IMG/VR virus record: IMGVR_UViG_3300037722_000745 | Coordinates: 96,001-160,000 of that record | DNA length: 64,000 nt | Strand: one strand, 5' to 3' | Source of the DNA: a virus | Lineage: Duplodnaviria; Caudoviricetes | Part shown: piece after piece, positions 1-64,000 of the stretch | Layout: each line of letters starts with the position of its first letter | Numbering within the stretch: the first letter of the stretch is position 1 | Made by a program: the position numbers and the translations under genes | Notes under the pieces: model-generated | Told to the model about the DNA's origin: nothing | The model's database searches: none | What the model saw: the letters and a program-made list of their open reading frames with translations, nothing else

Positions 1-402
1 CGCCACCGCAGATGGCCCCGTTATCCTAGCCACGCCGGATCCTGTACCAATCCCAGGATGCTGGATGCTCAGGAGCGCCAGTGAGGTCCAACCCGTTACC
101 AACCCTGTCGTCAACCCCTGGATCAGTAACGGCGCCATAACCCCGAGGATCCCCATCGTCGAGAAGCCCTGGAGTAGCGATCCTTGTAACAACGGCGGAG
201 GCACGATCAATGGAAAGACAGTCGTACCTACACCAAGTGTCCCGGTGTCAACAGACGACACCTTAGCCTGGATCGTGAGATACTGACAGACGCCGATGGC
301 GACCCCCATAGCCAATTTCGGCATACCCGTTCCAACATTACCTACAGCCAGTAGGTTAGGGGCAATGAAACCGGTCGCCAGCGCTGGAGGATTCAGAGGC
401 AT
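1..402 (-). CDS. Baseplate-region hypothetical protein, partial (runs off the window start)
   Basis: ATG at 402 overlaps the TAA of the upstream gene (TAATG). Manual translation MPLNPPALATGFIAPNLLAVGNVGTGMPKLAMG... stays open to position 1. Absent from the ORF track. Confidence 0.75.
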   Translation of the reverse strand, partial: MPLNPPALATGFIAPNLLAVGNVGTGMPKLAMGVAIGVCQYLTIQAKVSSVDTGTLGVGTTVFPLIVPPPLLQGSLLQGFSTMGILGVMAPLLIQGLTTGLVTGWTSLALLSIQHPGIGTGSGVARITGPSAVA

Positions 403-2552
403 TAGAGTAGAGATCGGAAAGTCGCAGAGCCTTGTAGCGGCAGACCGGTGACCCAATCAAGACTGGGAGTTCCAGGGGGTTGAGTAGGAGCCCCACGGCA
501 GACACCCAACGCCGCCGCTGGGCCTCCTACAAACACTTGAGGAGACGTTAACGTTACCGCTGTAGCCGCTGTAAGAGTCATCGATGCCCCAGCAGTCAAA
601 CTAAGTGCTAATCCAGACGATATAGACACAGCACCTGCGGCAGCAGATAACGTCATAGCCCCCGCTGCTGTGCTCATCGTGATCGCCCCCGACCCCACGG
701 TCACTGTGTAAGATCCCGCTGGAACACTAGTGGACATTGCACCTCCGAGGACGGTTGTTGTCTTTGCCCCCAAGGCAATCGTTTCGGTAACCCCACCTGC
801 GAGGACGGTTGTGATCCGACCTCCTGTGACAATGGTCTCTAAGACCGCTTGAGCGTATTGGTACTGAGACTTACCCGAGATCAATACGTCAAGCTGACCC
901 CCATTCAACCCAAGTCCGGATTGCGCATTGATGCTGAAACGATCGGCCAGTACCGAGTAGCCTCCGTTGACGGTCGTTGCCTTCGCACCATCAACTCGCT
1001 CGACCGAATCCGCAGCCGTGAAGCTTTCTCGATTGCCTTGTAGCTGCTCAGAATACGCTACGTTGTTACTGTCCTGGACACCCTGAGCTTCAACAATGTA
1101 AGAGGAGTGTGTTCGAAAGCGGAGGCCAGCCCCATCCGAACCTCCACGAAAGTCAAAGACGGCACCACCTTCCAATGTTAGATGCAGCGCGAGGTTGTCC
1201 GGCCTAGCCGCACCCAAACGCATCTTGAGGGCGCCTTCCATATTGACTTCAGCCGAGACGTTCTTAACTCCCGACGTGTACTTCTCCACCCTCGACCCCG
1301 GGACGTTAACGAATAGCTTGCCTTGCTTCGAGACCGCGACTGCGAAAGCGCTAGTGGTGTCGGTGAGTCCGGCCGGGCTCGGCGGAGGAGTGATTCGAAA
1401 CAGATAGGCTCCTGTCGTAGTGAAGGACTCCAGATCGTCCAGCGGGGACCGTGAGATGGCTTCCGTGGCGAAACTACCGGCACCAGTTGATTGGAAGTCA
1501 TCAAAGATCTTAGGTCGAAGGAGCTGACCGTATTGTTGGAGCCCCGTCTGGGACGACGTGTCATTGCCTACAAGTGTCCCAAGAACCCGCTCAATGTAGA
1601 TGGGACGCCGATCCATCTGAAACCCGTCGATCTCCTCCCGCACTTCCTGGACCATGTCAGTCGTGTGGGTCAGCTCTAATCGATCCTCTGTGTAGACTTC
1701 AGCGCCCGCTCCCTCATCGGGGTCTTCGAAGTTAACCCCTGGCAGCGTTGCTGGGTAGAACGCCCGGCGGCCGTTCGAAAACACGACAGGTGGGATCACA
1801 GTTTGGTTGAAAACGCTGTACGCAATTCCTTCCTCTGCGGTGTACCGACGAACCACAGAACCTCCAAAGTAATCCTCCCCTTCGGTCTTGAAAGCATTCC
1901 CGTTCGAGAAGACGTCCGGAGGTAGGTACGTTCCACTGCGACGAGCCGGACCGGAGGACCGAAACACTCCTGCCTCACTATCTACGCGGTGCAAAGCTTG
2001 AGAGACCAAGGTTCGATCTTCATCTCTCAGCTCAAACAAGTCACCGCCTCGATTACAGAACCGGACATCTTCTGAGAGCACGAGTTCTGCACCGGCAGAG
2101 GACATCCCCCCCACATCTCCTGGCACTAGCTTCAATCGCTTGTAGCGAGTCTGTGGGGAGAACACCTTACTATAGAGAGCAGCGTCTTCCGGTGCGATGC
2201 CTAACGGATCCGACGACGCCAGTGGGTCGAACCGCATGGCGGACCGTTTCCCGACGGGTATGTACCCCAAGATCATAGCTTCATAGAGCTGCTTATGACG
2301 TCTCCGGTACCCCAGGATGACCATCGAATTGACCTCTGGGACACCTCCCCAGAAACTTCGAGGTCCTGCAATGCTCTGTGTTAAATCAATCTCGAAACGT
2401 TCACCCCCGCCAGTGAGTACCTTGATGTCGCACTTCAGCTCGAACTCATCGACCCGAGTGATGATTCCTAGCTTAAGACCAAACGGCTCAGCCGTATCAG
2501 TGAACTCAGCTCCTGGCACATACCCGGAAGGATTCTTAGGCCGGTAGTCCAT
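402..2552 (-). CDS. Baseplate central spike, gp5/VgrG-like
   Basis: 716 aa. N-terminal OB-fold-like segment (LGIITRVDEFELKCDIKV...GGVPEVNSMVILGY) and C-terminal Gly/Thr/Ala-rich beta-helix-like repeats. Directly downstream of the hub-like gene. Confidence 0.65.
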   Translation of the reverse strand: MDYRPKNPSGYVPGAEFTDTAEPFGLKLGIITRVDEFELKCDIKVLTGGGERFEIDLTQSIAGPRSFWGGVPEVNSMVILGYRRRHKQLYEAMILGYIPVGKRSAMRFDPLASSDPLGIAPEDAALYSKVFSPQTRYKRLKLVPGDVGGMSSAGAELVLSEDVRFCNRGGDLFELRDEDRTLVSQALHRVDSEAGVFRSSGPARRSGTYLPPDVFSNGNAFKTEGEDYFGGSVVRRYTAEEGIAYSVFNQTVIPPVVFSNGRRAFYPATLPGVNFEDPDEGAGAEVYTEDRLELTHTTDMVQEVREEIDGFQMDRRPIYIERVLGTLVGNDTSSQTGLQQYGQLLRPKIFDDFQSTGAGSFATEAISRSPLDDLESFTTTGAYLFRITPPPSPAGLTDTTSAFAVAVSKQGKLFVNVPGSRVEKYTSGVKNVSAEVNMEGALKMRLGAARPDNLALHLTLEGGAVFDFRGGSDGAGLRFRTHSSYIVEAQGVQDSNNVAYSEQLQGNRESFTAADSVERVDGAKATTVNGGYSVLADRFSINAQSGLGLNGGQLDVLISGKSQYQYAQAVLETIVTGGRITTVLAGGVTETIALGAKTTTVLGGAMSTSVPAGSYTVTVGSGAITMSTAAGAMTLSAAAGAVSISSGLALSLTAGASMTLTAATAVTLTSPQVFVGGPAAALGVCRGAPTQPPGTPSLDWVTGLPLQGSATFRSLL

Positions 2553-5500
2553 TAGACGGCGCTCAACTTAGCTTGGTTGTTAGCTACATCTCGTTCGAGT
2601 CGGGCAATCTGCTCATCGAGACTAGCTATGGAAGCGGAAAGATCTGTACCGATGACTACTGAAGACTGTTGTTGTTGAGCCAACCGATCTCTAGCGTTGG
2701 TCAACCGTGCAATGCTAGCCCTATCCTGACTGATCTGAGTGGCAACCTTCGTACGTTCAGCATTCGCTCGAAGCCGATCGCCGAACTCCCTCCAACTCTT
2801 GTCAAGGTTGGCAACGTTGGTCTCGAAGGCCCCCACCGTAGCCTCTGGGTCACCCAGCTGGAACCGGTTCGGAGCTGAAAACGGAGGCGCAAATTCCGAA
2901 GGAGGGCTGACCTGGACCCCATTGAAATCTGTCTCCCGGGGGGTCTTTGGTAGGAGTTCCCCCCGTACGGCTTTCTCAAACTCCTGGTGGGGCGTATCGA
3001 GAACTTGGTACAGATTGGCCAAGAACTGATCGACTCTAGCAATCAATTCGGATGTGGGTTGGGTGAAGATCGAATTGCTGGATTGGTACCTAGCCTGCAG
3101 AGAATCAAGGGCCTCCTGAGCCGTCTCCAATTGTCCTTGAGCCTCCCGGACCGCTCTCTCTTGATCCAGAACAAGTTGGCTCTTGGAAATACTGTCTGGA
3201 TCTCCTCGAGCGTCGGCCTCCAACCCGGAAAGAGTCGCTTGGGCTGCATTGAGTTCTGCTTGGGCCAAGTCCACTGCTGATTGAGCTTGTAGAGTAGCCC
3301 CCGAGTTAATAGGGCCAGATCCTGCTTCTAGGTTCGTCAAGGGAGCGATTTCATCAGGAGTGCTGCCTTCAATCGTCTTTACCTGATACCCCGAATTGAT
3401 GAACGCCAGATCCTGGCGGCCAGTAAGGCACACACAATTCTCATCCCCCATTGTCGAGGAATCTCTCACCGACATCTCGGCCAACGTGAGGGCTCGAGAC
3501 AGCTGCGAAGCCTCAACACTGACAGGAGCCCCCGCTTGCTCTTCCGAGTCTAGAGTTCCAGTGGATACGAACCTGTCACCTACATCAGTGAACTCCGGTT
3601 CACTCGTGTCCGGATTGAGGACCGCTGCTGTCTGCAGGTCCTCTGGACGCAACGAAGCCACAGTTGAAGCCGGATCCGCCATGCCCGTAGAAACTGTGGT
3701 CAATCCCTGGGACTGTGCCGTCAGCATCGCGTGCACGTCTCCGGACAAGGCCAGTTGTAAATCTACGGTAGCCCGAGTGTTCGGTGCGTGCGTGATCAAC
3801 CGGCCATCTTTGAGGTAGATTCGCCTCCCATACTGAAAGTGTCCGATCACCTCAAAGCCTCGTTCGTCGCTCACAGGACGAATCAACGCGGTCTTTCCAT
3901 TGTAACGCCGCAGAACTGAATCCAGGCTCTCCTCGGGTGTAACGTGAAGATTCCGAGATGGCAGCGTCAGTATCTCATTGACAACGCCACCGCCGGGAGA
4001 AGAGTCCCGTGCATAGATGTAGACTCCGGCTGAGTTAAGCCCATACTGGTAACGATTCGTCAGATACCGATCTAAGATGGTATCCTCATCGTTAGCCTGG
4101 TTTCGGCTAAGAGCGGCCAGGTTGTTAGGATCCAAAGTCTCCTGATGAGCACGTTGCCTAGCTCGTTCGACTCGAGGATTCGGTCTTGCCGCACTCTTCT
4201 GACCTGCCACAAGGCTCACATCCGCCGGGGCAAACGGGCGGGTATAAGCCATGACGACATTAGGGTATCCTACAATCCGCCCTGTTTTTGGGTGTCTGAG
4301 GATGAGCGGTTCGTAAGGATTGTCCGCTCCCGGTTGGGCTTCAAAAGCATCAGAGCTAGGCGGTAACGAGGCTGCATTACCCACGTTCAGAGAGAACACT
4401 CCGCTCTGCTTGAGCTGTCGAGAGCTGTAGCGAAAACTCTGGGGCTTGCCGTCCGAAGAGGCTGCCGGAACTCCGTTGAACCTGGTGAGCTTGAGATCAC
4501 CAATACCTCGGGGGGCAATGAACTTCGAACGTTTTGCAGTCAATGCTAACGTGGTCGTAGCCCGCCCACCAAACTGTATGCTGTGGCTGATCCCCGACAA
4601 ATACCAGACTTGGTCCTTCGGGGCCACGTACACTGGAAAGCCCAAACGCAACTCAGATCGCATTGGCACGGTAATGCTACCCCGATGCCGGCGTGAGTTG
4701 ATCCGATCCAGGATATCGAGCCCATGGTAGAACATTAGACTGGGCTTGGAGATGAACTCGGAATTGTAGTTCTGAGAGCGCCACCCGTACTTTCGCAGCA
4801 AGTGGTAGTCCGTGACCGAAGTGAATGGAGTGATGTCCGCAGGCACCCCATAGTCTGTAGTGCCTCCGAAAGCACCTTGCAGAATGATCTGCGTCACCAC
4901 TTCTGACTCAGAATCAGAAAAGTCCCAATCGATGACGTCGATATCCTGAATCCACGAAACCGGTTTGTTGCTCAGGACATCAAGGTTGTAGAAAGGGGGC
5001 TTGAACACGATGTCACCAGTGACATCCATGTAGAACTCGAATCCCACGGCTTCCTTAGCCGCGTTGGCCAGCTCCAACTTCGTTTGGTACTCCGATTGCC
5101 ACAAATCGAGTTGGCCGGCATTGGATACGACAAAGCGGGTGGCAGCCACTTCCGAAGAGGTCGGATCGAACACCATTTGACCGGAGTCCGGCCCCCCATT
5201 GGCATCACGTACCGCCGTCGAAGCAAACGGTTTCTTTGGCACTGTACCTGGTGGATTGCGGCGTGAGTACTCCTGGTACAACGTCTCCCCACGAACCGCC
5301 ACTCCTTGCGTGCCGTACAGGAGAAGGTTGCTTCGCATCCGAGAGAATCGCTGCTCCCAGTAAGCCATGAGATCGGACAGCGAAGCATCAAAGGTGGCCT
5401 TTTGCTGCGCATCCTTCACCAGCTGATTGAGGGACCCCGTGCCTACAATCACATCCCCGAAGGACTGGATCGCCAACGAGAAGATCAGATCGTAGGGGTT

Positions 5501-6019
5501 GGTCTGAGCGAAAACGTTACCCTTGATGCTACGACCCTGTTGACCAACCGGAGCGGTCCAAGCAGGGTTGATGTTCATCTTGCACAGCTCCCACCACTTA
5601 AGGATGTCTGAGCAATTGATGTTGACCGTATGCTCCCCCGACGAGTAATTGTCGGTTACCTCGGTCACAATCCCCCAGAAGATCGGATAGTACTGAGGTA
5701 AGCCTTCGACGAGGTAGTACCCTTTGGCGTAGATCTCAACCTCCATCATCGGTGTAATCACCGGGTTGCCGTCGAAGTAGAAGTCGTCGATCGTGTGTCG
5801 TGGGACAGACAGAGAGATGCTGGCGCTGCCTGGGGAGCTGTCCACACTCAGATCCGTTTGGATGGAAGTGATGTACTTGTTGAGGTCGAAGGGCCGAGTG
5901 CACTGAGGGCAGCCAATGACTTCAGCTTCTCCGTTGATGTGTACAATCGCGTCCGGTGCCGTCACCACCGTTGGCCGGATGTTCTGCAGGTACGTCCCTT
6001 GGTATGGGCTACGTGCCAT
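2552..6019 (-). CDS. Baseplate hub / tail protein (gp27/Mu gp44-like) with insertions and C-terminal coiled coil
   Basis: 1155 aa. Hub-type segments (GFEFYMDVTGDIVFKPP; GSITVPMRSELRLGFPVYV; WYLSGISHSIQFGGRATTTLAL) and synteny between tape measure and spike. Confidence 0.65.
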   Translation of the reverse strand: MARSPYQGTYLQNIRPTVVTAPDAIVHINGEAEVIGCPQCTRPFDLNKYITSIQTDLSVDSSPGSASISLSVPRHTIDDFYFDGNPVITPMMEVEIYAKGYYLVEGLPQYYPIFWGIVTEVTDNYSSGEHTVNINCSDILKWWELCKMNINPAWTAPVGQQGRSIKGNVFAQTNPYDLIFSLAIQSFGDVIVGTGSLNQLVKDAQQKATFDASLSDLMAYWEQRFSRMRSNLLLYGTQGVAVRGETLYQEYSRRNPPGTVPKKPFASTAVRDANGGPDSGQMVFDPTSSEVAATRFVVSNAGQLDLWQSEYQTKLELANAAKEAVGFEFYMDVTGDIVFKPPFYNLDVLSNKPVSWIQDIDVIDWDFSDSESEVVTQIILQGAFGGTTDYGVPADITPFTSVTDYHLLRKYGWRSQNYNSEFISKPSLMFYHGLDILDRINSRRHRGSITVPMRSELRLGFPVYVAPKDQVWYLSGISHSIQFGGRATTTLALTAKRSKFIAPRGIGDLKLTRFNGVPAASSDGKPQSFRYSSRQLKQSGVFSLNVGNAASLPPSSDAFEAQPGADNPYEPLILRHPKTGRIVGYPNVVMAYTRPFAPADVSLVAGQKSAARPNPRVERARQRAHQETLDPNNLAALSRNQANDEDTILDRYLTNRYQYGLNSAGVYIYARDSSPGGGVVNEILTLPSRNLHVTPEESLDSVLRRYNGKTALIRPVSDERGFEVIGHFQYGRRIYLKDGRLITHAPNTRATVDLQLALSGDVHAMLTAQSQGLTTVSTGMADPASTVASLRPEDLQTAAVLNPDTSEPEFTDVGDRFVSTGTLDSEEQAGAPVSVEASQLSRALTLAEMSVRDSSTMGDENCVCLTGRQDLAFINSGYQVKTIEGSTPDEIAPLTNLEAGSGPINSGATLQAQSAVDLAQAELNAAQATLSGLEADARGDPDSISKSQLVLDQERAVREAQGQLETAQEALDSLQARYQSSNSIFTQPTSELIARVDQFLANLYQVLDTPHQEFEKAVRGELLPKTPRETDFNGVQVSPPSEFAPPFSAPNRFQLGDPEATVGAFETNVANLDKSWREFGDRLRANAERTKVATQISQDRASIARLTNARDRLAQQQQSSVVIGTDLSASIASLDEQIARLERDVANNQAKLSAV

Positions 6020-6022
6020 CGA

Positions 6023-7711
6023 TCACCCCACAACCGCCAAGGGATTGAAGTCGTCGTCCCCGACTAAGAGGTCATCCGAAGGAGGCTGAGCCACATCCGG
6101 GCTCGGCTGTTCGTTGTACCCTCCAGTGAAAGCCGGTGCGTTAGACGCCGTAGTCGTTGGTACCACTGGAGCCCTATCAGCCGGCTGACCATACGTGTAC
6201 TGCGGATCGTCTAAGTGGTCGAGAAGGAAACTTGCACGCACTGTGAAGGCAAACGAGTACTCCAAAGTGAACGGAGACGTCTCACTCTCCGTGAGCGAGA
6301 ATGTATCAAATGACCCGATGTACAAAGTGTGGTCATAGTAGAGATACACAGATCCCACCAAGGACAAATTCCTCGCCTTTGATGAACGTGAGATCGGATC
6401 CGGAAACCAAACACCTCCGTTGTTCTTGTAGAGCAAGAACAACGAAAGCAAGTTCTGGTAGCTAGCAGAAAATTGACGCGCTGTGCGTGTGAGACCAGGA
6501 CCGTTACCCTCCAACGCATCCAGTGAGTAGAAAGCAGCGATCTTACCGGAACCTTCGATTGTGTCTTGGTTATCACCCCAGTGCTCTATGATGTTACCGT
6601 TACGCCCCCAGTTGCCATCCGAGACGACCTTTTCAAAGGACCGTCGAAAGGATTGCGGGTTGATCAGCAGACGAAGAGGGGGTGTATTCGCCATCTGATC
6701 CAACGCAGCTTGAGTGGCTAAGATCGTAGCCGCCTGTTGAGCTTGGAACTCCCGCCCCAAATTCGTTCGGTTGAGGTCCTTTCCGGCTATTTGAGCAGCC
6801 GTTTTGGAAGCTTTGTTAGCGTTTTGGCTCCCGTTCAACGCCCACTTCCCATTCGAGTTTGCGGTATCCCCTAAAGGCGACGTGGATCCCACAGGCACAG
6901 CAGGACGCTCCCCTGCGCGGGCCTGAGCCTTGGTGATCCCCGGGTGGTACTCGAAGTGCCCAGGGTCGTATAGGTTCGAGAAGGTACCGCCCCACACAAG
7001 GCCAAGCTCCTGGCCTAATCGACCTACGACTGACCACTCATCCTTTCCAGGGGATGCATTGGGAGTACCTTTGGGAGGCTTCGGCCCTGGAGAGACCAAA
7101 GCCACATCAAAAGCCAACCCGAAGTTGTGCCATGAATCCCCCCCTCTGACGCCAGTCACAATCGGACCGGGTGTCGTCCTACCCTTAGCGTACAACTGGT
7201 CTTGCTGAGCTACACTGCGAAGGCCCTGTGTGACAATGATGCTGATCCCCTCTCTAGCCGCAGCTTCCTTCAAACGGTCGGCTAGAGGTTGGATACTTTC
7301 GTGCAGCGTCGCCTGCCGCTGTGCGCTGATTCGTTGCCAACGCCCCGTAGGGGGGACTGTGGACCGAGAAAGACCCGTGACCTCGTCTCTAACCTCCTCG
7401 ATCTCAAGAGCATCCACTTCCTCAGACGTGGCCGTTACCTCCCCCAACAGACCCTGAATCGAAGCCGACCGATCCAAGAGACGGCCCGTCACTTTGGCTG
7501 AGGGGGGTAAGATTCCTACTGCGAAGATGAGCGTGTTAGATTGCTCCCATGGCTGAACGGTCGTGAGCGGTATGAACTGCCCGTCAAGAGGCTCCGACTC
7601 CAGCTGAAGTCCGTGGTAAAAGGACAGCAGCTCGTAGACCGCAGGTTGATGGAAATCCGCAGCCTTTTCGATCTGCTCATACACCCGCTTGTCTGGGCTG
7701 CTGTCAGGCAT
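6023..7711 (-). CDS. Baseplate/tube-initiator-like protein carrying an M15 peptidoglycan peptidase domain
   Basis: 562 aa. M15 motifs QGLRSVAQQDQLYAKGRT, SWHNFGLAFDV and WGG...DPGHFEY. The C-terminal domain (LLINPQSF...EHWGD...GSVYLYYD) resembles the adjacent 206-aa protein. Confidence 0.75.
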   Translation of the reverse strand: MPDSSPDKRVYEQIEKAADFHQPAVYELLSFYHGLQLESEPLDGQFIPLTTVQPWEQSNTLIFAVGILPPSAKVTGRLLDRSASIQGLLGEVTATSEEVDALEIEEVRDEVTGLSRSTVPPTGRWQRISAQRQATLHESIQPLADRLKEAAAREGISIIVTQGLRSVAQQDQLYAKGRTTPGPIVTGVRGGDSWHNFGLAFDVALVSPGPKPPKGTPNASPGKDEWSVVGRLGQELGLVWGGTFSNLYDPGHFEYHPGITKAQARAGERPAVPVGSTSPLGDTANSNGKWALNGSQNANKASKTAAQIAGKDLNRTNLGREFQAQQAATILATQAALDQMANTPPLRLLINPQSFRRSFEKVVSDGNWGRNGNIIEHWGDNQDTIEGSGKIAAFYSLDALEGNGPGLTRTARQFSASYQNLLSLFLLYKNNGGVWFPDPISRSSKARNLSLVGSVYLYYDHTLYIGSFDTFSLTESETSPFTLEYSFAFTVRASFLLDHLDDPQYTYGQPADRAPVVPTTTASNAPAFTGGYNEQPSPDVAQPPSDDLLVGDDDFNPLAVVG

Positions 7712-8324
7712 TAGGTCCCCTGGCCACCGGATTGGAACCTAGCCCCGGGATCTTCATGATCTCCTCTTCCACCTTGAAGACCCACGAAACACGGAAAGCA
7801 AAGGGCTGATCGTCGGTCTCTTCGACATCGAACGAACGGAAGAACCCGATGTAGGTGCCCCTGTCGTACATAAGCATCACATGACCTTGAAGGACGATGT
7901 TGCCGGCTGGATCGTAGACACTACCATTGTTCCGATAGAGATCCTGAAGGTCGCGATAGCGATCCCAAGCAATAGTGCGGTGTCTCAACACGGAAGAGAG
8001 GCCCGTGTAGATGTTCATGAAGGCGCCCGTAGAACCGTCAGCGTTGATCTCAGTGAGTTCATCCCCCCAATGCTGCTCGACAAAGCCGCCGCGAGTTTGG
8101 ATGCGTTCCTGCCGTTTCGTATGGTTTTCCGACCAATTCTGTGGGTTGACGTGCATCACAAGAGCATGGGGCAGGAGTACTCGGTGGGTGTTGAAAGGGC
8201 TCGTGATTTGGAATGCCACAGGAACAAAAGTCCTTCGGCTCTCTAACCCGTGCACGTACCCATTCCCCTCCGACGGAGTGGTCAAAGCAGTGAAGTCCGG
8301 ATTTGCCGAAGGAATGCGAGGCAT
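7704..8324 (-). CDS. Tail tube initiator / baseplate protein (P2 gpU- or T4 gp48/54-like)
   Basis: 206 aa. MHVNPQNWSENHTKRQERIQTRGGFVEQHWGDEL; immediately downstream of the tape measure gene. Confidence 0.55.
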   Translation of the reverse strand: MPRIPSANPDFTALTTPSEGNGYVHGLESRRTFVPVAFQITSPFNTHRVLLPHALVMHVNPQNWSENHTKRQERIQTRGGFVEQHWGDELTEINADGSTGAFMNIYTGLSSVLRHRTIAWDRYRDLQDLYRNNGSVYDPAGNIVLQGHVMLMYDRGTYIGFFRSFDVEETDDQPFAFRVSWVFKVEEEIMKIPGLGSNPVARGPNA

Positions 8325-8328
8325 CCGC

Positions 8329-11300
8329 TTACCTCAGTCGACGATTACGCTGGAACTCCGCAGTGCCGTTCACCACACGAGCATCGATGAACCGCCCAAG
8401 GTCGCCCTTCAACCTCAACTCCACTTGAGTGCGGCCTCCCCCTCCTCGCCCTGCGGGCATGATGGCCTCGCCAGGACGAACCGCAGCCCAACCCTCACCT
8501 GGAGGAGCCGGTGGGAACCGATCCACCGCCGCCATCTTGCCAGCAAGACCGGCTACGATCCCACCACGGGCATTACCTTGCCGAATCGCTTGAAACGCCG
8601 CCTCTGTGCTACCCAAGCTGGCTGTTTGGCTCTCAATCCCCCCAACCAATGCCTCCCGGCTCATGCCAGTCGCAAGACCGGCAGCCACGTCCTCACGATT
8701 GAGCCCCGAATAGAGATAGTACTCAAACAAGCCCTGTCGAATCGCGCCAAGGGTGCTGTCCTCCACAGCGCTCGTGTACCCACTGGAAGGCTTGGCAAGA
8801 GACACGTTCTTCTTGAGGGTCTTTTCGACCTTCTTGACCTGGTCCGTGGTCTTCTGCTGATCCTCGGCCTTAGCGCCATCCTTGACTTCCACAGGGGCCG
8901 CAGAAGCAGTGACAGGGCTCACCCCAGGCATCGCCCCCACAACGTTCGCTGGGGCTCCCACGCCCAGATTCGCCTCACGTAACGCCGTGGCTAACCCACC
9001 CAGACGGGTCGCCATAGTCGTCGGATCAACATCGTAGAGCCCCTTGACACCGCCGGTATTGGCGCCCGCGGCGACGACATTCCCCAACAGATCCAACCGA
9101 GCCTTGATCGCCGCTAACTCGCCCTCGTCCTTCGTGGTCGCCCCTTTGGCGATCAACGCATCCTTCTCCGCTTTCGCCTGCTCGACTTGAGCCAACATCC
9201 GCTTGCCAGATGTCTCAATGATACCCGTACGCGCCTTCCAAATGTCACCTCCAGATTGGTTCAAGGTCCGTGTGGCGCCTACGTCTTGGAGCTTCGCTAT
9301 CTGAGTTTCAAAGCGCTTGAAGTCCTTGTTCCCACCCAAGAAAGGAGACGCGATCGTAACAAGGGTACCCCAGATATCCGTAAGTATGTTGTAGACATAA
9401 TTCATCAAGATATCGGCAATCACGCCGAGCTGATCAATGGTGCTAACCTGAAGACGGGCAGCCTCCTTCTGGAAGTTGATTTGCTCCGCACTATCCTCCA
9501 GAAGCTTCTGCTGATCCGAACTCATGGCGTGCCAAACGTCCGCGTCCGACACTTGTTCCTTCAGCGCCCGGATCTGCTCCTCATCTGACTTGCCAGCCAA
9601 ATCGAGCTTGTTTAGCATCTCCAGCTCTACATCCGTCAGATTCTTGTTCTCTTGTCCGATCTTGTGGGCAAGATCATACCGAGTCTGAGCTAGACCAGCG
9701 ACCATCTTACGCTGCTGGTCGATCTGCTCGTCGTTGAACCCCGTCATACTCTCAAACGCAACCTTCTGCAGACCAGTCAACTCCGACACAGGCTTCCCAA
9801 ACCGTCGTTGAGCCACCTGATCTAGTATCTGCATGGCCGCAATGGGACTGGCGTCCTTGAGAGCGGATGCGACCTCGATCATATTGCCGGAGTTCAACTT
9901 CCCCTGCATGATCGTAGCGTCTTGGATGGCTTCGCGTTGTGCTCCCGAGATTTCCCCAACGAACTGAGCCATGTACTGAGCCGCGGCATCTTCGCTTCCG
10001 GTGGCGACAGCCTTCCTAAGACCTTCTTCAGTGACCCCGATCCCTTTCAAATCTGCGGCCAACCCTCCTAGCCGTCTTGACACATCCTCTTGAAGGATAT
10101 TCTTCGTAGCTCCCTTGCCTCCCAACATGGTAGTACGGACCCGGTCCATCAGACCCGCGCCCTTGAATTGCTGCGTCAACGTTTGAAGGAACTTTTGGGC
10201 GTTCCTTGGGCTCATCGTCTTACCTAGAACCGTCATCACCTTGGTCAGATCGGCCATTCTCAAGGTGAACAGACTCAGATCAGACGAAAAGCTACGAACA
10301 ATCCCGAAGAACTTGTTAGAGGCCATATTGGCTTGTTCAGCCCCTCTTACAACCTCTTGAAACCCTGCTTGGATCGAGTCGAGACCCATGCCCATCTCGG
10401 TCATCATCTCACCTTGCAGCTGAGTAATCTCATTCAAGCTGATACCGAAAGCTCGTGAGTACGCAACCGACATCTGGGTCACTTGAGCGTGACTTCTTGC
10501 GTAACCTGTGGCTCGTTCAGTCTCCTCGCCTAGTTGCCGCATTGTCACACCCTCAGCCGTGAGAGCTGAGATGAAGGCACCAGAGACCTCTTTAGAGATC
10601 CCCCACTGGACGTTGCTCCAGGACATAGCACCGTCACGTAGGTCCCTCAGATCGGCTTCCAGTTGCTTGGAGGCATCAGCTACATTGCCAAGATTCGCTC
10701 CTAGGTACCCCGATGTGCTAGACGTTTCTAGGATCTGCTTGTGAAAGTCTTTGGCTGCAGATTCTGCATCAAGGAACAGCTTCACGATTGACATCATCGC
10801 CCCCGCCACCAACCCGATCGCAGGCGCTAACTTACCCAGAGTCCGCACAAGAGGGGACATCGTCTTGGATAGACCCGCAATCGCTTTGAGAGGGCCTGCG
10901 TCCATCGTGCTCGTGTCCGCCTTGCCCAACGCAGCGAAACTCTTGAACGCCTTGCCAGCAAAACCCACCCCGGCTTCCATAGCCCCAGGGAAGTCCTTCC
11001 TCATAAACGCAGCGAGAGGACGGGTCAGCTCTTCGCCAGCTTCGCGCAACGCATCAGCTTTTAGAGTAGGCTCAATCTCAATCTGTTGACGAGCTTCGCT
11101 AGCAACCCGGCCAATTTTTTTCAGAGCCTCTTGCTGAGACTCCATCTCACCCGTACTCGTCTTTAGTACCTTCTCTCTTTCGGACTTGAGGCGCTGAACC
11201 TCAGAGATACGTTCCTTGATCGCTCTAAGCTCTTCATCACTGGCGGTACTCTCTCGTTCTCGCAACCTCTCAAGAACCCCATCGAGGCTGGTAATCTCCG

Positions 11301-11574
11301 TGCGGTACCCAGAGATAGCATGACGAGTATCGGCGATGGCTCGCGAAGTTGCTTCATAGAGCTTGAGCTGTTTCTCTAGAACCGGTCCGAAAACCCTCTT
11401 GGCAGATCCGACTTTCGTGATGTACCGACTAATGCTCTGGTTGACCCTGTCCTCGCTCTTCTCAACGAGCTTAAGTCGACGAGACATCTCAGACTGGAAT
11501 TTCTGAGCCGCCTTGATCGCATCTTTGGGATCAAGGCCAAACCTATAGTCAATCACCTCCACTGCTTCAGGCAC
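8329..11574 (-). CDS. Tape measure protein
   Basis: 1081 aa, alpha-helical, Ala/Gly/Lys-rich; lies between tail tube/chaperone genes and baseplate genes. Confidence 0.8.
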   Translation of the reverse strand: MPEAVEVIDYRFGLDPKDAIKAAQKFQSEMSRRLKLVEKSEDRVNQSISRYITKVGSAKRVFGPVLEKQLKLYEATSRAIADTRHAISGYRTEITSLDGVLERLRERESTASDEELRAIKERISEVQRLKSEREKVLKTSTGEMESQQEALKKIGRVASEARQQIEIEPTLKADALREAGEELTRPLAAFMRKDFPGAMEAGVGFAGKAFKSFAALGKADTSTMDAGPLKAIAGLSKTMSPLVRTLGKLAPAIGLVAGAMMSIVKLFLDAESAAKDFHKQILETSSTSGYLGANLGNVADASKQLEADLRDLRDGAMSWSNVQWGISKEVSGAFISALTAEGVTMRQLGEETERATGYARSHAQVTQMSVAYSRAFGISLNEITQLQGEMMTEMGMGLDSIQAGFQEVVRGAEQANMASNKFFGIVRSFSSDLSLFTLRMADLTKVMTVLGKTMSPRNAQKFLQTLTQQFKGAGLMDRVRTTMLGGKGATKNILQEDVSRRLGGLAADLKGIGVTEEGLRKAVATGSEDAAAQYMAQFVGEISGAQREAIQDATIMQGKLNSGNMIEVASALKDASPIAAMQILDQVAQRRFGKPVSELTGLQKVAFESMTGFNDEQIDQQRKMVAGLAQTRYDLAHKIGQENKNLTDVELEMLNKLDLAGKSDEEQIRALKEQVSDADVWHAMSSDQQKLLEDSAEQINFQKEAARLQVSTIDQLGVIADILMNYVYNILTDIWGTLVTIASPFLGGNKDFKRFETQIAKLQDVGATRTLNQSGGDIWKARTGIIETSGKRMLAQVEQAKAEKDALIAKGATTKDEGELAAIKARLDLLGNVVAAGANTGGVKGLYDVDPTTMATRLGGLATALREANLGVGAPANVVGAMPGVSPVTASAAPVEVKDGAKAEDQQKTTDQVKKVEKTLKKNVSLAKPSSGYTSAVEDSTLGAIRQGLFEYYLYSGLNREDVAAGLATGMSREALVGGIESQTASLGSTEAAFQAIRQGNARGGIVAGLAGKMAAVDRFPPAPPGEGWAAVRPGEAIMPAGRGGGGRTQVELRLKGDLGRFIDARVVNGTAEFQRNRRLR

Positions 11575-11577
11575 GGC

Positions 11578-12855
11578 TTATTTCCTTCGGAATGGGGTTG
11601 TTGGGGTTGGCGGACGTCTCACAACAGGAACAGCCTCTGATACATCTCGATCTGTAGTAGAGATTTCTGACGTGACCTCCGGGCCCAAGCCCCATTTGCC
11701 CAAGAATCGATCCGTCTTCTCGTCCATCTCTGGGCGCAACTGCCTTCGAGCAGCATTCTGCGCGTGCAGCTGCTTAGCTCGACGCATACGTTCTTCAACT
11801 TGATCTCGCGTGAGACCGTGCAAATCCGATTCCCCCAGAACGTTGTTGTCCCCGAACAACTTCGCACTCTCTTGAGCAACGGCTTCTTGCTGACGCTGGC
11901 GACCCTGATAATTGAGCTGAATCCTCTTCTCGTGTTCTTCGATCACCGAGTCGTGCCAATCCTTCTCGCCCCGTAGATCTTTCTGCAACTGGTCTGCCAG
12001 CTCTTCAACGGTTTGCGGGGCTGTCACTACCGCTCCGGGCAATACCGACGTCTTATCCGGAACCTTTTCCCCGAGCACGATTTCGCGAAGGATTCGATCC
12101 TTTCGAGCTATCCTCTCCTCCTTCTCCTTCCTACGACGATCTGTATCCTGAGCGTAGATCTTCTGCAGACCCTTACCAGCAAAGCAGGATCCGAGGAACT
12201 TGGCGTTCTCCCAATCCCGCTCGTAGTGCTCATTGCGGTCCTCCGCCAAGTTGAGCGCTCTCCAGAGTTGCTGTGCCCAGTTGAGACCAAGATACTGGGT
12301 GCCTTCAATACCCGTAACCGAAACTGAGGTGAGATCGATCCCTTTAAGCTGCATCCACCTGTACCTGGACACACCCTCCATGGCATACGCCTCCGTGAGG
12401 GTCACAGCCGCAGATGCCCTTCGATTGACCTCAGAAACGTGCCTCAAGATGGTAGCTTTCGCCTGCTTCGGAAGATCCGAGAATGTCTCAGCCACCTTGG
12501 GTAGCCACTGTCTCCTATCCGCAAGAATGTTGGCCCCATCCACCATGAAAACACAGTAGGCCAAGAGGGTCGACCAGAACTCGTCAACCTTGCTAGCGTT
12601 CTTCAAGTTGATGCTGAAGCGAAGTAGGTCGTACTCATGGTGGTTGAGAGACTTGAAGACGAAGTGAACCCTATTTATCTCAGCCGAGGTAGTGAGGAAC
12701 CCACGGTAAAGGACCGGCTCGACATCCTTCCAGACAGCTGGATTGACTTCCGGCTCCCTCGGGGCAGTGACCTTAATGTCTTCTCGAAGCTTACCGTCGT
12801 ACTCTGCCTGTAAACTCTTCTGCTCCGCCGCGTATGTTTGGACCGGATCAGCCAT
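11578..12855 (-). CDS. Tail assembly chaperone-like protein
   Basis: 425 aa, just upstream of the tape measure gene. Segment FVFKSLNHHEYDLL...VFMVDG resembles the neighbouring gene (ITLRNLRPDEYTEI...ILEING). Confidence 0.5.
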   Translation of the reverse strand: MADPVQTYAAEQKSLQAEYDGKLREDIKVTAPREPEVNPAVWKDVEPVLYRGFLTTSAEINRVHFVFKSLNHHEYDLLRFSINLKNASKVDEFWSTLLAYCVFMVDGANILADRRQWLPKVAETFSDLPKQAKATILRHVSEVNRRASAAVTLTEAYAMEGVSRYRWMQLKGIDLTSVSVTGIEGTQYLGLNWAQQLWRALNLAEDRNEHYERDWENAKFLGSCFAGKGLQKIYAQDTDRRRKEKEERIARKDRILREIVLGEKVPDKTSVLPGAVVTAPQTVEELADQLQKDLRGEKDWHDSVIEEHEKRIQLNYQGRQRQQEAVAQESAKLFGDNNVLGESDLHGLTRDQVEERMRRAKQLHAQNAARRQLRPEMDEKTDRFLGKWGLGPEVTSEISTTDRDVSEAVPVVRRPPTPTTPFRRK

Positions 12856-12858
12856 ACA

Positions 12859-13977
12859 TTAGGCTTTACGTGACGGTGGGTTGAAACGAGGGTTTATCCC
12901 AACTGCAGGAGGCTGATCGAGAATAGTAGCCACCTGTTGAGGATCCACCTCCTGCTTTCGAAGTTCCACAGGCTCCTGCTTTCGAAGTTCCATAGGCTCC
13001 TGATTCGGAGGGCGGTAGACCGGGATTGGTTCACCATTGGGACCAGGGAGAGTGCCTAACTCCGCCCCCGACCCCGTCTCAAGAGCCGCTATCTTGTCCC
13101 CCCGTTTAACGGGCGTGGCCGGCTCCGACTCTGGCGAGCGACCGGAGTCTGAAGAAGAAACGCCGCGACGAGCTTCAATGGCCGCCTGCAACGTCCGATG
13201 GGGATCCTGGGTCGGCGGGCTCTGGGGAGGACTCTGCCGGCTTTGATCCGCTTCCAGAGGCTCTCTAGGGGGCGTGGGGGGTGAGGCGGCCTCTAGGGGC
13301 TCTCTAGGGGGCGTGGGGGGCGTCTGGGAGTCCTTCGAGGAGGACTCCCGCGCCATCTGGTCGGCACGCTCCATGGTCGCCTTAAGCTCCTCAGCCGTAG
13401 ACTGGCGTATGTAACCCAGCTCACTTAGCACGTGATCGACCAAGCTGGGCGGGAGGTCACTCTCGCACTCCTTAGCCTCCAAGAGTAGACGCCGGTACTT
13501 CTCTTCCTCCGTTTCCTCGGCGAGCAAGAACTCTACCCCCTCCTTGGCCTTGTTCTCAGCCTTAGCTACGACATCGAGGAACTTGCGGTAGATCGTGAAG
13601 AGGACCTCCCGACTCCAAGTATTGACCAAGCGATGGAGCAGGTAATCATGTAACTCTACCTTGATGACCCGGGTGGCATCAGGATTCTTCGGGTCCGGCC
13701 GCTCATCCTCCACAAACTCAACGTCCCGCAGATCGGTCCCGTTGATCTCGAGGATTGACCGAGCGATATGCCCCTTCTGGTAAGCCGTGAGGTAATCAAG
13801 ATCATTCAATCCCTCGCAGGACTTGATGATCTCGGTGTACTCATCGGGTCTCAAATTCCGGAGAGTGATGTCATGACCCTCAACCCGGAACGACTCCTCG
13901 ACCAATCCAATATCTTTGGCTTTGGCGAGAGCTTCCCCTATCTTGTCTGATCCTATTACACCCATGCCCATCCTCAT
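12859..13977 (-). CDS. Tail assembly chaperone-like protein with Pro-rich tail
   Basis: 372 aa, downstream of the tail tube gene. True start may be the third ATG (13965), which follows a GAGGA ribosome-binding site. Confidence 0.55.
   Translation of the reverse strand: MRMGMGVIGSDKIGEALAKAKDIGLVEESFRVEGHDITLRNLRPDEYTEIIKSCEGLNDLDYLTAYQKGHIARSILEINGTDLRDVEFVEDERPDPKNPDATRVIKVELHDYLLHRLVNTWSREVLFTIYRKFLDVVAKAENKAKEGVEFLLAEETEEEKYRRLLLEAKECESDLPPSLVDHVLSELGYIRQSTAEELKATMERADQMARESSSKDSQTPPTPPREPLEAASPPTPPREPLEADQSRQSPPQSPPTQDPHRTLQAAIEARRGVSSSDSGRSPESEPATPVKRGDKIAALETGSGAELGTLPGPNGEPIPVYRPPNQEPMELRKQEPVELRKQEVDPQQVATILDQPPAVGINPRFNPPSRKA
12949..12992. repeat. 24-nt period in-frame tandem repeat (ELRKQE x2)
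   Basis: ctcctgctttcgaagttcca at 12949 and 12973. Confidence 0.85.
13259..13320. repeat. 39-nt period in-frame tandem repeat (PPTPPREPLEA x2)
   Basis: ggctctctagggggcgtgggggg at 13259 and 13298. Confidence 0.9.
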
Positions 13978-13986
13978 TTTTGCGAG

Positions 13987-14136
13987 GATGGCAGCGCTAG
14001 CCCAGTGCGGGCAATGACTCGACTAGAGATCTACATCTTCATTTGACCGACAACCCCCAAACACACATCCACATTCTGGTTTGATCTAGTTCGATTCACA
14101 TCTCAATCGCTGCCATCAACTACCCCTAGGGGGTAG
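13987..14136 (-). promoter_or_regulatory. Structured intergenic element: hairpin, periodic RRAY run and enclosing 10-bp stem
   Basis: Hairpin ctacccc/ggggtag at 14120-14136. Inverted repeat gatggcagcg (13987-13996) / cgctgccatc (14108-14117). Plus-strand RTYY-type tetramers at 14029, 14035, 14041, 14067, 14073, 14079, 14084, 14089, 14094, 14100, plus a variant at 14106. Confidence 0.5.
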
Positions 14137-14143
14137 ATCCCCG

Positions 14144-14854
14144 TTAGATCGGAACTACCGTGTTGCTGTTGTTCGCAAACCTAAGAGAGAAACCCTTCCC
14201 AGGACTGCCATTCGCCGAAACCGGAGCCAATCCCGTGTTGGTGAACTCGCCGTATTGGCTTACGCCGTCGATGACATCCGTCACCGTCACCGAGCTGTTC
14301 TCCGTCACCAAAGCGGAGTCACTGGGGAAGCTTGCTGAATACGAGTTGAGCCAACAGCCCTCAAAGAACGTTAGCAAAGCACGTGGAGTCACAATCGGAT
14401 TGTCGTCGCCCGTAGGTCCTGTCGTGACCGTGGCTGCAACAGACTCGCCATTAGGATCCTGAAGGGACGCCAACTCCGAGAAGACCAGCTCCTGCTTGAT
14501 GTCGAAGGGCCACCGGTGATGCCGCAGCGATCGAACTAGGCCATCGATGCCGCCTCGGTACCCCAAGATCTGAAACAGGTTCGCTGTGTACAGCAGAGTC
14601 TTGTTCAACGTCAGAGTCATCGGGTCGGTGACCGACGGAACAAGCTCGGCAATCTGATCTCCGAACCCAACGCCCCGAACCGGATCGATGGTCCGAGACT
14701 CGTCGAAGCTGAATTCACTGATCACACCGAGCTGCTGGAAGCCGCCCACGCCAACGGTGTAACCAAACACTTTGTTTTTCTGCGAGACCGCAGCTCGCGT
14801 GTTGGGTGCCGTTCCCTGTCTGTATATGTAGTTGCTTGTAGTTACATTTGCCAT
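14144..14854 (-). CDS. Tail tube protein
   Basis: 236 aa. LGVISEFSFDESRTIDPVRGVGFGDQIAELVP and FFEGCWLNSYSASF...ENSSVTVTDV are typical myophage tube motifs; GAGG RBS; upstream of the chaperones. Confidence 0.8.
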   Translation of the reverse strand: MANVTTSNYIYRQGTAPNTRAAVSQKNKVFGYTVGVGGFQQLGVISEFSFDESRTIDPVRGVGFGDQIAELVPSVTDPMTLTLNKTLLYTANLFQILGYRGGIDGLVRSLRHHRWPFDIKQELVFSELASLQDPNGESVAATVTTGPTGDDNPIVTPRALLTFFEGCWLNSYSASFPSDSALVTENSSVTVTDVIDGVSQYGEFTNTGLAPVSANGSPGKGFSLRFANNSNTVVPI

Positions 14855-14864
14855 GTCTCACCTC

Positions 14865-15458
14865 TCACGCAGTCTTACTGGGTGGATGGAACAACTCATG
14901 GATGGCGTCCGCTCGTTTGGACAAATCCGAGAGGTCAGTACCCACCCAAGGCTGAGCAAGATCCACATTCTGAGCGATCTCAGTGACTCGAGACGCAATA
15001 CGGTGGAGATCCGCCTTAGCTCTCACACTGTCGAAGCGCTTTCCAGCCTTCTTCAGGCGCTCGATGATCTCGTCTGTTGCAGCAACCTTGGTAACAATGC
15101 CCTCAGCCAGATCCATGTTGGCAGAAAAAGTATCGTAGGACGCAGTCTTGGGCATGTAGTTCTCCATCTCGACGGGTCGATCAACCAGTCCCATAAGAGG
15201 GTTAGCGGGCGAAGACGAGTATCGAGCCCTCTGAAATGGAAGCATCCCCCACATCCGATCAAGGTCCACCGACAACATCACCTGCCCGGTGGACGTGAAC
15301 TCCTGAAGCGCTTTCCGGGCCATTCGGGCAGACACAAGCCCTGTGATCAACCGGAGGACGGACACCGGACCCAGTGTGTACCGAGATCCATCGGGCACCT
15401 GGACAGTATCCACGAACCCATCGGTGCTAATTGTGACTAGCGCTACTCGTCCCATCAC
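14865..15458 (-). CDS. Hypothetical protein; possible internal start at 15153 (MPKTAS...)
   Basis: 197-aa ORF. An internal GGAG RBS precedes ATG 15153, and a putative promoter lies at 15192-15204. Confidence 0.6.
   Translation of the reverse strand: MMGRVALVTISTDGFVDTVQVPDGSRYTLGPVSVLRLITGLVSARMARKALQEFTSTGQVMLSVDLDRMWGMLPFQRARYSSSPANPLMGLVDRPVEMENYMPKTASYDTFSANMDLAEGIVTKVAATDEIIERLKKAGKRFDSVRAKADLHRIASRVTEIAQNVDLAQPWVGTDLSDLSKRADAIHELFHPPSKTA
15192..15204 (-). promoter_or_regulatory. Putative late promoter TAACCCTCTTATG
   Basis: Part of an 18-bp sequence (15190-15207) identical to 50567-50584; related motifs lie upstream of other late genes. Confidence 0.5.
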
Positions 15459-15479
15459 AAGAGAGGATTGAAAACTAGT

Positions 15480-15836
15480 TCACCGTAACCCGTACTTCAT
15501 CATCAGCTCCTTTGTCCGAAACCAATCCACATTCATCGGAATGGTTCCAGAGAGAATTCTAGCCTGCAGCTCTAACACGTAGTCTCTTTCGTCTGACCTT
15601 AATGGGTAACGAAGAAGAGCTGCGCACCGATTCTGGAGCACAACACGTTCATGTTGTTTCTCAACGTCGACCCCTGTCTCACCTGTTGAGTCACAGGCGT
15701 GACAGGGGCGGTGACCGCAAGAGCACGTTGCATCGGGGTCTAGGAAAATACGACACCGAGGCAAGTGTACACGCCCGCGGCCCGAGCATATGGCGCACGT
15801 CGTTTTTGCCACTTCAACTAACGTAGCGCAGTTCAC
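15480..15836 (-). CDS. Small Cys-rich (Zn-binding) hypothetical protein
   Basis: 118 aa with CAIC, CSCGH and CHAC motifs. Confidence 0.6.
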   Translation of the reverse strand: MNCATLVEVAKTTCAICSGRGRVHLPRCRIFLDPDATCSCGHRPCHACDSTGETGVDVEKQHERVVLQNRCAALLRYPLRSDERDYVLELQARILSGTIPMNVDWFRTKELMMKYGLR

Positions 15837-15861
15837 AAAAAGATCGCGTGCGCTTTAGATC

Positions 15862-16623
15862 TTATTCAGCCAACTCAGAGTCTGCAAAGCGACGATTCCC
15901 GTAACCGTAGCCGGCTCCACGAAGAGTAGAGATGACTTGACTAGCTTGTTGTTTGGATAAAGTGACTAGCTGCTTTTGGTTAGGGATATGAGAAAACCCA
16001 GTCAAAACATCCAACCCTAAGTCGGACCATTCCTGATGCCCCTTGAGATCTCGTAAAAGTACGCGGATGAAGTTGATCTGCTTGGGTGTACTTTCACCTT
16101 TCAACTTGTCTAAAGGAACTTCACGCTGATACGTAGGTTGCGCCCCGTGCGATTCTTCTGCTCGTTCCCTCTCTTCACGCTTCTCCCGTGCGTCATCCTC
16201 ACGCATCTGACGCTCAGGGTCGCCCTTACGCTGACGAGTCTCCGCCCACTCCTCCCAGAAGTCTTCCCGGTTCTCGTACTTCTCTGCGAGTTCTTCAATG
16301 CGATCCTGAAGCTTGTTTTTCCAGCCCTGCGTCCTTTTGACAATAGGGGCCTTACCCCTCTCTAACGGTCCTTTGTCTTTCAGACTGATGAGCTGCACAC
16401 GGATAGCATCTGATCCAACACCCGCCCCTGTGCCTGAACGAGGGCTAATTGAGGACCATACACGGATACCAACGTGTCCGCCCAGCGTGAGGTCAAAGAT
16501 AATCTCCCCGTTTTTGATCCCCTCTCGAGGACGCAGAGCACGAAACCCTCTCTTGAGGAACTTCTCCATCTCCTCAAGAGTGATCTCCGTATACCGGGCA
16601 GCCATCGCAGTCTTTTGCGTCAT
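15862..16623 (-). CDS. Hypothetical phage protein
   Basis: 253-aa ORF whose start overlaps the helicase stop; no family recognised with confidence. Confidence 0.7.
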   Translation of the reverse strand: MTQKTAMAARYTEITLEEMEKFLKRGFRALRPREGIKNGEIIFDLTLGGHVGIRVWSSISPRSGTGAGVGSDAIRVQLISLKDKGPLERGKAPIVKRTQGWKNKLQDRIEELAEKYENREDFWEEWAETRQRKGDPERQMREDDAREKREERERAEESHGAQPTYQREVPLDKLKGESTPKQINFIRVLLRDLKGHQEWSDLGLDVLTGFSHIPNQKQLVTLSKQQASQVISTLRGAGYGYGNRRFADSELAE

Positions 16624-19600
16624 GACTGCCTCCGATCGTAGGCGGGGATGTCCCAGTCATCCGGGACGACACCTTCGTAGTCGTTTGAAGTTGCGGTCTT
16701 TGATCCCCCACTACCTGTATCCGCAGTTGGAGCACCGGGCTTCGGTACGTTCTCTCCGACCTTGAGACCCGCTTCATCCACAAAGGGACTAATACCCGCC
16801 GCTTTACCGCCAACCGAGGACGGACACACGACCGTCAAGTTCATCGCCGCTCGAGTGAGGGCCACATACCCAAGACGCCGCTCCGATTCCATCTCCTCTT
16901 TGACAACCTCCGGATCAGGCGGAGGCGCTCCAGGCTTCTGCGGTGGCGTAAAGGGGAACTTGCCCTTGGGCATCGAGACATAGCAGTTCTTCCATTGAGC
17001 GCCTTTGGTCCCGTGCGCCGTCCCGATATAGACACCCGGAGGCGGTTTCCGCTGTTCAGGAGGCAGAGCCGCCTGTTGTTTGTCCCACTTGGAAATGTCA
17101 ATGCGCAGCTCGCGAGCCTTGGCTGCATAACGCTCCATCTTGGATTTGAAACCGGACGGAGTGTTGGGATCATCAAGCAGGTCCCCTTCGTCCGTTGGAT
17201 CCTTCTTGGCCAATTCGAACAGGAAGCTGATATTCCCAAGACCCTCAGTCTCGTCTTCCTCCTCTTCAGTCGTGTCATCCTCATCCAAGCTGTCTCGGAG
17301 GTCCGCTTTCAGGCTGTCGCGGAAAGTCTGCTCGACGTATTCCGCACGGGCCGTGCGAGGGTTCGTTACAGCCACCGTGCCCGTCATCCCGAGGATGTCG
17401 TCAAACAACGCATAAGTCGTGTAAGACGGATCCGAGAGGTTCGCTTGCATGCGAGACAGCTCATCATGGATCTCATAGAGCTTCTCTACCGTCTTGTTGT
17501 ACTTGAAGCCACTACGCGAACGGGCCAGTTTCGCAGCCAGTGTTTCGACGAAACGCGAGTCCCCAAGAGCCTGGACAGGGTTGACCGACTTGAGATCTGA
17601 GTTCGTCTGGCGAGAGAAGTTCGCGAAAGCTTCTGAGACCGCACTCACGCCCGCATCTGGACCCACGAAAAAGCGATTGGGTTTGTTGATCACTTCCCCC
17701 AAGGCCGCCTGCATCTTCGCAAAGTTCGATCCCGTCACGAGCTGGACGTAACTCAAGAATGCCTTCGTCTCCGGAGACCCTAGGAAGCTCGATGTTCCCT
17801 TTCTCGCGTAAGGAACACCGCGAATGATACAAGCTGTCTCGTAAGCGTGTTGTTCTTTGTTCGTGCGAGTCAGGATGGCGTTGTCCGTGACCTCCCCGTC
17901 GGCCGCAAGTGACGCTTTGATCTCCTCGATCACATTGAGCGCAGCATCCGCCTCGTCAATCGCAGTTTCAACCCGGACCGAACCCACCCCACGAGTCTTC
18001 GATGGTGCTGGATTCGCCTCCAAGGGAATTTGATCCTCATTGTAGGCAATTAGGCGATTGGCAAGATCAACAATCTCAGGTTGACAACGATAGTTGGTGC
18101 GAATGACCCGCGTCTTCCAACCCTCAGCCTGCGACCTAGCAATGAAGATGTCCGGTCGTGCTCCTCGGAAGCCGTAAATGCTGTTGTGTGAGAGGATCCC
18201 CCCACCAAAAAAGTTGGAGGCGTCGTCAATGTCAAGATCGACGAACGTGCCAGGGACGGATTCAATGCCTGTGATCAGTTCCAGATCCAGACAGCCCCCC
18301 TCTAACACCGCGACTTGCATACCAACCATCAAGGATGATGCCGTGATCAGAGGCGCAGGACCCTCAGAAGTCGACAGCCTTTCCCTAACTGGCACACCCA
18401 ACGATCCCTGCAGCCGTTGGGCGAAATCCAGGCTATCGCGATAGTTGGTGAACCACTTGCGGAGGCGTCTACGTGCCCCACGCTTTTGAAACACAACACC
18501 CATTTCGTCAAGGCGTGCGTCCAAGTCATCACCGGACCACTCCAATCGAACCTGGGAACCCTTTGCGCCGTGTGCTGTTAGATTGATCAACCGACGTTGT
18601 GTGCTCCCTCTAGTGGTGGTACCGCACGCCATCCACACCGGCAGATCGAAACTCATACCTTTTGACTCTAGAATAGCCGCACCCTTACTACCGAACTTCG
18701 CGAACACGGCATCGACCCGGTCTTGATTGATCCCCCTCCCAACTCCATTAAATACCAGCGTGGGTACACCAAATTCCAAAGAATACTCAGCCTCTTTCAG
18801 AAGAGCCGATTCAAGATCCGACTCCACATTTAGAACCCACAACCGATCCGCCCTCTCATGGATCATCCGGGAGCCATAAGGGTTAGCATCCGAGCGGCCT
18901 CTATTTGTAACCCCCACACGAAACCCCACACCCTCTTTGTACATTAGGTAAACCAGATGTTGATCGTCTTCCAATTCTGGAGGTGTGGCCCAGATCTTAT
19001 GGTTGGGGCTCATTGTGAGCGTTCTTCCGCTTTCGGTTGTGACGAAAAGACCGTGTGTCCAGCTCGACGCTACGACATACTGTACCTTCTGGGGCACCAC
19101 ACAACCGTTCCGATAGGCTAGAACAAACTGCCCTTCACGAAGATCCCCCGCAGGAATCTCACCCTCCGGGGTCGCTACTAACGTACTGGTGGACACACAC
19201 TGGCGATCGTCCCCAACCATCCAAACCGACTTACCGTCAGATCCGTCAGTGACGTGCTCCGATATTAACTCAATGATGTCATTCTGAACCTGGTTGAGAT
19301 CTTGGCAGTTGTGGCTCAGTACCCCATTCCCGAAAAAATTCCCAGTGTCCTCTACAGTAATGTCGTAGAACACAACCCCTTCGATAGGCTCCAATGCCAC
19401 AATAGGATCAAGCCCAAATTTGGAGTCATCTCTGGCTCCTAGATCCTGCCCCGTAGCTGACAGATGGGCCTGCCTAATGGCTTCATATATAGAATAGTGG
19501 ACGCAACCCCTAACAGGGACTTGAATTCGATACTTGTCTGCTAGACGCCGGATCTCTTTACCACGCATGAAATTGACAACATTTTCGTTGTTGTCAATCC

Positions 19601-22145
19601 CAGACAGATGGATGGGGAGTTCCATTCCAACCTTCAGGGATCCTGCATTGGTTAGGACACAAGACTGCCCATTCACCAAGATGTCTTCTACTACATAGGC
19701 CCCGAGCGCTTGGGCCAAAGCGCGTGCAGCTTTAGACGCCATCACATACGACACATCGGACACACCCGTGGTCTTACGGACTCCTCCGTGAGTTAGGTAT
19801 ACTTTGCACCCGTCTGGGATAAGTGGTTCATTCTCACCCGCAGTCCAAGACACTGACGCTGTAGTCCGGCGCCCGAGAGATCTGTTCCCGTAACCCCCAG
19901 GACGGTGAGCATTGATCGAAACCACTTTACGATTAGTGTAACTAGAACTCACCCAATGCGGGAACTCTCTACTCAGGCCGTACAGTTCTAAGAGCTTCAG
20001 TCCATTCTGCCCGTACTTGGCGAATATCCGATCCGATAGGGCCTGGTCACACTTCCTGGGTTCCGCCTCAAAGATACGTGACGGGATTTGGTATTGGAGA
20101 GAGTATTCCAGCTCTTTGTACAACATTTCGGACTCTTCCCCAACCTCCAACACCCACAAGCAATCCGCCTTCTCCGTTCCCGCTCGATGCGACTTAAAAA
20201 CACCTGACGCTTGCGTAGATCTACCCAACAAATACGGTACGGTTGACACTCCGACGCGATACCCCATGTCCTTCCGGTACATGAGGTACAAGGCAAGTTC
20301 GTTCTCTCCAATGTCACAGGGATCAAAGCGTGTCGCGTACAACCTATGATCTAAGGTCATGGTCAAGCTGTAGCCAGATTTCGTGTGAGCAGTCACACCC
20401 GCGGTCTTTGAGCTGCGCTTTTTAGCTAGGACCTTCTTGAAAGTGGCGGAACCATTGCAATAGCTCAGGATCTCTTCGCCCACCTCCAACTCAGAAATTG
20501 CTTTACTTTCGCCAAATTTGGTAAGCACTTCGGTGCCCTCGTGAACACACTCATCGACAAGGATGTGATCAAACATCCCCTGAAGAGTTTTTTTAACCGG
20601 TGGCTCTCTTTTAAGGATGGCCAAGAACAATCCCAGCATGTCATCGAAATCGCCCAGACGTCCCCCATTAGGTCGCATACGAGCCATGAACGACTCATAC
20701 GCCTTGGAGGAACTGCAGGCTGGCTTCCAGCCGGGAATGGATCCTTTGAGGCCCTCGTACATCGCGTACCAGTCGGCAGCGTCACGCTCGTCCTGATCCT
20801 TGGCTTGCGCTTTTGCTTCCTCCGGAGAAACATTGTTTCCCGCCCACTTGGACTTCGCCATGAGGACGTTCTTGAGCTTGGGCACCTTACGCTCCTGGGG
20901 GGTCTCCGCCGGATAGCAATCAGCCCAAATACGCTGGACGGCTCGGGCCACCGAACCACCGCCCTGAACAAAGCCTCCGCGATCCTTACCCAGCCCCATC
21001 GCAGAACGCTCTTGAGCTGTCCCATACTCGCCAATGAACTTCCGAAACAGCGAGTGCATCGTGCCTACAGACATTTGATTAAGCGTGTCCCCGCTCGTGG
21101 CGGTACCAATCTTCTGTTTCAGCTCCCCCGCCGCCTTCGTGTTGAAGCTCGTCACCAACACGCGGGAAGGGTTGACCCGCCGATCCTTGATCAGGTACTC
21201 GACCCGCGAGACCACCGTCGTAGACTTGCCGGAACCGGCACCCGCCGCTACAAGGACCCGACCATCAGTGAGCGCTGCCGCCCGTTGTTCGTCGTCTAGC
21301 TTCTGAAGGGGCGTGGGTACATTGTTCGGGTTGTCAGGGTCTGACATGGCCGCAGCCACCGCGGCAGCCGCCATCCCAGCAACCTCAGACTTGGTGGGTG
21401 ATTCATCCGCTTCGCCCGAAACCGCCATCGACCGTTGAGCAGCCTCAGTTGCCTTCTCTTGGACCGTCGCAATGGCCTCATCCTTGGCGGCACCCGCCTC
21501 TTGACGCTCCTCCGAGGAGACTGAAGCTCCCTGTTGCTGCACACGCGTTGCTAACAGAGACTCGGTCTCTACCTCATCGGCACTTACCGCAACAGCATTC
21601 TGGTACGTGCCAGAACCGGCAGTCTCCGCCGCCACATCGATCCACTTCCGGAGCCGTTGGTTTCGCAGAGGGATCACCGCGAACTTGTCTAGCGCCGCAT
21701 CCGCATCGTCCATCATGGACGCTTCAATGGCCGCCTTGACAGCTCTTAGGGCTTTGTTCTGTTTGAAAATCGCCCGCATCGTAGAGGCCCCGCCACGGGA
21801 CAGAACCGTACGGATGTTGAACGTCCTACGAGCCAAACCAGCGGTGTTCGGTAGGAACCGAAACGCTTTGTCGACCATCTTCTTCTGACCGCTGGTTGGG
21901 ACAGCCTCGCCAAGAAACATCTGCACCGCTGCAAGATGCTGGCGATCCGCCAAGCGCACTAGCTGGATCCCTCGACGCACAAGGTCGTCAGCATGATCCT
22001 CCCCAGTCTCATCTTCGATGTATCGGGAATACGTATCAAGAGCCAACAAAAAGACGATGTATTCAGCGATCTCCAACTCGCCTATATCATCCTCTTCTTC
22101 CTCAGCTCCGACGCGCTCCACTACTCTCTCAGACAGGGTCGTCAT
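16620..22145 (-). CDS. uvrD: UvrD/Rep/PcrA superfamily-1 helicase with two inteins and an N-terminal extension
   Basis: Motifs AGAGSGKST, FNTKAAGEL, TMHSLF, DE|CQD, GDDRQ|SIYGFRGA, TNYRC, ILTRTN, TAHGTKG and ERRLGYVALTRA. Start placed at ATG 22145 after an AGGAG RBS. 1841-aa precursor, 1088 aa after splicing. Confidence 0.95.
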   Translation of the reverse strand: MTTLSERVVERVGAEEEEDDIGELEIAEYIVFLLALDTYSRYIEDETGEDHADDLVRRGIQLVRLADRQHLAAVQMFLGEAVPTSGQKKMVDKAFRFLPNTAGLARRTFNIRTVLSRGGASTMRAIFKQNKALRAVKAAIEASMMDDADAALDKFAVIPLRNQRLRKWIDVAAETAGSGTYQNAVAVSADEVETESLLATRVQQQGASVSSEERQEAGAAKDEAIATVQEKATEAAQRSMAVSGEADESPTKSEVAGMAAAAVAAAMSDPDNPNNVPTPLQKLDDEQRAAALTDGRVLVAAGAGSGKSTTVVSRVEYLIKDRRVNPSRVLVTSFNTKAAGELKQKIGTATSGDTLNQMSVGTMHSLFRKFIGEYGTAQERSAMGLGKDRGGFVQGGGSVARAVQRIWADCYPAETPQERKVPKLKNVLMAKSKWAGNNVSPEEAKAQAKDQDERDAADWYAMYEGLKGSIPGWKPACSSSKAYESFMARMRPNGGRLGDFDDMLGLFLAILKREPPVKKTLQGMFDHILVDECVHEGTEVLTKFGESKAISELEVGEEILSYCNGSATFKKVLAKKRSSKTAGVTAHTKSGYSLTMTLDHRLYATRFDPCDIGENELALYLMYRKDMGYRVGVSTVPYLLGRSTQASGVFKSHRAGTEKADCLWVLEVGEESEMLYKELEYSLQYQIPSRIFEAEPRKCDQALSDRIFAKYGQNGLKLLELYGLSREFPHWVSSSYTNRKVVSINAHRPGGYGNRSLGRRTTASVSWTAGENEPLIPDGCKVYLTHGGVRKTTGVSDVSYVMASKAARALAQALGAYVVEDILVNGQSCVLTNAGSLKVGMELPIHLSGIDNNENVVNFMRGKEIRRLADKYRIQVPVRGCVHYSIYEAIRQAHLSATGQDLGARDDSKFGLDPIVALEPIEGVVFYDITVEDTGNFFGNGVLSHNCQDLNQVQNDIIELISEHVTDGSDGKSVWMVGDDRQCVSTSTLVATPEGEIPAGDLREGQFVLAYRNGCVVPQKVQYVVASSWTHGLFVTTESGRTLTMSPNHKIWATPPELEDDQHLVYLMYKEGVGFRVGVTNRGRSDANPYGSRMIHERADRLWVLNVESDLESALLKEAEYSLEFGVPTLVFNGVGRGINQDRVDAVFAKFGSKGAAILESKGMSFDLPVWMACGTTTRGSTQRRLINLTAHGAKGSQVRLEWSGDDLDARLDEMGVVFQKRGARRRLRKWFTNYRDSLDFAQRLQGSLGVPVRERLSTSEGPAPLITASSLMVGMQVAVLEGGCLDLELITGIESVPGTFVDLDIDDASNFFGGGILSHNSIYGFRGARPDIFIARSQAEGWKTRVIRTNYRCQPEIVDLANRLIAYNEDQIPLEANPAPSKTRGVGSVRVETAIDEADAALNVIEEIKASLAADGEVTDNAILTRTNKEQHAYETACIIRGVPYARKGTSSFLGSPETKAFLSYVQLVTGSNFAKMQAALGEVINKPNRFFVGPDAGVSAVSEAFANFSRQTNSDLKSVNPVQALGDSRFVETLAAKLARSRSGFKYNKTVEKLYEIHDELSRMQANLSDPSYTTYALFDDILGMTGTVAVTNPRTARAEYVEQTFRDSLKADLRDSLDEDDTTEEEEDETEGLGNISFLFELAKKDPTDEGDLLDDPNTPSGFKSKMERYAAKARELRIDISKWDKQQAALPPEQRKPPPGVYIGTAHGTKGAQWKNCYVSMPKGKFPFTPPQKPGAPPPDPEVVKEEMESERRLGYVALTRAAMNLTVVCPSSVGGKAAGISPFVDEAGLKVGENVPKPGAPTADTGSGGSKTATSNDYEGVVPDDWDIPAYDRRQS
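18183..19199 (-). mobile_element. Intein 2 in UvrD motif III (339 aa)
   Basis: Starts C1 (CVSTSTLVATPEG), block B (MSPNHKIW), ends ILSHN, followed by Ser+1 of SIYGFRGA. Confidence 0.93.
19308..20549 (-). mobile_element. Intein 1 in the UvrD Walker B motif (414 aa)
   Basis: Starts C1 (CVHEGTEVLTKFG), block B (MTLDHRLY), ends VLSHN, followed by Cys+1 of CQD. Confidence 0.93.
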
Positions 22146-22183
22146 GCATTCCGCTCCTACTTGACTCAACCGCTAAAGAAAAA

Positions 22184-22753
22184 TCAACATGCGACCGGGG
22201 GTTCACAATCAGGAGAGACTAGAGAGACGCCTGGGTTGCAATCAGACGGAATGGAAGACTGAGGCATCGTCTCCATGGGTATGTTAGGAAACACGCGGAT
22301 CTTCCGACCACGGAAATTCGGCGGGCACGCTAACTCAACCGGCAAAGAACGCCCGTCCGCAGCTACTACTTGTTGGGCCAAAGTGGTCCAAGACAATCTA
22401 GGGATCTCGATGCTCCCATCTTCCCACCCTTGGACCGTGGCAAAAGGTACGCCTAGTTGAGTTGCCAAATCCGCCTGGGTGATCTGCAGTGTGCTACGGA
22501 GAAACGTGAACGTATCTCCGTTGATGAGCCCCATGTGAACAAGCGTCGAAGCGGCCCTGAGGTTGGCTGCCTGTCGTACCGAATCCGTGAAATTCGGCCC
22601 CCACACATAAAGACGTCCAGGTACCGCCGCAACGAAGACGATGCCCGTAAGCCCCACCGGCATGTGGATATCAAAGAGTCCGATTTTACCTACCGCCTCA
22701 GGGTAGTCGGCCTCAAGTACTACGATCGGGAAATCTGCGAGATCGTCCGCCAT
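22184..22753 (-). CDS. XRE/Cro-C1 helix-turn-helix protein
   Basis: FLRSTLQITQADLATQLGVPFATVQGWEDG. Start placed at ATG 22753 (189 aa) to avoid overlap with the divergent plus-strand gene. Confidence 0.75.
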   Translation of the reverse strand: MADDLADFPIVVLEADYPEAVGKIGLFDIHMPVGLTGIVFVAAVPGRLYVWGPNFTDSVRQAANLRAASTLVHMGLINGDTFTFLRSTLQITQADLATQLGVPFATVQGWEDGSIEIPRLSWTTLAQQVVAADGRSLPVELACPPNFRGRKIRVFPNIPMETMPQSSIPSDCNPGVSLVSPDCEPPVAC

Positions 22754-22798
22754 ACTTACTACCCCGCACAAAGAAATCTGGTGTAGATACAACTTGCA

Positions 22799-23659
22799 AT
22801 GGACCTGAACGTCCGAATCGAAAAGGGCCTTCCGCCCCTGGTGGAGGGGGCGGTGTCCTTTGAGACAGGCGCGACCCGGGAACAGCTCGCCGATCCCAGC
22901 CAGATCGCTTACGAGCACCACGGGCCCGAATTCAGCCCTCTGGAAAGGGGAGCGTTACCCGCTTTCTTCGAGGATTTGCTACTCGGGCGTCCTATGCCAC
23001 TCGTGTTCGCTACACCACAAATCCAAGATGTGGACACCCTAGTAGCCATTTCCTTGTTCCTACACCGAGACCTTGCCACGCATCCCGCTATGCCAGGGTT
23101 CGTTTACCTCACCGACTTTGTCCACCGACTTGGACTACCAGCTTTAGCTCATATTGACGAGGATCTGGCCCGATTCTTTTCCGCATTGCGAACCTATTTG
23201 CCTGACGAAGGTCTGTCGCAAAGAGACCTGAGTAATCGAATCCAACACGCGGTCAGCTGGACCCGGAAATACATCCATGAGGGGAGCGTTTCCTTGCTTG
23301 GATCCGCCCAGGTAAGCAGTGTCCAAGTGTTGGATCAGGGGACCTCAGGGTTCGTGGTGGCTCAATGCCAGGGCCCTCTGCTCGACGGATGGGTGGAACT
23401 CTACCGCCTGGGATTCCTTCGGGGCATCCTCGTCAGCTCGGCACAACAGAATGACAGGCGCCATGTTCTCATCGCCCGCAAGAGCGTCTATGTGCTGTTC
23501 GACCTGAAAGCAGCCGGCCGAATCCTGAACCAAATGGAATCGGCTATGGGCGAACTTCCAGACTGGACCGTAGACCCCAACGGACTTTGGCTCAAGAGCC
23601 CCAGAGATGGGACTCTCATCCTCCTCCAAGACACCACCCAGATCCTGATTCGAATTTAA
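22799..23659 (+). CDS. DHH-phosphoesterase-like protein (divergent)
   Basis: 286 aa. YEHHG and QDVDTLVA resemble DHH-fold metal-binding motifs. First gene of the only plus-strand unit. Confidence 0.45.
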   Translation: MDLNVRIEKGLPPLVEGAVSFETGATREQLADPSQIAYEHHGPEFSPLERGALPAFFEDLLLGRPMPLVFATPQIQDVDTLVAISLFLHRDLATHPAMPGFVYLTDFVHRLGLPALAHIDEDLARFFSALRTYLPDEGLSQRDLSNRIQHAVSWTRKYIHEGSVSLLGSAQVSSVQVLDQGTSGFVVAQCQGPLLDGWVELYRLGFLRGILVSSAQQNDRRHVLIARKSVYVLFDLKAAGRILNQMESAMGELPDWTVDPNGLWLKSPRDGTLILLQDTTQILIRI

Positions 23660-23660
23660 T

Positions 23661-24008
23661 ATGACTCAGCTTCCCAAACTTGTTCGCGACCGCCTTCCAA
23701 TGAAACTGGCCTTCCTGGAGATCAGGCACAGCGCTCGCATCGAAACAGGCGACCGTCTATATGCCTCCCATCTACGAGCCAAACTCCGCGAGAAGGTCGA
23801 CGAGTTCCTCGAATCTGAGTCAGTTGAAGAGCTGGCTGACATCCTCGAAGTCCTCGATGCCCTAGCCCTGTACCATAGGATCGACCCACGGGAGATCCAA
23901 CGAGTCAAACAGCGGAAGTACGATCAATACGGAGGTTTCTCCGGCCGCGTAGTGCTTCTAGAAGTCGACAACAACACCCCTACCCCACCTCCTAAGGGAA
24001 GTACGTAG
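23661..24008 (+). CDS. MazG-like nucleoside triphosphate pyrophosphohydrolase (all-alpha)
   Basis: 115 aa. KLVRDRLP...KLREKVDEFLES..EELADILEVLDAL matches the MazG/HisE-like house-cleaning NTP pyrophosphatase pattern. Confidence 0.8.
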   Translation: MTQLPKLVRDRLPMKLAFLEIRHSARIETGDRLYASHLRAKLREKVDEFLESESVEELADILEVLDALALYHRIDPREIQRVKQRKYDQYGGFSGRVVLLEVDNNTPTPPPKGST

Positions 24009-24213
24009 GTCTCTTGGAGGTTTTCGAGAGCCTCAGTGGTGTGTTATCCTCGGGGGTCTCTCGCATTCTGCGGGTTCCTTGAAAATTCAATAGGTTAGAT
24101 GGATCCGGATCCCGATCGGCTTCTGGATCCAAGGGTCCCCAACTCATGATCCCACAGGGGGTCTCCCAAACCGCCTTGTGAATCCCTGAATTCACACGGT
24201 TTCTCAGACTCCC
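24009..24213 (+). promoter_or_regulatory. Probable CRISPR leader
   Basis: Non-coding; contains an AT-rich core (ttgaaaattcaataggtta) and two gggggtctc motifs; abuts the 5' end of repeats that end in ATTGAAAC. Confidence 0.55.
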
Positions 24214-25201
24214 CCTGAGGGAGGTACCCGCCTCCCTCGTAATTGAAACAGAGCGGCGTGGACCCATCCGGACTGCATTCTCACTCCCTGAGGGAGGTAC
24301 CCGCCTCCCTCGTAATTGAAACCACAGGACGTTGGGCGGAATCCCCGCCTCCCTCGTAATTGAAACCTCAGGTAAGCTACATGCGGAGAAGGCGCCCTGA
24401 GGGAGGTGAAAGCCTCCCTCGTAATTGAAACACGCCGTAATCCCCGAGTACGTGCAGCTTGGTTTCGCACCTGAGGGAGGTGAAAGCCTCACTCGTAATT
24501 TGAAACCAGCGGAACGACGGTCCAGAAGGCGCAAAAGGTGATCCCTGAGGGAGGTGAAAGCCTCCCTCGTAATTGAAACGAAACCGGACGCCCCGCCGGT
24601 TACGCCGCCTGCTCAAGCTCAGCAATCGCCTGTGGCGCGACGACCCTGAGGGAGGTGAAAGCCTCCCTCGTAATTGAAACGATGAGCTCGGAGCGCAGCC
24701 GGGCGGCATCGCGCGCGATCCTGAGGGAGGTGAAAGCCTCCCTCGTAATTGAAACGTGGATCAACTCTCTCAGGGTCATAGATCGGGTGTCTCCCTGAGG
24801 GAGGTGAAAGCCTCCCTCGTAATTGAAACGCCAACGCAGATACTCTGATGTCGAGATCGGTGATCTCCCTGAGGGAGGTGAAAGCCTCCCTCGTAATTGA
24901 AACGCTGGGCTGGTTACGGAGCCCGACCGTGACGAGCACTGCCTGAGGGAGGTGAAAGCCTCCCTCGTAATTGAAACGCGGCAGCGTAGCCGTACGCTCC
25001 CATGACCCCGTCACCCTGAGGGAGGTGAAAGCCTCCCTCGTAATTGAAACCTTGAATGGGCCCGCGACAACCATCCCTCGCTTGTCGTCCTGAGGGAGGT
25101 GAAAGCCTCCCTCGTAATTGAAACGCAATAGGGGTGGGGTCAGCGTATAGACGTGATCATGGTGTCCTGAGGGAGGTGAAAGCCTCCCTCGTAATTGAAA
25201 C
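24214..25201 (+). CRISPR. CRISPR array, 14 repeats / 13 spacers, class 1-type repeat, no cas gene in window
   Basis: 36-bp repeat CCTGAGGGAGGTGAAAGCCTCCCTCGTAATTGAAAC (8-bp stem GAGGGAGG/CCTCCCTC, 3' ATTGAAAC). Starts at 24214, 24287, 24344 (partial), 24396, 24470, 24544, 24645, 24720, 24794, 24868, 24942, 25015, 25089, 25166. Spacer lengths 37, 21, 29, 38, 37, 65, 39, 38, 38, 38, 37, 38, 41. Confidence 0.97.
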
Positions 25202-25745
25202 GCTCTCGAATCTCGGCCAACGCCCTAACGTGCTCCTCGTCCCCAGCTCGAACCATGTGGTGGGTGAGAGCCTGGTACCCAACACACCCTGCATCGCAAA
25301 CGGGACACCAGTGATCCGCCCCACGAGCGACGGCACGCTCACGAAGCTGCTCAGGCGTCACCCGTTTTTGCCCCTTCCGGCTAAGGCCAACCTTTGTGCC
25401 CGCCGCGGAATGGAACCTCTTGGACCGCGCATCAAAAGCCTCCTGGCCAAATTCCGCGACCCACAAGCTCCTCAAGGTATTGGGGCTCATGCCAAAACTA
25501 GCCGACACCTTCTTGAATGCCTGCTCGGTGTGGAATGCCGCAAGGATATCCGCACGAGAAGCTGTCGATCGCTTAGGGTCGTTGCGATCCCGGATCTCCG
25601 CAAAGCGCTCCTCGCCCAAACGATCTAACAACACCGGTTTGATCGTGTTGACGCTCCCCCCAAGACGCCTGGACAAGGCTTTCAACGACTCCCCACCCAA
25701 GAAGCCTTCAAGGGCCTGCCCATAGGTCCACTTCCGCTTAGACAT
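25140..25745 (-). pseudogene. Tandem-HTH plus C2H2-like Zn-finger gene truncated by the CRISPR array (probable homing endonuclease remnant)
   Basis: Two HTH-like repeats, then CPVC...HH...H. The frame enters repeat 14 (reading RFNYEGGFHLPQ) and stops inside spacer 13. Confidence 0.65.
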
Positions 25746-25862
25746 AGTGCAGTGCAGACAACCTACACCGCCGAAACGGATCTGATCCAGCTAGATCCAA
25801 CTAAAGAGGAGAGCTACCAAAAAGCAAGCGTTCCCTCTAAATAGCTGATAAAACTACTGTTT

Positions 25863-28800
25863 TTAGATTCTAGCCCGAAGATTGAAAGTAAGGACAATAT
25901 ACAAAAGAGGAAAAATTGGAGCATAGAACATTTCGAAGTTCAGGATAGTGGGGTCGTCTGGGTCTATCTCTGCCGTCATGCCAGTGAAGGCCCCGACGAT
26001 CTCAGCCTGAACTAACGAACGGAAAAGCCCGGTCATCGATACGACAACTTCATTGGTCCGGCTCGCAAGGAACTTGGTGCCAATGTATGAATCCAAAATT
26101 GATCGACTCTGCTGATGGACAAAGTCCGCAATCTGGACAACCGTCGGTAGACGTGTGAGAACGTTGGCCATGTTTGTCGTCAGACCCTGTCGGATACGGA
26201 TGATGGGATCCAAATCCTCCAAGAGGGTGACACCAGCGACAGCCGTCTGATTGGCCTCCACCGGATCTAGGATCCTTGGGATCCTGGTGAACCCCTGAAT
26301 CCTGCGACGAGTGTAAGGAGTCGCCACGTCAACAGCCGGCGAAACTACGGCTCCAGCAACCGCCGCCCCGAAGAAGCTGCCGTCGATGAGCTGTTCAAAG
26401 TTCTGCCCCAACTCGTCAGTCAGAGTGATGACCGAAGAGTCTGGGTACAGAGCCACGATGCGACTAGAGTTCAAACCTCGAGCCACAGCCTGCACAGCCG
26501 TAGGAATCGTACCTGACGCGAACCCAACGAACCCAATACGCTCCGCCTGGTTGCGGATATTCGATTGAATTTCGCAGTGGTTGGTCAGGTGTGTGTAGAC
26601 CGCGGTGTCAGTCGCCAGCGGCACGATGATGTCCGGGCGGATGTTGCCTGGCAGCGGTGTCGCCAGCTCGTCGATCGCCTCATTGAACGCCTGGGCCGAA
26701 GCCTGATTGGTGTTAGGGATCTTGAGCACCTGCTTGATGATGATCAGGACGGCACCGTTCAGGATCGCCAGGTACCCTCCCAGAGAAGCTCGGTTTTCCG
26801 CCGAGGTCCCTCCGAAGTTGGCCTCGATCGTCTTGAGCTGCTGGAAGATCCTCGGCGAGTAGTCCTGCTTTTGGTATCGGTAGGTGATGAAGTAGAAGTC
26901 CCCGACAGACGGTTCAACTCCGTCCGGATTGTAGGTCGTCAGATCCGCCGTATCGTTGACGCCGACCCCCACAGTATTCGAAACCAGTAGCTCCAAGCCC
27001 CCGATCGAGTATCGAGGCACACTCGGCGACACATGGAAGGTCTCCTGCGCCTCCAAGGTGAACGAACCCGCCGGGTCGTAGCTGCCCGTGCTGGCTGGAA
27101 GCACCGTGAAACGCAACCCGGTTGTGGCATCAGTATACGTTTGCCCTGGGACGCCCGTACCCGATGACCCCGTGCCAGCGGTAGAGGTCACAGTGAAGAA
27201 GTCCGAGGGATCTTCCCCGACGTCACCATCCGTACCTGGTGTGATGTCGACACCCGTAGAGGGGTGGAACGCTGAGTTCACTGCGTTAGCAAATCCAATG
27301 CTAGACGTAGCCGCCCCCGTCGAGAGCGAAACGAACGTGATGTAGTCCGAGCCGCTCACGGTATCAACATAAGCCACGGCCCCAGCGGCGAAACCAACCG
27401 TCGCCATGAGAGAACTCACAACTTCCTGAGCCTCAACAAGAGTCTGGCTGGCAAACTGGTTCTGGGTGAATCCCAGCACGTCGTTCGCAGACCCGGCCCC
27501 GATCAAAATGGCAGAGTTGGCGTCATTCGTCGCGCTTGTTAGCCGGATCTTGTCCAAGTTGGCCCCAGTGCCCACTGAAGCTACGCTGCCCGGAATCACT
27601 CCGTTGATGTCAGCAGCGACCGTAACCGCCGTTACAGCCGCTCCTGCGGTCAGCGTGACCGTGTATTCGACCCCGTTCACGGTCGCAACGAGAATGTCAT
27701 TGAGACCCGCCGTGATATTGAAATCCCCGACCAGGGTGCCCAACAACGTAGCAGGCTTGTTGATAGACCCCGTCGTCCCCTCGACGCTCGCAAACGTCTG
27801 GAAGCCGAGCGTACCCTCCGCCGTGCCTTGGTTGATCGTGACGTTGGAGACATCATCGAAACCTCCAGGCAGAGCGCCTGGAACTTCCAAACCACGGATG
27901 ATGAAGTAGACATCCCCTGTAGCCCCACCGACCTGAGAGAAACTAGCCAGGTTGTTAGGAGCCGTGCCAATGAAAGCCGCATCAGCGTCGATAACGGCAT
28001 TGATCTCGGCTACAATAGCTGTTGGAGTCTGGGTGCCAGAGGTCAGGCTGATCGTAGCGAGGTCAACACCGTCGATGGTGATGTTCAGATCGTTGTCCGG
28101 AGCCGGATCGATCGTGATGTCACCTGCGTCGACACCTGTTTGGATCGGCGTGACAGGGCCACTCACGAGCACAGCCGGAGCCGCCGCCGCCAGGTTGGTG
28201 ACCTGGTTCACGGCGTCCACCACGGTCGTCCAAGTCGCCGAGAACGGCGAGTAGAACGAATAGGGTGCAGCGCCCTTGATAGTGTAGACCGCGTTGGTCG
28301 CCACGCTCTGATCGAACGTCACGGTCACGACCTCGGACACAGGGGCCCCAGAACCCGAGTGAAAGGCGTCCGGAATCAGCTCCGAGCCTCTCGGCCACTG
28401 GACAATCTGACTCAGACCTGTCTTGGACCCAAATCGAGTCTCGTAGAGGTTCGCATCCTGGGTGGTTGAGAAGACCTTGTACTGGCCGGTCCCTACCGGG
28501 CCAGGGACCGTGTTGGTGAGGATGTACGTGTCATCCGCAAGGCGGCTGTAGTAGAACGTTGCGTAAGCGTTGTAGCCAGGAGGCTGGGCGTCCTGCAGTA
28601 CGATGCGACGGTTCACACCGTCCACCACTTCCACAGGTACGGCAGGTCGATTCAACGCGTCTCGCAGTGTACGACCCGTGTATACCTGGATCAGATCTGG
28701 TCGATTCGTGAGTAGCGCTTGACGGCTGTTGGCTACCGAGTTGAAGGTTGTCAAGCCCAGCGTGGTGCTACGACCGTTACCCGTGGTGGGCACCTCCGGT

Positions 28801-30155
28801 AGCAGGAAGTCTGTGCTCGAGACCGTTGCCGGGATGGTGCTGGTATCGGTGACTCGGACGCACTCCGCCAAATACAAACGCTCATCAATAAGCGTACCAA
28901 CCACCTGCCCCCCGGCCCCTGTCGAACCATCGAAAGGCGTAGCCCCTGGGGTAGTCGTGCCGGGGGCCACCTGGAAGCTAGATCCCCAGTTAATGACCGA
29001 CACATCCGTGCTCGGGTTCGAAACGACAAAGTCCGTGCCTTGGATGAAGTCATTGCGGCCAGGTGAGATACCAGCGCGGAGAACCGTTGTCACCAGACTG
29101 TTGGGCAGGTAATCGAAGGTATCCTGCCATGTGTTGGCCCAGTACTGTACTGTTACCGTAGCTCCAGGAGCGGGCGCAAAGGGCAGTGTCACGATCCCGT
29201 TCGTGCCGTCCACTTGTTGCACGACGACCTGAGTTCCGTCGACCTTCGCCACCACCTTGGACGTGTCCGTAGTGGTGGTGCCGCCTCCCGTACCGTCCAC
29301 AATGGGCCGTTGGAACACACGGAAGTCACGGTTGCGATTAGACGACGCACCCGCAGTGAAACCCAACGGGCCGTTCGCAGTGCCTTCTCCGATGGTCAGA
29401 CCCACCGGGGTCGTGAACTGGATGTGATCCAAACCTTGGTTATCAGTTGACACCGAAGTCGACAGGTTGGACACCGAGGCGGCATTGATGGTCGAAACCA
29501 CCGTAGTAGCAGACAACGAACCCGCAGGAAGCGTGATCGTGGCCACCGTACCATTGACGTTGATGACGAACTGATCATTGCTGCCCGCTACGATTTCGAA
29601 CGGAGCATACCCAGGAGAGGTTAGAGACGCGTTCGTCTCAGTAACCTGATCCGATAGATCATCAGTGAACGAGGTGTCGCCCCTATGGAAAAAGTACGTG
29701 ACCCGGACGTCGTCCGTAGCTTGTGTGGGAACCTGAAGCGTGACAAGCCCGCTCGAACCTTGGATCGAGCCCACAGCCACCGGAGTCCCATTCGCAGTAA
29801 CAGTCACCGACCGAACGTCATTCGTGGTCAAGCCAAACCCTTGACCATCCACAATGGGGTAGTTCCGAACTCGGAACTGAGTCAGAGTGCCGTCTTGGAC
29901 CCCAAGGATCAGGTTGTTGGCGTTAGAGTCATCCACAACCCAGCTCTCGGACACGTCCTCGTTGACGATCCGCTGATCCACAGTTGAGGATGACCCGCGA
30001 ACGATCTCAAAGTCGTTCTGCTCCAGCTCTTCCTGACCGACGCCAATCAGAGCTGGGATCCTAAGCCCCGCCACCAAATTGCTGGCGTTTGTCTCAGTCA
30101 GGGTACGGGTGTAGACGCCAGGGGGAGCGTATGAAATAAAGGGGCCTAGGGCCAT
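25863..30155 (-). CDS. Contractile tail sheath protein with multiple inserted domains
   Basis: 1430 aa. N-terminal APPGVYTRTL; C-terminal sheath core (AAVAGAV...PYTRRRIQGF...QTAVAGVTLLE...IRIRQGLTT...APIFPLLYIVLTFNL). Confidence 0.92.
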   Translation of the reverse strand: MALGPFISYAPPGVYTRTLTETNASNLVAGLRIPALIGVGQEELEQNDFEIVRGSSSTVDQRIVNEDVSESWVVDDSNANNLILGVQDGTLTQFRVRNYPIVDGQGFGLTTNDVRSVTVTANGTPVAVGSIQGSSGLVTLQVPTQATDDVRVTYFFHRGDTSFTDDLSDQVTETNASLTSPGYAPFEIVAGSNDQFVINVNGTVATITLPAGSLSATTVVSTINAASVSNLSTSVSTDNQGLDHIQFTTPVGLTIGEGTANGPLGFTAGASSNRNRDFRVFQRPIVDGTGGGTTTTDTSKVVAKVDGTQVVVQQVDGTNGIVTLPFAPAPGATVTVQYWANTWQDTFDYLPNSLVTTVLRAGISPGRNDFIQGTDFVVSNPSTDVSVINWGSSFQVAPGTTTPGATPFDGSTGAGGQVVGTLIDERLYLAECVRVTDTSTIPATVSSTDFLLPEVPTTGNGRSTTLGLTTFNSVANSRQALLTNRPDLIQVYTGRTLRDALNRPAVPVEVVDGVNRRIVLQDAQPPGYNAYATFYYSRLADDTYILTNTVPGPVGTGQYKVFSTTQDANLYETRFGSKTGLSQIVQWPRGSELIPDAFHSGSGAPVSEVVTVTFDQSVATNAVYTIKGAAPYSFYSPFSATWTTVVDAVNQVTNLAAAAPAVLVSGPVTPIQTGVDAGDITIDPAPDNDLNITIDGVDLATISLTSGTQTPTAIVAEINAVIDADAAFIGTAPNNLASFSQVGGATGDVYFIIRGLEVPGALPGGFDDVSNVTINQGTAEGTLGFQTFASVEGTTGSINKPATLLGTLVGDFNITAGLNDILVATVNGVEYTVTLTAGAAVTAVTVAADINGVIPGSVASVGTGANLDKIRLTSATNDANSAILIGAGSANDVLGFTQNQFASQTLVEAQEVVSSLMATVGFAAGAVAYVDTVSGSDYITFVSLSTGAATSSIGFANAVNSAFHPSTGVDITPGTDGDVGEDPSDFFTVTSTAGTGSSGTGVPGQTYTDATTGLRFTVLPASTGSYDPAGSFTLEAQETFHVSPSVPRYSIGGLELLVSNTVGVGVNDTADLTTYNPDGVEPSVGDFYFITYRYQKQDYSPRIFQQLKTIEANFGGTSAENRASLGGYLAILNGAVLIIIKQVLKIPNTNQASAQAFNEAIDELATPLPGNIRPDIIVPLATDTAVYTHLTNHCEIQSNIRNQAERIGFVGFASGTIPTAVQAVARGLNSSRIVALYPDSSVITLTDELGQNFEQLIDGSFFGAAVAGAVVSPAVDVATPYTRRRIQGFTRIPRILDPVEANQTAVAGVTLLEDLDPIIRIRQGLTTNMANVLTRLPTVVQIADFVHQQSRSILDSYIGTKFLASRTNEVVVSMTGLFRSLVQAEIVGAFTGMTAEIDPDDPTILNFEMFYAPIFPLLYIVLTFNLRARI

Positions 30156-30198
30156 CAGAATCTCCTTGAGGCTACCTGTCTCACCGCGGTGAGAAACA

Positions 30199-30303
30199 AT
30201 TTGGATCTGGGTCTCATTTGGGATCGTCTCGCCGAAACAAGCGATCCGATCGCTGAATCCTTAGGAGTCTGATTTGGGTCTTGATCTAGAGGCGCATTGC
30301 CTC
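30199..30303 (-). promoter_or_regulatory. 5' region of the sheath gene: hairpin followed by periodic RRAY runs
   Basis: Hairpin gaggc/gcctc at 30289-30303; RTYY tetramers at 30284, 30278, 30272, 30267 and at 30216, 30211, 30205, 30199. Confidence 0.45.
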
Positions 30304-30329
30304 CCGTAACAGAGCAGCAAAACAAAGCT

Positions 30330-30743
30330 TTATCGCTTGCCTTCGGCCACAGCCTTGAAAGCCTCTTGCGCAAGCTTCCTGCGAGCAGACTTCCCTGCCT
30401 CACTCATAGGTTCGTAATCGATGTAATCTCTACCCGTGTGGCGAATCAAGGCGGGGGTCCCACCCTGTTTACGGGCCTCTTTCTTGACTTGCTCTCGAGC
30501 CGAAATGACTTTCCACCGATCCTCCGCACTGCGACCAACGGCCTGATCCGCTGTCGGATAATCCTGCTTGTGGACCCCAGAATTCGCTGTGGCTCCTCCC
30601 CCAAACGAGAAGCCAAACCCGGTTATCACAAGTGGCGCAGCGTCGCGGCAAGACGGGCACTCATGAGTCGTATGTTCCCCAGTCTTCAAATACCGCTCGA
30701 AGTAGAGCTGGCACTCAAGACATTCGAACGCATACTTCGGCAC
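30330..30743 (-). CDS. FmdB-like zinc-ribbon protein
   Basis: MPKYAFECLEC...HECPSC matches the FmdB Zn-ribbon N-terminal pattern. Confidence 0.75.
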   Translation of the reverse strand: MPKYAFECLECQLYFERYLKTGEHTTHECPSCRDAAPLVITGFGFSFGGGATANSGVHKQDYPTADQAVGRSAEDRWKVISAREQVKKEARKQGGTPALIRHTGRDYIDYEPMSEAGKSARRKLAQEAFKAVAEGKR

Positions 30744-31939
30744 TACAAGATCCTCTCGAAATCGTTGTTGAGACCCTTGATCACCGGAAGAGTGGCGTAG
30801 AACAGCTTACCACCCACGTCTCCATGAAGAGTAGTGACTTTGATCGGATCTAGAGGGGAGGCCGCTTTGTCCGCCTCCGGTGTGGTGTCCCGCACACGTG
30901 AAATCGTCAAGGGTAGGGGAACATGGACTTCCCAATCAGCTTGCAGCTGAATAGAGAGCGAAGCGTTGAAGAAGTAGTCATCCCCTGTTTCATCGTAGAT
31001 CTCCTCTGCCTCCCCGCCAATGGAGACATCCGTGATCTCGATACCCTCCGCTGAGAGCGCGGACCTCTTTTGAGCCCACAGGTACATGATAATGAGATCG
31101 GAGATCTCCTCCATCTGGACGGTATCGCGAGCAATCACGTCCAAGTCAAACGAGACATCGAAGCGCCCGCCATAGGCTCCCGCTGACTCCACACGATCCT
31201 CATAGACCACCACAGCAAGCTTGTCTCCTTTCTGAGCACGCTTGCCGAAAGCCATAACCACTCCAGGTAATGTCTCGAAGTCCCCCGTATTCCACTTGAA
31301 CGAGATGGGCCCGACGGACGGTACGGAATAACGGTAGTCCGCTGTGAGGGTGGCACCCGGAGACGACTGAGACAGGAGTTCAATCGAGCCCGTGGTGTAA
31401 TCTACGTTGTAATGAGTTCCTTCAGTGAGTAAGAACCTCCGGTTCTCCCACAATCGTAGCGTACCCTTCAGTGGTAGTTGCTGGAGCTGAGCCTCGCTCT
31501 CAACCCCTGTTAGGAACCTTAGTACAGGCTCATCATTAACCGTCAACAGAGGATCAATCACATAGGAGCCCATCTCTTGCGATGTTGTTGGTGCCTCCAA
31601 GATCTCTAGGTAGTAAACCCCGGGTGGGGTGGGCATGCGTCCGTCGTTGGCCTTCACACAGGCCAAGTCTTCCCTGACCCACTCTAAGGGGTATGATGGA
31701 GCACCCACGTAGGCCAACATCACGTGACTCATAACTGACCCTAGAAAGTTGTCAGCGGACAGAGACACTTTGTTGGCACTCGACCCCTTGACGACGATGC
31801 CGTATTGGGGCCGCTCCTTGAACGCGTATTTGTTCTCTATGTACGGGACTATTTTCTCGTAGACAGGGTGCTGAGAGAAACTGTCTTTCAGTTCTAGAAC
31901 AAGCCTACGTTTAAGAGCCTGGAGTAAGTAGTAGTACAC
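30743..31939 (-). CDS. Tail terminator / completion protein with an inserted beta-sandwich domain
   Basis: 398 aa; lies between neck and sheath genes; C-terminal DVSFDLDVIARD...ASLSIQLQADW. Confidence 0.5.
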   Translation of the reverse strand: MYYYLLQALKRRLVLELKDSFSQHPVYEKIVPYIENKYAFKERPQYGIVVKGSSANKVSLSADNFLGSVMSHVMLAYVGAPSYPLEWVREDLACVKANDGRMPTPPGVYYLEILEAPTTSQEMGSYVIDPLLTVNDEPVLRFLTGVESEAQLQQLPLKGTLRLWENRRFLLTEGTHYNVDYTTGSIELLSQSSPGATLTADYRYSVPSVGPISFKWNTGDFETLPGVVMAFGKRAQKGDKLAVVVYEDRVESAGAYGGRFDVSFDLDVIARDTVQMEEISDLIIMYLWAQKRSALSAEGIEITDVSIGGEAEEIYDETGDDYFFNASLSIQLQADWEVHVPLPLTISRVRDTTPEADKAASPLDPIKVTTLHGDVGGKLFYATLPVIKGLNNDFERIL

Positions 31940-31945
31940 GCAGCA

Positions 31946-32980
31946 TCACTCCGCGTGTTCTTCCGTGGCTAGAATCAAAAGACCATCAGCTACCGCGGTC
32001 ATAGGGTTCGCAGCAGCTCGAATCTCACTGATCTCAATTGGAAACCCGCGCTTCTTGACGGACTCAAACTCATCCTTGAAGACTTCGAGGAAGCCTCCCG
32101 CCCGACTGGTGCCGCCAGAGATTACAAACGGCACTGGATCCGGAAGGTCTACTGTGGACTGGACCTTCCGAAATTGAACCGCAATGTTGTCCAAACAGTA
32201 CTTGATCAAAGCACGGATGTAGAGGGCGATAGCTTCTTCGTCCCGGTTCTTGGGATCCGCAAGGTTCACACCCTTCTCTTTGACCGCACACATCCGAGAA
32301 GCCGTCGAACCGGTTGCCTTAGCCGCATGCGTGTCGACCCAGTCCCCTCCCCGAGCCAGACTGAAATCCATACCCATCATCGCTTGGTACGCCAATGCGA
32401 TGTTACACATACCCGAACCGAAGCTGACTGCCAAACCAGAGAAACTCTCGTCCGCACACTGACTGTAGATGATCGCCATCGCCTCGTTCATTGGGTGGGG
32501 TGTGTACCCTAACTCCGACAAAATCTTTCGGAACACCTCAGTGTGATAGATGATGTCTTGGGTCTCGTCGTCGATAGGTGAGGCTGGGACACTGTAGAAG
32601 CAGTGCTCGCCCGTCGAAACGGGCTCTCCGATCACGTTGCCGATCAGCAGGCTCAAAATCTGTTGAGCGTCAAGCTCACCAGCGGAAATGACGCCGCGAC
32701 TGAGTGGGCGACGCACCTCCCGCTTGAAGAGATTAGCCATGTTGAGAGCTGAGTCGCCTAGGACGATGAGGTTGCCCTCATGCTCCACATAATCGACCTT
32801 GGACAAACGAAGAGTCTTCTTTGCCTCGGGATCGAGGTCGAGGAAGGCATCTCGAATCCGCTTGGTTTCAACCTTATCACTAGACGCCCACAACCGTCGA
32901 GCTGCGACAAGATTCATGGTGCCAACGTCGAGGCCCACAGCAGGGTTGTACTGACCTACATCTTCATCTTTTTTACTCAT
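31946..32980 (-). CDS. Actin-like ATPase (MamK/MreB/FtsA fold)
   Basis: 344 aa with phosphate-1 (GLDVGTMN), connect-1 (NEAMA), phosphate-2 (SFGSGMCN) and adenosine (ISGGTS) motifs. Confidence 0.85.
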   Translation of the reverse strand: MSKKDEDVGQYNPAVGLDVGTMNLVAARRLWASSDKVETKRIRDAFLDLDPEAKKTLRLSKVDYVEHEGNLIVLGDSALNMANLFKREVRRPLSRGVISAGELDAQQILSLLIGNVIGEPVSTGEHCFYSVPASPIDDETQDIIYHTEVFRKILSELGYTPHPMNEAMAIIYSQCADESFSGLAVSFGSGMCNIALAYQAMMGMDFSLARGGDWVDTHAAKATGSTASRMCAVKEKGVNLADPKNRDEEAIALYIRALIKYCLDNIAVQFRKVQSTVDLPDPVPFVISGGTSRAGGFLEVFKDEFESVKKRGFPIEISEIRAAANPMTAVADGLLILATEEHAE

Positions 32981-33001
32981 CTGATCTTCTCCATTTTTGA
33001 A

Positions 33002-33931
33002 CTACAACCCTGTGCGGTCGTAGCTATACTCCAGCTTCCCGCCCCGTTGCTGAAGCAGGTAGAGGAACTCTTCGTGCTTGTCGGCGGCACCTTGGATTAG
33101 GTTGTCAGTGCCATCGGAAAGCTCACCACGCGCCTCAAGAGACTTACGGGCCTCTCCGATGCAATGGACCACACATCGCTCCACGTTAAGACTGGCCTCG
33201 ACCATACCCTCTGCTCCCAGCACACCAGGAGTCCCGCACCACAGCTGGATCAAAAAGCCCATGGACGAGATCTGTAGAGATGGGCTCACGAGCACTGCGT
33301 GCCCCGATCCTACCGCCCGTTCCGCCACCTGATCGATGAAGGTCTGAGAGTCCTCATAGATCCGCATGAACAGCAAGTGGTCTCCATAAAAATGGCCCCC
33401 TCGTGTCTGCCAATGGTGGCTCTGGTGGACGTGAGAAGCCGCACGCAAAATCGCCAGCAAGGCCCCCAACTCAGACATTGGGACCCCCTCGAATCTTTGG
33501 ACAAGCCCACTAAAGACCCCTCCGAATGATTCATGGGCCTCTTTCATCTGACCTTTCTCCGGAAGATATGGGGGGCCGTTGGTCTGACCATCAAAAGTCA
33601 GAGGATCGACCCAGATCGCGTGTATGGAATCCGCTGGCATTCTTACCTTCCAAGGATCCACCGAAGCCGTCTTGTCCCCACCATCCTCTCGCAGATCTTT
33701 CCCAACTTGCGATGGTGTGTGCTTCGTGGGCCGAGCCGTAAAGGTCTTCCCAGAGTAGGGGGACTTGATCGTGAGAACGCGCTCTTCCAAGTAGAAAACG
33801 CCCCCGTCTGGGTCAGTGTACTTCCACAGAAATGCCTGAGCCGCTGTCTTGGGTCGTTCAGAGGGCTTACCCGAGATCTGTTCGACGGTCCGAATGGCGT
33901 GGGTTAGGAGATTGGCTTGACGTGGGTGCAT
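33002..33931 (-). CDS. Dps/ferritin-like protein with an extra N-terminal domain
   Basis: C-terminal HWQTRGGHFYGDHLLFMRIYEDSQTFIDQVAER matches the Dps ferroxidase signature. Start uncertain (33931 or 33967). Confidence 0.8.
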   Translation of the reverse strand: MHPRQANLLTHAIRTVEQISGKPSERPKTAAQAFLWKYTDPDGGVFYLEERVLTIKSPYSGKTFTARPTKHTPSQVGKDLREDGGDKTASVDPWKVRMPADSIHAIWVDPLTFDGQTNGPPYLPEKGQMKEAHESFGGVFSGLVQRFEGVPMSELGALLAILRAASHVHQSHHWQTRGGHFYGDHLLFMRIYEDSQTFIDQVAERAVGSGHAVLVSPSLQISSMGFLIQLWCGTPGVLGAEGMVEASLNVERCVVHCIGEARKSLEARGELSDGTDNLIQGAADKHEEFLYLLQQRGGKLEYSYDRTGL

Positions 33932-33964
33932 GTCGAAGGGTGATCCTTTCCACGGTAGCCATAT

Positions 33965-33977
33965 CAAGAAAGCTTTA
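33965..33977 (-). promoter_or_regulatory. Putative late promoter variant TAAAGCTTTCTTG
   Basis: 10/13 identical to the 63623 copy; lies upstream of the Dps-like gene. Confidence 0.35.
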
Positions 33978-33984
33978 TCAAAGG

Positions 33985-34626
33985 TCAGTCTGACTTCCTC
34001 TTGCGCAACTGACGAAGACGCTCAGCAGCACTCGAAATCTCCGCTGTAGAGGACTCTGCTTGGATGTCGATCCTTACCTCAACGTCCTCCGGCTTGATCT
34101 GCCTAGGGATGAACGTAGGAGCCGCCCCATCAACCACATCCTCCGCCTCTTTAGCAACCCGAACCGGACTTGTCCCCGTAGAGGGCACCAACGCCCCGTT
34201 CTGGAGCGCTAACAGTAAGGCGTCTATCTTGGCCGTCTGAGCCGCCATATCGGTACTCAGACTGGACCGGAGAGAAGAGTTCTCTTCCTGAAGAGAGGCC
34301 AACTGGGAGGTCAACACCGCCACCTGTCTCGCTAAACGCTCACGTTCCTGTTCAACAACTAGGTCCTCGGATGGCGGTTGACGTAGAAATGATGGTGTCC
34401 TGGCGTCAGGACGCAACTGAAACAGCTGCCGTTGAGAGATCCCAAGCCACAAATCCCTGGACTGTAGAGCAAGCTCCGCGGGTATACCCACCTCAACTCC
34501 GTACGGAACCTTGATGTTGAGGTCCAGAATCGTGTGCGCCCCATTGACCAACCCTACCACTCGTACATCTCTCATGACCGGCTTGCGTTTCATAACCTTA
34601 CTCAACCATGCCCAGAAACCTGTCAT
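33985..34626 (-). CDS. Hypothetical protein with coiled coil
   Basis: 213 aa from ATG 34626 (GAGG RBS, directly after the upstream stop). Confidence 0.65.
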   Translation of the reverse strand: MTGFWAWLSKVMKRKPVMRDVRVVGLVNGAHTILDLNIKVPYGVEVGIPAELALQSRDLWLGISQRQLFQLRPDARTPSFLRQPPSEDLVVEQERERLARQVAVLTSQLASLQEENSSLRSSLSTDMAAQTAKIDALLLALQNGALVPSTGTSPVRVAKEAEDVVDGAAPTFIPRQIKPEDVEVRIDIQAESSTAEISSAAERLRQLRKRKSD

Positions 34627-34628
34627 GC

Positions 34629-35126
34629 TCACCTCTTCCAGGCCGCACGTCCTTGTTTCCGTAGCTCCTTTTCGAACTTGTCCTTCATGAAAGCCCGACT
34701 TGTCTTCTTGGCTCGATCCACGAATGTGGAAGGGTCCCTGCCAGGATGAACCCACCGGCCATCTCGCATGGATCGAGCACTAGCCCATCGGAAGATCAGC
34801 TCCCCATCCTCCTTGATGATCGGAATCGGGACACGAGCTTTCGTTAACCAGGTCATCTGACGCTGCTTCCGACCACGAACCAAAGGTCCGAAAGCTGGGT
34901 GTTTAGAGATCACCCTAAGGCTAGACGGCTTGATCTCAATTGCCAGAGACCGTGCCAGGGATCGCTTGGCACGGTCTGAAAACGCCGTCTGCATTAGCTC
35001 CTGTTTGAGCCGTCGCATCAGGTCCCGCCGAGCCCGCTTGAGGATCGCCTCCGGATCCCCCGTTTGAAACATCCGCTCGGGGACCAATGGTTTGAGGTAG
35101 ACCCTCGTCGCGACGAACTTACCCAC
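34629..35126 (-). CDS. Basic neck/tail-completion protein (HK97 gp10-like position)
   Basis: 165 aa, Arg/Lys-rich; follows the head-closure gene. Confidence 0.45.
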   Translation of the reverse strand: MGKFVATRVYLKPLVPERMFQTGDPEAILKRARRDLMRRLKQELMQTAFSDRAKRSLARSLAIEIKPSSLRVISKHPAFGPLVRGRKQRQMTWLTKARVPIPIIKEDGELIFRWASARSMRDGRWVHPGRDPSTFVDRAKKTSRAFMKDKFEKELRKQGRAAWKR

Positions 35127-35129
35127 GTC

Positions 35130-36551
35130 TCACACAAACCAAAGAATGGCCCTCCACAGTTCCTCCAGATGCGGAAAGACACAGAACGCGACACCGTAGG
35201 AGATGTTCTCCCAAACCTTTGTCCGTCCTCTCAGCTCGCGCTCATCTGGGATGTTGGGCTTCTCTGTGGGATACGCCGCAGCTTGCTGTTCCGGCCCGCG
35301 AGGGGCAAATTGAACCATCGCATGCCTGACTGGGTTTCCGACCGGAACTCGGTATCGGATGTCCTTCTCATCCAGATGCCCGATGTTGAAATGCTGCTGA
35401 AGAACCATCCCCCGGTTGCTCGGGAATCGCACCGATCCGATGGAGTACCGCATACCGTTGATCTTGACGAGAAAGTCCCGCTGACTCAGCAACGGCGTCG
35501 GTCCTGTCCACACCTCATAGACGTGCTCCAGCGTCCGCCCTGTGTCCTTCTGAGAGATGCGACGCTCCGCATCATCCGGAGCGATCAACGCGTCGTAGGG
35601 GCCCTCATAGCCGCCTAGAATAGATGTCCCGTAACAGTGCCGACAATCGTTGATCGGTTGTTGATGGTGCTCGTCCGATACACAAGGGCATGGAATGCCA
35701 ACCGCCTTGCGGATGAAGATCTTCACTCGCTCTCCCCCCTGCTCCAAAATGAAACGATTTCGTCGTACCCCCTCACGCCATATGTAATCGAGTTTCTCGA
35801 TTTCCATCGAGCTGGTGGCTACCGCCTCCTCTAGAGGGGTCTCTACAAGGTGCTCACATCGGACCTGACTCAGGTCGCAGTTGAGCGGGACTCCTACCGT
35901 CGTGACTCTATAGAAAACCCGTTGCCCCAAGTCGGTCTTGAGCAAGCTACGATTTCGACGGTAGGTGCACGTAACCACGCTGTCTGGGCCTGGCACCAGA
36001 GATGGATCGAGCTTCTGGGTTGCCACATTGGCGTAGAGGAAGGGGTTGATCTCAACCTCCCCCGAGAACCCATCCACCCGCAGAGGTACAACCGGAGTAC
36101 CATCGATCTTGACCACCACGTCATCCGGAGCGTTGGCTACGACCGCTTGAGAGCCCTCCTGCACAATAGGGCAGTGGAGAACTTTGAATACCCATCGTGG
36201 CGCGGACGCTCCTGATGCAGAACACTCGCCTCGGAGGATGAAGTTGTTGGACACGTCCTCGTCTATGATCAGCTCGTTGTCTGTGCGATCTCGCCAAAAG
36301 GTCGAACAGACAAGTAACTCACTGATCCGATTGAACGGGCCGAATTCCGAGTCGAAGGACCGGTAGATGTTGACACCCAACAGCTTGTAGCGGCTGTTGA
36401 GTGGAAGGACCGACGGATCGTCCCACCTAAGATCGAACACCCCAGGCTGGTACCCGCTGGCCAGAAACAGATTGAGGGGCGGTAGCGGCCATGGAGTCTT
36501 TGTGTACTCCAGGTCCGTGATGTTCCAATCCCGATTGCTCGCGTATGCCAC
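35130..36551 (-). CDS. Head-closure/neck protein
   Basis: 473 aa. CPC...CRHCYG motif followed by a stopper-like beta domain; neck gene position. Confidence 0.6.
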   Translation of the reverse strand: MAYASNRDWNITDLEYTKTPWPLPPLNLFLASGYQPGVFDLRWDDPSVLPLNSRYKLLGVNIYRSFDSEFGPFNRISELLVCSTFWRDRTDNELIIDEDVSNNFILRGECSASGASAPRWVFKVLHCPIVQEGSQAVVANAPDDVVVKIDGTPVVPLRVDGFSGEVEINPFLYANVATQKLDPSLVPGPDSVVTCTYRRNRSLLKTDLGQRVFYRVTTVGVPLNCDLSQVRCEHLVETPLEEAVATSSMEIEKLDYIWREGVRRNRFILEQGGERVKIFIRKAVGIPCPCVSDEHHQQPINDCRHCYGTSILGGYEGPYDALIAPDDAERRISQKDTGRTLEHVYEVWTGPTPLLSQRDFLVKINGMRYSIGSVRFPSNRGMVLQQHFNIGHLDEKDIRYRVPVGNPVRHAMVQFAPRGPEQQAAAYPTEKPNIPDERELRGRTKVWENISYGVAFCVFPHLEELWRAILWFV

Positions 36552-36596
36552 AGTGGGTCCCTTCTCTAAGGTCTACCCACCAAAGGAAAGTGCGCC

Positions 36597-36914
36597 TCAG
36601 CTCGCTGGCGATTCTTCTGAGATCTGAGGTGACTTCGGTGGCTGTAGAACCTCTAGTCTCCCGGTCTTGGAATCGATTGAAACTTGCGCGTCGGCAGCTA
36701 AGCCTCGCTCCAACAACACCTTCTCGAATAGCCGTTGCTGCTGCTGGTCGACCTGATGGGCCGCCGCCAACAGCTTCACGCGGCTTTGCTCCAATTCCAA
36801 AAGCCTCATCGCAATTCCGTAACGGGCTTCCTCTACCTGGTTGAACTCCTTGAGGACTTCCGGAGCGATGGGGTCTTCAGGGGTCAGTTTCTTGGGTTCT
36901 TTGTCATCGGCCAT
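36597..36914 (-). CDS. Small coiled-coil hypothetical protein
   Basis: 105 aa from MADDKEP; start placed to avoid overlap with the upstream gene. Confidence 0.6.
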   Translation of the reverse strand: MADDKEPKKLTPEDPIAPEVLKEFNQVEEARYGIAMRLLELEQSRVKLLAAAHQVDQQQQRLFEKVLLERGLAADAQVSIDSKTGRLEVLQPPKSPQISEESPAS

Positions 36915-36964
36915 AGGAGAGGGCCTACACCAATGGTTGTTGCAGCCAGTCTTCGAGACGGCTC

Positions 36965-37591
36965 TCACCCCCCAATGAATTTTCTGGGTGTTAACACCCC
37001 CCGACCGGTATACGGACCGAAGGCACTCCGGATCCCAATGCCGAACCGAGGTTGCTGAAGGCCCTTGACAACATTGATAGTCGCCTTGGCCTGCTCAAGC
37101 TGCTTGTCGAACTGGTCGCTGGAGAACTGGGCGGCGGCTTCGTATTTGCTGGACTTCTCTAGATCTAGCGAGACGCCGCCGATGGAGTAAGAATTGTGGG
37201 CCAAGATCCCATTAGCGAGAACAAAATTTTCCGGACCGGGGACACACAAATCGTATGTGAAATCCTCTGGAGCCGATTTTTCAACTGAAACTACCGGCAC
37301 CGACTCCACTGCGTTCCCATTGACAACCACGACAGAATCCCCCGGGCTCAATTGACCTGCTTCTATCGGTTCAATTCCAGGTCCGACACATTGGAACAAG
37401 GAATGATCTTGCGTGGTTTCCACGGACCTACCGTCCACCAGTTTGGTTACCACGATAGGTCTAGACCCGTGTCTAACAACATCCGACACACGACTTTGCT
37501 TCACCTCACTCGTAGAAGGGTCCACGGACAGAACGCGCAGCCCACCCGACCAAAAGGCTTTCCGAATTTCCTCTCGGGTCTCTGAGTCCAT
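36965..37591 (-). CDS. Split-intein C-part (133 aa) fused to the 75-aa C-extein of a neck protein
   Basis: GAAGGAG RBS. Block B (ETTQDHSLF), block F (TYDLCV) and block G (LAHN), followed by Ser+1 (SYSIGGVSL). Intein part 37193-37591. Confidence 0.9.
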   Translation of the reverse strand: MDSETREEIRKAFWSGGLRVLSVDPSTSEVKQSRVSDVVRHGSRPIVVTKLVDGRSVETTQDHSLFQCVGPGIEPIEAGQLSPGDSVVVVNGNAVESVPVVSVEKSAPEDFTYDLCVPGPENFVLANGILAHNSYSIGGVSLDLEKSSKYEAAAQFSSDQFDKQLEQAKATINVVKGLQQPRFGIGIRSAFGPYTGRGVLTPRKFIGG

Positions 37592-38561
37592 CCTTCACTC
37601 CTTCTAACCGTTGTATTTCTCGGCGCACGCGACTCAGACAGTCATGCCAATCCATGTTTATCTCGTGTTCTCGAAGCCGTAAGATGCTCCACCCCCTAGC
37701 CTCCAGATAAGTGGTTTTACGCGCATCGTACACAAGAATAGAGCCCACCCCCGCGTGCCCACACACCACGCAACCGTGCCAGTAACAACCATCCACTTCC
37801 ACTGCCAACTGTAGCCGTGGAAGAGCCTCATCGATCGAGTAGTATCCAACCTCATACTCCGTCACGAACTCATCTAGCCCGGACGAGATCAATTCAGCCT
37901 TAACATAGCGGTGAAGCTTCGAGAACCTTCGTTTGATGTGGCTTCGAGCGTGCTGAGCTAATAACAAAGACCGCTCTCTGTTCTCAGCGTGCCATTTCGC
38001 TACTGCCTCTCTCTGAGAACCTGACTCCCAGCGAGCCTTAGACTCTACGCCTCTAGCTCTCCGGTGCTCAGGATCCTGATTCAATTTCCGTAAAAAGTCC
38101 GCAGCCACCTCACGATAACCCAGTTCATGGTGCAGCCGCTTTGAAGCAGTGCTGATCTGTCGCCGCGTTAAAGTACCCTCAGCGGTCTGGAAACGGACTT
38201 TAAGGGTTTCCGATTGATGTGACCGTTGAGCTTCAGTCTTGGATCTACGTGAGATTGTCAGGGACGACGCTAAAGGAGCTTGCGGGTGAGCCTTCTGGTA
38301 CTTGCTTAATGTCAGACCAGAACAAGCACGGAGGTGTTTAAGAGTGATAGACGCTTGTCTTGCCCCACACTCACAGCAGACCACAAAATGCTCGCCTTCT
38401 TGAAGAAGTCTCACACTCGCTTCTGCTACCCCATACCCCTTACGAGCTAAGATACCCTTCTCTAGCAATGTCCGCAAATGTTTCGCATTGAAACCAAAAT
38501 CGAGCGAAAGCTGTCTCTTAGAAATCGCTCCCTTCTCCAACTTGTACCGAGCCATCTTCAT
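37506..38561 (-). mobile_element. Free-standing Vsr/DUF559-like homing endonuclease gene between split-intein halves
   Basis: 351 aa. N-terminal HTH/Zn-ribbon (CCECG...HLRAC); C-terminal EYEVGYYSIDE...VEVDGCYWHG...YDARKTTYLEARGWSILRLREHEI. Confidence 0.85.
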
Positions 38562-39342
38562 ACAGAAGATCGTACAAATCCTTTATAGGTAGAGTGATTC
38601 GTCGGTTACCCGGCAGCACAACAGTGACTTCCGTTCGGCCTGTAATACTGAATTCGTCAGCGATCCAATTGATTCGCAGGGCGTTGAGCGCGTGGATCAT
38701 CGCCCCGGTCAGCAAGAGGGTTCGCCACTCAGGCCGATACGACACCATCTGATCGATGCTCGAGAATGGGGTTCGAGGTGGAGATGCAGCGATCATGTCG
38801 AGCGCTCGCAAGAGGTACTCTTGCAGCTCCACGTCCTCCCAGATGTAGCCGAAGACCCGGCTGAACTGCTGGACTGTTTCCTCGTGGCTAGGTGGCCTGA
38901 AATGATAATTTCGGTCCGGATTCGAGTCTCGAAGGAGAATCCTAAGCCTACCCATCAAATTCAGCTCAGTCACGGAAGCACTCAGAGCACTGCCCGTGAT
39001 CATGCTCGCACTCGGAGTCGACAAACCCGCCTTGTCAATGACGGAGAACTCTTGCACCACCTGCTGAATCGATCCACCCACGACTTCCCTGAAGGTCCAT
39101 CGGATGCGGTAGTCTCCTAGGTTTGCATCCAGCGGAACCACGATAGAGGCGTAGTATTCCCCGACCGAAGGGTTGGCAGGCTCGCGCTCCGGAACACCGA
39201 TCAGGACTTCAGCCCCCGTGGTGAAGTCATAGAGGGCGTACGAGATCTCAGCCGCGTTAACCGGAGTGTTCGCAGCATTAACCAGAAAGATGTTGAGATC
39301 GTTCCGGCCGAGCTGTTGCCCTCTGTAGTAGGTGACGCTCAA
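38518..39342 (-). CDS. Neck/head-tail adaptor N-extein (231 aa) fused to a split-intein N-part (43 aa)
   Basis: After ...NWIADEF the ORF ends with block-A-like SITGRTEVTVV...IKDLYDLL (38518-38649). Joining the exteins gives DEF|SYSIGGVSL. Confidence 0.85.
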   Translation of the reverse strand: MSVTYYRGQQLGRNDLNIFLVNAANTPVNAAEISYALYDFTTGAEVLIGVPEREPANPSVGEYYASIVVPLDANLGDYRIRWTFREVVGGSIQQVVQEFSVIDKAGLSTPSASMITGSALSASVTELNLMGRLRILLRDSNPDRNYHFRPPSHEETVQQFSRVFGYIWEDVELQEYLLRALDMIAASPPRTPFSSIDQMVSYRPEWRTLLLTGAMIHALNALRINWIADEFSITGRTEVTVVLPGNRRITLPIKDLYDLLYEDGSVQVGEGSDF

Positions 39343-39344
39343 GC

Positions 39345-40697
39345 CTACCCCTCAAGGGCTGCCCGGAATGCCTCAGCCGCTGCATTGGCCTTGGCGACCA
39401 AAAAGACAGCGGCCTCCTTGCCACCCGGCGTGTAGCCCTTGTTTTTCATATACCACGACAATGCCCACGGGTTGTCGATCTCGTCCGGGTGCTTCTTCAT
39501 CTTCTTGACGGTGTCCTCCCACCCCGGAGGAGATACCGCCTGGTGATCATGGCCGCAACCGCCGGTGCACTCACCTCCACAGTTGGCGAGAATCTGACGG
39601 AAGGCTTCGGCAGCCTCGGAAGCGGTCTTGGCTGCTTTCGTCTTCGAACCCTCGGACGGATGTTCCATCGCCACCAACGCACGAAAAGACTCCGCAGCCT
39701 CATCGGCTTCCTTCCTGTGTTTGTCTCGCTCCCCCTCCGCTTGTTCTAGCTTCTTCTTCAACTCGGCGATGTTTTTCTCACTCTGCTTGATGTCGTGCTC
39801 GATCTCAGCACGTTCCTTGTCATCCTTAGCTGTCTCCAACGCCTTCTGGTCATCCTTGAGCATCTTTTCATAGCGACCCACATCGCTCTTCATACGCTCC
39901 ACTTTGTAACCACGCTCACGTTGAGGACGCTCCGGCTTCTTGTACTTGTTACTGACCTCGTGCTTCCGCGGGTCAGCACGTGGATGATCCTTGAGATACT
40001 CCCGCAGGGCCTGCGGGGACGGATGGTACATTTTGCCCAAGACTAGACGAAACGCGTCAGCTGCGTCATTCGATGCCATCCTGAGTGCGCGTTCGATGAC
40101 CCTCTTCTGGGCCGCAGGATCGAGCCCCTTCAAAACCTCGAAGCCCTTATCCCCTGACACATCCTTCTGTTTGACTGGCTTGCCGTCATCCGACTTTTCG
40201 TTCAACAGTGCTTTCTGGATGACATCCTCACGCTTAGCTGGGCTCAACTTCTTGAGCTTGTCCCGAACGTCGAGATCCAGGTCACTGTTGTCATCCTTTC
40301 CACTGTCGGCAGGCTTTCCCTTGGGCTTGCTGTCACCCTTCAGCTTGGACTCCAACTTCTCGATGTTCTTATTGCCCGCATCGATGTCCTTCTGGATCTC
40401 CTCTCGCTCTTTGTCGTCCTTAGCTCCCTCTAGAGCGGCTTCATCGTCCTTGAGAATCTTCCGCTGCCTCTGGAGATCCTTCTCGGCACGGCCCTTAGCA
40501 TACTCTTTCTCACGCTTCGGGCGAGCCCGATCCCTGTATTTAGTCGAAACCTGATGCTTGGACTTGTCCGCGTTCGGGTGCTCCTTGAGATACTTGCGGA
40601 GAGCCCCTGGACTGCTGTGGTAGGTGACCGCTATCACAGAACGAAATTCGTCGGCCGCTGCGTTGGCCTTTGCTATGACATTGCGAGACTTATCCAT
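39345..40697 (-). CDS. Highly charged repeat protein, probable internal head protein
   Basis: About 450 aa. Two long homologous domains (YHxSPxALRxYLKxHPxADxxKHxV...) and repeated AxxAAxxFR helices. Confidence 0.6.
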   Translation of the reverse strand: MDKSRNVIAKANAAADEFRSVIAVTYHSSPGALRKYLKEHPNADKSKHQVSTKYRDRARPKREKEYAKGRAEKDLQRQRKILKDDEAALEGAKDDKEREEIQKDIDAGNKNIEKLESKLKGDSKPKGKPADSGKDDNSDLDLDVRDKLKKLSPAKREDVIQKALLNEKSDDGKPVKQKDVSGDKGFEVLKGLDPAAQKRVIERALRMASNDAADAFRLVLGKMYHPSPQALREYLKDHPRADPRKHEVSNKYKKPERPQRERGYKVERMKSDVGRYEKMLKDDQKALETAKDDKERAEIEHDIKQSEKNIAELKKKLEQAEGERDKHRKEADEAAESFRALVAMEHPSEGSKTKAAKTASEAAEAFRQILANCGGECTGGCGHDHQAVSPPGWEDTVKKMKKHPDEIDNPWALSWYMKNKGYTPGGKEAAVFLVAKANAAAEAFRAALEG

Positions 40698-40699
40698 GC

Positions 40700-41455
40700 T
40701 CAATCCCATCCGAATTTACAATACCGTTCTAGTGTGTCTCCAGGGATCGGACACGAGACCGAATCCTGAACTTGGAAGTAGCAGTCGCTCTCCACTACAG
40801 GATCCCCATAGATTCTTTGGTGCTGCCAACGGACGGCCCACAAGCCTGGCTGCCCGCACTCGCCCGCAGTACCGGTCACGTAATAGCAGCCAACCCCCGC
40901 CGTGGCCGGCTTGCGGCCCGACGGTCCGATTTGCTTGAGAACGCAGCCCGGCTGCATCTGGTAGAGCGTGTAGGTGATGCAAACCGGACCAAATGGGTTA
41001 CCCCGACCATCGACCACCTTGAACATGAGGTCGCCTCGCGTGAAGACGTGACCCCAGCGGAAAGCTGTTGTAACGACTGGCTGCTGACAGATCGGCGGCG
41101 AGACATGGATGACTTCCATGTGCGCTGTCAAAATGCCCACCCCAACAATGGGATCCGGGACCGAAAAAGCGAACGCCCCCTGACCGCTTAGATAGCCACT
41201 GGCCCCTAGAATCACCTGTGCATCGGCTGAGATGCTACTCCCACCGGAAATAGCCCCCCCAGCGTCCAACAAAGTCTCATCGAGAAGAACTCCCGAACCG
41301 ACCAGATAACCCGAGGAATCAAGGATCTTCTCAGCATCAGCCGAGACGGCAGCGGACCCGACAAAAGATCCAGACAGAATCAGGTCGAGACCTGGACCAG
41401 CGCCTAAACCCCCCAGACCCGCTGCAACAACTCCGGCTGGCGCTACCCCAGACAT
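40700..41455 (-). CDS. Virion protein with a C-terminal Ig-like domain paralogous to the neck N-extein
   Basis: 251 aa. RGDLMF...ITYTLY...VGCYY...AVRW parallels RNDLNIF...ISYALY...VGEYY...RIRW in the 39342 ORF. Confidence 0.6.
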   Translation of the reverse strand: MSGVAPAGVVAAGLGGLGAGPGLDLILSGSFVGSAAVSADAEKILDSSGYLVGSGVLLDETLLDAGGAISGGSSISADAQVILGASGYLSGQGAFAFSVPDPIVGVGILTAHMEVIHVSPPICQQPVVTTAFRWGHVFTRGDLMFKVVDGRGNPFGPVCITYTLYQMQPGCVLKQIGPSGRKPATAGVGCYYVTGTAGECGQPGLWAVRWQHQRIYGDPVVESDCYFQVQDSVSCPIPGDTLERYCKFGWD

Positions 41456-43482
41456 CAGTCGTATTCAGAGTACCCCAGCAAGAGGTACCCAGTCCCATCC
41501 ACCGAAGCATACTCATAGGTGGTTTCGAAGACCGCATCTGGTGCCGCTGGTTGAGTCCCAGAAACAAGAACCGTTCTCCCAGCCGCCACAAAACTGACCA
41601 CATGACCCCCGGAACCGTCATTCACAAACAACACTCGACCACCGTACCCGTCCGCACCATTGGTCAGCGTGAGGGTGGTGTCCCCAGACAGACAGTCTAA
41701 CATCTGCCAATTGTTCCGCTCTCTGACATCCAGTGTCACACTGGACGAGTACGCAAAAGTACCACGCTTATGCTGCTCAGCGGCATACACGATCTCGGTT
41801 TCATTGGTCTCTAGTCTAGAGATCACACCACCGCTAGCGTGTGGTGCCTTCGATTCTGCAAAGCCTGCTTGGTTAGTGGCCAAGTCGGACCATGAAAAGG
41901 TCTCTTGGCTAAGATGGCAGTCTCCTTTGTCTCCAGTGAGATTGGGGTTACCGAACTCCAAACTAATGTGGCCACCAGAAGCCGCATTGAGCCCAAACCA
42001 CTCACTGTGGCCATGGGGACCGTAGTTGTTATTGAAAATCTTGATCGTACCTGGGAATAGAGCCCGGACAGCACTACCGGACGTGATGTAGCTGAACACT
42101 CCATTGCTCAGCACAACCTTCGGACCCGTCGTATACAACCGGCAGCGGTCGAACAGAAACGGAACCGTACAGAACCCAATCTCAAAAAAAGCGACCGTGG
42201 TTATACGGATCTGGACCTCAGCTTCTCCTCCATCCAATCCGCCAATCCTCCCTCCGATCAGCGTGCACTTGAATGGATCCAAGGCTGACGCAAAGATACC
42301 ATTCCCCGCGTGCAAGATACCGTAGAAGTTCACCCCTCCATCTAGTCTCATGTTCTGCTTGACATAGGTTCCCCATCCAAGCCAGGCGGAGTTGACGGAG
42401 CTACCACTCAACTCTTCACGGGCAAAGTAACCGCTTAATAGTGAGGTACCCTCGTAACCCAAACGGGCCTCATCATCTACGCGAACTCCATGCATAGTCA
42501 CGGTGCTCGCCGAGAAAGTCAGATAGGTGAAAGGGGTGTCCGCCGTAAAGCTAACGTTCGAAATAGCCACTCCAAGCGGCAATTCCTCATTCGGCTTCTG
42601 GAACACCTGATGATGCCCGGGTCCGAACCCAACGGTGAATGGGAAATTGGTCGCAGGACCACCGACGTCAATCTTGACCGCAGCCTTCACAATCCGGAAC
42701 GTGTCTCCAGCATCCAAGACAGCGGGAAACCAGTAGGCCGGCAGGACAACCAAATCGTCGGTAGACCAAGCCTGTTCGGCGTAATCAGACGACGCCTGAT
42801 AGAAAGTTTTCCCTCCATTGGATGTGCCACTAAGGACTTCGACTTTGGCTGCATCGATCTCCTGAACACTATCCGCGTCCTTAGCCCGCTCCCATGATCC
42901 CGTTCGAACGATGTGGATACCGCTCTCAGCTGCCGTGGTTTGGCCTGGGCATAGAACACGATCTCCATCGGAGAGGGCTACGCCATCAACCGTCTGCTCT
43001 CCACTCAGTGTCAAACTCTCCGTGGCAGCAGCGGCTACAGGCTTCTTTCTCTGGTAGCCTCGAATCGTCCGCCTAGCTGAGCTGTTGAGTGCGTTGGTAG
43101 TGCTTACGGCTTCGAGTGTGCAGTCTTGGTACTCGTCACTACCTACAGACTCTGTCAAGACGAGACGTTCCCGAGTTGAAGCTGCGGAAGCTGTCAAGCC
43201 TGTCGCAAGCTCCTCAAAGTCCTCCCCACGGAATACAAGAGTGCCCGTCGCCGTGAACCGGCTGCCATCAAATGGTAGCAAGGGGCGGAGGATCGTCCCA
43301 TCCCCTAACAGATGTACAACGCACTGACGAATACCGAAGTGCTGCTCTAGCTCTACCCGCAGCTTCTCTAGTCCTTCCTCCGGACCCCAAGGACTCGCCT
43401 CGCTACCGTCTCCGCTTTCGGATGACTCATTGGAGTCAATCCAAAACTCAAGATCCCCAGCACCAATCTTCAATGAACCCAT
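41455..43482 (-). CDS. Fibre/tailspike-like protein (paralog B)
   Basis: Contains LEFWID...G...PWG and the LSGEQTVDGVALSDGDRVL fibre motif. Start placed at MGSLKIG. Confidence 0.6.
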   Translation of the reverse strand: MGSLKIGAGDLEFWIDSNESSESGDGSEASPWGPEEGLEKLRVELEQHFGIRQCVVHLLGDGTILRPLLPFDGSRFTATGTLVFRGEDFEELATGLTASAASTRERLVLTESVGSDEYQDCTLEAVSTTNALNSSARRTIRGYQRKKPVAAAATESLTLSGEQTVDGVALSDGDRVLCPGQTTAAESGIHIVRTGSWERAKDADSVQEIDAAKVEVLSGTSNGGKTFYQASSDYAEQAWSTDDLVVLPAYWFPAVLDAGDTFRIVKAAVKIDVGGPATNFPFTVGFGPGHHQVFQKPNEELPLGVAISNVSFTADTPFTYLTFSASTVTMHGVRVDDEARLGYEGTSLLSGYFAREELSGSSVNSAWLGWGTYVKQNMRLDGGVNFYGILHAGNGIFASALDPFKCTLIGGRIGGLDGGEAEVQIRITTVAFFEIGFCTVPFLFDRCRLYTTGPKVVLSNGVFSYITSGSAVRALFPGTIKIFNNNYGPHGHSEWFGLNAASGGHISLEFGNPNLTGDKGDCHLSQETFSWSDLATNQAGFAESKAPHASGGVISRLETNETEIVYAAEQHKRGTFAYSSSVTLDVRERNNWQMLDCLSGDTTLTLTNGADGYGGRVLFVNDGSGGHVVSFVAAGRTVLVSGTQPAAPDAVFETTYEYASVDGTGYLLLGYSEYD

Positions 43483-43495
43483 GGCTTGTCCCTTC

Positions 43496-46006
43496 TTAAA
43501 GCGCTCCAACAATCACATAAGCAGTGCTAGCGATCGTCACGTAGTGATACCGAAGCTCAAATACATCATTGGGGCCAGACGGAACCGTTCCTTTGACGAC
43601 GACCGTTCTACCGCTGGCGACCACGGTGATCACTCGACCTCCGACAGCATCTTGCTGCCCCAAGATGCTGCCTTTCCAACCGTCTACCCCATTCGTCAGA
43701 GTGACAGCCATATCCCCCGTGGCTACATCGCTCAACGCCCAGTCATTACCGATGCGTAGGTCCAAAGTCGGGGTGGCTGCGAATGCGAACGACTGAACAA
43801 CGGTCCTTCTACCGCCTCGGACTCCAACCACGCCGGGTATCCGATAGATGTAAGCGCCTGTGACATAAGGCTCAGAGAAGTCCCCTACCCCTTGGCCCGT
43901 CCCAGAGAATTCGTAGTCCGTCCACAACCCCTGATTAGACTGAACACGCCAGTCCGCCACGTCCCCAGTCAGATTAGGATTGCCATTCTCCAGCTGACAC
44001 CTGCCACCGGATAGGCAGTCAACTCCTACATCCGTAGAGTGACCACTCACGCCGGAGATCAGTTTTGCTTGCCCAGGAGCGAAAACATGTACGGCTGGAG
44101 CACCTTCGATCCACGAAAACAGGGTCCCTCCGGTAGAAAATAAAGCGTTCATCTTTACCGATGGGCCTGTGGTGGATATTCGAGACCGATCGAACAACAC
44201 AGGCACCCGAGAAGAGGTGATGACAAACGACGCTTCGCGCACAATCCTCATCTCGACTATACCTTGACCGCCTCCGCTGCCCCCGATTCGACCACCTTCC
44301 AGCTCAACGTAAAACGGTTGCTCTGAGTTAGCAAATAAACCATTTTCCAAGATGACGTGACCAAACAGCTTTGCGCCGATGTCGTTGTTGAAGTTCTGGA
44401 CATGCCGAAACCCCCACCCCCTCCACGTATTAAAGGATGCCGTACCTGTAAGCCCAGAGTAAGATGCTGTCCCCGACATCATGGTTCCAGAAGGAGCCCG
44501 AAATCTAACTTGACCGATGAAGTCTACTCCCCAGATGGACACGGTTGAACGATCGCAACCCAGCACGGCAAACACGCTTGAGTTCACAGCGAGATTGATC
44601 AGAGTGATGCCAGGAGGGTACTCTCCGGTAGCAAACGCCAGCGTGTCCTCCTGTGTCCCTGAGTAAAAGCCATCGCAAAAAGCGATGGTACTCGCCTGTG
44701 CAGCACCACCAGGAAGCTCAAGCGTTGCTGCGGGCTCGACAACTCTGAACGTGTCCCCGGCCTGGGGAGAACTCGGCCACTCGTAAGACGGGACAACAAC
44801 CCGATCGACGGTTGTCCACGATTGAGTGCTAAAGCTGACCGAAGACTGGTAAAAGGTGGACCCTCCATTGACCGTGCCCCCTGACACACTGACGCTCGCA
44901 GCGGTCACTTCCGCGATACTGTCGGCATCTCTAGCCCGTTCCCACGCGCCAGTTCGAACGATGTAGATGCCGATCTCAGAAGCCGTTGCTTGAACAGGAG
45001 CCAGGCAACGGTTGCCATCCACTAGGGCCACATCATCGACCGTTTGGGCCCCGGACAAGGTCAAGCTCACCGTGGCCGCAGCGTCTACTGGGCGCTTGCG
45101 TTGGTAGCCTCGAATGCGGCGGCGAGTACCGGCATTCGCCCCGGTAATACCCTCCAGACTGGCATTGCCAAGAGCAGCGGTACCGTAATCAGAGTCAAGC
45201 ACGGCTTGAGTGACATCCGAACCTGTGCCAACCGTAACGGACGCAAGCTCAACGAAGTCTTCACCTATGAAGATTAGGCTCCCCGTGGACCCAAACGGAG
45301 CACCATCAAACGGCTGGGCTTGCCTGGGTAGTGACCCAGACCCCATGATGTGGACTTCACACCGATCGATCCGAACATACTTTCGAAGCTCGGACCAGAG
45401 GGCCTCCATGCCCTCATTACCGCCCCAGGGGTCAGCCTGGGTGCCGCTGCCCGCGCCCCCAGGGTCGTCCGTATCGATCCAGAACTCTAGGGTCCCAGCC
45501 GCCCCAATAACGCCCTCCAACTGCTCCACCGTGCGACGGTAGAAGGGGTGGTAGCCACGAACCGACCCTCCGACGTTACGTTCCGTGACTAAAGCAACCC
45601 CAGGACCGTTGTTGAAAAGTGATGCATCCGGATCCCCCCTCTCACCGAGGGCTGGGTAATGCAAGGCGTAGTTAGGGCTAGCGATACTTGCGATGCGACG
45701 AACTTTCTCAACAGCCGCATCAGGCAGAGTTCGTTCTAATTCAATCCTGAAAGGACCGTAGACTGGAGCCGAAAAGGTGATTTGCCATAGGGTTGGCGTG
45801 ATCTCCACTATCGAGGAGTTCGCCCCTTCGGGCTCATCCGCAATCCGCACAACATCCGTCGCCCCTACCACAGGATCTGTGATGGTGATCTCGATGGGAT
45901 ATCCAACACCCCCTCCTGCGTCCTCTCCGGAGATGTCTTCCCTAGCTTCTCCTGGAGTACCTGGAGGGATCCCCGCAGTAGGCTGGTCAATTTGAAACAC
46001 CGGCAT
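43496..46006 (-). CDS. Fibre/tailspike-like protein (paralog A)
   Basis: 836 aa, colinear with the downstream paralog (LEFWIDTDD...PWG; LSGAQTVDDVALVDGNRCL). Confidence 0.6.
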   Translation of the reverse strand: MPVFQIDQPTAGIPPGTPGEAREDISGEDAGGGVGYPIEITITDPVVGATDVVRIADEPEGANSSIVEITPTLWQITFSAPVYGPFRIELERTLPDAAVEKVRRIASIASPNYALHYPALGERGDPDASLFNNGPGVALVTERNVGGSVRGYHPFYRRTVEQLEGVIGAAGTLEFWIDTDDPGGAGSGTQADPWGGNEGMEALWSELRKYVRIDRCEVHIMGSGSLPRQAQPFDGAPFGSTGSLIFIGEDFVELASVTVGTGSDVTQAVLDSDYGTAALGNASLEGITGANAGTRRRIRGYQRKRPVDAAATVSLTLSGAQTVDDVALVDGNRCLAPVQATASEIGIYIVRTGAWERARDADSIAEVTAASVSVSGGTVNGGSTFYQSSVSFSTQSWTTVDRVVVPSYEWPSSPQAGDTFRVVEPAATLELPGGAAQASTIAFCDGFYSGTQEDTLAFATGEYPPGITLINLAVNSSVFAVLGCDRSTVSIWGVDFIGQVRFRAPSGTMMSGTASYSGLTGTASFNTWRGWGFRHVQNFNNDIGAKLFGHVILENGLFANSEQPFYVELEGGRIGGSGGGQGIVEMRIVREASFVITSSRVPVLFDRSRISTTGPSVKMNALFSTGGTLFSWIEGAPAVHVFAPGQAKLISGVSGHSTDVGVDCLSGGRCQLENGNPNLTGDVADWRVQSNQGLWTDYEFSGTGQGVGDFSEPYVTGAYIYRIPGVVGVRGGRRTVVQSFAFAATPTLDLRIGNDWALSDVATGDMAVTLTNGVDGWKGSILGQQDAVGGRVITVVASGRTVVVKGTVPSGPNDVFELRYHYVTIASTAYVIVGAL

Positions 46007-46036
46007 GTGTCTGCGTCTCTTAGATCAGTCAGTTGC

Positions 46037-46420
46037 CTACGTTTCTTGGACCACTAATTGTCCGGCAGGGAAGCGGATTTGGTCGGAGGTCAACACGGTC
46101 CTTGGGGAGTTCAAGGAACCGAAGTACATCATGTTCCCTCCCGCAACAGCATCCATCAACGCTAGAGACACTACAGTGCCCCAAGCCGACGACGCGATCG
46201 GAAACAGGACCTCCGCTGTGTTCGACGTTTGGCCATTAGATGACACCGAGAATGTGACCACCTGTCGAAGGTAGCTCCCACCCGAGACTTCAGTGCCTCC
46301 CCCGCTGACATCCGGAGCCACCGTGAACAATGCCAAGTACACATCAGCCGGAGGCGTGAACGGAGTGTTCCGGAGCGCCAGATTGATGAAATTGTCGTTC
46401 AGGTAGTGGGTCTTTGGCAT
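46037..46420 (-). CDS. Small beta-rich virion protein
   Basis: 127 aa. VYLALFT...GTEVSGGSY.RQ.VTF...WGTV; paralog of 47532-47933. Confidence 0.65.
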   Translation of the reverse strand: MPKTHYLNDNFINLALRNTPFTPPADVYLALFTVAPDVSGGGTEVSGGSYLRQVVTFSVSSNGQTSNTAEVLFPIASSAWGTVVSLALMDAVAGGNMMYFGSLNSPRTVLTSDQIRFPAGQLVVQET

Positions 46421-46444
46421 GTTAAACCTTCGTGGTCTCCAACA

Positions 46445-46576
46445 TCACAGCGGACCGGACCCAGATTGACCGAAAGGGGCTACCGGAACAGCCGCAGCCG
46501 CCGTGCGACCTAGGGCTTCCTCAAAGACTCTACGTGCTTCCCTAGCCTCTCGATAGATCTGAGAAGAGTTGGCCAT
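46445..46576 (-). CDS. 43-aa small protein (not in ORF track)
   Basis: MANSSQIYREAREARRVFEEALGRTAAAAVPVAPFGQSGSGPL. ATG overlaps the upstream TGA (TGATG). Confidence 0.55.
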   Translation of the reverse strand: MANSSQIYREAREARRVFEEALGRTAAAAVPVAPFGQSGSGPL

Positions 46577-46986
46577 CAACAGCAATCTCCACTACCAGGT
46601 TTGACAAACGAAGCATGGATACCCTTCTCGATAGCAGGGGACCCTTCAATCACATCGAAGTCCTGGGCTACGATCTGTTGGCCGGCGCTGTACGTCAGCA
46701 GATTGCGCCAATACCCAACCGCGTTCGGACGAAAACGAACGTTGTAGTAACCAGGACTGCCCGCAATCTCATTGAAGTAGACATTCCCAGCAACGACTTG
46801 CGCATCCGTCACCGCAACACCCGATATGAGAGCCCACGGCTGAAGGAGATTGTTGTAGAAGATCTCCGACACCAAGGAGGCAGGACTTAGTCCTGTAGCC
46901 CTGGTAAACTGGTCCATCTGGAAGAAGTCGACCTGGTCCAGTACCACTTGGTTAGCCTGGACGATTCTTCCTCGAGTGGTGGGCAT
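46576..46986 (-). CDS. Ig-like virion protein
   Basis: 136 aa; PGYYNVRFRPNAVGYWR beta-sandwich pattern. Confidence 0.55.
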   Translation of the reverse strand: MPTTRGRIVQANQVVLDQVDFFQMDQFTRATGLSPASLVSEIFYNNLLQPWALISGVAVTDAQVVAGNVYFNEIAGSPGYYNVRFRPNAVGYWRNLLTYSAGQQIVAQDFDVIEGSPAIEKGIHASFVKPGSGDCC

Positions 46987-47147
46987 CAGGACCTGGGCTC
47001 AGCAGGTGATTTCAGAGGTGGAGGAGTCTGCGGCTTCACATAGGAAGCTGCACCACGCAATGTCGCCACAAGAGCCATCCGGCGGATAGGACGCACTAAG
47101 ACTCCAGCCGAACCCTCCATTCTAGTAGAGATGTCTACACGAGCCAT
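46986..47147 (-). CDS. 53-aa small protein (not in ORF track)
   Basis: MARVDISTRMEGSAGVLVRPIRRM...; TGATG overlaps at both ends. Confidence 0.55.
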   Translation of the reverse strand: MARVDISTRMEGSAGVLVRPIRRMALVATLRGAASYVKPQTPPPLKSPAEPRS

Positions 47148-47491
47148 CAGCGTTCCTCTCTCCGTCGGTTTCGAATACCACTGGGAGACCCCACCGAATA
47201 GGATGGAGCAGGGGGTGATGGGGGCACTATCCTCACGATAGGAACCGTGATCGGCTTAGCTGTAACCGGTATCTGAGGACCTGCTGAGAAGTTGTTGATA
47301 GTGATCCCAGACGGACTGATCACCATTGACGATCCGCCCACCGGGAACAGCCCGAGAGCAGCCTGAAGAGACCCCGAGAAAGTGGTTTCTGACTCTCCCG
47401 CTGCTGTCAAGGAAGCCGCATACGCCATGGCCGCCCCTGACGTCTGCGAGGATTCCCCATCCATCGTTGCTAGGATTTCAACAATCGCCAT
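47147..47491 (-). CDS. Hypothetical virion protein
   Basis: 114-aa ORF within the translationally coupled operon. Confidence 0.55.
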   Translation of the reverse strand: MAIVEILATMDGESSQTSGAAMAYAASLTAAGESETTFSGSLQAALGLFPVGGSSMVISPSGITINNFSAGPQIPVTAKPITVPIVRIVPPSPPAPSYSVGSPSGIRNRRREER

Positions 47492-47531
47492 CTATCACCT
47501 CAGCGTGCGGCCTACGTGAGTGAAGAAACAA

Positions 47532-47933
47532 CTATGACTCTGTCACCACCAGCGCGCCGATGGCGAAATTCAATTCATCGCCGATACCTACCGCTTTGGG
47601 GTCAGCCAAATTGCCGAAGTACAGGATGTTGCCCGCTCCGACCGTGGCATTATCAGTCATCGCAGCAGCAACCACCGTACCCCAGGAAGCTCCTGCAACT
47701 GGGAATGTCACAGCACCCGTGTTGGATGTTGAGGACGACGCTGCAGCTCCGAACGTGACCGCGACACGATCATACAACGTGCCGCCCGCTGTCACGACCT
47801 CAGTCCCCGAAGTCGTTGCGGTCGGAGCTACCGTGTACAGGGCAGCAAAGACAGCGGCCGGGGACGTGAACGTCGTGTTGCGTAGCACATGGTCAAGCAA
47901 GGCGTTGGACAGGGTCTCAGCTTTCGCAGGCAT
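47532..47933 (-). CDS. Small beta-rich virion protein
   Basis: 133 aa; paralog of 46037-46420. Confidence 0.65.
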   Translation of the reverse strand: MPAKAETLSNALLDHVLRNTTFTSPAAVFAALYTVAPTATTSGTEVVTAGGTLYDRVAVTFGAAASSSTSNTGAVTFPVAGASWGTVVAAAMTDNATVGAGNILYFGNLADPKAVGIGDELNFAIGALVVTES

Positions 47934-47994
47934 TGTCGGTTCCCTCGTTCAGGTTGGGGTCTCGCCTTTAGCGAGAAATCTAATGACACCAGGT

Positions 47995-48007
47995 CATCTA
48001 AGGATTA
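47995..48007 (-). promoter_or_regulatory. Putative late promoter TAATCCTTAGATG
   Basis: Intergenic, about 60 nt upstream of the 47933 start; matches the motif family. Confidence 0.4.
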
Positions 48008-48022
48008 TCTGCCTCAACCAGT

Positions 48023-48280
48023 TCACGGGTGATGGCAAACTGACTTCAAACTCTTGATGCAATGAGCGTAGGGTTGGGCCGGAACTTTACCTGTGTTGTT
48101 GAACCAGGCTGTTTTGAGTTCGTCCACGTTCGAGATCGAGGTGTCGAACACAAAAAAGACCCGCCCACCGTTCTCACGATCCGTACGCTTCATCACCACG
48201 CCGGCTGTCTGCAGATAGGCTGCGAGGTACAGATCAGGCGTACGAAACTCTCCGGGTTTCGACTGCAATTTTTGTGACAT
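48023..48280 (-). CDS. Small DUF5659-like protein
   Basis: 85 aa; TPDLYLAAYLQTAG...RENGGRVFFVF pattern. Confidence 0.5.
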   Translation of the reverse strand: MSQKLQSKPGEFRTPDLYLAAYLQTAGVVMKRTDRENGGRVFFVFDTSISNVDELKTAWFNNTGKVPAQPYAHCIKSLKSVCHHP

Positions 48281-48318
48281 CTAACATCCTCATCTGACTC
48301 GCCTCAACGCGAGCTGAA

Positions 48319-48382
48319 ATTTGATCTGTTTAGTCTAATTATCTGAGTCTGGGTCTACATCTAGCCAACGCTCAAAGCGTTG
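48319..48382 (-). promoter_or_regulatory. Hairpin followed by periodic RRAY run
   Basis: Hairpin caacgc/gcgttg at 48366-48382. The mRNA sense continues TAGATG TAGACC CAGACT CAGATA ... AGAC AAAC AGAT AAAT. Confidence 0.5.
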
Positions 48383-48391
48383 TGAACGTCA

Positions 48392-49498
48392 TCAGGTCGT
48401 AACAGTGAAGACGTTCGAAGCGAAACTCGTGTACTGCACCTGAACCGTGGAGCCCACTGCCAGGCCGCTAAGCAACGACGCAGGGATGACGATCGATGTT
48501 GCCGTCACCGAGCCCTGAGTGCCTCCCGTAAGGGTACCTTCGATCACCGACTGGAACAGCTTGATGCTAGTCGAGCCGTTCGGCGCAACCACCCTGACCA
48601 CAGTGGCCTGCACTTCTGGGTTTCCCAAGTTGGTGCCATCGATGGTGATGTCTCCAGCATTCGGGACGTCCTCTTCAGCGCCCGTGATAACCGTGAGTGG
48701 GGCCGTAAAGGCCGTCCCGTCATCAGACACTACCGAAATGGCCGGGCCCGTCGCCAAGGCCGGCACACGAGTGGGATCTGGAGTGTAGTTGGCATTCAGG
48801 TAGCCCGAGATCATGCCTACTTGAAAGGACTTGATCGCCACATCGGTCTCAACGAACCGGGGGGCCAAAGCGTCCGCCAAAGCCACTCGCTGAGCCGCCG
48901 TGGGACCGAAGCCCAGAGATGTATCCAGGGTAGCGGCCGTCACATCAAGAGGACCCCCGACGGGCAACAGATCCGTGATGACCGCCGCAGCCGTTTGGAC
49001 TGTGAAATCCTCCCCAGCGACGTTGAATCCAGCAACATCGTTGAAGGTGTTGCCGCCCGCTGTAGAATCCGTCTCAATATAGGACCCGGCACCCGTGGCG
49101 ACGCTGTAGAGGATCAGATTCGTCCCTGTGTCATCCAAACGGACCCGGGCGTCAAACGGTTCCGCAATGAGCGCAGCGTTGACCGCGTCCGCGATAGCCT
49201 GTCCCGTCGCGTAGACCGCGTTCGCAATAGCGACGTCCGTGAAGGCATCCCCCGAATCCAAACGCAACCGAAGGGTGTCATTGGTGCCATCCACCGTGTC
49301 CCCTCCAGAAATGTCCGTGGCGCCTTGGAGACCCGCGGGATGCCCCGCAACAAGCGTCTCCACATCGGATAGAACCGGACGTCCTAGCCGACGTTCTTGC
49401 CCTCTGGGCTCGGTCGGGGGGTTGTACTGGCTAACCGGCTCCAAATCCATCAAGGCAACCGAACCCGGCAGATCTCCACGAATGACTCCTACGCGCAT
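48392..49498 (-). CDS. Virion protein with a sheath-insert-like domain and a C-terminal Ig-like domain
   Basis: 368 aa, Gly/Thr/Ala/Val-rich; the C-terminus (DVPNAGDITIDGT...IVIPASL) parallels the 202-aa protein. Confidence 0.6.
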   Translation of the reverse strand: MRVGVIRGDLPGSVALMDLEPVSQYNPPTEPRGQERRLGRPVLSDVETLVAGHPAGLQGATDISGGDTVDGTNDTLRLRLDSGDAFTDVAIANAVYATGQAIADAVNAALIAEPFDARVRLDDTGTNLILYSVATGAGSYIETDSTAGGNTFNDVAGFNVAGEDFTVQTAAAVITDLLPVGGPLDVTAATLDTSLGFGPTAAQRVALADALAPRFVETDVAIKSFQVGMISGYLNANYTPDPTRVPALATGPAISVVSDDGTAFTAPLTVITGAEEDVPNAGDITIDGTNLGNPEVQATVVRVVAPNGSTSIKLFQSVIEGTLTGGTQGSVTATSIVIPASLLSGLAVGSTVQVQYTSFASNVFTVTT

Positions 49499-49502
49499 GT
49501 TC

Positions 49503-49895
49503 CTACACTCCTGTTGTGTTCACCGTTGTTGCGGGTTCTGAAAACTTGCCGCGCAGCTCATCCATCCTCAACAGCTTCAGGACTGCTCCGTAGTCCGAGT
49601 AGAACCCTGCCACGGACTTGAGAAACCGAAGCTGATCCGCTTTCCATGCGAACTTGGCGTCACGCAACCAGATTCGCATTCTCCGGAGGTACTTGAAGTA
49701 TTTGGGCGCTTGCTCAAGCCCCTTGAACTCCTCACTCGCCAACTCAAGATTCGCTTGACGAGACTCCATGTCCTTAAGGATGAGCTGGATCTGCCGCATG
49801 AGAAAGAGATCCCTAGGCCGCCAGCGCTGATGCACTGACTGTAGTTCAGAGCTTTGTTCCTGCTCCAGAATCCAAGGGATGTAGAGATAGCGCAC
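49503..49895 (-). CDS. Hypothetical helical protein
   Basis: 130-aa ORF filling the gap between two virion genes. Confidence 0.55.
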   Translation of the reverse strand: MRYLYIPWILEQEQSSELQSVHQRWRPRDLFLMRQIQLILKDMESRQANLELASEEFKGLEQAPKYFKYLRRMRIWLRDAKFAWKADQLRFLKSVAGFYSDYGAVLKLLRMDELRGKFSEPATTVNTTGV

Positions 49896-49911
49896 ACTCG
49901 AGGCCCAAAAC

Positions 49912-50520
49912 TCAGGTGATCACAGCCACAGTGTTGGACAGTTGTTCATCCGCCTGAATCTGCACAGACGTTGTCGTGTCGGAAATACCGGCCACCAAGG
50001 CCGCAGGAATTACGATCGCTGTGTCCGAAACCGTCCCGGTGCCGGCCACGATCTGCGCCTGCGTCAGAGTCACCGCACCATCCCCCGTGATGATAACCGT
50101 GGTGATGTCAGGAGCTACCGACAAGAAACCAGTGCCGTCAATCGTCAAGTCGCCAGCACCTGGGACGTCGATTTCAGCCTGAGTCACGACAGGTGCTGCC
50201 AAGTCCGCCGCCACAAACGAGACCGTGCTGATGTACCCAGCGTCTCGCAGCCCCTTGATTTTGCCTCGGCCTTCCGAACTCAACACCCTGCTGGTTTCAT
50301 CAAGATCAATGTAGCCAGCGATCAGCGGGAAACCTTCCGCCGTCCGAGTCCGTGGGACATAACAGTTCTGCTTGGGTTTATCGATCGTCCCATCCCGAAC
50401 GTACGCCTTAGGGTCTGCAGTCGACCCGAGACGATGGTAGGATTTGTTGGGCAGACCATCATCGATATCGTCCACAAGGATCGCCCCTTGGACGGTCTGT
50501 TGGTGAATGAGTCTCAGCAT
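49912..50520 (-). CDS. Ig-like virion protein
   Basis: 202 aa; C-terminal DVPGAGDLTIDGTGF...IVIPAAL. Confidence 0.6.
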   Translation of the reverse strand: MLRLIHQQTVQGAILVDDIDDGLPNKSYHRLGSTADPKAYVRDGTIDKPKQNCYVPRTRTAEGFPLIAGYIDLDETSRVLSSEGRGKIKGLRDAGYISTVSFVAADLAAPVVTQAEIDVPGAGDLTIDGTGFLSVAPDITTVIITGDGAVTLTQAQIVAGTGTVSDTAIVIPAALVAGISDTTTSVQIQADEQLSNTVAVIT

Positions 50521-50568
50521 GTTCTAGCGTCTCCGTCTCGGGCCTAAACCCTAGTGATCTACCCACCC

Positions 50569-50581
50569 CATAAGAGGGTTA
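50569..50581 (-). promoter_or_regulatory. Putative late promoter TAACCCTCTTATG inside a 9-bp inverted repeat
   Basis: Identical to the 15192 copy; flanked by gtctcgggc (50535-50543) and gcccgagac (50596-50604). Confidence 0.55.
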
Positions 50582-50667
50582 GCGTGCGTGGCACAGCCCG
50601 AGACACAGCAACCAGGTCAAATTCCACGTGAACGGGCGTACGACATGGGAGACAAGGGATAAGAAGA

Positions 50668-53565
50668 TCAGTTGTAGGCTAGCAAGATGCCATAATACTC
50701 AACTGTGAGACCGATCCCCTTATGGTCCACAAAAACCCCTCCAAAGTCTCCAGCGCCTAACGAACCCAGCAACGGGGCCAGATCGATGGCCGTGAGAACA
50801 TTGACCACCAAACTGTACGTCGCCGCGGTATCTACTGCAGTGTTCAGATTGGGAGATTCCCCCACTCCAGCATAATTGACTGTGAGATCGATGTCCGCAG
50901 CCGCACTGCTTCCGTTCGGAACCCCTAGTAACTGCGCACTCGAAAGAGACAGGAAATCCGGAGGGACCCAGAAGTCGAATCTCTGCGACCCAGTGGATCC
51001 TATCGATCTAGTCCTCATGTTGTTGAAATTCGAGTTAGGTTCCACCCAAACCATGTGGTACTTCGTAGCCGAAGATCCAACAAGGGAGGTTCCCGATCGG
51101 CGCAAAAGACTCCCGTCTGGAATCGAACCCAGAGTCAGGACCGTCGGACCTCCTGACTCCCGAATTCCACGCACCTGAGACGATTGCAAGGCTGAGCTTC
51201 CATCCAACCCCGCATACCCACTAGCAACGTTCTTCTCATTTCTAAGTTGGTACTGTGGGTGATCATCATCCCCTAACCCGCCCAGAAACCCGTGGTCTCC
51301 ACCAAGGCCCGCACTGAACCCAGATGCTAGCTGTCCAGAGAAGGGGCGCTCATCCACAATCGAAGTGATGACCCCACTACCCTGCTGTGAAACCACCCCA
51401 GAACTGATTAGAGAGTACTGCTTCAGAGCGTCTGGGGGGAACGGTCGAGGGGACGCTTCGGCGGTCGACTGATCCGAATGCGTCTCTTGAGCGTACAGAA
51501 CATGGAACTCAACACCCGCCCCGTCATCATTCGCTGTGATGTAGAGAGCATCTTTCTTCCATTCCCCCGCTGGGACCGGAACTAAGGATCCCGACCCATC
51601 GTCATAGTTGTCTGGGTCTATTTGGACCACTCCCGGCACAAGAGTGTGGCCCCCAGATCCATCACGGTACCAATACGCCCACGTTGCAGCTACAACAGAA
51701 ACAGTAGTGTGTCGATCCTCAGCTTGGTAAAAGATACTCGCATCAACGTCTAACCGTAACGCGTCGCCACCGTTGACGGTGGCCGTTCCCCCAGAAACGG
51801 TTAACGGTCCTACCGCCTCACGAAGATAGGTGTGGATCCTGGCTCCAGTGTTCCCAGCCACAACCTTGTGCGCACTGAGATACACGACATCTGTGGCGTT
51901 GGTCCTAACTACAGCAAGAACCAACGTCTGAGAGGAACTTGTATGAGTAGCACTGCGATTAAGGGTCCCGGAGCTGTCTATGTAGATGAAGCTCACAGAG
52001 TTCGCCGGCAATACAATCGAACCGCCGGCATACACGATACGAGCCGTCTCTCCACCCGATAGGATAAACCCAGAGCCCGCAGCAACATCTACGGTGAGAC
52101 CCGAGTCACGCGTCACCTGGAGACCGTCAGCAATCCCTCGGGCTAACGAAATCGGAAGAGCAAACAGACCATCAGCAGATAGCGGTAGCAGCCCCTCTAA
52201 GCTGATCAGGATCTCGCCATCCGAAACCGAAGTGCGAAGCACACTACCAATTAGCTGCACCTCCCCTGTGAAAGGATCAACATCAGGAGGAGGGCGACTG
52301 AAGGAACCCGAATTACCTAACACTAACTGGTCAGTGATCGAGTACGTCGAGGTGTCTACGCCTGTGAGCACCCCTGCAACCAACCCCAAAGCTGTAGTTG
52401 CGTCGGGAAGATTCCCTTCCAACACAGCCACCGCAGGCCGTAAGGCTTGGCTGTCTTTGTCCGCAGCCGCTACCGTATATGCTTGCTCTGAAGCACTGAA
52501 ACCGGTCGAAACAACTAGCGTCCCTTTCGACAGTAAACCACCGGTCTCATTGCGGACTCGAATCCTAAGGAACCCCAATAACTGCGGCACCCGGGGACTC
52601 ACATGAATAGCCCCAGTCACGGCGTCTGAAAAGATAATGTGCCCAATACGTGTGGTGTAATCGGGTGCAGATGGAGCTGTAGTGGTAAACAAACCAGGAG
52701 TAGTGGCGGACAAAAACACTACAGCACCGCTCGCGAAACTCGAGGTGTCCAAGCCTCTCACGGTCCCGTGGCTACACACGTAACCAGTGGTGCCAGACTC
52801 GATGTCATGAGTCACTACGCCAAGGACCTGAGCCGTTGTCTCGTCCGAAGCTATCGCATACGCAACTGTAGGGAGGCCCGTACCAACGTCAGCACCGGAC
52901 ACGTAGACTGTACGGCCATCTAGTAAAGTAGAGCCAGTGTTGTTGTACACACGGACCCACAGCTCTCGACCCACCTGAAGGGTGGAGTCCAACTCATCGT
53001 TGTAGAAACCCATACACTTGTTGTCATCGTCGTAAAACAGTCTCCCTTCCACATGCGACGGATTCCCCAATCCGGTCTGAAGGTCCACTCCATCCAAGGT
53101 CGGACGAGAAGTCCAATTCGAAGTACCCAAAGACTCCGTTGCCAACACCTGGCCAGCAGGTTCACCGTCTGCATCCAACTTGCTCTTATCCCCACCGGAC
53201 ATGAAACCGGAGGTTGCCGAAGTGGCCTCCGCGTGCAACGTACCCCCGCTCTGATCTCCGTGGGGATGGACGTGATCCGCTCGAGACGCTTGAATGCTCA
53301 CACCAGAAGCCGCTGATCCTAACGGACTTGGATCAACATCGGACAGGTCAATCGCAGCATTCCCAACATCCACCCAAATGACGCTGGGAGTGATCTGTAA
53401 CAACCAATAAAGGTTGTTGGTGTCTGATTGAAGAGCGAACTTGTAGAGGTCATCAGGGTCTACAAGACCGGTATCGTTCAGACGGTCCGCTTCTGTTGGA
53501 TACGTAAACGAGATCGGAGTATGAATTCCATCCGCTGGTCTCTGTTTGCTATGGCTACCAGACAT
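50668..53565 (-). CDS. Long fibre-like virion protein
   Basis: About 965 aa. Repeated fibre domains (VRVYNNTGSTL...; IRVRNETGGLL...) and a DHGxLxGLGDDDHPQY motif. Start placed at MSGSHSK. Confidence 0.65.
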   Translation of the reverse strand: MSGSHSKQRPADGIHTPISFTYPTEADRLNDTGLVDPDDLYKFALQSDTNNLYWLLQITPSVIWVDVGNAAIDLSDVDPSPLGSAASGVSIQASRADHVHPHGDQSGGTLHAEATSATSGFMSGGDKSKLDADGEPAGQVLATESLGTSNWTSRPTLDGVDLQTGLGNPSHVEGRLFYDDDNKCMGFYNDELDSTLQVGRELWVRVYNNTGSTLLDGRTVYVSGADVGTGLPTVAYAIASDETTAQVLGVVTHDIESGTTGYVCSHGTVRGLDTSSFASGAVVFLSATTPGLFTTTAPSAPDYTTRIGHIIFSDAVTGAIHVSPRVPQLLGFLRIRVRNETGGLLSKGTLVVSTGFSASEQAYTVAAADKDSQALRPAVAVLEGNLPDATTALGLVAGVLTGVDTSTYSITDQLVLGNSGSFSRPPPDVDPFTGEVQLIGSVLRTSVSDGEILISLEGLLPLSADGLFALPISLARGIADGLQVTRDSGLTVDVAAGSGFILSGGETARIVYAGGSIVLPANSVSFIYIDSSGTLNRSATHTSSSQTLVLAVVRTNATDVVYLSAHKVVAGNTGARIHTYLREAVGPLTVSGGTATVNGGDALRLDVDASIFYQAEDRHTTVSVVAATWAYWYRDGSGGHTLVPGVVQIDPDNYDDGSGSLVPVPAGEWKKDALYITANDDGAGVEFHVLYAQETHSDQSTAEASPRPFPPDALKQYSLISSGVVSQQGSGVITSIVDERPFSGQLASGFSAGLGGDHGFLGGLGDDDHPQYQLRNEKNVASGYAGLDGSSALQSSQVRGIRESGGPTVLTLGSIPDGSLLRRSGTSLVGSSATKYHMVWVEPNSNFNNMRTRSIGSTGSQRFDFWVPPDFLSLSSAQLLGVPNGSSAAADIDLTVNYAGVGESPNLNTAVDTAATYSLVVNVLTAIDLAPLLGSLGAGDFGGVFVDHKGIGLTVEYYGILLAYN

Positions 53566-53613
53566 ACTTCCCCCGCCCATCCCAAGGGTTGATCAAGCGC
53601 AACCGAGATCGGC

Positions 53614-53973
53614 CTACCCTTTGAATACGATCTCGCCGTTATCGTTGACGAGAATGGAATCCCCGATCAACGGCACTACACTCTGGTACGACACTCCATC
53701 TTCGGAGTAGAGAAGAGAACCTGGCTCGGAAGGCGTGAGCAACGTGTCCAAACCACGTAGCGACGGGATCCCAGTCGCTACGAAGTCCTCGTACCAATGC
53801 TCAGTGCTAACCTCCCCAAAAATGATCTGTCGGATACGGCTAAGGACATAGATCTGAAACTGTTCCTGAGTCCCCGACGAGACTATCGCATTCGCAATAG
53901 CCGAAGACCCCTGCTGATCATCGAGATCATCAGCACGTCGAATGCTGTTGTAGCGTTTGAGGGTTGGGGACAT
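53614..53973 (-). CDS. Hypothetical protein
   Basis: 119-aa ORF in the operon. Confidence 0.55.
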   Translation of the reverse strand: MSPTLKRYNSIRRADDLDDQQGSSAIANAIVSSGTQEQFQIYVLSRIRQIIFGEVSTEHWYEDFVATGIPSLRGLDTLLTPSEPGSLLYSEDGVSYQSVVPLIGDSILVNDNGEIVFKG

Positions 53974-53983
53974 ACTGACCCAT

Positions 53984-54307
53984 TCAGGGGGTTACAATAT
54001 AGTCAGCGAAAAGACGATCATTGGACACAGGAGGAGGAACCAGCAGAAACACAGTGTCGTAACCTGTCCCTGCTCCACCGGATTCCACCACCACGTAGTC
54101 TTCCAACAACGTCAAACGGCTGCCGTTGTAGTAGACAGCGATTCCTATGAAGGGAAGGTTGTGCACAAACAACTCCCCTCCAGGAGTCGTGTACGTGACG
54201 TTCACCCCATCCTTCGCGCCTATGAGATGCTGGCCAACCCGAAACCGATCGTTCGCAATAAAGAATTGCGCAGCTAGCTGCAGGGAGAACGGATTGACGA
54301 GGTACAC
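53984..54307 (-). CDS. Small beta-sandwich virion protein
   Basis: 107 aa; GAKDGVNVTYTT...VYYNGSRL...DY pattern. Confidence 0.55.
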   Translation of the reverse strand: MYLVNPFSLQLAAQFFIANDRFRVGQHLIGAKDGVNVTYTTPGGELFVHNLPFIGIAVYYNGSRLTLLEDYVVVESGGAGTGYDTVFLLVPPPVSNDRLFADYIVTP

Positions 54308-54315
54308 ACGCGAAC

Positions 54316-55212
54316 CTAGCGAGGAAAGCAGAGTGTCATGTTGAGACTGAAGTCGACCGTGCCCCCACTACCCAAAAGGTAGATGGTGCCCACAGCACCA
54401 TTGAACCCTACGTACTGATCACTTTCTGGGAGCACGAAGTGGTACGGGCCTCCAGACTCTGTACCAACGAGTAGATTCGTGGCGTTATCCGTGTTGACGA
54501 AGTTCAAGTTCTCCATGAGTGTGGGGAAATCCAACCGCAACTCGGTCGCAGGAGCTGTCCCGGAAACAACGAGCGTGATGAGTCCGTGCCTCAAGAAGTC
54601 CGGCAGGATTAGCGTTGGGGCTGTAGGGTCCCCCAACGGGGAGCCGGCTGCCAGAGGTTGCAACTGAAGCCAAAAGCTCTTGCTGTCGTCCAGATTCGAC
54701 AGAGCTTCACTCCACACGATCGAACCATCGTTCGCATCGGGTGAGGCCCCATTGGCGTTCTCCACATCCACACTGGTTGCGGAATTGAATGTCACGATCA
54801 AGAAAGTGCCATTGTTACCCGCCGTATCTGCTCCGGAGATCGTCAAGTAGTGCCCAACAGAGGCAGCGGTCATCCCCGTCAGACCCGTGATCGTGGCGAC
54901 ACCCGCGCCGAAAGCCCCCACTGAGGCAGCCGCTCCCGATTGTCCGGTAATGGGTTGTGCAAACGAAGTCGGGTCAAAAACGATCCTAGCCCTGTCCGAA
55001 GAGGGTTGGACGTCTAAGGTTGCTTGGTTCACGTTGGGATCCAAGTACCCATTCAAGCCAGCATCGATGATCGTCGAGAAGACAGACGTATCGAAGTTCG
55101 GAGCCACCAAAATCCGATACCCGTCTTGCGTGGGTCCTCCCGATCGTCTGGTAGCGTAGAGATCGACCACATGGGGACGCCTACGGACAACAGAAAAGAT
55201 TCGATCACTCAT
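54316..55212 (-). CDS. Virion protein with an inserted beta domain
   Basis: 298 aa; ATITGLTGM...LTISGA...NNGTFLI segment. Confidence 0.55.
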   Translation of the reverse strand: MSDRIFSVVRRRPHVVDLYATRRSGGPTQDGYRILVAPNFDTSVFSTIIDAGLNGYLDPNVNQATLDVQPSSDRARIVFDPTSFAQPITGQSGAAASVGAFGAGVATITGLTGMTAASVGHYLTISGADTAGNNGTFLIVTFNSATSVDVENANGASPDANDGSIVWSEALSNLDDSKSFWLQLQPLAAGSPLGDPTAPTLILPDFLRHGLITLVVSGTAPATELRLDFPTLMENLNFVNTDNATNLLVGTESGGPYHFVLPESDQYVGFNGAVGTIYLLGSGGTVDFSLNMTLCFPR

Positions 55213-55232
55213 GGGCCTTCATCCTATCCGAA

Positions 55233-55679
55233 CTAGGAGCCAGATATCTGGCGATCGTACGTTTTCGCGCTCTTGGCTGCCGCATCCGCCGCAACCTTAC
55301 TGCCATGCTCTCTCTTCACCTTGTCATAGGTAGACTGGTACGCAGCGTCCTTGGCCTCCTCCCAAGTAGACGTAGTCTGGCCCTGGAAGTTTGGTTGTAG
55401 CCGGTTAGGTCGGACATGGTCCCGCTCACGTTGAGCCATAGTCTCGCAGCGCCGCTTCCGATAGGCGTTCTCTCTCAGTGCCTTCGAAACAAACCCGCCG
55501 GACTCCCCGTCCTTAAGGACGAACGAAACCTCAGACGGGTCAAAGACAAGCTCCACCTGACCCCCGCAAGCACAATCTAGCCGGAGCTGATCCTCTTTCG
55601 CCAGATCATACTGCGCGAACGTCAGCTTACGGTCAGCACATCTACCGCAACCTCGACACTGGGTGTTGTATACAGGCAT
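55233..55679 (-). CDS. FmdB-like zinc-ribbon protein (second copy)
   Basis: MPVYNTQCRGC...CACG. Confidence 0.65.
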   Translation of the reverse strand: MPVYNTQCRGCGRCADRKLTFAQYDLAKEDQLRLDCACGGQVELVFDPSEVSFVLKDGESGGFVSKALRENAYRKRRCETMAQRERDHVRPNRLQPNFQGQTTSTWEEAKDAAYQSTYDKVKREHGSKVAADAAAKSAKTYDRQISGS

Positions 55680-55697
55680 ATTTTCGGATCCGATCTG

Positions 55698-56537
55698 TTA
55701 TCTAGCCACGTCCCACGTCTTCGTGTGCGCAAGAACCGCCGCCACATGCTTACACACTCGGTTGACTCCCGAGGGGTCCCGGATGATTGGAAAGCTCGCT
55801 GTTCCGCGGGGCTTTCCGTCCAAGTACTCCTCTTCCTGTGACCAGTGCTCTGGTCCCTGCCACCGCCAGGCCGGACACGAGCACTTGATGTCTAAGTCCA
55901 TCTTGGAGAACTTCGTGATGTTCCCCGTGCGAAACGCCTTGATCTTGACAACCTTGGCTCCGTTGCCACAGTCGACCGAAAAGATCCACCGCAGGTTCTT
56001 CCGGTCAACTCTAGATACACCCACCGAACACCGAGAGGCTCGGTCCACGTACTTTGGGTTGAGACCCTCCACGATAGAGTCCACCCGCAGGGCAACCCGC
56101 ATACCTGTCCGAAGACGTAACGTCGGAGCCGTGTCGGACAACCAAGACGCCACGACGTAGGCCGACTTCTCGTTTGGGATGTCATTCCGGTAAGGGTACT
56201 TGGTCTTTGGACTGTTGTACGGTGTGCCCTTGCCCCAAGTACCGATCCCATCATGCTTGTCGGCGTTGTCTTCGTTGACCTCGTTACGGTCACCCTTGCC
56301 TAGAAGGTCGTCGGGGTTGTCCACTCGATAGATCGACTTGTCCTTGGGTTTGTCGAACTCCCGAGTGTCGTCAAGCGGCTTCGTGAACGTCTGTGTCCCA
56401 GGGATGCCTGAGTCCAGAGGCACCCCCCTCCCAGCAGGACCGCCCTCTGGAAGCCCTGACTCCGCGACTGTACGCTCCCGTTGGCCGTAGGAAGGACGGG
56501 TTACTAAGGGTTGCGTCAGTGCGGATGCCTTCCTCAC
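55698..56537 (-). CDS. Protein with a C-terminal SWIM-type zinc finger
   Basis: CSCPAW...VCKHVAAVL fits the CxC-x(n)-CxH pattern. Confidence 0.65.
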   Translation of the reverse strand: MRKASALTQPLVTRPSYGQRERTVAESGLPEGGPAGRGVPLDSGIPGTQTFTKPLDDTREFDKPKDKSIYRVDNPDDLLGKGDRNEVNEDNADKHDGIGTWGKGTPYNSPKTKYPYRNDIPNEKSAYVVASWLSDTAPTLRLRTGMRVALRVDSIVEGLNPKYVDRASRCSVGVSRVDRKNLRWIFSVDCGNGAKVVKIKAFRTGNITKFSKMDLDIKCSCPAWRWQGPEHWSQEEEYLDGKPRGTASFPIIRDPSGVNRVCKHVAAVLAHTKTWDVAR

Positions 56538-56848
56538 GTGCGCTTCTTGGCCGCGGTTTTGCTCTGGCTAGACACACCACCCCACCAGTAGGCGAACTCC
56601 CAAAGAGCCACCGCCATGTTCTCCATGTGGACTGATGGGACACCCAACGAGTTAGGACGGGTCCGCATGGCTGTTTTCCCAGACTCCAGCAGCTCCTTGA
56701 AGGCGTTCTCCAGCTCCTCCCGAGCCTCGGGGTCACCCGCCTCTTGGCCGGCGAAGTACGCCTTCTTCATGGCCTCGATGATAGGGCGTTCCATGGTGGC
56801 TCGCTTGGATTGGGCCTCGGCTGTCTTCCAACGCTCATCCATGATCAA
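56534..56848 (-). CDS. Hypothetical protein
   Basis: 104 aa; overlaps neighbours by 4 nt at both ends. Confidence 0.6.
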   Translation of the reverse strand: MIMDERWKTAEAQSKRATMERPIIEAMKKAYFAGQEAGDPEAREELENAFKELLESGKTAMRTRPNSLGVPSVHMENMAVALWEFAYWWGGVSSQSKTAAKKRT

Positions 56849-58437
56849 TTTGCCTTCCAGGGATCGTTGGCCTCAGCCGCCTTGAACTTGTCCTTGTTCT
56901 TCTCGTGCTCGGTCTTCCACTTCTCAGCGTCGGCCTCGCTCATGTTCTGAGTGGGATCCGCCGGCTTGCCTTCCTCGAAGCGGGATTCCTTCGTGTCATC
57001 CTCGCTTGTCTTCGTCCCCGCCGCCTTGAACTTGTCCTCGTACTTGTCCGTGTTGGCCTCCCACTCCTTGGCCTCTTCCGGACTCATGTTCTTCGTCGGA
57101 TCGGCAGGCTTACCCTCCTCGAAGCGAGATTCCTTCTTGTCGTCCGAAGCGTCCGCAGCCGTACGGTCGATACGCTCCATGTCCGGAGTCACCCTCTTCG
57201 CATCCCGAGCCAGAACTTCCAGGTCATTGGCAACACGACCCATCGCCCAATCAAGGTCTTGCGTCGACTTCTTTAAAGTTTCAGCCCGAGTAATAACAGC
57301 GTCCGGCATACCCGCCAGGGGGCCAATACGCGCGACATACCCCGTCAGAGCATCCCCGATCGCCGTGTGGGCTTGACGGTTCTCACCACGGCACGTGTAG
57401 AGATTGTCCGCCGCAGCTTCCATCGCCGTGGTGAAATCATCGAGAGAGACACCGGAGCCGTGCGGACGATTGCGGATCTTGATGTCCTTGAGACTAGCCG
57501 CCTCAACCGTCATCGTGGCGCCTAGAATTCGACGCAACGTGGATGCCAGCGTCAACCGACTCGGGCGATCCTTAGGGTCAGGCTCATCGACGAGCCCTGC
57601 CGCCAAATGTCGAAGAACCTCTGCAATCTCCTTGGACCCCTCGGAAGCTGTCCTCGGCTGACCCCGCTCAAGATGGGAGATGAGATCAGTAAGATCACCG
57701 GTGTCCACTTGGCCCGTGGCTTCAACATGGGCTGCCAAACGCTCCAAACGAGCCGCAGCTTCCGTGGTGTTCATTGCCTTCTCCGTAGCTTGCTTGAGGA
57801 TCCCGCGCTTGGTATCCGCATACCACGACCCCATCTCCTCTTCGACAAGATCGACCCACTCCTCCATCGAAAGGTCGTCCGGCTTGGTGGACTCCATCTT
57901 CCCACTGTACCGGGTACGATTCCCAGCTCGCATCCTAGCTAACTCGACCATCGTGTCAGCCACAGCCTGCTCAAGGGCGTCCACCGTCTCGCCCTGAAGC
58001 TGCGGTAAAAACAACGAACGGAAGATGCTCAGAGCCCTGGGACCCAGAATGCTCAGACTGCGAGCCAGCTTGTGATTGGATCGACGTCGAACACGCCGAA
58101 TGCGGACTTCTTCTAAAGCTTTTTCCAATTCCTCTACCTTCTCTGGCCGGAGTTCGTCTTTGATCTCTTCGTAGTCAAGCTTGGACGCCGCCAGCGCCGC
58201 AGCACTGAGCGCCTTATCCATCCTCAACAAAGTATCAGGGATCCCGTGGATCAGATGACCCGCGACCTCGAAAAAATGATCCCTAGCACCAGACTTGTCG
58301 ATGAGACTCGTCGCCTCATCAAGATACTTCTTGAGTTGAGCGCAACGAACCCGGGCATCTCCAAGCTCCTCAAGCAGAAAAACTGAGATGCCGCTGGCTT
58401 TAAGCCCACGAGGATGACGGTGAAGGCAAGAGTCCAC
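56845..58437 (-). CDS. Helical protein with C-terminal tandem repeats, probable internal head protein
   Basis: 530 aa; GGAG RBS; two copies of ESRFEEGKPADPTxNMS...DKFKAA. Confidence 0.65.
   Translation of the reverse strand: MDSCLHRHPRGLKASGISVFLLEELGDARVRCAQLKKYLDEATSLIDKSGARDHFFEVAGHLIHGIPDTLLRMDKALSAAALAASKLDYEEIKDELRPEKVEELEKALEEVRIRRVRRRSNHKLARSLSILGPRALSIFRSLFLPQLQGETVDALEQAVADTMVELARMRAGNRTRYSGKMESTKPDDLSMEEWVDLVEEEMGSWYADTKRGILKQATEKAMNTTEAAARLERLAAHVEATGQVDTGDLTDLISHLERGQPRTASEGSKEIAEVLRHLAAGLVDEPDPKDRPSRLTLASTLRRILGATMTVEAASLKDIKIRNRPHGSGVSLDDFTTAMEAAADNLYTCRGENRQAHTAIGDALTGYVARIGPLAGMPDAVITRAETLKKSTQDLDWAMGRVANDLEVLARDAKRVTPDMERIDRTAADASDDKKESRFEEGKPADPTKNMSPEEAKEWEANTDKYEDKFKAAGTKTSEDDTKESRFEEGKPADPTQNMSEADAEKWKTEHEKNKDKFKAAEANDPWKAN
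56876..57145. repeat. 144-nt period (48-aa) coding tandem duplication
   Basis: gccgccttgaacttgtcct at 56876 and 57020. Confidence 0.85.
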
Positions 58438-58504
58438 AGAAAGGCTCCCTGACGGAGCCTTTCAGCCCCGTGCAATAAACGGGGCCCACAAGAGGAAACC
58501 CAAC

Positions 58505-59581
58505 TCAGACCCTGAAGGTCGTTGGGAACTCCTCGAGAAGCTTAACCTTGAACTCGTCCGTCTCCGCTGCGAATACCGCTCTGAGAACATCCGGACGATC
58601 TTCAAAGTCGGCCTGAAGGCGTGCCATCTTCTTCCTCTCAGATGCCGAAAAATCATAGTTATCCGGGAACTCCGGACACAACATCCGAGCAATGTGGAGG
58701 CGTGTCTCAGAAGTCCCATCAGAAGCAACCTTACCTCTCTCAGTTACCTCTCGAGGATGAGGATCTGTCGTTCTCTCCGGACCATTCGTGGTACGGAAGG
58801 TGATTCCCCCCTCTTCCACCACACTCTCTTTAGCCTTCCCCCCAGTACCACCAAGATCGACGGTCTCTACCCCACCACCCACTGCTTGAGTGAGAGTCAG
58901 GCCCTCGGCCTCTTTAGAGCCAACAGACTCTACACGACCTACAACAGGTGGACCGGGCTCCGTGTCTACGTACTGGGACCTCAGTACTTGTTTCTTAGTG
59001 AAATATGCGACCCGATCTTCATCGGACATCCTTGACAGAACAGCCTCTTCCGAAAGACCTTGACCGGCCTCGATTTGCACGTCTTGCGTCGAAGATAATG
59101 TCCTGGACACAGATTCAGCCGTAACTGAACTGCTGGTCTTAGCAGCCGTCTTGAACGTTCGGCCCACCACCACTCCGTCTTGGGGTTCAACCTCTTGACG
59201 CCTGGCCTTCGGAGCCTCCCCCCCTTTAGCTGAATACCGAAATGTGCCCGGGGCTGAGACTTCTTGCTCGTCCGGCTCAGAAGATTCCCCCATCTCCTGT
59301 GGAGGAGCCTTACCCTCAACCGCAGACCGTACCGATATCTTAGCCCGTGCAGGCCGATCGTACACCTGGCCCTCGAGATAGTTCTCGGCAAGGATGACCC
59401 ACCCCGTCTTCACCGCCGCTCGAAGCTGAGGGAATGCGTAGGAAGACCCACTATACTTCACAGTTGAACCATCAAACTCCAGCTCACTGCCCTTAACCAC
59501 ACTCACATCCGTGGTGCCGAGAGCAAAAGTTCGGGTCGCAACGAAGTTCAGAAAATCCCCGGTCTTGTATTTGATTTCCAT
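58505..59581 (-). CDS. Hypothetical protein
   Basis: 358 aa from MEIKYK (GGAG RBS). Confidence 0.65.
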   Translation of the reverse strand: MEIKYKTGDFLNFVATRTFALGTTDVSVVKGSELEFDGSTVKYSGSSYAFPQLRAAVKTGWVILAENYLEGQVYDRPARAKISVRSAVEGKAPPQEMGESSEPDEQEVSAPGTFRYSAKGGEAPKARRQEVEPQDGVVVGRTFKTAAKTSSSVTAESVSRTLSSTQDVQIEAGQGLSEEAVLSRMSDEDRVAYFTKKQVLRSQYVDTEPGPPVVGRVESVGSKEAEGLTLTQAVGGGVETVDLGGTGGKAKESVVEEGGITFRTTNGPERTTDPHPREVTERGKVASDGTSETRLHIARMLCPEFPDNYDFSASERKKMARLQADFEDRPDVLRAVFAAETDEFKVKLLEEFPTTFRV

Positions 59582-59626
59582 GTGTGATCTCCATATAGAG
59601 GGCAAGAGCACCCCCTTATGAAAAAC

Positions 59627-59639
59627 CACAAAAGGACTA
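59627..59639 (-). promoter_or_regulatory. Putative late promoter TAGTCCTTTTGTG
   Basis: Its first triplet is the stop codon of the ung remnant; about 46 nt upstream of the next start. Confidence 0.45.
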
Positions 59640-60090
59640 AAGGACTGTGTCAGGTAGACCCCAGTAGATAGGCTTGTGACCGTAGACTTCGAGGGCGGAG
59701 TTGACCTTCGAGAACGGCTTGCTTCCGAAGAAGCCGTTGCAGGCGCTACGAGGGCTCGGATGTGCCGACTCGAGGATCGTGTTCCTCTCAGTGTCGATCA
59801 GAGCAGCCTTGCTGCGGGCGTATTGACCCCAGAGCACGAAGACTATCGGCTTATCCCGATCGCTGAGGAGCTTGATCACGGCATCCGTGAAGGTCTCCCA
59901 GCCTTGCCCCCTATGGGATCCAGCCTCGTGGGCCCGCACTGTCAAGACCGAATTGCTTGGCCCACCCGATGAGGTTGCCGTCGAGGTGTGAACGCTGCAC
60001 CCCAAGGTCGTCAAGCAGCTCCTTGTGGATGTTCCTCAGGCTGGGCGGGGCCATCACTCCGTCCGGCACCGAGAAGCTCAATCCATGGGC
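59637..60090 (-). pseudogene. ung: Uracil-DNA glycosylase (family 1) remnant: N-terminus deleted, internal frameshift
   Basis: [25 protein letters not shown]...GWAKQ, then a frame change near 59953, then [13 protein letters not shown]...VFVLWG...SAHPSP. The catalytic GQDPY motif is absent. Confidence 0.9.
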
Positions 60091-60486
60091 CCCCAGCATG
60101 ACCCCAATGCAGGCTTCTTTTTGCTCCAGAGTCAATTCCACACGAGATGTGGATCGTTCCGTTTTGGATATCGAACGGATTCCAAATTTCTTCAGTCTAG
60201 ATCTGACAGTTGGTTTACTGACACCGAATTTCTTGGCTATGGCCTGCTGGCCCATAGACGAGTACATGGAGGCCAAATTGGCTGGAGTGAGCGTGTCAAA
60301 TTCAAGACAACCCGTTTCGTGGCCCAGCCTGGCAAGCTGACTCTTTGTCTCAATCCCTGCTTTACGCCTCCACTTCGATACGGAAACATCTGAGACACCG
60401 TGCATCTGGGCTATCTCTTTATCCGTAAGATTACGTTCAACGTAGAGGGTGCGCAGTGTCTCCGTGGGGATCTCTTTAGAGGCCAT
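60091..60486 (-). pseudogene. HTH-HTH-LAGLIDADG homing endonuclease remnant fused in frame to ung
   Basis: Two HTH repeats, then [15 protein letters not shown], cut off where the LAGLIDADG helix should continue with DG. Confidence 0.7.
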
Positions 60487-60630
60487 AGGGATGCTACCTA
60501 GCTACCACGCTTACGAGGGTACCACTAGAAAGTTGCCATAAAAAACACACTATCGGTAAATCAAACTACCTACGAAGCCAAGCAACGTACCGCAGGAACC
60601 AACCAGACACTACACCTCTCCTGCGAGATT

Positions 60631-60669
60631 AAAAAGCAAAAGGCCGACCCAGTCTCCCAGGTCGGCCTT
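60631..60669 (-). terminator. Intrinsic terminator after the major capsid gene
   Basis: 10-bp stem aaggccgacc/ggtcggcctt followed on the minus strand by TTGCTTTTT. Confidence 0.8.
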
Positions 60670-60705
60670 CGCCTTGGTTTCTCTAGGCTGTACGCCTAGT
60701 TACGC

Positions 60706-61587
60706 TCACACCCGGGTGATGACAATACGGGTCAAACCACGCGGGTTGAACGCGCCAATGCCCAGGTTCTCGAAGCACGAGAAGCCGATGGTGCGAGCCT
60801 TCGGGTCATCCGCCGACAAGACGGTGACTTCCGTCCTAACGGGGATGCGGCCGAACTGCTCGGGTTCGCAGCACACGTACGAGAAGCCGGTCGGAACGAG
60901 CCTGGACGTGATGATCTGGGCGCCCCACAGAACGGCCTGGAGGCCGGTCTTGAGCAGGGTGGCCTGACTCTCGATGTCCAAGATATCACGACCGAACTTG
61001 CGGATGTCCGCGTAGTCCGTAGCGTTCATGTAGATGCGGGCGACACGAAGGTCGTGACGCTCGATCGCCGCAAACGCATCAGCCAGGACCGCAGGCGACA
61101 CCGGAGCGACCACCGGAACGTCCGGGTTGGTCTGGCCCGGCAGCGTGTCGAAACCCGAGACAGCGATGCTGTCCAAGATCGCGAACACACGCTCATCCTC
61201 CGCTGCCTGGATCTGCGCCTTCGCCAGATCTTGAGCACGCTCGATCAGATCGAAACGACGATCCTTAATCTGAGTGAGAGGGATCTCCGGGTTCGAGGCG
61301 ATCTCGAACAAGGGGAAGATCACGCGCCGAGGCTTCTGGATGGCAAGAATGTTCTCGCCTTCCTCGCCCACGACGTAGGCCGTGACATCCGGATCCTTGT
61401 CGTAGATCGGCAATGCTCCGTCCGGAAGCTGCTCGACGAGGAAGGTCTTACGACCAACCGACGAGTAGTCCCGCCGAAGACGCAGGGGTTGGATCATCGA
61501 AGCTGCGAGCTTCGCACGTCCAGCGGCCGTCTTGATATACTCCGAGATGACCTGCTGCTTTGTGGCGTTTGAGACTTGGTTACCCAT
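60706..61587 (-). CDS. Major capsid protein (HK97-like fold)
   Basis: 293 aa; strong codon bias; order scaffold - decoration - capsid - terminator; capsid-like FEIASNPEI and RIPVRTEVTV segments. Confidence 0.8.
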   Translation of the reverse strand: MGNQVSNATKQQVISEYIKTAAGRAKLAASMIQPLRLRRDYSSVGRKTFLVEQLPDGALPIYDKDPDVTAYVVGEEGENILAIQKPRRVIFPLFEIASNPEIPLTQIKDRRFDLIERAQDLAKAQIQAAEDERVFAILDSIAVSGFDTLPGQTNPDVPVVAPVSPAVLADAFAAIERHDLRVARIYMNATDYADIRKFGRDILDIESQATLLKTGLQAVLWGAQIITSRLVPTGFSYVCCEPEQFGRIPVRTEVTVLSADDPKARTIGFSCFENLGIGAFNPRGLTRIVITRV

Positions 61588-61615
61588 GGTTCTCTGCTCC
61601 TATTGTCCGAAGTCC

Positions 61616-62242
61616 TCAGACCCTAAGGTCCAACACGAGGAGCGAAGAATTGGCGTCTGGAGCAACCTTAACAATGCCCATGATGGTATTGTTCTCGATC
61701 CCAGCCGCAACCTGGGTCTCGTAGCTGTCCGCGAGTACGTTGGTGAGCAAACCGTTCTGAGAAGCGTACAGTTTGTCACCAGCCGCGTAAGTCAGGGCAT
61801 TCCCGGCGCCACCGCCGATCAGCACCTGTGTCTCGTAGACTGAGACACCAACACACGAGCCGCTCCCGCAGACGTATGGACCGCGTCCCGAAGCCACACC
61901 TGGCGTGTTCTCGAAGGGGTTACCCAAAGCGTCGTTGAGAAACAACCCGAGAGGTCGACAGCCAGCGACAAAGCCAGCCGAGTTGGGGCCACCGATGTAG
62001 TTGTTGCCAACATCGGGCCTGGTGAACGCTACGGTACCACCAAGGACACCTACCTTGATGACGCCCGAAAGCGTGGTGGAGACGGTGTTGGCTACGGTGA
62101 CGATCGGGGGATTGCTCTGTGTGAATGCATCCGCCGTCAGAATACCCACTGAGTTGCGGGTCACGACGTAGAGAGGTTGCAAACGTCCAGAAGTCTCCCG
62201 AAAATCACCCGAGCTTTGACCGCCGATGGCGAAACTAGTCAT
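61616..62242 (-). CDS. Capsid decoration/cement protein
   Basis: 208 aa, Gly-rich beta protein between the scaffold and capsid genes. Confidence 0.55.
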   Translation of the reverse strand: MTSFAIGGQSSGDFRETSGRLQPLYVVTRNSVGILTADAFTQSNPPIVTVANTVSTTLSGVIKVGVLGGTVAFTRPDVGNNYIGGPNSAGFVAGCRPLGLFLNDALGNPFENTPGVASGRGPYVCGSGSCVGVSVYETQVLIGGGAGNALTYAAGDKLYASQNGLLTNVLADSYETQVAAGIENNTIMGIVKVAPDANSSLLVLDLRV

Positions 62243-62287
62243 GGTCTGACTTTCTCCTTCACGGGCAGTTGAACTAGGGTGCTTTAC

Positions 62288-62324
62288 ATCCGATTCGATC
62301 TAAGCATCTCGGCGAACCGAGATG
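62288..62324 (-). promoter_or_regulatory. UUCG-loop hairpin followed by a short RRAY run
   Basis: The mRNA sense reads catctcgg-ttcg-ccgagatg, ct, then TAGAT CGAAT CGGAT. Confidence 0.45.
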
Positions 62325-62331
62325 AAAAAGG

Positions 62332-63567
62332 TCACTTGAGGTTAAAGGCGTCTCGCACGTCCGGTGCCGACTGCCATAGCTTGGAGAGTTGTTCGATACC
62401 CTCAGATCCACCAGCGGATCCAGCACCGACACCTCCTAGCTTGGACACACCGCCCGTGGGACGGGTCCCAACAGTGCGAGTAGACGCTGTACGAGTTTTG
62501 GCGGCAGCTTGCTTATCCTGCTGCTGCTCATCCTCCTGCTGCTCACCGTCTTCGTCATCTTGAGCAAAGAGCGTACGCAGAATTGCATCCTCCTGGCCCA
62601 AATCACTCGCCCCCACGTCCATCGGAGCGGCTTCCATTTCAATGTCTGCCTCAGACATTGAAGCAGTTTGATCCGCCGACGCTGATAGCATCTGATCGAG
62701 GGTCTCTTCGTCATCCAGCAGAGGATCCTGCTGCACCTGCTGCTGGGGCATCTGCTGCATCTGCCCCATAGCCTCCTGAATCATCTGCTGGATCTGCTGG
62801 GCCATTTGCTGTTGCTGCTGACCCTGCTGCATCTGCTGCTGAGCCTGCTGAACCATTTTCTGGACCTGCTCTTGGGCCGCAGCGTAATTGCCGGAAGACA
62901 CGGCCTGAACAATCTGCTGGGCCATCTGCTGCATGATTTCAGCAGTCTTAGCCTGTTTGCTCTGCTGGCCCTGACCCTGCTGCTGGTCAGCATCCTTGTC
63001 CTCCGACTCCTCATCCTCGGACTGTTGCTGGGCTTGCTTGTCCTGGCCCTCATCGTCGTCATCCGACTGCTGTTGAGCCTGTTTGTCCTGGCCTTCATCT
63101 TCGTCTTGCGAATCGTCGTCGTCACTGTCCTCGTCATCCGAGGCAAGACGGGCATGAGTATCCAGGAGTTCACTGTCCGGCAGGTGCATCAGAGCAACAG
63201 CCTGATCCTCGATCAGCTGTTCAGAGGCGACCTTCTTCCCTCCGAGCATCAACTGAGCGATGGCGATGCAAAGATCGGCTTTCTTCATAAGGACCTCTGT
63301 CGCCGTCTTCTCCGCGTGATTGAAGGTGTCTCCTCGCATCTCGGGCTCACCGATTTCGTTACGCTTAGTCTGACCGCCCTCATACTCCGACTTCCACGTG
63401 CCAGGAGAATGCACATCCTCAGCAAACGCTGAGGGATCCCCAGTCAAGTACTCATCCGCAGGAGGCTGAGGGTGACTTTGATTCATCGTGTAAGGGTCCG
63501 CCTCCTTGTTGATCGAGGCAGCCTTTCGAAGTACGTCTTGTCGATTCCAGGTTGAGCGCTCACGCAT
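62332..63567 (-). CDS. Capsid scaffolding protein
   Basis: 411 aa with Asp/Glu- and Gln-rich low complexity; upstream of the decoration and capsid genes. Confidence 0.7.
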   Translation of the reverse strand: MRERSTWNRQDVLRKAASINKEADPYTMNQSHPQPPADEYLTGDPSAFAEDVHSPGTWKSEYEGGQTKRNEIGEPEMRGDTFNHAEKTATEVLMKKADLCIAIAQLMLGGKKVASEQLIEDQAVALMHLPDSELLDTHARLASDDEDSDDDDSQDEDEGQDKQAQQQSDDDDEGQDKQAQQQSEDEESEDKDADQQQGQGQQSKQAKTAEIMQQMAQQIVQAVSSGNYAAAQEQVQKMVQQAQQQMQQGQQQQQMAQQIQQMIQEAMGQMQQMPQQQVQQDPLLDDEETLDQMLSASADQTASMSEADIEMEAAPMDVGASDLGQEDAILRTLFAQDDEDGEQQEDEQQQDKQAAAKTRTASTRTVGTRPTGGVSKLGGVGAGSAGGSEGIEQLSKLWQSAPDVRDAFNLK

Positions 63568-63622
63568 GGCAGGGGATCCTTTTTACCTAGGCTGGGGTTG
63601 TCTCCCCGCAGGGGAGCGATTG

Positions 63623-63635
63623 CATAAAAGGTTTA
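63623..63635 (-). promoter_or_regulatory. Putative late promoter TAAACCTTTTATG
   Basis: Begins with the TAA stop of the upstream gene and precedes the scaffold gene. Confidence 0.5.
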
Positions 63636-64000
63636 CGATCGGCCCAAAGCATACAAACGACCTTTTTCTAGCAGCCGGGCCGCCTCACTACCTGTAACGG
63701 GTCGGCCAAGAACTTGCCGGCAAGCCGCTAGGTAGGTCTTTTCATCTTCATATGGGGCCGAACCTCCCACATCCAGTACGACCCGATAAACTCTGTTTTC
63801 ACCGGCCATGGTGGTCTTCTGGCCCATGAGATCCATGACCCTAGAGACAGCCAGTATCTCCCTACCTGTGAAGCCTGCTGCCTGCACGCGCTTCCACCCG
63901 CCTTGCTTGTGTAAGATCAGGCCCTGAAGCACTCTCTTAGTTCTCTGCTTACCTACAAAAGAAAACACAGATCTGGCTATCTTTCGCCACTCTGGATGCT
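63633..64000 (-). CDS. 3' end of a gene upstream of the scaffold (prohead protease position), partial
   Basis: The frame stays open to the window edge (HPEWRKIARSVFSF...). Function inferred from synteny only. Confidence 0.5.
   Translation of the reverse strand, partial: HPEWRKIARSVFSFVGKQRTKRVLQGLILHKQGGWKRVQAAGFTGREILAVSRVMDLMGQKTTMAGENRVYRVVLDVGGSAPYEDEKTYLAACRQVLGRPVTGSEAARLLEKGRLYALGRS

Follow-up and report, generated by a model that had tools for sequence, protein, structure and literature searches.

A leader-preceded CRISPR array of a huge phage shares leader and repeat design with a Cas3-less type I-C variant

A genuine CRISPR array of an uncultured huge phage is probably, though by no means certainly, one of several (at least four or five) dispersed guide-RNA modules for the phage's own type I-C variant complex, which works without Cas3 and whose genes would lie in the unassembled part of the genome. 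The array was found at positions 24214-25201 of a DNA stretch of 64,000 nucleotides, here called the window, which comprises bases 96001-160000 of a single linear IMG/VR virus contig. With 323,174 bp at a CheckV completeness of 68%, the contig agrees with the initial annotation of this DNA, made from the letters alone, as belonging to a huge phage. Judged by sequence, the leader and the repeat of the window array belong to the huge-phage type I-C variant which has been known since 2020 (PMC7162821). Al-Shayeb et al. 2020 (Nature 578:425, PMC7162821) described related huge phages with a type I-C variant lacking Cas1 and Cas2, in which a helicase replaces Cas3 and a Cas5 protein closest to Cas5d stands in for Cas6, together with CasPhi. 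The system type is already known and the arrays of this phage are a further case; added here are the homology of the leader to those of cas-linked arrays, the co-occurrence of arrays and operon among relatives, read-level evidence for an unassembled array and leader, and the anatomy of the insertion.

Anatomy of the array, its repeat and its leader

The array lies on the plus strand within exactly the limits first noted. Unit-by-unit placement yielded 13 full repeats and one 3' half repeat, together with 13 unique spacers, and so bears out the earlier count of 14 repeats and 13 spacers. Twelve of the 13 full repeats are 36 nt long and have the form CCTGAGGGAGG-loop-CCTCCCTCGTAATTGAAAC; they start at 24214, 24287, 24396, 24544, 24645, 24720, 24794, 24868, 24942, 25015, 25089 and 25166. 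The remaining full repeat (24470-24506) differs by a substitution and by an additional T, which brings it to 37 nt, and the half repeat (24344-24366) has a TACCCG-type loop remnant. The loop TACCCG is found in repeats 1 and 2 and in the half repeat, the loop TGAAAG in all remaining units, and perfect copies of either repeat variant make up 11 of the 14 units. Most units follow each other with a period of 73-77 nt. Ten spacers measure 37-41 nt and one 65 nt, and spacers of 21 and 29 nt stand on either side of the half repeat. The general hallmarks of a CRISPR array, namely several nearly identical direct repeats 23-55 nt long, unique spacers of comparable length between them and an upstream leader, are all present. 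Several spacers were correctly described before as very GC-rich: the spacer at 24681-24719 has a GC content of 74%, and four spacers range from 68 to 74% compared with 56% genome-wide. The 21-nt spacer, the half repeat and the 29-nt spacer together form a scar within the array (24323-24395, plus strand), which marks the boundary between the block of TACCCG loops and the block of TGAAAG loops and presumably originated by recombination. A search of Rfam over 23900-25400 gave no family match, CRISPR-DR families included.

Folding of the repeat RNA revealed a hairpin with an 8-bp Watson-Crick stem, or with 10 bp when two G-U pairs closing a GAAA loop are counted, followed by GUAAUUGAAAC. The fold energy is -18.4 kcal/mol (z = -6.65) and was equalled by none of 200 shuffled sequences. 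With eight Watson-Crick pairs the unpaired 3' tail is the 11-nt GUAAUUGAAAC, as the initial annotation had read it, and the full layout consists of a 3-nt overhang, an 8-bp stem, a 6-nt loop and an 11-nt overhang ending in AUUGAAAC. This stem is maintained in 47 distinct variants of the repeat from this phage and a related phage, G001: 90% of the stem cells are paired, compared with 58-71% in shifted-register controls, and changes on both sides were observed in 43 stem cells against 18.7 +/- 3.9 in shuffles, none of 500 of which reached 43.

A hairpin with an 11-nt single-stranded tail ending in AUUGAAAC is the design of type I-C repeats. [quoted passage not shown] The predicted geometry of the window repeat matches this class, so that the previous assignment of the repeat to class 1 systems stands and can be stated more precisely as a type I-C design. 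Canonical bacterial type I-C systems (Dvulg; B. halodurans, S. mutans and D. vulgaris; PMC8524198) share with the window array the hairpin with its 3' overhang, the expected cut at the 3' stem base and spacers of 35-41 nt. They differ in the length of the repeat, which is 32 nt there and 36 nt here with the longer stem and loop, and in the first bases of the handle, which are GUA in the window repeat.

Directly 5' of the array lies a leader of 196 nt (24018-24213, plus strand), recognised by its identity to the leaders of sister arrays in the same genome and by boxes in common with cas-linked leaders. Its motifs are an inverted repeat CGAGAG..CTCTCG, a conserved box GTTCCTTGAAAATTCAATAGGTTA (about 24074-24097) and a further box CTCCCAAACC. 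The leader is 93% identical to that at genome position 64401 and 90% identical to that at 61138, and hence three arrays of the genome possess near-identical leaders; a partial leader copy lies at genome 286 kb. A simple scan found no sigma-70 consensus promoter in the leader.

Insertion site and further arrays of the contig

The array is located where a plus-strand gene pair converges on minus-strand structural genes. The pair (22799-24008) encodes proteins of 286 and 115 aa. On the opposite side, a minus-strand gene (25140-25745) encodes a 201-aa Zn-ribbon-like protein whose last ~20 codons are antisense to repeat 14 and the end of spacer 13; its tail, ..FNYEGGFHLPQ.., is the reverse-complement reading of the repeat. 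The protein is 58% identical to its G001 homologue over residues 6-181, and this homology stops at window position 25203. As the leader begins 10 nt after the stop of the 115-aa gene and the last repeat lies two bases from the conserved part of the 201-aa protein, the module fills the gap at the convergent junction exactly. Five related huge-phage contigs keep the flanking genes, and all five have other DNA and no array at the site downstream of the 286-aa gene. The absence of the array from this site in five relatives marks the module as a recent insertion specific to this lineage. A possible identity of the 201-aa protein with TniQ was dismissed as noise, the match having an E value of only 1e-4.

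The downstream neighbour of the 201-aa gene encodes a conserved large protein of 1430 aa (25863-30155, minus strand), which is 75% identical to its G001 homologue, shows a weak DUF2460 match and is probably a virion or tail protein. Comparison of the 201-aa and 1430-aa proteins with the products of genes flanking the sister arrays showed that they are not paralogues. In the wider surroundings, the minus strand carries large, conserved genes whose products show domains resembling those of tail fibres or head decoration proteins, an endolysin domain and weak matches to DUF2460. The array had been placed within a virion gene block, which is plausible in view of these structural-like domains, although the annotation is weak. 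The conserved structural block also comprises a gene for a 344-aa protein (31946-32980, minus strand) which matches the Pfam family Volactin (PF25216) over its full length with an E value of 6.5e-74 and is 71% identical to its G001 copy. Volactin is an actin-like family described in haloarchaea. The adjoining gene (33002-33967, minus strand) encodes a 321-aa protein with a C-terminal ferritin-like (Dps-type) domain.

Three sister arrays with the window repeat type were found in the contig at genome positions 1-257, where the contig begins inside the array, 61334-61884 and 64598-65526, and solo copies of the repeat are scattered elsewhere in it. The array at 64598-65526 shows the same two loop variants in blocks, and two of its spacers are duplicated (S2=S4 and S3=S7). 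The arrays at 61 and 64 kb stand on both sides of a plus-strand gene (genome 61939-64380; L004:10939-13380) for an 813-aa lipoprotein-like protein with a signal peptide, a lipobox, many Cys-rich repeats and a C-terminal propeller-like part, 39% identical to its G001 homologue. This protein was considered as a hidden effector and rejected, as it is a Cys-rich repeat lipoprotein with no match in Pfam or PADLOC. An array with a different repeat (seven repeats, genome 217701-218179) adjoins the gene of a 718-aa Cas12-type protein with a Cas12 TNB/RuvC match at its C-terminus; we regard this protein tentatively as Cas12j-like. An array of a third repeat type (four units, genome 243755-244009) has no adjacent cas gene. 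At the 3' end of the contig (genome 322996-323174) a sequence is repeated in tandem about every 52 nt, and both contig ends are assembly breaks at repeats, the start lying inside the CRISPR array.

Three near-identical leaders, loop variants arranged in blocks, the duplicated spacers of the 64-kb array and the half-repeat scar point to copying and recombination between modules and not to acquisition by Cas1-Cas2. Since no Cas1 was found, it seems that duplications, deletions and recombination, more than the usual uptake of new spacers, alter the arrays.

The type I-C variant operon of relatives and the unassembled sequence

When IMG/VR was scanned for pairs of the 11-nt handle spaced as in an array, one huge-phage record was found, G001, which is complete at 411,618 bp with direct terminal repeats. 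Matches to G001 were found for 176 of the 390 ORFs of the present phage, mostly collinear and with 50-80% amino-acid identity. In G001, an operon encodes Cas5c, Cas8c and Cas7c, then a ResIII-type helicase of 771 aa and a protein of 256 aa. Behind it come a leader and an array of ~62 repeats, each 36 nt long, which have the stem design of the window repeat and an identical handle GTAATTGAAAC. The window leader aligns over its full length, motifs included, with this cas-linked leader. The G001 array (188.9-193.7 kb, L049, minus strand) comprises 55 distinct sequences among 64 candidate units, and its repeat stems vary in a compensating way with the handle being fixed. Solo repeat copies are scattered over G001 as well, and no Cas1 was found in it.

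By protein search the same operon (Cas5d-Csd1-Cas7-ResIII helicase, followed by genes for a ~245-aa and a ~72-aa protein) was detected in further contigs, namely a JGI contig of 453 kb, a contig from Logan, two from a single ENA sample and two more from JGI. This leader and repeat design stands 3' of a Cas5c-Cas8c-Cas7c-helicase operon in at least four independent lineages of contigs, G001 included, and a 36-nt hairpin repeat ending in ATTGAAA(C/T) is present wherever the sequence extends past the operon. The 453-kb contig (L103) shows the operon followed by a 36-nt array. The contigs L114, L115 and L116 have in common with the window the leader boxes, which are arranged between operon and array in the order inverted CGAG..CTCG, GTTCTTTGACAATTCAATA, CTCGCAAACC. 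Two other relatives, G002 (398 kb, complete) and G005 (416 kb, 87%), contain neither Cas7 nor arrays with the window handle. Arrays and operon thus occur together in the few genomes available. A further 363-kb relative, in whose assembled 76% no Cas7 was found, has one pair of ATTGAAAC-ending units at array spacing (G004:C1:186903-186984, L113), which may form a mini-array of a different repeat.

By their handle, stem design and leader boxes, which recur in G001, L114, L115 and L116, the window leader and repeat are of the kind that follows a Cas5-Cas8c-Cas7-helicase operon without Cas1 and Cas2. A CasPhi/Cas12j-type effector, the other feature of the published phages, is represented in the same phage by the 718-aa Cas12-type protein, of tentative subtype, beside its seven-repeat array. 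Common to the present case and the published variant (PMC7162821, Extended Data Fig. 9) are a Cas12j-like gene with its own array, a repeat in I-C style, the lack of Cas1 and, in G001, the operon of Cas5, Cas8c and Cas7 with a helicase in the place of Cas3. They differ in that one array beside the cas genes was described there, whereas here at least four leader-array modules are dispersed over the genome, two of them inside structural gene blocks, and the operon is not assembled. Compared with canonical type I-C systems, the operons of the relatives appear to lack Cas3, Cas2 and Cas4, as well as Cas1, which was searched for separately, and instead encode the ResIII helicase and a protein with a predicted methyltransferase fold.

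The latter, the ~245-aa protein, is always encoded directly after the helicase (L039:44-814, minus strand, in G001; L114:9033-9758, L115:1108-1836 and L116:7632-8369), and the ~72-aa gene always follows it. It has no sequence match in Pfam or the PDB. A confident structure model (pLDDT 82, pTM 0.84) was compared with the PDB, and the 50 best fold matches listed all belong to the class I SAM-dependent methyltransferases or share their fold, though with low TM-scores of 0.28-0.43. The constant partner of the helicase is consequently predicted, on the model, to be a methyltransferase-fold protein.

The initial annotation reported no cas gene in the window, and this holds for the families tested. 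It also proposed a scan of the remaining genome: six-frame searches of the whole 323 kb revealed no match to Cas6, Cas5d, Cas7, Csd1 (Cas8c) or Cas1, and tblastn with 15 operon proteins from three lineages produced nothing better than E 0.09. The set of Cas5c, Cas8c and Cas7c that defines a type I-C system was accordingly not found in the 323 kb, of a record which is 68% complete and begins within a sister array. As to the accompanying module of Cas3 and Cas1/Cas2/Cas4, Cas1 is absent from both the contig and G001 by our searches, and in the operons of relatives the ResIII helicase replaces Cas3. Searches of 5.8 billion proteins with Cas7c of G001, its 256-aa partner and a profile of this partner retrieved other lineages only, with no copy assignable to the lineage of this phage. 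No public contig joining the exact repeat to cas genes was found in IMG/VR or JGI metagenomes, searches from which records of this very genome were possibly left out.

The previous description as an orphan array is consequently correct in that no cas gene of these families lies nearby or in the 323 kb. It is not secure for the genome, as most of the operon-bearing accessory region is missing from the contig. The collinear core of the contig, at about 10-285 kb, corresponds to 284-411 kb and 1-120 kb of G001, which places both contig ends in the accessory region; in G001 this region extends from 120 to 284 kb, with the operon at 194-201 kb. About 48 kb of the accessory region are assembled in the present contig. 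Since collinearity between the two phages is poor in their accessory regions, the exact position of the operon is not predictable.

Read data supplied evidence for more sequence of the same kind. The array flanks recur, identical in every base, in contigs from four runs of sediment and soil, which carry four study codes (sediment 2020, soil 2025) and possibly represent one campaign per year; within the array itself the contigs of the runs are broken into fragments. In three of these runs (X1-X3) another variant of the leader forms the end of a contig of 2,191 nt, and its depth tracks that of the phage (6.8 vs 8.2, 22.4 vs 20.4 and 45.4 vs 49.3, respectively). The 30 nt upstream of this extra leader occur nowhere in the 323 kb and were not found in IMG/VR. 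In addition, about nine more sequences adjoining repeats of the window type (type A) or the leader are missing from the contig, and most of them read as extra spacers. On the simplest reading, the array truncated by the contig start extends further upstream, to a leader of its own and on into sequence that is not assembled. We therefore lean towards the presence of a cas operon in this phage. A cognate operon elsewhere in its genome, which the initial annotation had named as the finding that would speak against an orphan array, is likely.

Proposed function and alternative readings

For the preferred reading, that the window array is a module of the phage's own I-C variant, we infer the following course of events. 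Each module would be transcribed from its own conserved leader, and a Cas5c-type endonuclease would cut the repeat at the 3' base of the hairpin, giving a crRNA with the 11-nt 5' handle GUAAUUGAAAC, a guide of ~37 nt and a 25-nt 3' hairpin ending in ..GAGGGAGGUGAAAGCCUCCCUC. Cas7c and Cas8c would assemble on this guide RNA to form a Cascade complex able to find matching DNA; the ResIII-type helicase would take the place of Cas3, with the small putative methyltransferase-fold protein encoded beside it. The operon genes would be located in the third of the genome that is not assembled, probably on the upstream side of the sister array cut at the contig start, and their proteins would act in trans on the window array. 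Type IV-A systems with their DinG helicase may be the nearest functional analogy, being likewise class 1 complexes on mobile elements with a helicase in the place of a nuclease and no adaptation module. The analogy would be functional only, since the Cas proteins (Csf instead of Cas5c, Cas7c and Cas8c), the helicase family and the Cas6-type processing are different.

Searches for targets of the window array, for which the initial annotation had suggested competing elements or host genes, gave no significant match of its spacers to the phage itself or G001, to G002-G005 (best E 0.098) or to 50,697 GenBank phage records. The same was true for three spacers compared with IMG/VR with N at every sixth base, and for one GC-rich spacer compared with JGI metagenomes.

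The initial annotation favoured an orphan array whose crRNAs are loaded into class 1 Cas proteins of the host, and this is unlikely. In that case the phage would provide only the guides and borrow Cas5c, Cas7, Cas8c and Cas3 of a host type I-C system. Phages with host-like repeats were described by Al-Shayeb et al. (PMC7162821), the handle ends in the same eight nucleotides, AUUGAAAC, as canonical bacterial I-C repeats do, the 323 kb lack cas genes of this type, and the GC content of several spacers is far above that of the phage, as would be expected for a high-GC host or its elements. Against this, the leader and repeat are homologous to those which follow phage-borne operons in the syntenic G001 and at least three other contig lineages, and the contig from which the cas genes are missing is incomplete. 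Cas5c enzymes recognise the nucleotides right after the cut, for which UGG was given in the case of B. halodurans Cas5c (PMC8524198), whereas GUA is found here. The repeat was also expected to reveal the host. Exact-pattern searches of 185,579 species-representative genomes (GTDB) returned no match to it, and the exact repeat was equally missing from IMG/VR and JGI metagenomes, where records of this genome were possibly left out. Bacterial arrays sharing the handle alone are mostly cyanobacterial and have unrelated stems; the repeat therefore names no host. A repeat close to that of a bacterial host, which characterises host-dependent cas-less arrays, was thus not found among species representatives searched by exact patterns. 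The window array resembles such arrays, as well as viral mini-arrays and solitary repeat units, in lying far from cas genes with solo repeats elsewhere in the genome. Mini-arrays and solitary units have one or two spacers or a lone repeat and no leader; here there are 13 spacers and a long conserved leader, and no host genome with the repeat was found.

A quite improbable alternative is that the arrays and solo repeats act as RNA decoys in the manner of RNA anti-CRISPRs, or provide guides for the I-C variant complex of a related, co-infecting phage. The solo repeats scattered over this genome and G001 would suit it, as would the fact that some relatives have the operon and others lack it. In the 61-kb sister array, one spacer agrees in 29 of 29 nt with a gene of the phage itself (genome 60221-60249), which would fit a conflict between close relatives. 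On the other hand, 13 spacers and a conserved 196-nt leader in three near-identical copies exceed what a decoy needs, the spacers have no match in five relatives, and the extra leader whose depth follows that of the phage indicates more of the same system in this genome. Least probable is a decaying relic, copied in by recombination and now unused: the half repeat, two truncated spacers, one fused spacer of 65 nt, one mutated repeat, the overrun of the neighbouring gene's 3' end, the lack of Cas1 and of any spacer target found agree with decay, but most units are perfect copies, the leader is 90-93% identical to its sister copies and the flanks are identical in four runs.

If the array indeed belongs to the phage's own I-C variant complex, one can speculate that leader-array modules are copy-and-paste cassettes spread through late structural operons, which would program a nuclease-free class 1 complex of Cascade, ResIII helicase and methyltransferase-fold protein. 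Such a complex might silence or modify its target instead of degrading it in the way of Cas3, and the supply of guides would be tied to late transcription. This proposal, which we consider improbable as a whole, draws on the copies of the cassette, on what the operon contains in relatives and on the methyltransferase-like fold obtained from the model.

The present analysis corrects an attractive but probably wrong reading, in which an orphan array borrows Cas proteins of the host and thereby reveals it; an incomplete contig can create the impression of an orphan array. It also suggests that in huge phages several leader-array modules at scattered positions can supply the Cas3-less I-C variant, and that these modules evolve through recombination in the absence of Cas1. 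The constant partners in the operon, the ResIII helicase and the predicted methyltransferase-fold protein, are a candidate route by which the variant may exert its effect on targets.

Follow-up and report, generated by a model that had tools for sequence, protein, structure and literature searches.

A CRISPR array joined in frame to a predicted DNA-binding protein gene in a huge phage

CRISPR loci and phages can reportedly recombine directly: in staphylococci, Varble and colleagues are said to have found in 2019 that spacers recombine with their protospacers (Nat Microbiol 4:956), the setting being a host type III/II locus and transduction. Such a mechanism predicts a repeat followed by phage sequence starting at the protospacer, as is found at positions 25201/25202 of the locus described here. 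Our case differs in that the array family appears to be that of the phage lineage, the donor spacer was not found, and the outcome is a stable phage genome with an apparently truncated gene.

Several other systems place arrays in phage genomes. A type I-C variant of huge phages, described from phages bearing CasPhi, has Cas5c, Cas8c, Cas7c and a helicase replacing Cas3, with no Cas1 or Cas2 (PMC7162821; Al-Shayeb et al. 2020); its description mentions neither multiple dispersed leader-array copies nor gene fusion. The cas gene layout and phage-borne array of G001, a complete 411-kb relative of the phage studied here, match this variant, and the G001 repeat is related to ours; unlike in that system, no cas genes were found in the 323 kb available for our phage. 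Mini-arrays on viruses are reported to be directed at adjacent genes in related viruses (Medvedeva et al. 2019, PMC6858448), and virus-borne mini-arrays and solitary repeat units figure in virus-virus conflicts (PMC6858448; Camara-Wilpert et al. 2023, PMC10651486). Our phage resembles these cases in its cas-less, leadered arrays, in a spacer against an adjacent gene and in lone repeats elsewhere, and departs from them in that the array considered here is longer (14 repeats) and has its end fused in frame to a gene. Another route for repeat-spacer units into a phage genome is that of prophage phiAP1.1, which integrates into Streptococcus pyogenes CRISPR repeats (bioRxiv 10.1101/2020.10.09.333658); there the phage is temperate and the integrase site lies inside the repeat, whereas here the join falls at the repeat edge and involves neither integrase nor att site. 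Arrays of the I-C variant on phages, viral arrays without cas genes, isolated repeats and the recombination of spacers with protospacers are thus already known. New here is one particular junction found in nature, in which the end of an array is fused in frame to a gene at a domain boundary, within a slot that holds a nuclease-methylase fusion in relatives.

The junction between array and gene

The window, the whole stretch of DNA that was analysed, comprises 64,000 nucleotides, bases 96001-160000 of a 323-kb IMG/VR huge-phage record (G000). The completeness of this record is estimated at 68%, and it begins within a CRISPR array (array A). A search of the INPHARED phage collection gave no match. 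The features of the locus, in window coordinates, are as follows.

22799-23659, plus strand: ORF286, conserved left neighbour of the variable slot
23661-24008, plus strand: ORF115, MazG-superfamily NTP pyrophosphatase, slot cargo in this phage only
24018-24213, plus strand: CRISPR leader, 196 nt, upstream of array D
24214-25201, plus strand: CRISPR array D (120214-121201 in G000), 13 full repeats, one partial repeat and 12-13 spacers
25140-25745, minus strand: ORF201 (protein P0001), HTH-HTH-C2H2 module (residues 1-181) and 20-aa tail
25166-25201, plus strand: repeat 14, perfect terminal repeat, whose antisense encodes ORF201 residues 182-193
25202-25239, plus strand: first 38 nt of the flank, hypothetical former spacer/protospacer
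25863-30155, minus strand: gene for a 1430-aa protein, conserved right neighbour and synteny anchor

Array D consists of regular 36-nt repeats with unique spacers of 37-41 nt and a few irregular units, and its repeat has a 6-bp stem and a plus-strand end reading ATTGAAAC. Among the irregular units are a 5'-truncated repeat at 24343-24366, within 'spacer 2', and a 65-nt double-length spacer at 24580-24644 whose halves have no repeat between them. Three features set transcription from left to right: the leader, the ATTGAAAC terminus of the repeat and the degenerate right ends of arrays B and C elsewhere in the genome. Because of the last two and of the leader's homology to that of G001, the opposite orientation was rejected. 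The array transcript would therefore enter ORF201 antisense. A consensus scan detected no sigma-70 promoter in the leader, and no promoters or terminators were found by scanning 23600-26000.

Repeat 14 is a perfect copy of the consensus 36-mer and directly adjoins the ORF201 coding sequence. A first-pass annotation of the window had remarked that the array ends without a degenerate terminal repeat or trailer, and that a minus-strand reading frame passes through the last repeat and stops in spacer 13. Both remarks are borne out: neither element follows repeat 14, and ORF201 runs through it to a TGA stop at 25140-25142, so that the last 20 of its 201 residues are encoded by repeat 14 and spacer 13. 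Homology to related proteins extends as far as the invariant R180 (25206-25208), possibly E181, which places the join within 0-4 nt of the repeat edge, that is, at the repeat-spacer boundary. With a repeat-spacer unit of ~74 nt, a random breakpoint would fall this close to an edge in about 7% of cases. The flank starting at 25202 begins with G, as do eight of the nine preceding spacers. No clear microhomology is present at the join; 25202-25239 has no second copy in the genome, and a 28-mer from this flank has no match in IMG/VR.

The junction of ORF201 and the array is confirmed as real by an independent contig. Contig Ga0395802_0723758 (982 bp, JGI sample 3300037518, our L034) is 100% identical to the window over 25047-26028 and spans the ORF201 gene, repeat 14, spacer 13, repeat 13 and spacer 12. 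A 3628-bp contig from a second sample (JGI 3300037705, our L058) runs from ORF286 to repeat 12 with one mismatch. Gene order flanking the junction agrees with that of relatives on both sides, which argues against a chimeric assembly.

Residues 1-181 of ORF201 share 53-61% identity with homologues and retain every one of the 69 columns invariant among them, with no frameshift or internal stop. The structure model (pLDDT 75.5) predicts two helical HTH bundles and a C2H2 finger; its last helix spans residues 170-186, confidence drops after residue 180, and the tail, at pLDDT below 50, is predicted to be disordered. The modelled module ends at about residue 183, so that the cut coincides with a domain boundary. 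The suggestion of the first-pass annotation that the product may persist as a DNA-binding protein with a CRISPR-encoded tail of 20 residues agrees with the intact 1-181 region, the predicted fold and the predicted disorder of the tail. The genome holds no paralogues of ORF201. On the tree its branch has a length of 0.48 against about 0.3 in its sisters, which may reflect relaxed constraint. Membership of the TniQ family was considered and rejected: the Pfam score is 16.7 bits against a cut-off of 27, the PADLOC match has E = 1.1e-4, and the homologues do not lie near arrays. As judged from these scores, the similarity is generic HTH and zinc-finger likeness.

Repeats and leaders of the phage lineage

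Besides array D, the record contains further arrays and scattered repeats, which bring the total to at least four arrays (A-D) plus lone repeats (coordinates of G000).

1-257: array A, cut by the contig start (L018)
61334-61884: array B
64598-65586: array C (L017)
10712, 223772, 285971, 286131 and 322376: lone or partial repeats

The 196-nt leader is common to arrays B, C and D at 90-93% identity. Partial copies of it occur at 286020 and 223744, in units that combine a leader fragment with one repeat (223744-223807 and 286020-286165). A loop variant of the repeat, TACCCG, is present in the two full leader-proximal repeats of array D and in the partial repeat after them, and also in eight leader-proximal repeats of array C, suggesting a block exchange between the two arrays. 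Two spacers of array C are each present twice (C2 = C4, C3 = C7).

Array C ends in a repeat cut at nucleotide 23, only 4 nt past the point where an intact, convergent gene of 206 aa has its natural stop, so an array can also lie flush with a gene end without the gene being truncated. Taken together, the ectopic breakpoints inside a repeat (array C, nucleotide 23) and inside the leader (223744 and 286020) indicate that homology-independent joins also happen in this genome. At 285971-286165 (L020), an inverted pair of repeats surrounds the first 99 nt of the leader, and the second repeat copy has its hairpin loop flipped (CTTTCA, not TGAAAG), which looks like the scar of an inversion via the palindromic stem.

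When the spacers of this genome were compared with the genome itself and with the loci of relatives, a single match emerged. Spacer B5 (61665-61703, L017) matches the phage's own gene for a 1439-aa protein at 60212-60250, 1.4 kb upstream of array B and in direct orientation, at 34 of 39 positions with a perfect run of 29 nt. The mismatches cluster on the PAM-proximal side, and TTC, the type I-C PAM, stands at the expected side of the target; as a PAM here, TTC rests on this one imperfect protospacer match. B5 could either have been acquired from the version of the neighbouring gene in a close relative or be an escaped self-target. Spacers B5 and D12 had no match in exact scans of IMG/VR, and the G001 spacers matched neither this genome nor G001.

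An 813-aa ORF lies between arrays B and C (61939-64380; L017:9940-12381). It begins like a lipoprotein, contains about nine Cys-rich repeats and ends in a beta-rich C-terminal region, and it gave no Pfam, PADLOC or PDB match. We rejected it as a Cas effector in favor of a secreted Cys-rich repeat protein.

Among the collections searched, only this phage and G001 yielded members of the repeat family. In G001, an array of ~60 repeats, with a related repeat ending in ...CTGTAATTGAAAC, follows cas5c, cas8c, cas7c, an SF2 helicase and a gene for a 256-aa protein; its leader, downstream of the cas genes and on the same strand, has a start like that of the leader described here, as judged by eye. The trailers of array A and of the main G001 array have just a short AACAAACAAAC motif in common, and as the genes downstream are non-orthologous, orthology of these two arrays was not relied upon. 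On the evidence of these sequence comparisons, the repeat and leader are probably part of a type I-C-variant system native to the phage lineage. Cas1 (PF01867) was absent from both the 323 kb of G000 and the complete G001, Cas6 (PF01881) was not found in the 323 kb of G000, and the G001 I-C proteins gave no tblastn match in these 323 kb (68% of the genome by estimate). The I-C cas genes of this phage may lie in the missing third or an unassembled part of the genome.

No cellular source of the array came to light. An exact 20-mer of the repeat is absent from IMG/VR, from GTDB genomes (185,579 species genomes) and from JGI metagenome contigs. A gapped-pattern search for arrays ending in GTAATTGAAAC returned cyanobacterial and other arrays with otherwise unrelated repeats, and the same pattern in IMG/VR returned only G001 and two coding tandem repeats. 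Given the lack of a cellular array, a repeat and leader of the phage lineage and the several copies already present, a host donor is neither found nor needed.

A gene slot with variable contents

The neighbourhood of the junction is conserved: in every relative, ORF286 and a UvrD-type helicase lie to the left, and the 1430-aa protein to the right. ORF286 is 64-66% identical at the amino acid level to a gene of 283-286 aa in the equivalent position in G001 (L009) and in loci L011, L012 and L013, and DNA homology with L012/L013 on this side extends to about 23633. The 1430-aa protein has 74-82% amino acid identity to the product of the gene upstream of every ORF201 homologue. The UvrD-type helicase (window 16620-22169) has 1849 aa here; its G001 counterpart has 1093 aa and those of the remaining relatives 1171-1593 aa, length differences consistent with varying intein content.

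What lies between the conserved genes differs from phage to phage. Four lineages have long homologues of ORF201, of 590-736 aa:

L010: 736 aa
L012/L013: 736 aa
L011/L016: 732 aa
P0008: 590 aa, no genomic context

The same gene slot is seen in three of these four lineages, P0008 being the exception, and the 3' ends of the long gene and of the ORF286 homologue meet directly in L011-L013. Past residue ~181, the long forms have, after a short linker, a Ros/MucR zinc finger and an N6/N4 DNA methylase; Ros/MucR and N6_N4_Mtase score above the Pfam cut-offs, and PADLOC reports MTase_II. Three of the four add a putative Vsr-like nuclease fold with an alpha-beta-beta-beta-alpha-beta core (model pLDDT 67), for which the best Foldseek matches are the I-Bth0305I homing endonuclease, Vsr and the R2 endonuclease, at probabilities of 0.96-0.99 and a weak E value of about 0.01. 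ORF201 has neither the Ros/MucR finger nor the methylase after residue 181, and the missing part is absent from the rest of the 323 kb, on which ground an internal rearrangement was rejected. The guess of the first-pass annotation that a nuclease domain is lacking thus fits the homologues: beyond the junction point, most of them carry the nuclease-like fold, Ros/MucR finger and methylase.

G001 provides the counterexample. Its short form (P0002) is a natural protein of 184 aa that aligns to residue 182 and stops three codons past the junction point; between it and ORF286 lie three genes of 192, 176 and 219 aa (L009 10565-12623) without a Pfam match. In our phage the corresponding cargo includes ORF115, which has 1238 homologues, several of them named in their source as MazG-type house-cleaning NTP-PPase, and a weak Pfam match to PRA-PH; no such gene occurs in the slot of any relative, nor in G001. 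The stretch from the module end to ORF286 thus holds a nuclease-like domain with a methylase, a methylase alone, three unrelated genes, or a MazG-type gene with leader and array, and from these comparisons behaves as a swappable cargo slot. The DNA-binding N-terminal module can apparently stand alone, to judge from the 184-aa G001 protein.

Whether the phage lost the 3' part of its gene, as first proposed, depends on the length of the ancestor. The N-terminal module of ORF201 groups with L011 and L012 at support of 94/95, in a small tree of few taxa, and the flanking 1430-aa protein is 80-82% identical to those of the L011-L013 lineages against 74-75% for others. This kinship of module and flanks to long-form lineages, together with the absence of the missing part elsewhere, favors a long ancestor that lost 1.65 kb. 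Of the five other lineages with ORF201 homologues, four are long. On the other side, the natural 184-aa form of G001 means that the ancestor here could have been short already, and a swappable slot can have a history apart from that of its flanks. We consider it probable that the ancestor was long and doubtful that it was already short. The proposed loss is thus favored by the longer homologues and the long-form grouping, and is tempered by P0002: the objection that homologues might end naturally at this point applies to that protein, and not to the four long lineages.

How the join may have formed

From the observed junction, array family, long and short homologues and synteny, we infer a long ancestor and a way of joining. 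The explanation we favor, with a probability of roughly 0.55, is that an array module of the phage lineage's own replaced the 3' part of a long gene. Array D is one of several dispersed copies of the lineage's type I-C-variant leader-plus-array module. The variable cargo slot in which it sits is bounded by a conserved pair of genes that converge, ORF286 and the gene for the HTH-HTH-zinc-finger protein. The closest relatives have the latter gene's 3' 1.65 kb in this slot, with Ros/MucR finger, Vsr-like nuclease fold and N6/N4 methylase; in our phage the slot is taken up by the MazG gene, leader and array. The remainder of the gene encodes a stand-alone DNA-binding module whose reading frame enters the array for 20 codons and then stops, and at the right-hand join the repeat's spacer-side edge meets the end of the protein's N-terminal module. 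This explanation takes in two routes, a crossover at spacer homology and homology-independent joining.

In the first of these routes, a spacer of a phage-borne array, the phage's own or that of a co-infecting relative, would have crossed over with its target in the neighbouring gene. We propose this tentatively, as a possibility of some weight. The precise position of the junction at the repeat edge suggests such a crossover, and its prior is raised by the B5 self-match, the targeting of adjacent genes by viral mini-arrays and the initial G of the flank. If a spacer crossover took place, the partners were more likely both phage DNAs. The observed structure would result from such an exchange between phages, or from the deletion of what lay between a self-matching spacer and a nearby target. 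It is weakened by the triplets in the PAM-equivalent position of the nearest intact alleles (CCT, CCT, CTC and TAG, not TTC, in alleles of only ~60% protein identity), by the lack of a donor spacer, by the breaks internal to repeats and leader, and by the gene-end packing of array C. Neither IMG/VR nor the genome, both incomplete collections, contains an array with 25202-25239 as a spacer, and the idea that this flank is an old fourteenth spacer accordingly gained nothing from our searches.

In the second route, an illegitimate or microhomology join would have cut off both the distal end of the array and the 3' part of the gene, the array having once lain downstream of the full gene or having arrived as a cassette, and its position at the repeat edge would be coincidental. 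That several other copies break inside repeats or leaders, and that array D itself contains a partial repeat and a 65-nt double spacer, makes such joining possible, if somewhat doubtful in view of the roughly 7% expectation for a breakpoint 0-4 nt from an edge and of the lack of clear microhomology.

A different history would begin with a gene that was already short, at which the MazG-leader-array segment was inserted or swapped in flush, so that only the last two to three codons and the stop were lost. P0002 is a direct precedent, with alignment to residue 182 immediately before its end at 184 aa and three unrelated genes downstream that show the slot to be swappable at this very boundary; array C, which ends 4 nt away from where an intact gene naturally stops, and a modelled module end at about residue 183 fit as well. 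The module and flanks are nearest to long-form lineages, however, and four of the five other lineages are long, and we regard this history as doubtful.

A more elaborate possibility, which we consider unlikely, is that the join is the scar of a CRISPR-guided allele replacement between competing huge phages. The spacer of a phage-borne array would have targeted the nuclease-methylase gene occupying the same slot in rivals; the targeting would have broken a rival genome, and repair, using the spacer as the only available homology, would have copied MazG gene, leader and array over the 3' part of the rival gene. Repeat 14 and its flank might still give a fourteenth guide that cuts intact alleles, and an array of this kind would propagate in the manner of a gene drive through a lineage without Cas1-Cas2.

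The first-pass annotation had instead proposed capture from a host, in which a host array with a spacer against this gene moved into the phage by spacer-protospacer recombination, with loss of the gene's 3' part and PAM. A junction at the repeat-spacer boundary, an ORF201 shorter than most homologues, a flank beginning with G like the neighbouring spacers and a mechanism known from staphylococci all accord with it. We nonetheless find it quite improbable: the repeat is absent from the 185,579 species genomes, the JGI metagenome contigs and IMG/VR, cellular arrays that end in GTAATTGAAAC resemble ours in no other part of the repeat, a related phage equipped with Cascade genes of its own has this repeat family and leader too, and other arrays with the same leader are already present in this genome. 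The claim of a host origin is therefore not supported by the collections searched.

It is also very improbable that a leader with a single repeat landed here and the array grew at its leader end, so that the oldest repeat always touched the gene. Units of a leader fragment and one repeat do exist (223744-223807 and 286020-286165), and the variant repeats are polarised toward the leader as such growth predicts, but the solitary units have only partial leaders, and as Cas1 is absent from both the record and the complete relative, growth would need host enzymes. Finally, an assembly chimera at the CRISPR repeat, conceivable in a genome with the same 36-nt repeat in many places and a record that begins inside an array, is scarcely credible given that a second contig crosses the join at 100% identity, that the flanks are neighbours in every relative, and that a repeat beside codon 181 would still be required.

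If spacer homology made the join that we favor as a replacement by the lineage's own array module, the locus would be a natural, non-laboratory case of such recombination from uncultured huge phages. Arrays would then move, and remodel genes, by recombination and not through Cas1-Cas2, which would go some way to account for the multiplication of arrays where a phage lineage has no adaptation genes. Without that mechanism, the locus still marks a cargo-swapping slot and indicates that an N-terminal DNA-binding module can stand alone.

Follow-up and report, generated by a model that had tools for sequence, protein, structure and literature searches.

The window analyzed here, a stretch of 64,000 nucleotides of viral DNA, contains on its (-) strand two pieces of what appears to be a single virion gene, separated by a nuclease gene. 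The features of the locus are as follows.

38650..39342, (-) strand: N-extein of the probable head-tail connector gene, 231 aa, with a TTG start and GAGGGG upstream, ending in ...NWIADEF
38521..38649, (-) strand: intein N-fragment, 43 aa, comprising Ser1, block A, two strands, helix alpha1 (IKDLYDLL) and a tail of about 12 aa
38518-38520, (-) strand: stop codon after the intein N-fragment
37506..38561, (-) strand: putative free-standing homing-endonuclease gene, DUF559/Vsr-like, 351 aa (349 aa with the ATG start at 38555)
37193..37591, (-) strand: intein C-fragment, 133 aa, comprising helix alpha2, the NX motif RH, block B TQDH, block F YDLCVPGPENF and block G AHN
36968..37192, (-) strand: C-extein, 75 aa, beginning with the +1 Ser (SYSIGGVSLDLEK...)
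36965-36967, (-) strand: stop codon after the C-extein

The upstream ORF (39342..38518) thus encodes 274 aa, in which the 231-aa N-extein is followed by 43 aa starting at SITGRTEV, and the downstream ORF (37591..36965) encodes 208 aa, of which 133 aa run to ...ILAHN and the remaining 75 aa form the C-extein starting at SYSIGG. A preliminary description of this DNA had proposed a gene split in this manner, and its ORFs, the intein parts and the nuclease gene between the halves were all recovered in our analysis. The ribosome-binding site that it had assigned to the downstream ORF was likewise present, as AGGAG located 7 nt 5' of the ATG. The nuclease ORF (38561..37506) overlaps the N piece by 44 nt and the C piece by 86 nt, and the three ORFs occupy three different frames; because of these frames and overlaps, programmed frameshifting to a single intein-nuclease polypeptide was rejected. 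A scan for promoters and terminators gave nothing above shuffled controls, and none separating the three ORFs. The overlap of the ORFs, with no promoter or terminator between them, points to their co-expression, and the earlier suggestion that particle assembly could be timed by trans-splicing received no support. None of the RNA sequencing runs searched for the stretch contained it.

We addressed the relationship between the two extein pieces by searching for uninterrupted homologues of the joined 306-aa sequence, as the preliminary description had recommended. The joined extein aligned without gaps, including across the junction, with 113 intact homologues of approximately 306 aa, at identities of up to 90%. 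In particular, the N-extein was covered over its full length (100%) by intact homologues of 296-306 aa, again with up to 90% identity, and the C-extein shared 53-62 identical residues, out of its 75, with the C-terminal ends of intact homologues. Around the junction, E230, F231, Y233, G236 and G237 were invariant among the intact homologues, and the +1 position was the only variable site, being occupied by Asp in 76, Asn in 20 and Ser in 13 of them. On this alignment the junction would be placed exactly, the predicted junction peptide of the spliced connector being INWIADEFSYSIGGVSLDLEK, and ligation of the two halves would yield a connector of 306 residues.

The layout is not confined to one assembly. 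The window comes from a metagenome-assembled virus record, and a chimera or a frameshift error introduced during assembly could in principle mimic a broken gene; however, contigs from three other metagenome runs matched the locus with 0 differences and no indels and bridged both junctions, and orthologous layouts were found in unrelated samples. We consider such an artefact practically negligible as an explanation. No form lacking the intervening region was observed among the contigs of the other runs. The same order of three ORFs was present in three independent huge-phage contigs (L001, L002 and L003), and six further truncated N pieces were found. Between fractured alleles, the whole C pieces were 56-60% identical, conservation being visibly lower in the intein part than in the extein part; overall, the intein alleles shared only approximately 35-45% identity outside the catalytic residues. 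Syntenic relatives displayed other states of the same gene, one being an intein-free, empty-site allele (L018) and another a mini-intein of 157-196 aa that is contiguous and occupies this insertion site (L019/P0136, P0129 and others). In further metagenomic proteins, the intein was fused to a nuclease or lay at a second insertion site.

Several lines of evidence support the assignment of the host protein as a head-tail connector or adaptor, the position proposed for it in the preliminary description. In a PHROG scan, 50 of 64 homologues matched phrog_17327 (best E value, 9.9e-8), the match of the nearest homologue of the window's protein (P0002) being weak (E 0.059). In a structural model of the connector, the helical domain aligned with the neck chains of Pa223, A4, GP4 and T4 gp13 at mid-range VIA-align Z scores of 8.8-9.5, and twelve neck or adaptor chains (Z 7.5-9.5) were the only matches to this domain among the 50 matches listed; the pLDDT of the model at the insertion site was below 50. 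Residues 1-105 form an N-terminal beta-sandwich of the macroglobulin/Ig-like kind in the model, and the Foldseek matches to the PDB fell mostly on this generic domain and were uninformative for function. The genomic context agrees with a neck protein: in Tunturi_5, the homologue carries a head-tail connector annotation and is followed by the tail terminator and sheath genes, and in the window's genome the TerL, portal and protease genes lie upstream of the connector locus on the same strand. The portal and prohead protease of this genome carry inteins too. Pfam and NCBIfam assigned no family to the extein, PHROGs gave no match to the window's N piece alone, a profile search with the connector alignment against PDB sequences gave nothing below E 0.4, and the comparison of the model with BFVD returned only uncharacterised phage proteins.

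No second connector copy was found in the 323-kb record, and the phage would thus depend on the fractured connector gene, as judged from a record estimated to be 68% complete. Since other genes may be missing from an incomplete record, the gene could instead be broken and non-functional, with the phage either defective or using another, unrecognised connector. We give this only a slim chance: several independent genomes have kept all three ORFs open and conserved despite their divergence, the identical sequence recurs in several samples, and the search of the record for a second copy was negative.

The intein halves themselves were readily recognized. The C piece matched the Pfam Intein_splicing profile (1e-12, positions 18-155 of 155) and the solved mini-intein of Pho RadA in the PDB (4.7e-12, chain residues 54-167 of 168), and the C-fragment matched NCBIfam intein_Cterm (1.9e-7), while the N-fragment was colinear with block A and helix alpha1 of contiguous alleles in an alignment of 15 alleles. 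The class 1 intein motifs of the window (S1, TQDH, YDLCV and AHN|S) occupy positions that are invariant across this alignment, in which Ser1, the NX His, T-x-DHS, YD, NF, AHN and a +1 Ser or Thr were conserved throughout. The NX His was present in 15 of 15 alleles and was preceded by Arg or Lys in 13 of them, the window reading VVRHG. The window's intein has Cys at two positions, both of them non-catalytic, and Cys is absent altogether from the L001 allele. Judging from these motifs, the intein is of the Ser1/Ser+1, cysteine-independent NX-motif type. Its fold was modelled on a contiguous allele (P0129:219-384), which gave a HINT fold with a pLDDT of 94.3 and TM-scores of 0.75-0.79 to solved inteins. 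In this AF2 model, the position of the break corresponds to the variable loop between alpha1 (residues 25-32) and alpha2 (residues 39-45); as modelled, the split after helix alpha1 is thus at the atypical S2 site. The preliminary description had placed the start of the N-fragment correctly but had counted all 43 residues as intein; only about 30 of them are. The N-fragments of L001 and L002 end at 31-32 aa, and the last 12 or so residues in the window form a tail overlapping the beginning of the nuclease ORF.

The conservation of these residues bears on whether the two halves are ligated at all. They might work as separate chains, the intein fragments serving as mere docking domains of a two-chain connector, and a precedent for two-chain function is given by the fragmented phage gene nrdA for the large subunit of RNR (PMC3045599). 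However, residues needed only for the chemistry (Ser1, the NX His, the block B Thr, Asp and His, the terminal His-Asn and the +1 Ser or Thr) have stayed invariant despite the low identity of the alleles, and the split allele carries Ser at +1, a position at which Asp and Asn predominate among the intact alleles. We therefore regard unligated function as very unlikely. A further alternative is that the intervening 1.4 kb is removed as an intron at the RNA level, or skipped by recoding, so that a single polypeptide is made. Group I introns also harbour Vsr-like nucleases (Dassa 2009, PMC2677866); nevertheless, the flanks are true intein halves at the protein level and are colinear with contiguous inteins, the use of three different frames argues against both an intron and recoding, and the intron was rejected because Rfam gave no match on the locus even at E<=1. 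In our estimate this alternative is extremely improbable, and trans-splicing remains the preferred reading.

The gene between the halves encodes a nuclease that occurs as a single copy in the genome. Its ORF matched Pfam DUF559 (7e-7), MTES_1575 (1.4e-5) and NCBIfam DUF559 (4.7e-8), and Vsr models matched weakly, both below the cut-off (Pfam Vsr, 0.053; TIGR00632, 0.0013); the sole PDB sequence match was 3HRL (2.7e-4). The N-terminal part contains a CxxC...H...C motif, and the catalytic motif D-x10-E-x-DGCYWH has the Vsr 51/62/67-69 spacing and is conserved in L001 and L002, whose nuclease orthologues are 44-48% identical to it. Vsr-like homing endonucleases were described as having equivalents of Asp51, Phe67-Trp68-His69 and Asp97, together with an invariant Glu at the Phe62 position (Dassa 2009, PMC2677866). 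The Glu of the window's nuclease matches this invariant Glu, and a downstream YDARK supplies an Asp that may be the equivalent of Vsr Asp97. Because the Vsr catalytic spacing, including the Glu described by Dassa, is present, the nuclease looks active from its sequence.

The locus therefore comprises two co-oriented ORFs colinear with one conserved protein, intein N and C parts, and a nuclease ORF between them, and both the homology searches and the motif spacing agree with its earlier classification as a split intein with a Vsr-like nuclease, that is, a fractured gene of the Dassa type. Our analysis showed how the genes are laid out, what they are homologous to, which allelic states exist and that the catalytic residues are conserved, and we consider it very probable that the locus is a fractured gene of a huge uncultured phage whose connector product is rebuilt by split-intein trans-splicing. 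Fractured genes of this kind are known; what is new is the type of protein that is interrupted, the virion connector.

We propose the following course of events, in which fragment association, splicing, nuclease activity and homing are what we infer. A Ser1/Ser+1 mini-intein would have invaded a single connector gene inside its most conserved motif (NWIADEF|xYSIGG), and a free-standing Vsr-like homing-endonuclease gene would then have been placed in the variable loop past the first helix of the intein, leaving three overlapping ORFs that are probably co-transcribed and translationally coupled. The N-fragment of about 30 aa would dock on the C-fragment and complete the HINT fold, trans-splicing via oxyester intermediates (Ser1, Ser+1 and Asn cyclisation) would join ...DEF to SYS..., and the ligated 306-aa connector would assemble on the portal. 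Spread of the element is most likely the role of the nuclease, which would cut alleles without an intein in co-infecting relatives. It is unlikely, in our opinion, that the phage makes use of trans-splicing in its own right, either as a checkpoint delaying head completion until both halves accumulate or as a weapon in mixed infections. As a weapon, the nuclease would cut the neck gene in relatives that lack the intein, and halves left unspliced would poison the connector rings of those relatives; were this true, the intein-bearing connector, portal and protease genes of these huge phages would be linked in one module, selfish or competitive in nature.

Fractured genes and split inteins, previously described for nucleic-acid enzymes, are thereby extended to a structural protein of the virion that every particle requires. 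In the literature, which was covered in part, searches for inteins in neck, adaptor or other virion proteins gave portal, terminase and polymerase cases only, and none in a neck or adaptor. The preliminary remark that a structural neck protein had not been reported as a host agrees with this and with the list of Dassa; inteins in another virion protein, the portal, have been published (PMC5050341). The connector family, with its empty, contiguous mini-intein, nuclease-fused and second-site states, offers a route to the origins of split inteins, and this allelic series makes the gene-breaking model of Dassa testable by comparison and experiment. PolB16 has been stated to be the only known natural intein that is both cysteine-less and atypically split (2026 paper, PMC13014065); to this the connector family would add inteins of the Ser1/Ser+1 type whose N-fragments are about 30 aa long, including the Cys-free L001 allele. 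Protein semisynthesis under oxidising conditions requires such a combination of a Cys-free intein with a short N-fragment.

The fractured genes of Dassa, London, Stoddard, Schueler-Furman and Pietrokovski (Dassa et al. 2009, PMC2677866) encode enzymes of DNA synthesis, repair and packaging and one protein of unknown function, and half of these loci have Vsr-like nucleases. Their phage terminase locus resembles the window in being broken at an unusual point, and motif N1 is all that is missing from its C part of 122 aa (PMC2677866). In contrast to these loci, the host in the window is probably a virion connector rather than a DNA enzyme, and the connector family presents the full series of empty site, contiguous, split and nuclease-fused inteins. 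Atypically split inteins known so far have N-fragments of 15-37 aa. Among them, AceL TerL and GOS TerL (S2 split) share with the window a short N-fragment and a break past the first alpha-helix (PMC13014065), but the former depends on cysteine and the latter is Ser1/Cys+1, whereas the window's intein is Ser1/Ser+1 and lies in a different extein. The PolB16 OarG intein (Pasch et al. 2023, PMC10189870) is likewise naturally atypically split, with Ser1, Ser/Thr+1 and an NX His after Arg or Lys; however, it has an S1 split after strand beta2 and a 15-aa N-fragment and interrupts a DNA polymerase, compared with the predicted S2 split and N-fragment of about 30 aa in the window. The portal inteins of mycobacteriophages (Kelley et al. 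2016, PMC5050341) also reside in a virion protein that is present in few copies at the head-tail junction, but are contiguous. Finally, with respect to adaptors of the T4 gp13 and podophage T7 gp11 type, domain 124-278 of the modelled connector superposes on the Pa223, A4, GP4, T4 gp13 and other adaptor chains, whereas the connector differs from them in its added N-terminal macroglobulin/Ig-like beta-sandwich, an identity of approximately 10% and the lack of a Pfam family.

Three overlapping ORFs occupied positions 39342-36965 on the minus strand:

39342..38518, minus strand: N piece, 274 aa; TTG start with GAGGGG upstream; ends in ...NWIADEF, then SITGRTEVTVVLPGNRRITLPIKDLYDLLYEDGSVQVGEGSDF
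38561..37506, minus strand: nuclease ORF, 351 aa; matches DUF559 (7e-7), MTES_1575 and, weakly, Vsr
37591..36965, minus strand: C piece, 208 aa; AGGAG 7 nt upstream; first 133 aa end in ...NGILAHN, then SYSIGGVSLDLEK...

The ATG at 38555 is the likelier nuclease start, because orthologues align from the third residue of the ORF. The C piece matched only positions 18-155 of the 155-position Pfam profile Intein_splicing (1e-12) and, in the solved Pho RadA mini-intein, residues 54-167 of the 168-residue chain; since both matches start inside the intein, the C piece lacks exactly the intein N-terminal part. The ORFs, translations and family matches agreed with the coordinates and contents assigned to the locus in the preliminary description.

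The proposal that the flanking sequences join into one protein predicts intact homologues, and these were recovered. With the 231-aa N-extein as query, 1168 relatives were found, and most of the best 120 were uninterrupted proteins of 296-306 aa, with identity up to 90%. The joined extein (231 + 75 aa) aligned with 113 intact homologues with zero gaps across the 16 columns at the junction. E230, F231, Y233, G236 and G237 were invariant in these homologues; therefore, the intein insertion point lies within the most conserved motif of the connector, which is where inteins typically sit in a host protein. The split allele carries a nucleophilic Ser at +1, whereas Asp or Asn predominates at this position in empty alleles (D 76, N 20, S 13, G 2, T 1, E 1). 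The Ser at this would-be +1 position (232) in 13 intein-free alleles, compared with Asp/Asn in 96, may be the scar left when an intein was precisely lost, or may mark alleles pre-adapted to invasion.

Pfam and NCBIfam contained no family for the host protein. Tunturiibacter phage Tunturi_5 (309 kb) has a 31% identical homologue that is annotated as "head-tail connector protein" and whose gene is a short distance upstream of those for the tail terminator and sheath. When intact homologues were scanned singly, 50 of 64 matched phrog_17327, "head-tail connector protein" (best E 9.9e-8), over residues 171-269, which include the intein site. In the AF2 model of an intact, 90% identical homologue (P0002; pLDDT 71), residues 1-105 form a beta-sandwich at the N-terminus and residues 124-266 a helical domain; the C-terminal tail is conserved but remained unmodelled. 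In an exhaustive structural comparison, the helical domain matched only neck or adaptor chains among the 50 matches listed, including Pa223 (Z 9.5), cyanophage A4 (9.1), GP4 (8.9) and the T4 gp13/gp14 neck (8.8), values that are mid-range for helical domains, so that the argument rests on the specificity of the hit list and not on the scores. Further matches were SU10, KHP30, B2, Carin-1, VP1, HRP29, phage 812 and phiCD508, and the beta-sandwich matched macroglobulin and Ig-like domains. The 323-kb record, at an estimated completeness of 68%, contained no second connector copy. Two genes upstream, a 251-aa ORF (40700-41455, minus strand) shares the N-terminal beta-sandwich domain of the connector (28% identity, E 4e-5).

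Six further homologues (252-267 aa) break off at the same position, where they carry a diverged ~30-aa N-fragment. Two of them were traced to contigs, one to a 434-kb JGI contig (L001) and the other to two ENA contigs (L002 and L003), and both showed an N piece of ~261 aa, a DUF559/MTES_1575 nuclease of ~320 aa and a C piece of ~207 aa with the intein domain, with ORF overlaps of 20-26 nt. This stretch of the window was present in five or more metagenome runs from sediment and soil; on this stretch, contigs from three runs besides the likely sources showed zero substitutions or indels and bridged both gene junctions, and no deleted form of the locus was seen in them. The fractured locus is neither an artefact nor unique, and we gave an assembly error almost no credence. 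Removal or recoding of the intervening region at the RNA level is highly improbable, given that Rfam had no match on the locus even at E<=1, and a dead gene is very unlikely in view of the conservation in several genomes. No promoter or terminator signals were found at the locus, which together with the ORF overlaps points to co-expression of the halves; the suggestion that particle assembly could be timed by splicing was thus unsupported.

The three split inteins were aligned with twelve contiguous inteins from the same site, the latter collected in an exhaustive search that used the C piece as query. Although overall identity was only ~35-45%, all 15 alleles retained Ser1, a His located ~20 residues upstream of block B, T-x-D-H-S in block B, Y-D in block F, N-F, A-H-N, and Ser or Thr at +1. 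That residues needed for chemistry alone are invariant makes non-covalent assembly of the halves without splicing very improbable. Arg or Lys preceded the upstream His in 13 of the 15 alleles, and this R/K-His is the counterpart of the NX motif, which Pasch et al. (PMC10189870) name as the hallmark of Ser1/Ser(Thr)+1 inteins. A contiguous allele (P0129:219-384) was modelled as a HINT domain (pLDDT 94.3), with mini-inteins including the cysteine-less Aes123 PolB1 intein as the closest solved structures (TM 0.75-0.79). In the model, two strands lead into helix alpha1 (IKELYRIC), which a six-residue loop connects to helix alpha2 and the remaining fold; according to the alignment and the model, the alpha1/alpha2 loop is the break point in all three split alleles, and its length varies by 0-40 residues in contiguous alleles. 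Alignment of the alleles further indicated that ~30 aa of the window N-fragment are functional, the last ~12 residues being a tail that overlaps the nuclease start. Taken together, we consider it highly probable that the halves are co-expressed from the overlapping ORFs, that the short N-fragment would complete the HINT fold, that predicted oxyester-based trans-splicing would yield the 306-aa connector, and that the nuclease would maintain and spread the element.

The nuclease, a single-copy gene in this genome, has the catalytic region D-x10-E-x-DGCYWH, then ...YDARKTTYLEARGW, with the motif spacing of Vsr Asp51, position 62 and Phe67-Trp68-His69; the motif is kept in L001 and L002 although the nucleases are only 44-48% identical. 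[quoted passage not shown] A C-x2-C...H-x3-C motif (VVCCECGARQASITLKHLRAC) in the N-terminal part (residues ~55-80; 38330-38400, minus strand), kept in L001 and L002, resembles a Ros/MucR-type zinc finger and may be a DNA-recognition module.

Syntenic contigs showed three states of the connector locus: empty (L018), with a contiguous 167-aa mini-intein (L019, P0136), and fractured (window, L001, L002). In each state, the genes that come next encode a protein of 446-473 aa, a ferritin-like and an actin-like protein. In other metagenomes, the exhaustive search found a 519-aa protein (P0143; partial versions P0141 and P0142) with the nuclease joined in frame to the C-fragment of the intein and the C-extein, which looks like an intermediate between free-standing and intein-nested nucleases. 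There was also evidence from other metagenomes for a second, upstream insertion site, LRDN|[S/C]PDRNYHF, at which the window's gene is uninterrupted; the second site was split at the same alpha1/alpha2 loop in P0148 and P0152, such a split was combined with a contiguous intein at site b in P0121, P0123 and P0126, and both sites were contiguous in P0131.

The actin-like and ferritin-like pair is kept downstream of the connector gene in the related huge-phage contigs L002, L018 and L019; in the window, a 344-aa protein matching Volactin (Pfam, 6.5e-74), an archaeal-type actin homologue, adjoins a ferritin/Dps-like protein (31946-32980 and 33002-33967, minus strand). Upstream of the connector on the same strand of the genome lie TerL (L017:15463-17475), which had no intein-family match, and two intein-bearing genes:

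L017:1633-5910 = G000:C1:159633-163910, minus strand: prohead protease with LAGLIDADG-type intein (phrog_18299), around the window end
L017:9903-13181 = G000:C1:167903-171181, minus strand: portal with LAGLIDADG-type intein (phrog_16240, 2.7e-24), just past the window end

Inteins are concentrated in the morphogenesis genes of this phage. An 1849-aa ORF (16620-22169, minus strand) carries an intein C-terminal splicing motif at about 19308-19403. Two large adjacent proteins (41455-43512 and 43496-46006, minus strand) have a common ~90-aa domain whose PHROG matches (1e-17 to 1e-20) are to head-decoration, virion-structural and tail-fibre families. A 562-aa protein (6023-7711, minus strand) combines a Peptidase_M15/VanY domain with matches to endolysin PHROGs, which indicates that the host is a bacterium with peptidoglycan.

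The architecture is that of the fractured genes of Dassa et al. (2009; PMC2677866), and the allelic forms are the set of intermediates postulated by their gene-breaking model. Their published hosts were gp41 helicase, IMPDH, DnaE, NrdA, NrdJ, ligase, terminase and one unknown; portals with contiguous inteins (PMC5050341) and a split PolB intein in a jumbo phage (PMC6892783) are also published. Inteins in neck or adaptor proteins did not turn up in the papers searched, a literature coverage that is incomplete and no proof of novelty. The closest likeness is to the terminase locus of Dassa et al., which shares the unusual break point; this is the atypical "S2" site known from AceL TerL and GOS TerL (PMC13014065). 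According to the same 2026 paper, no natural intein other than PolB16 is known to be both cysteine-less and atypically split. Broken at S2, whereas PolB16 is split at S1, the inteins described here would represent a second such type. The L001 allele contains zero cysteines.
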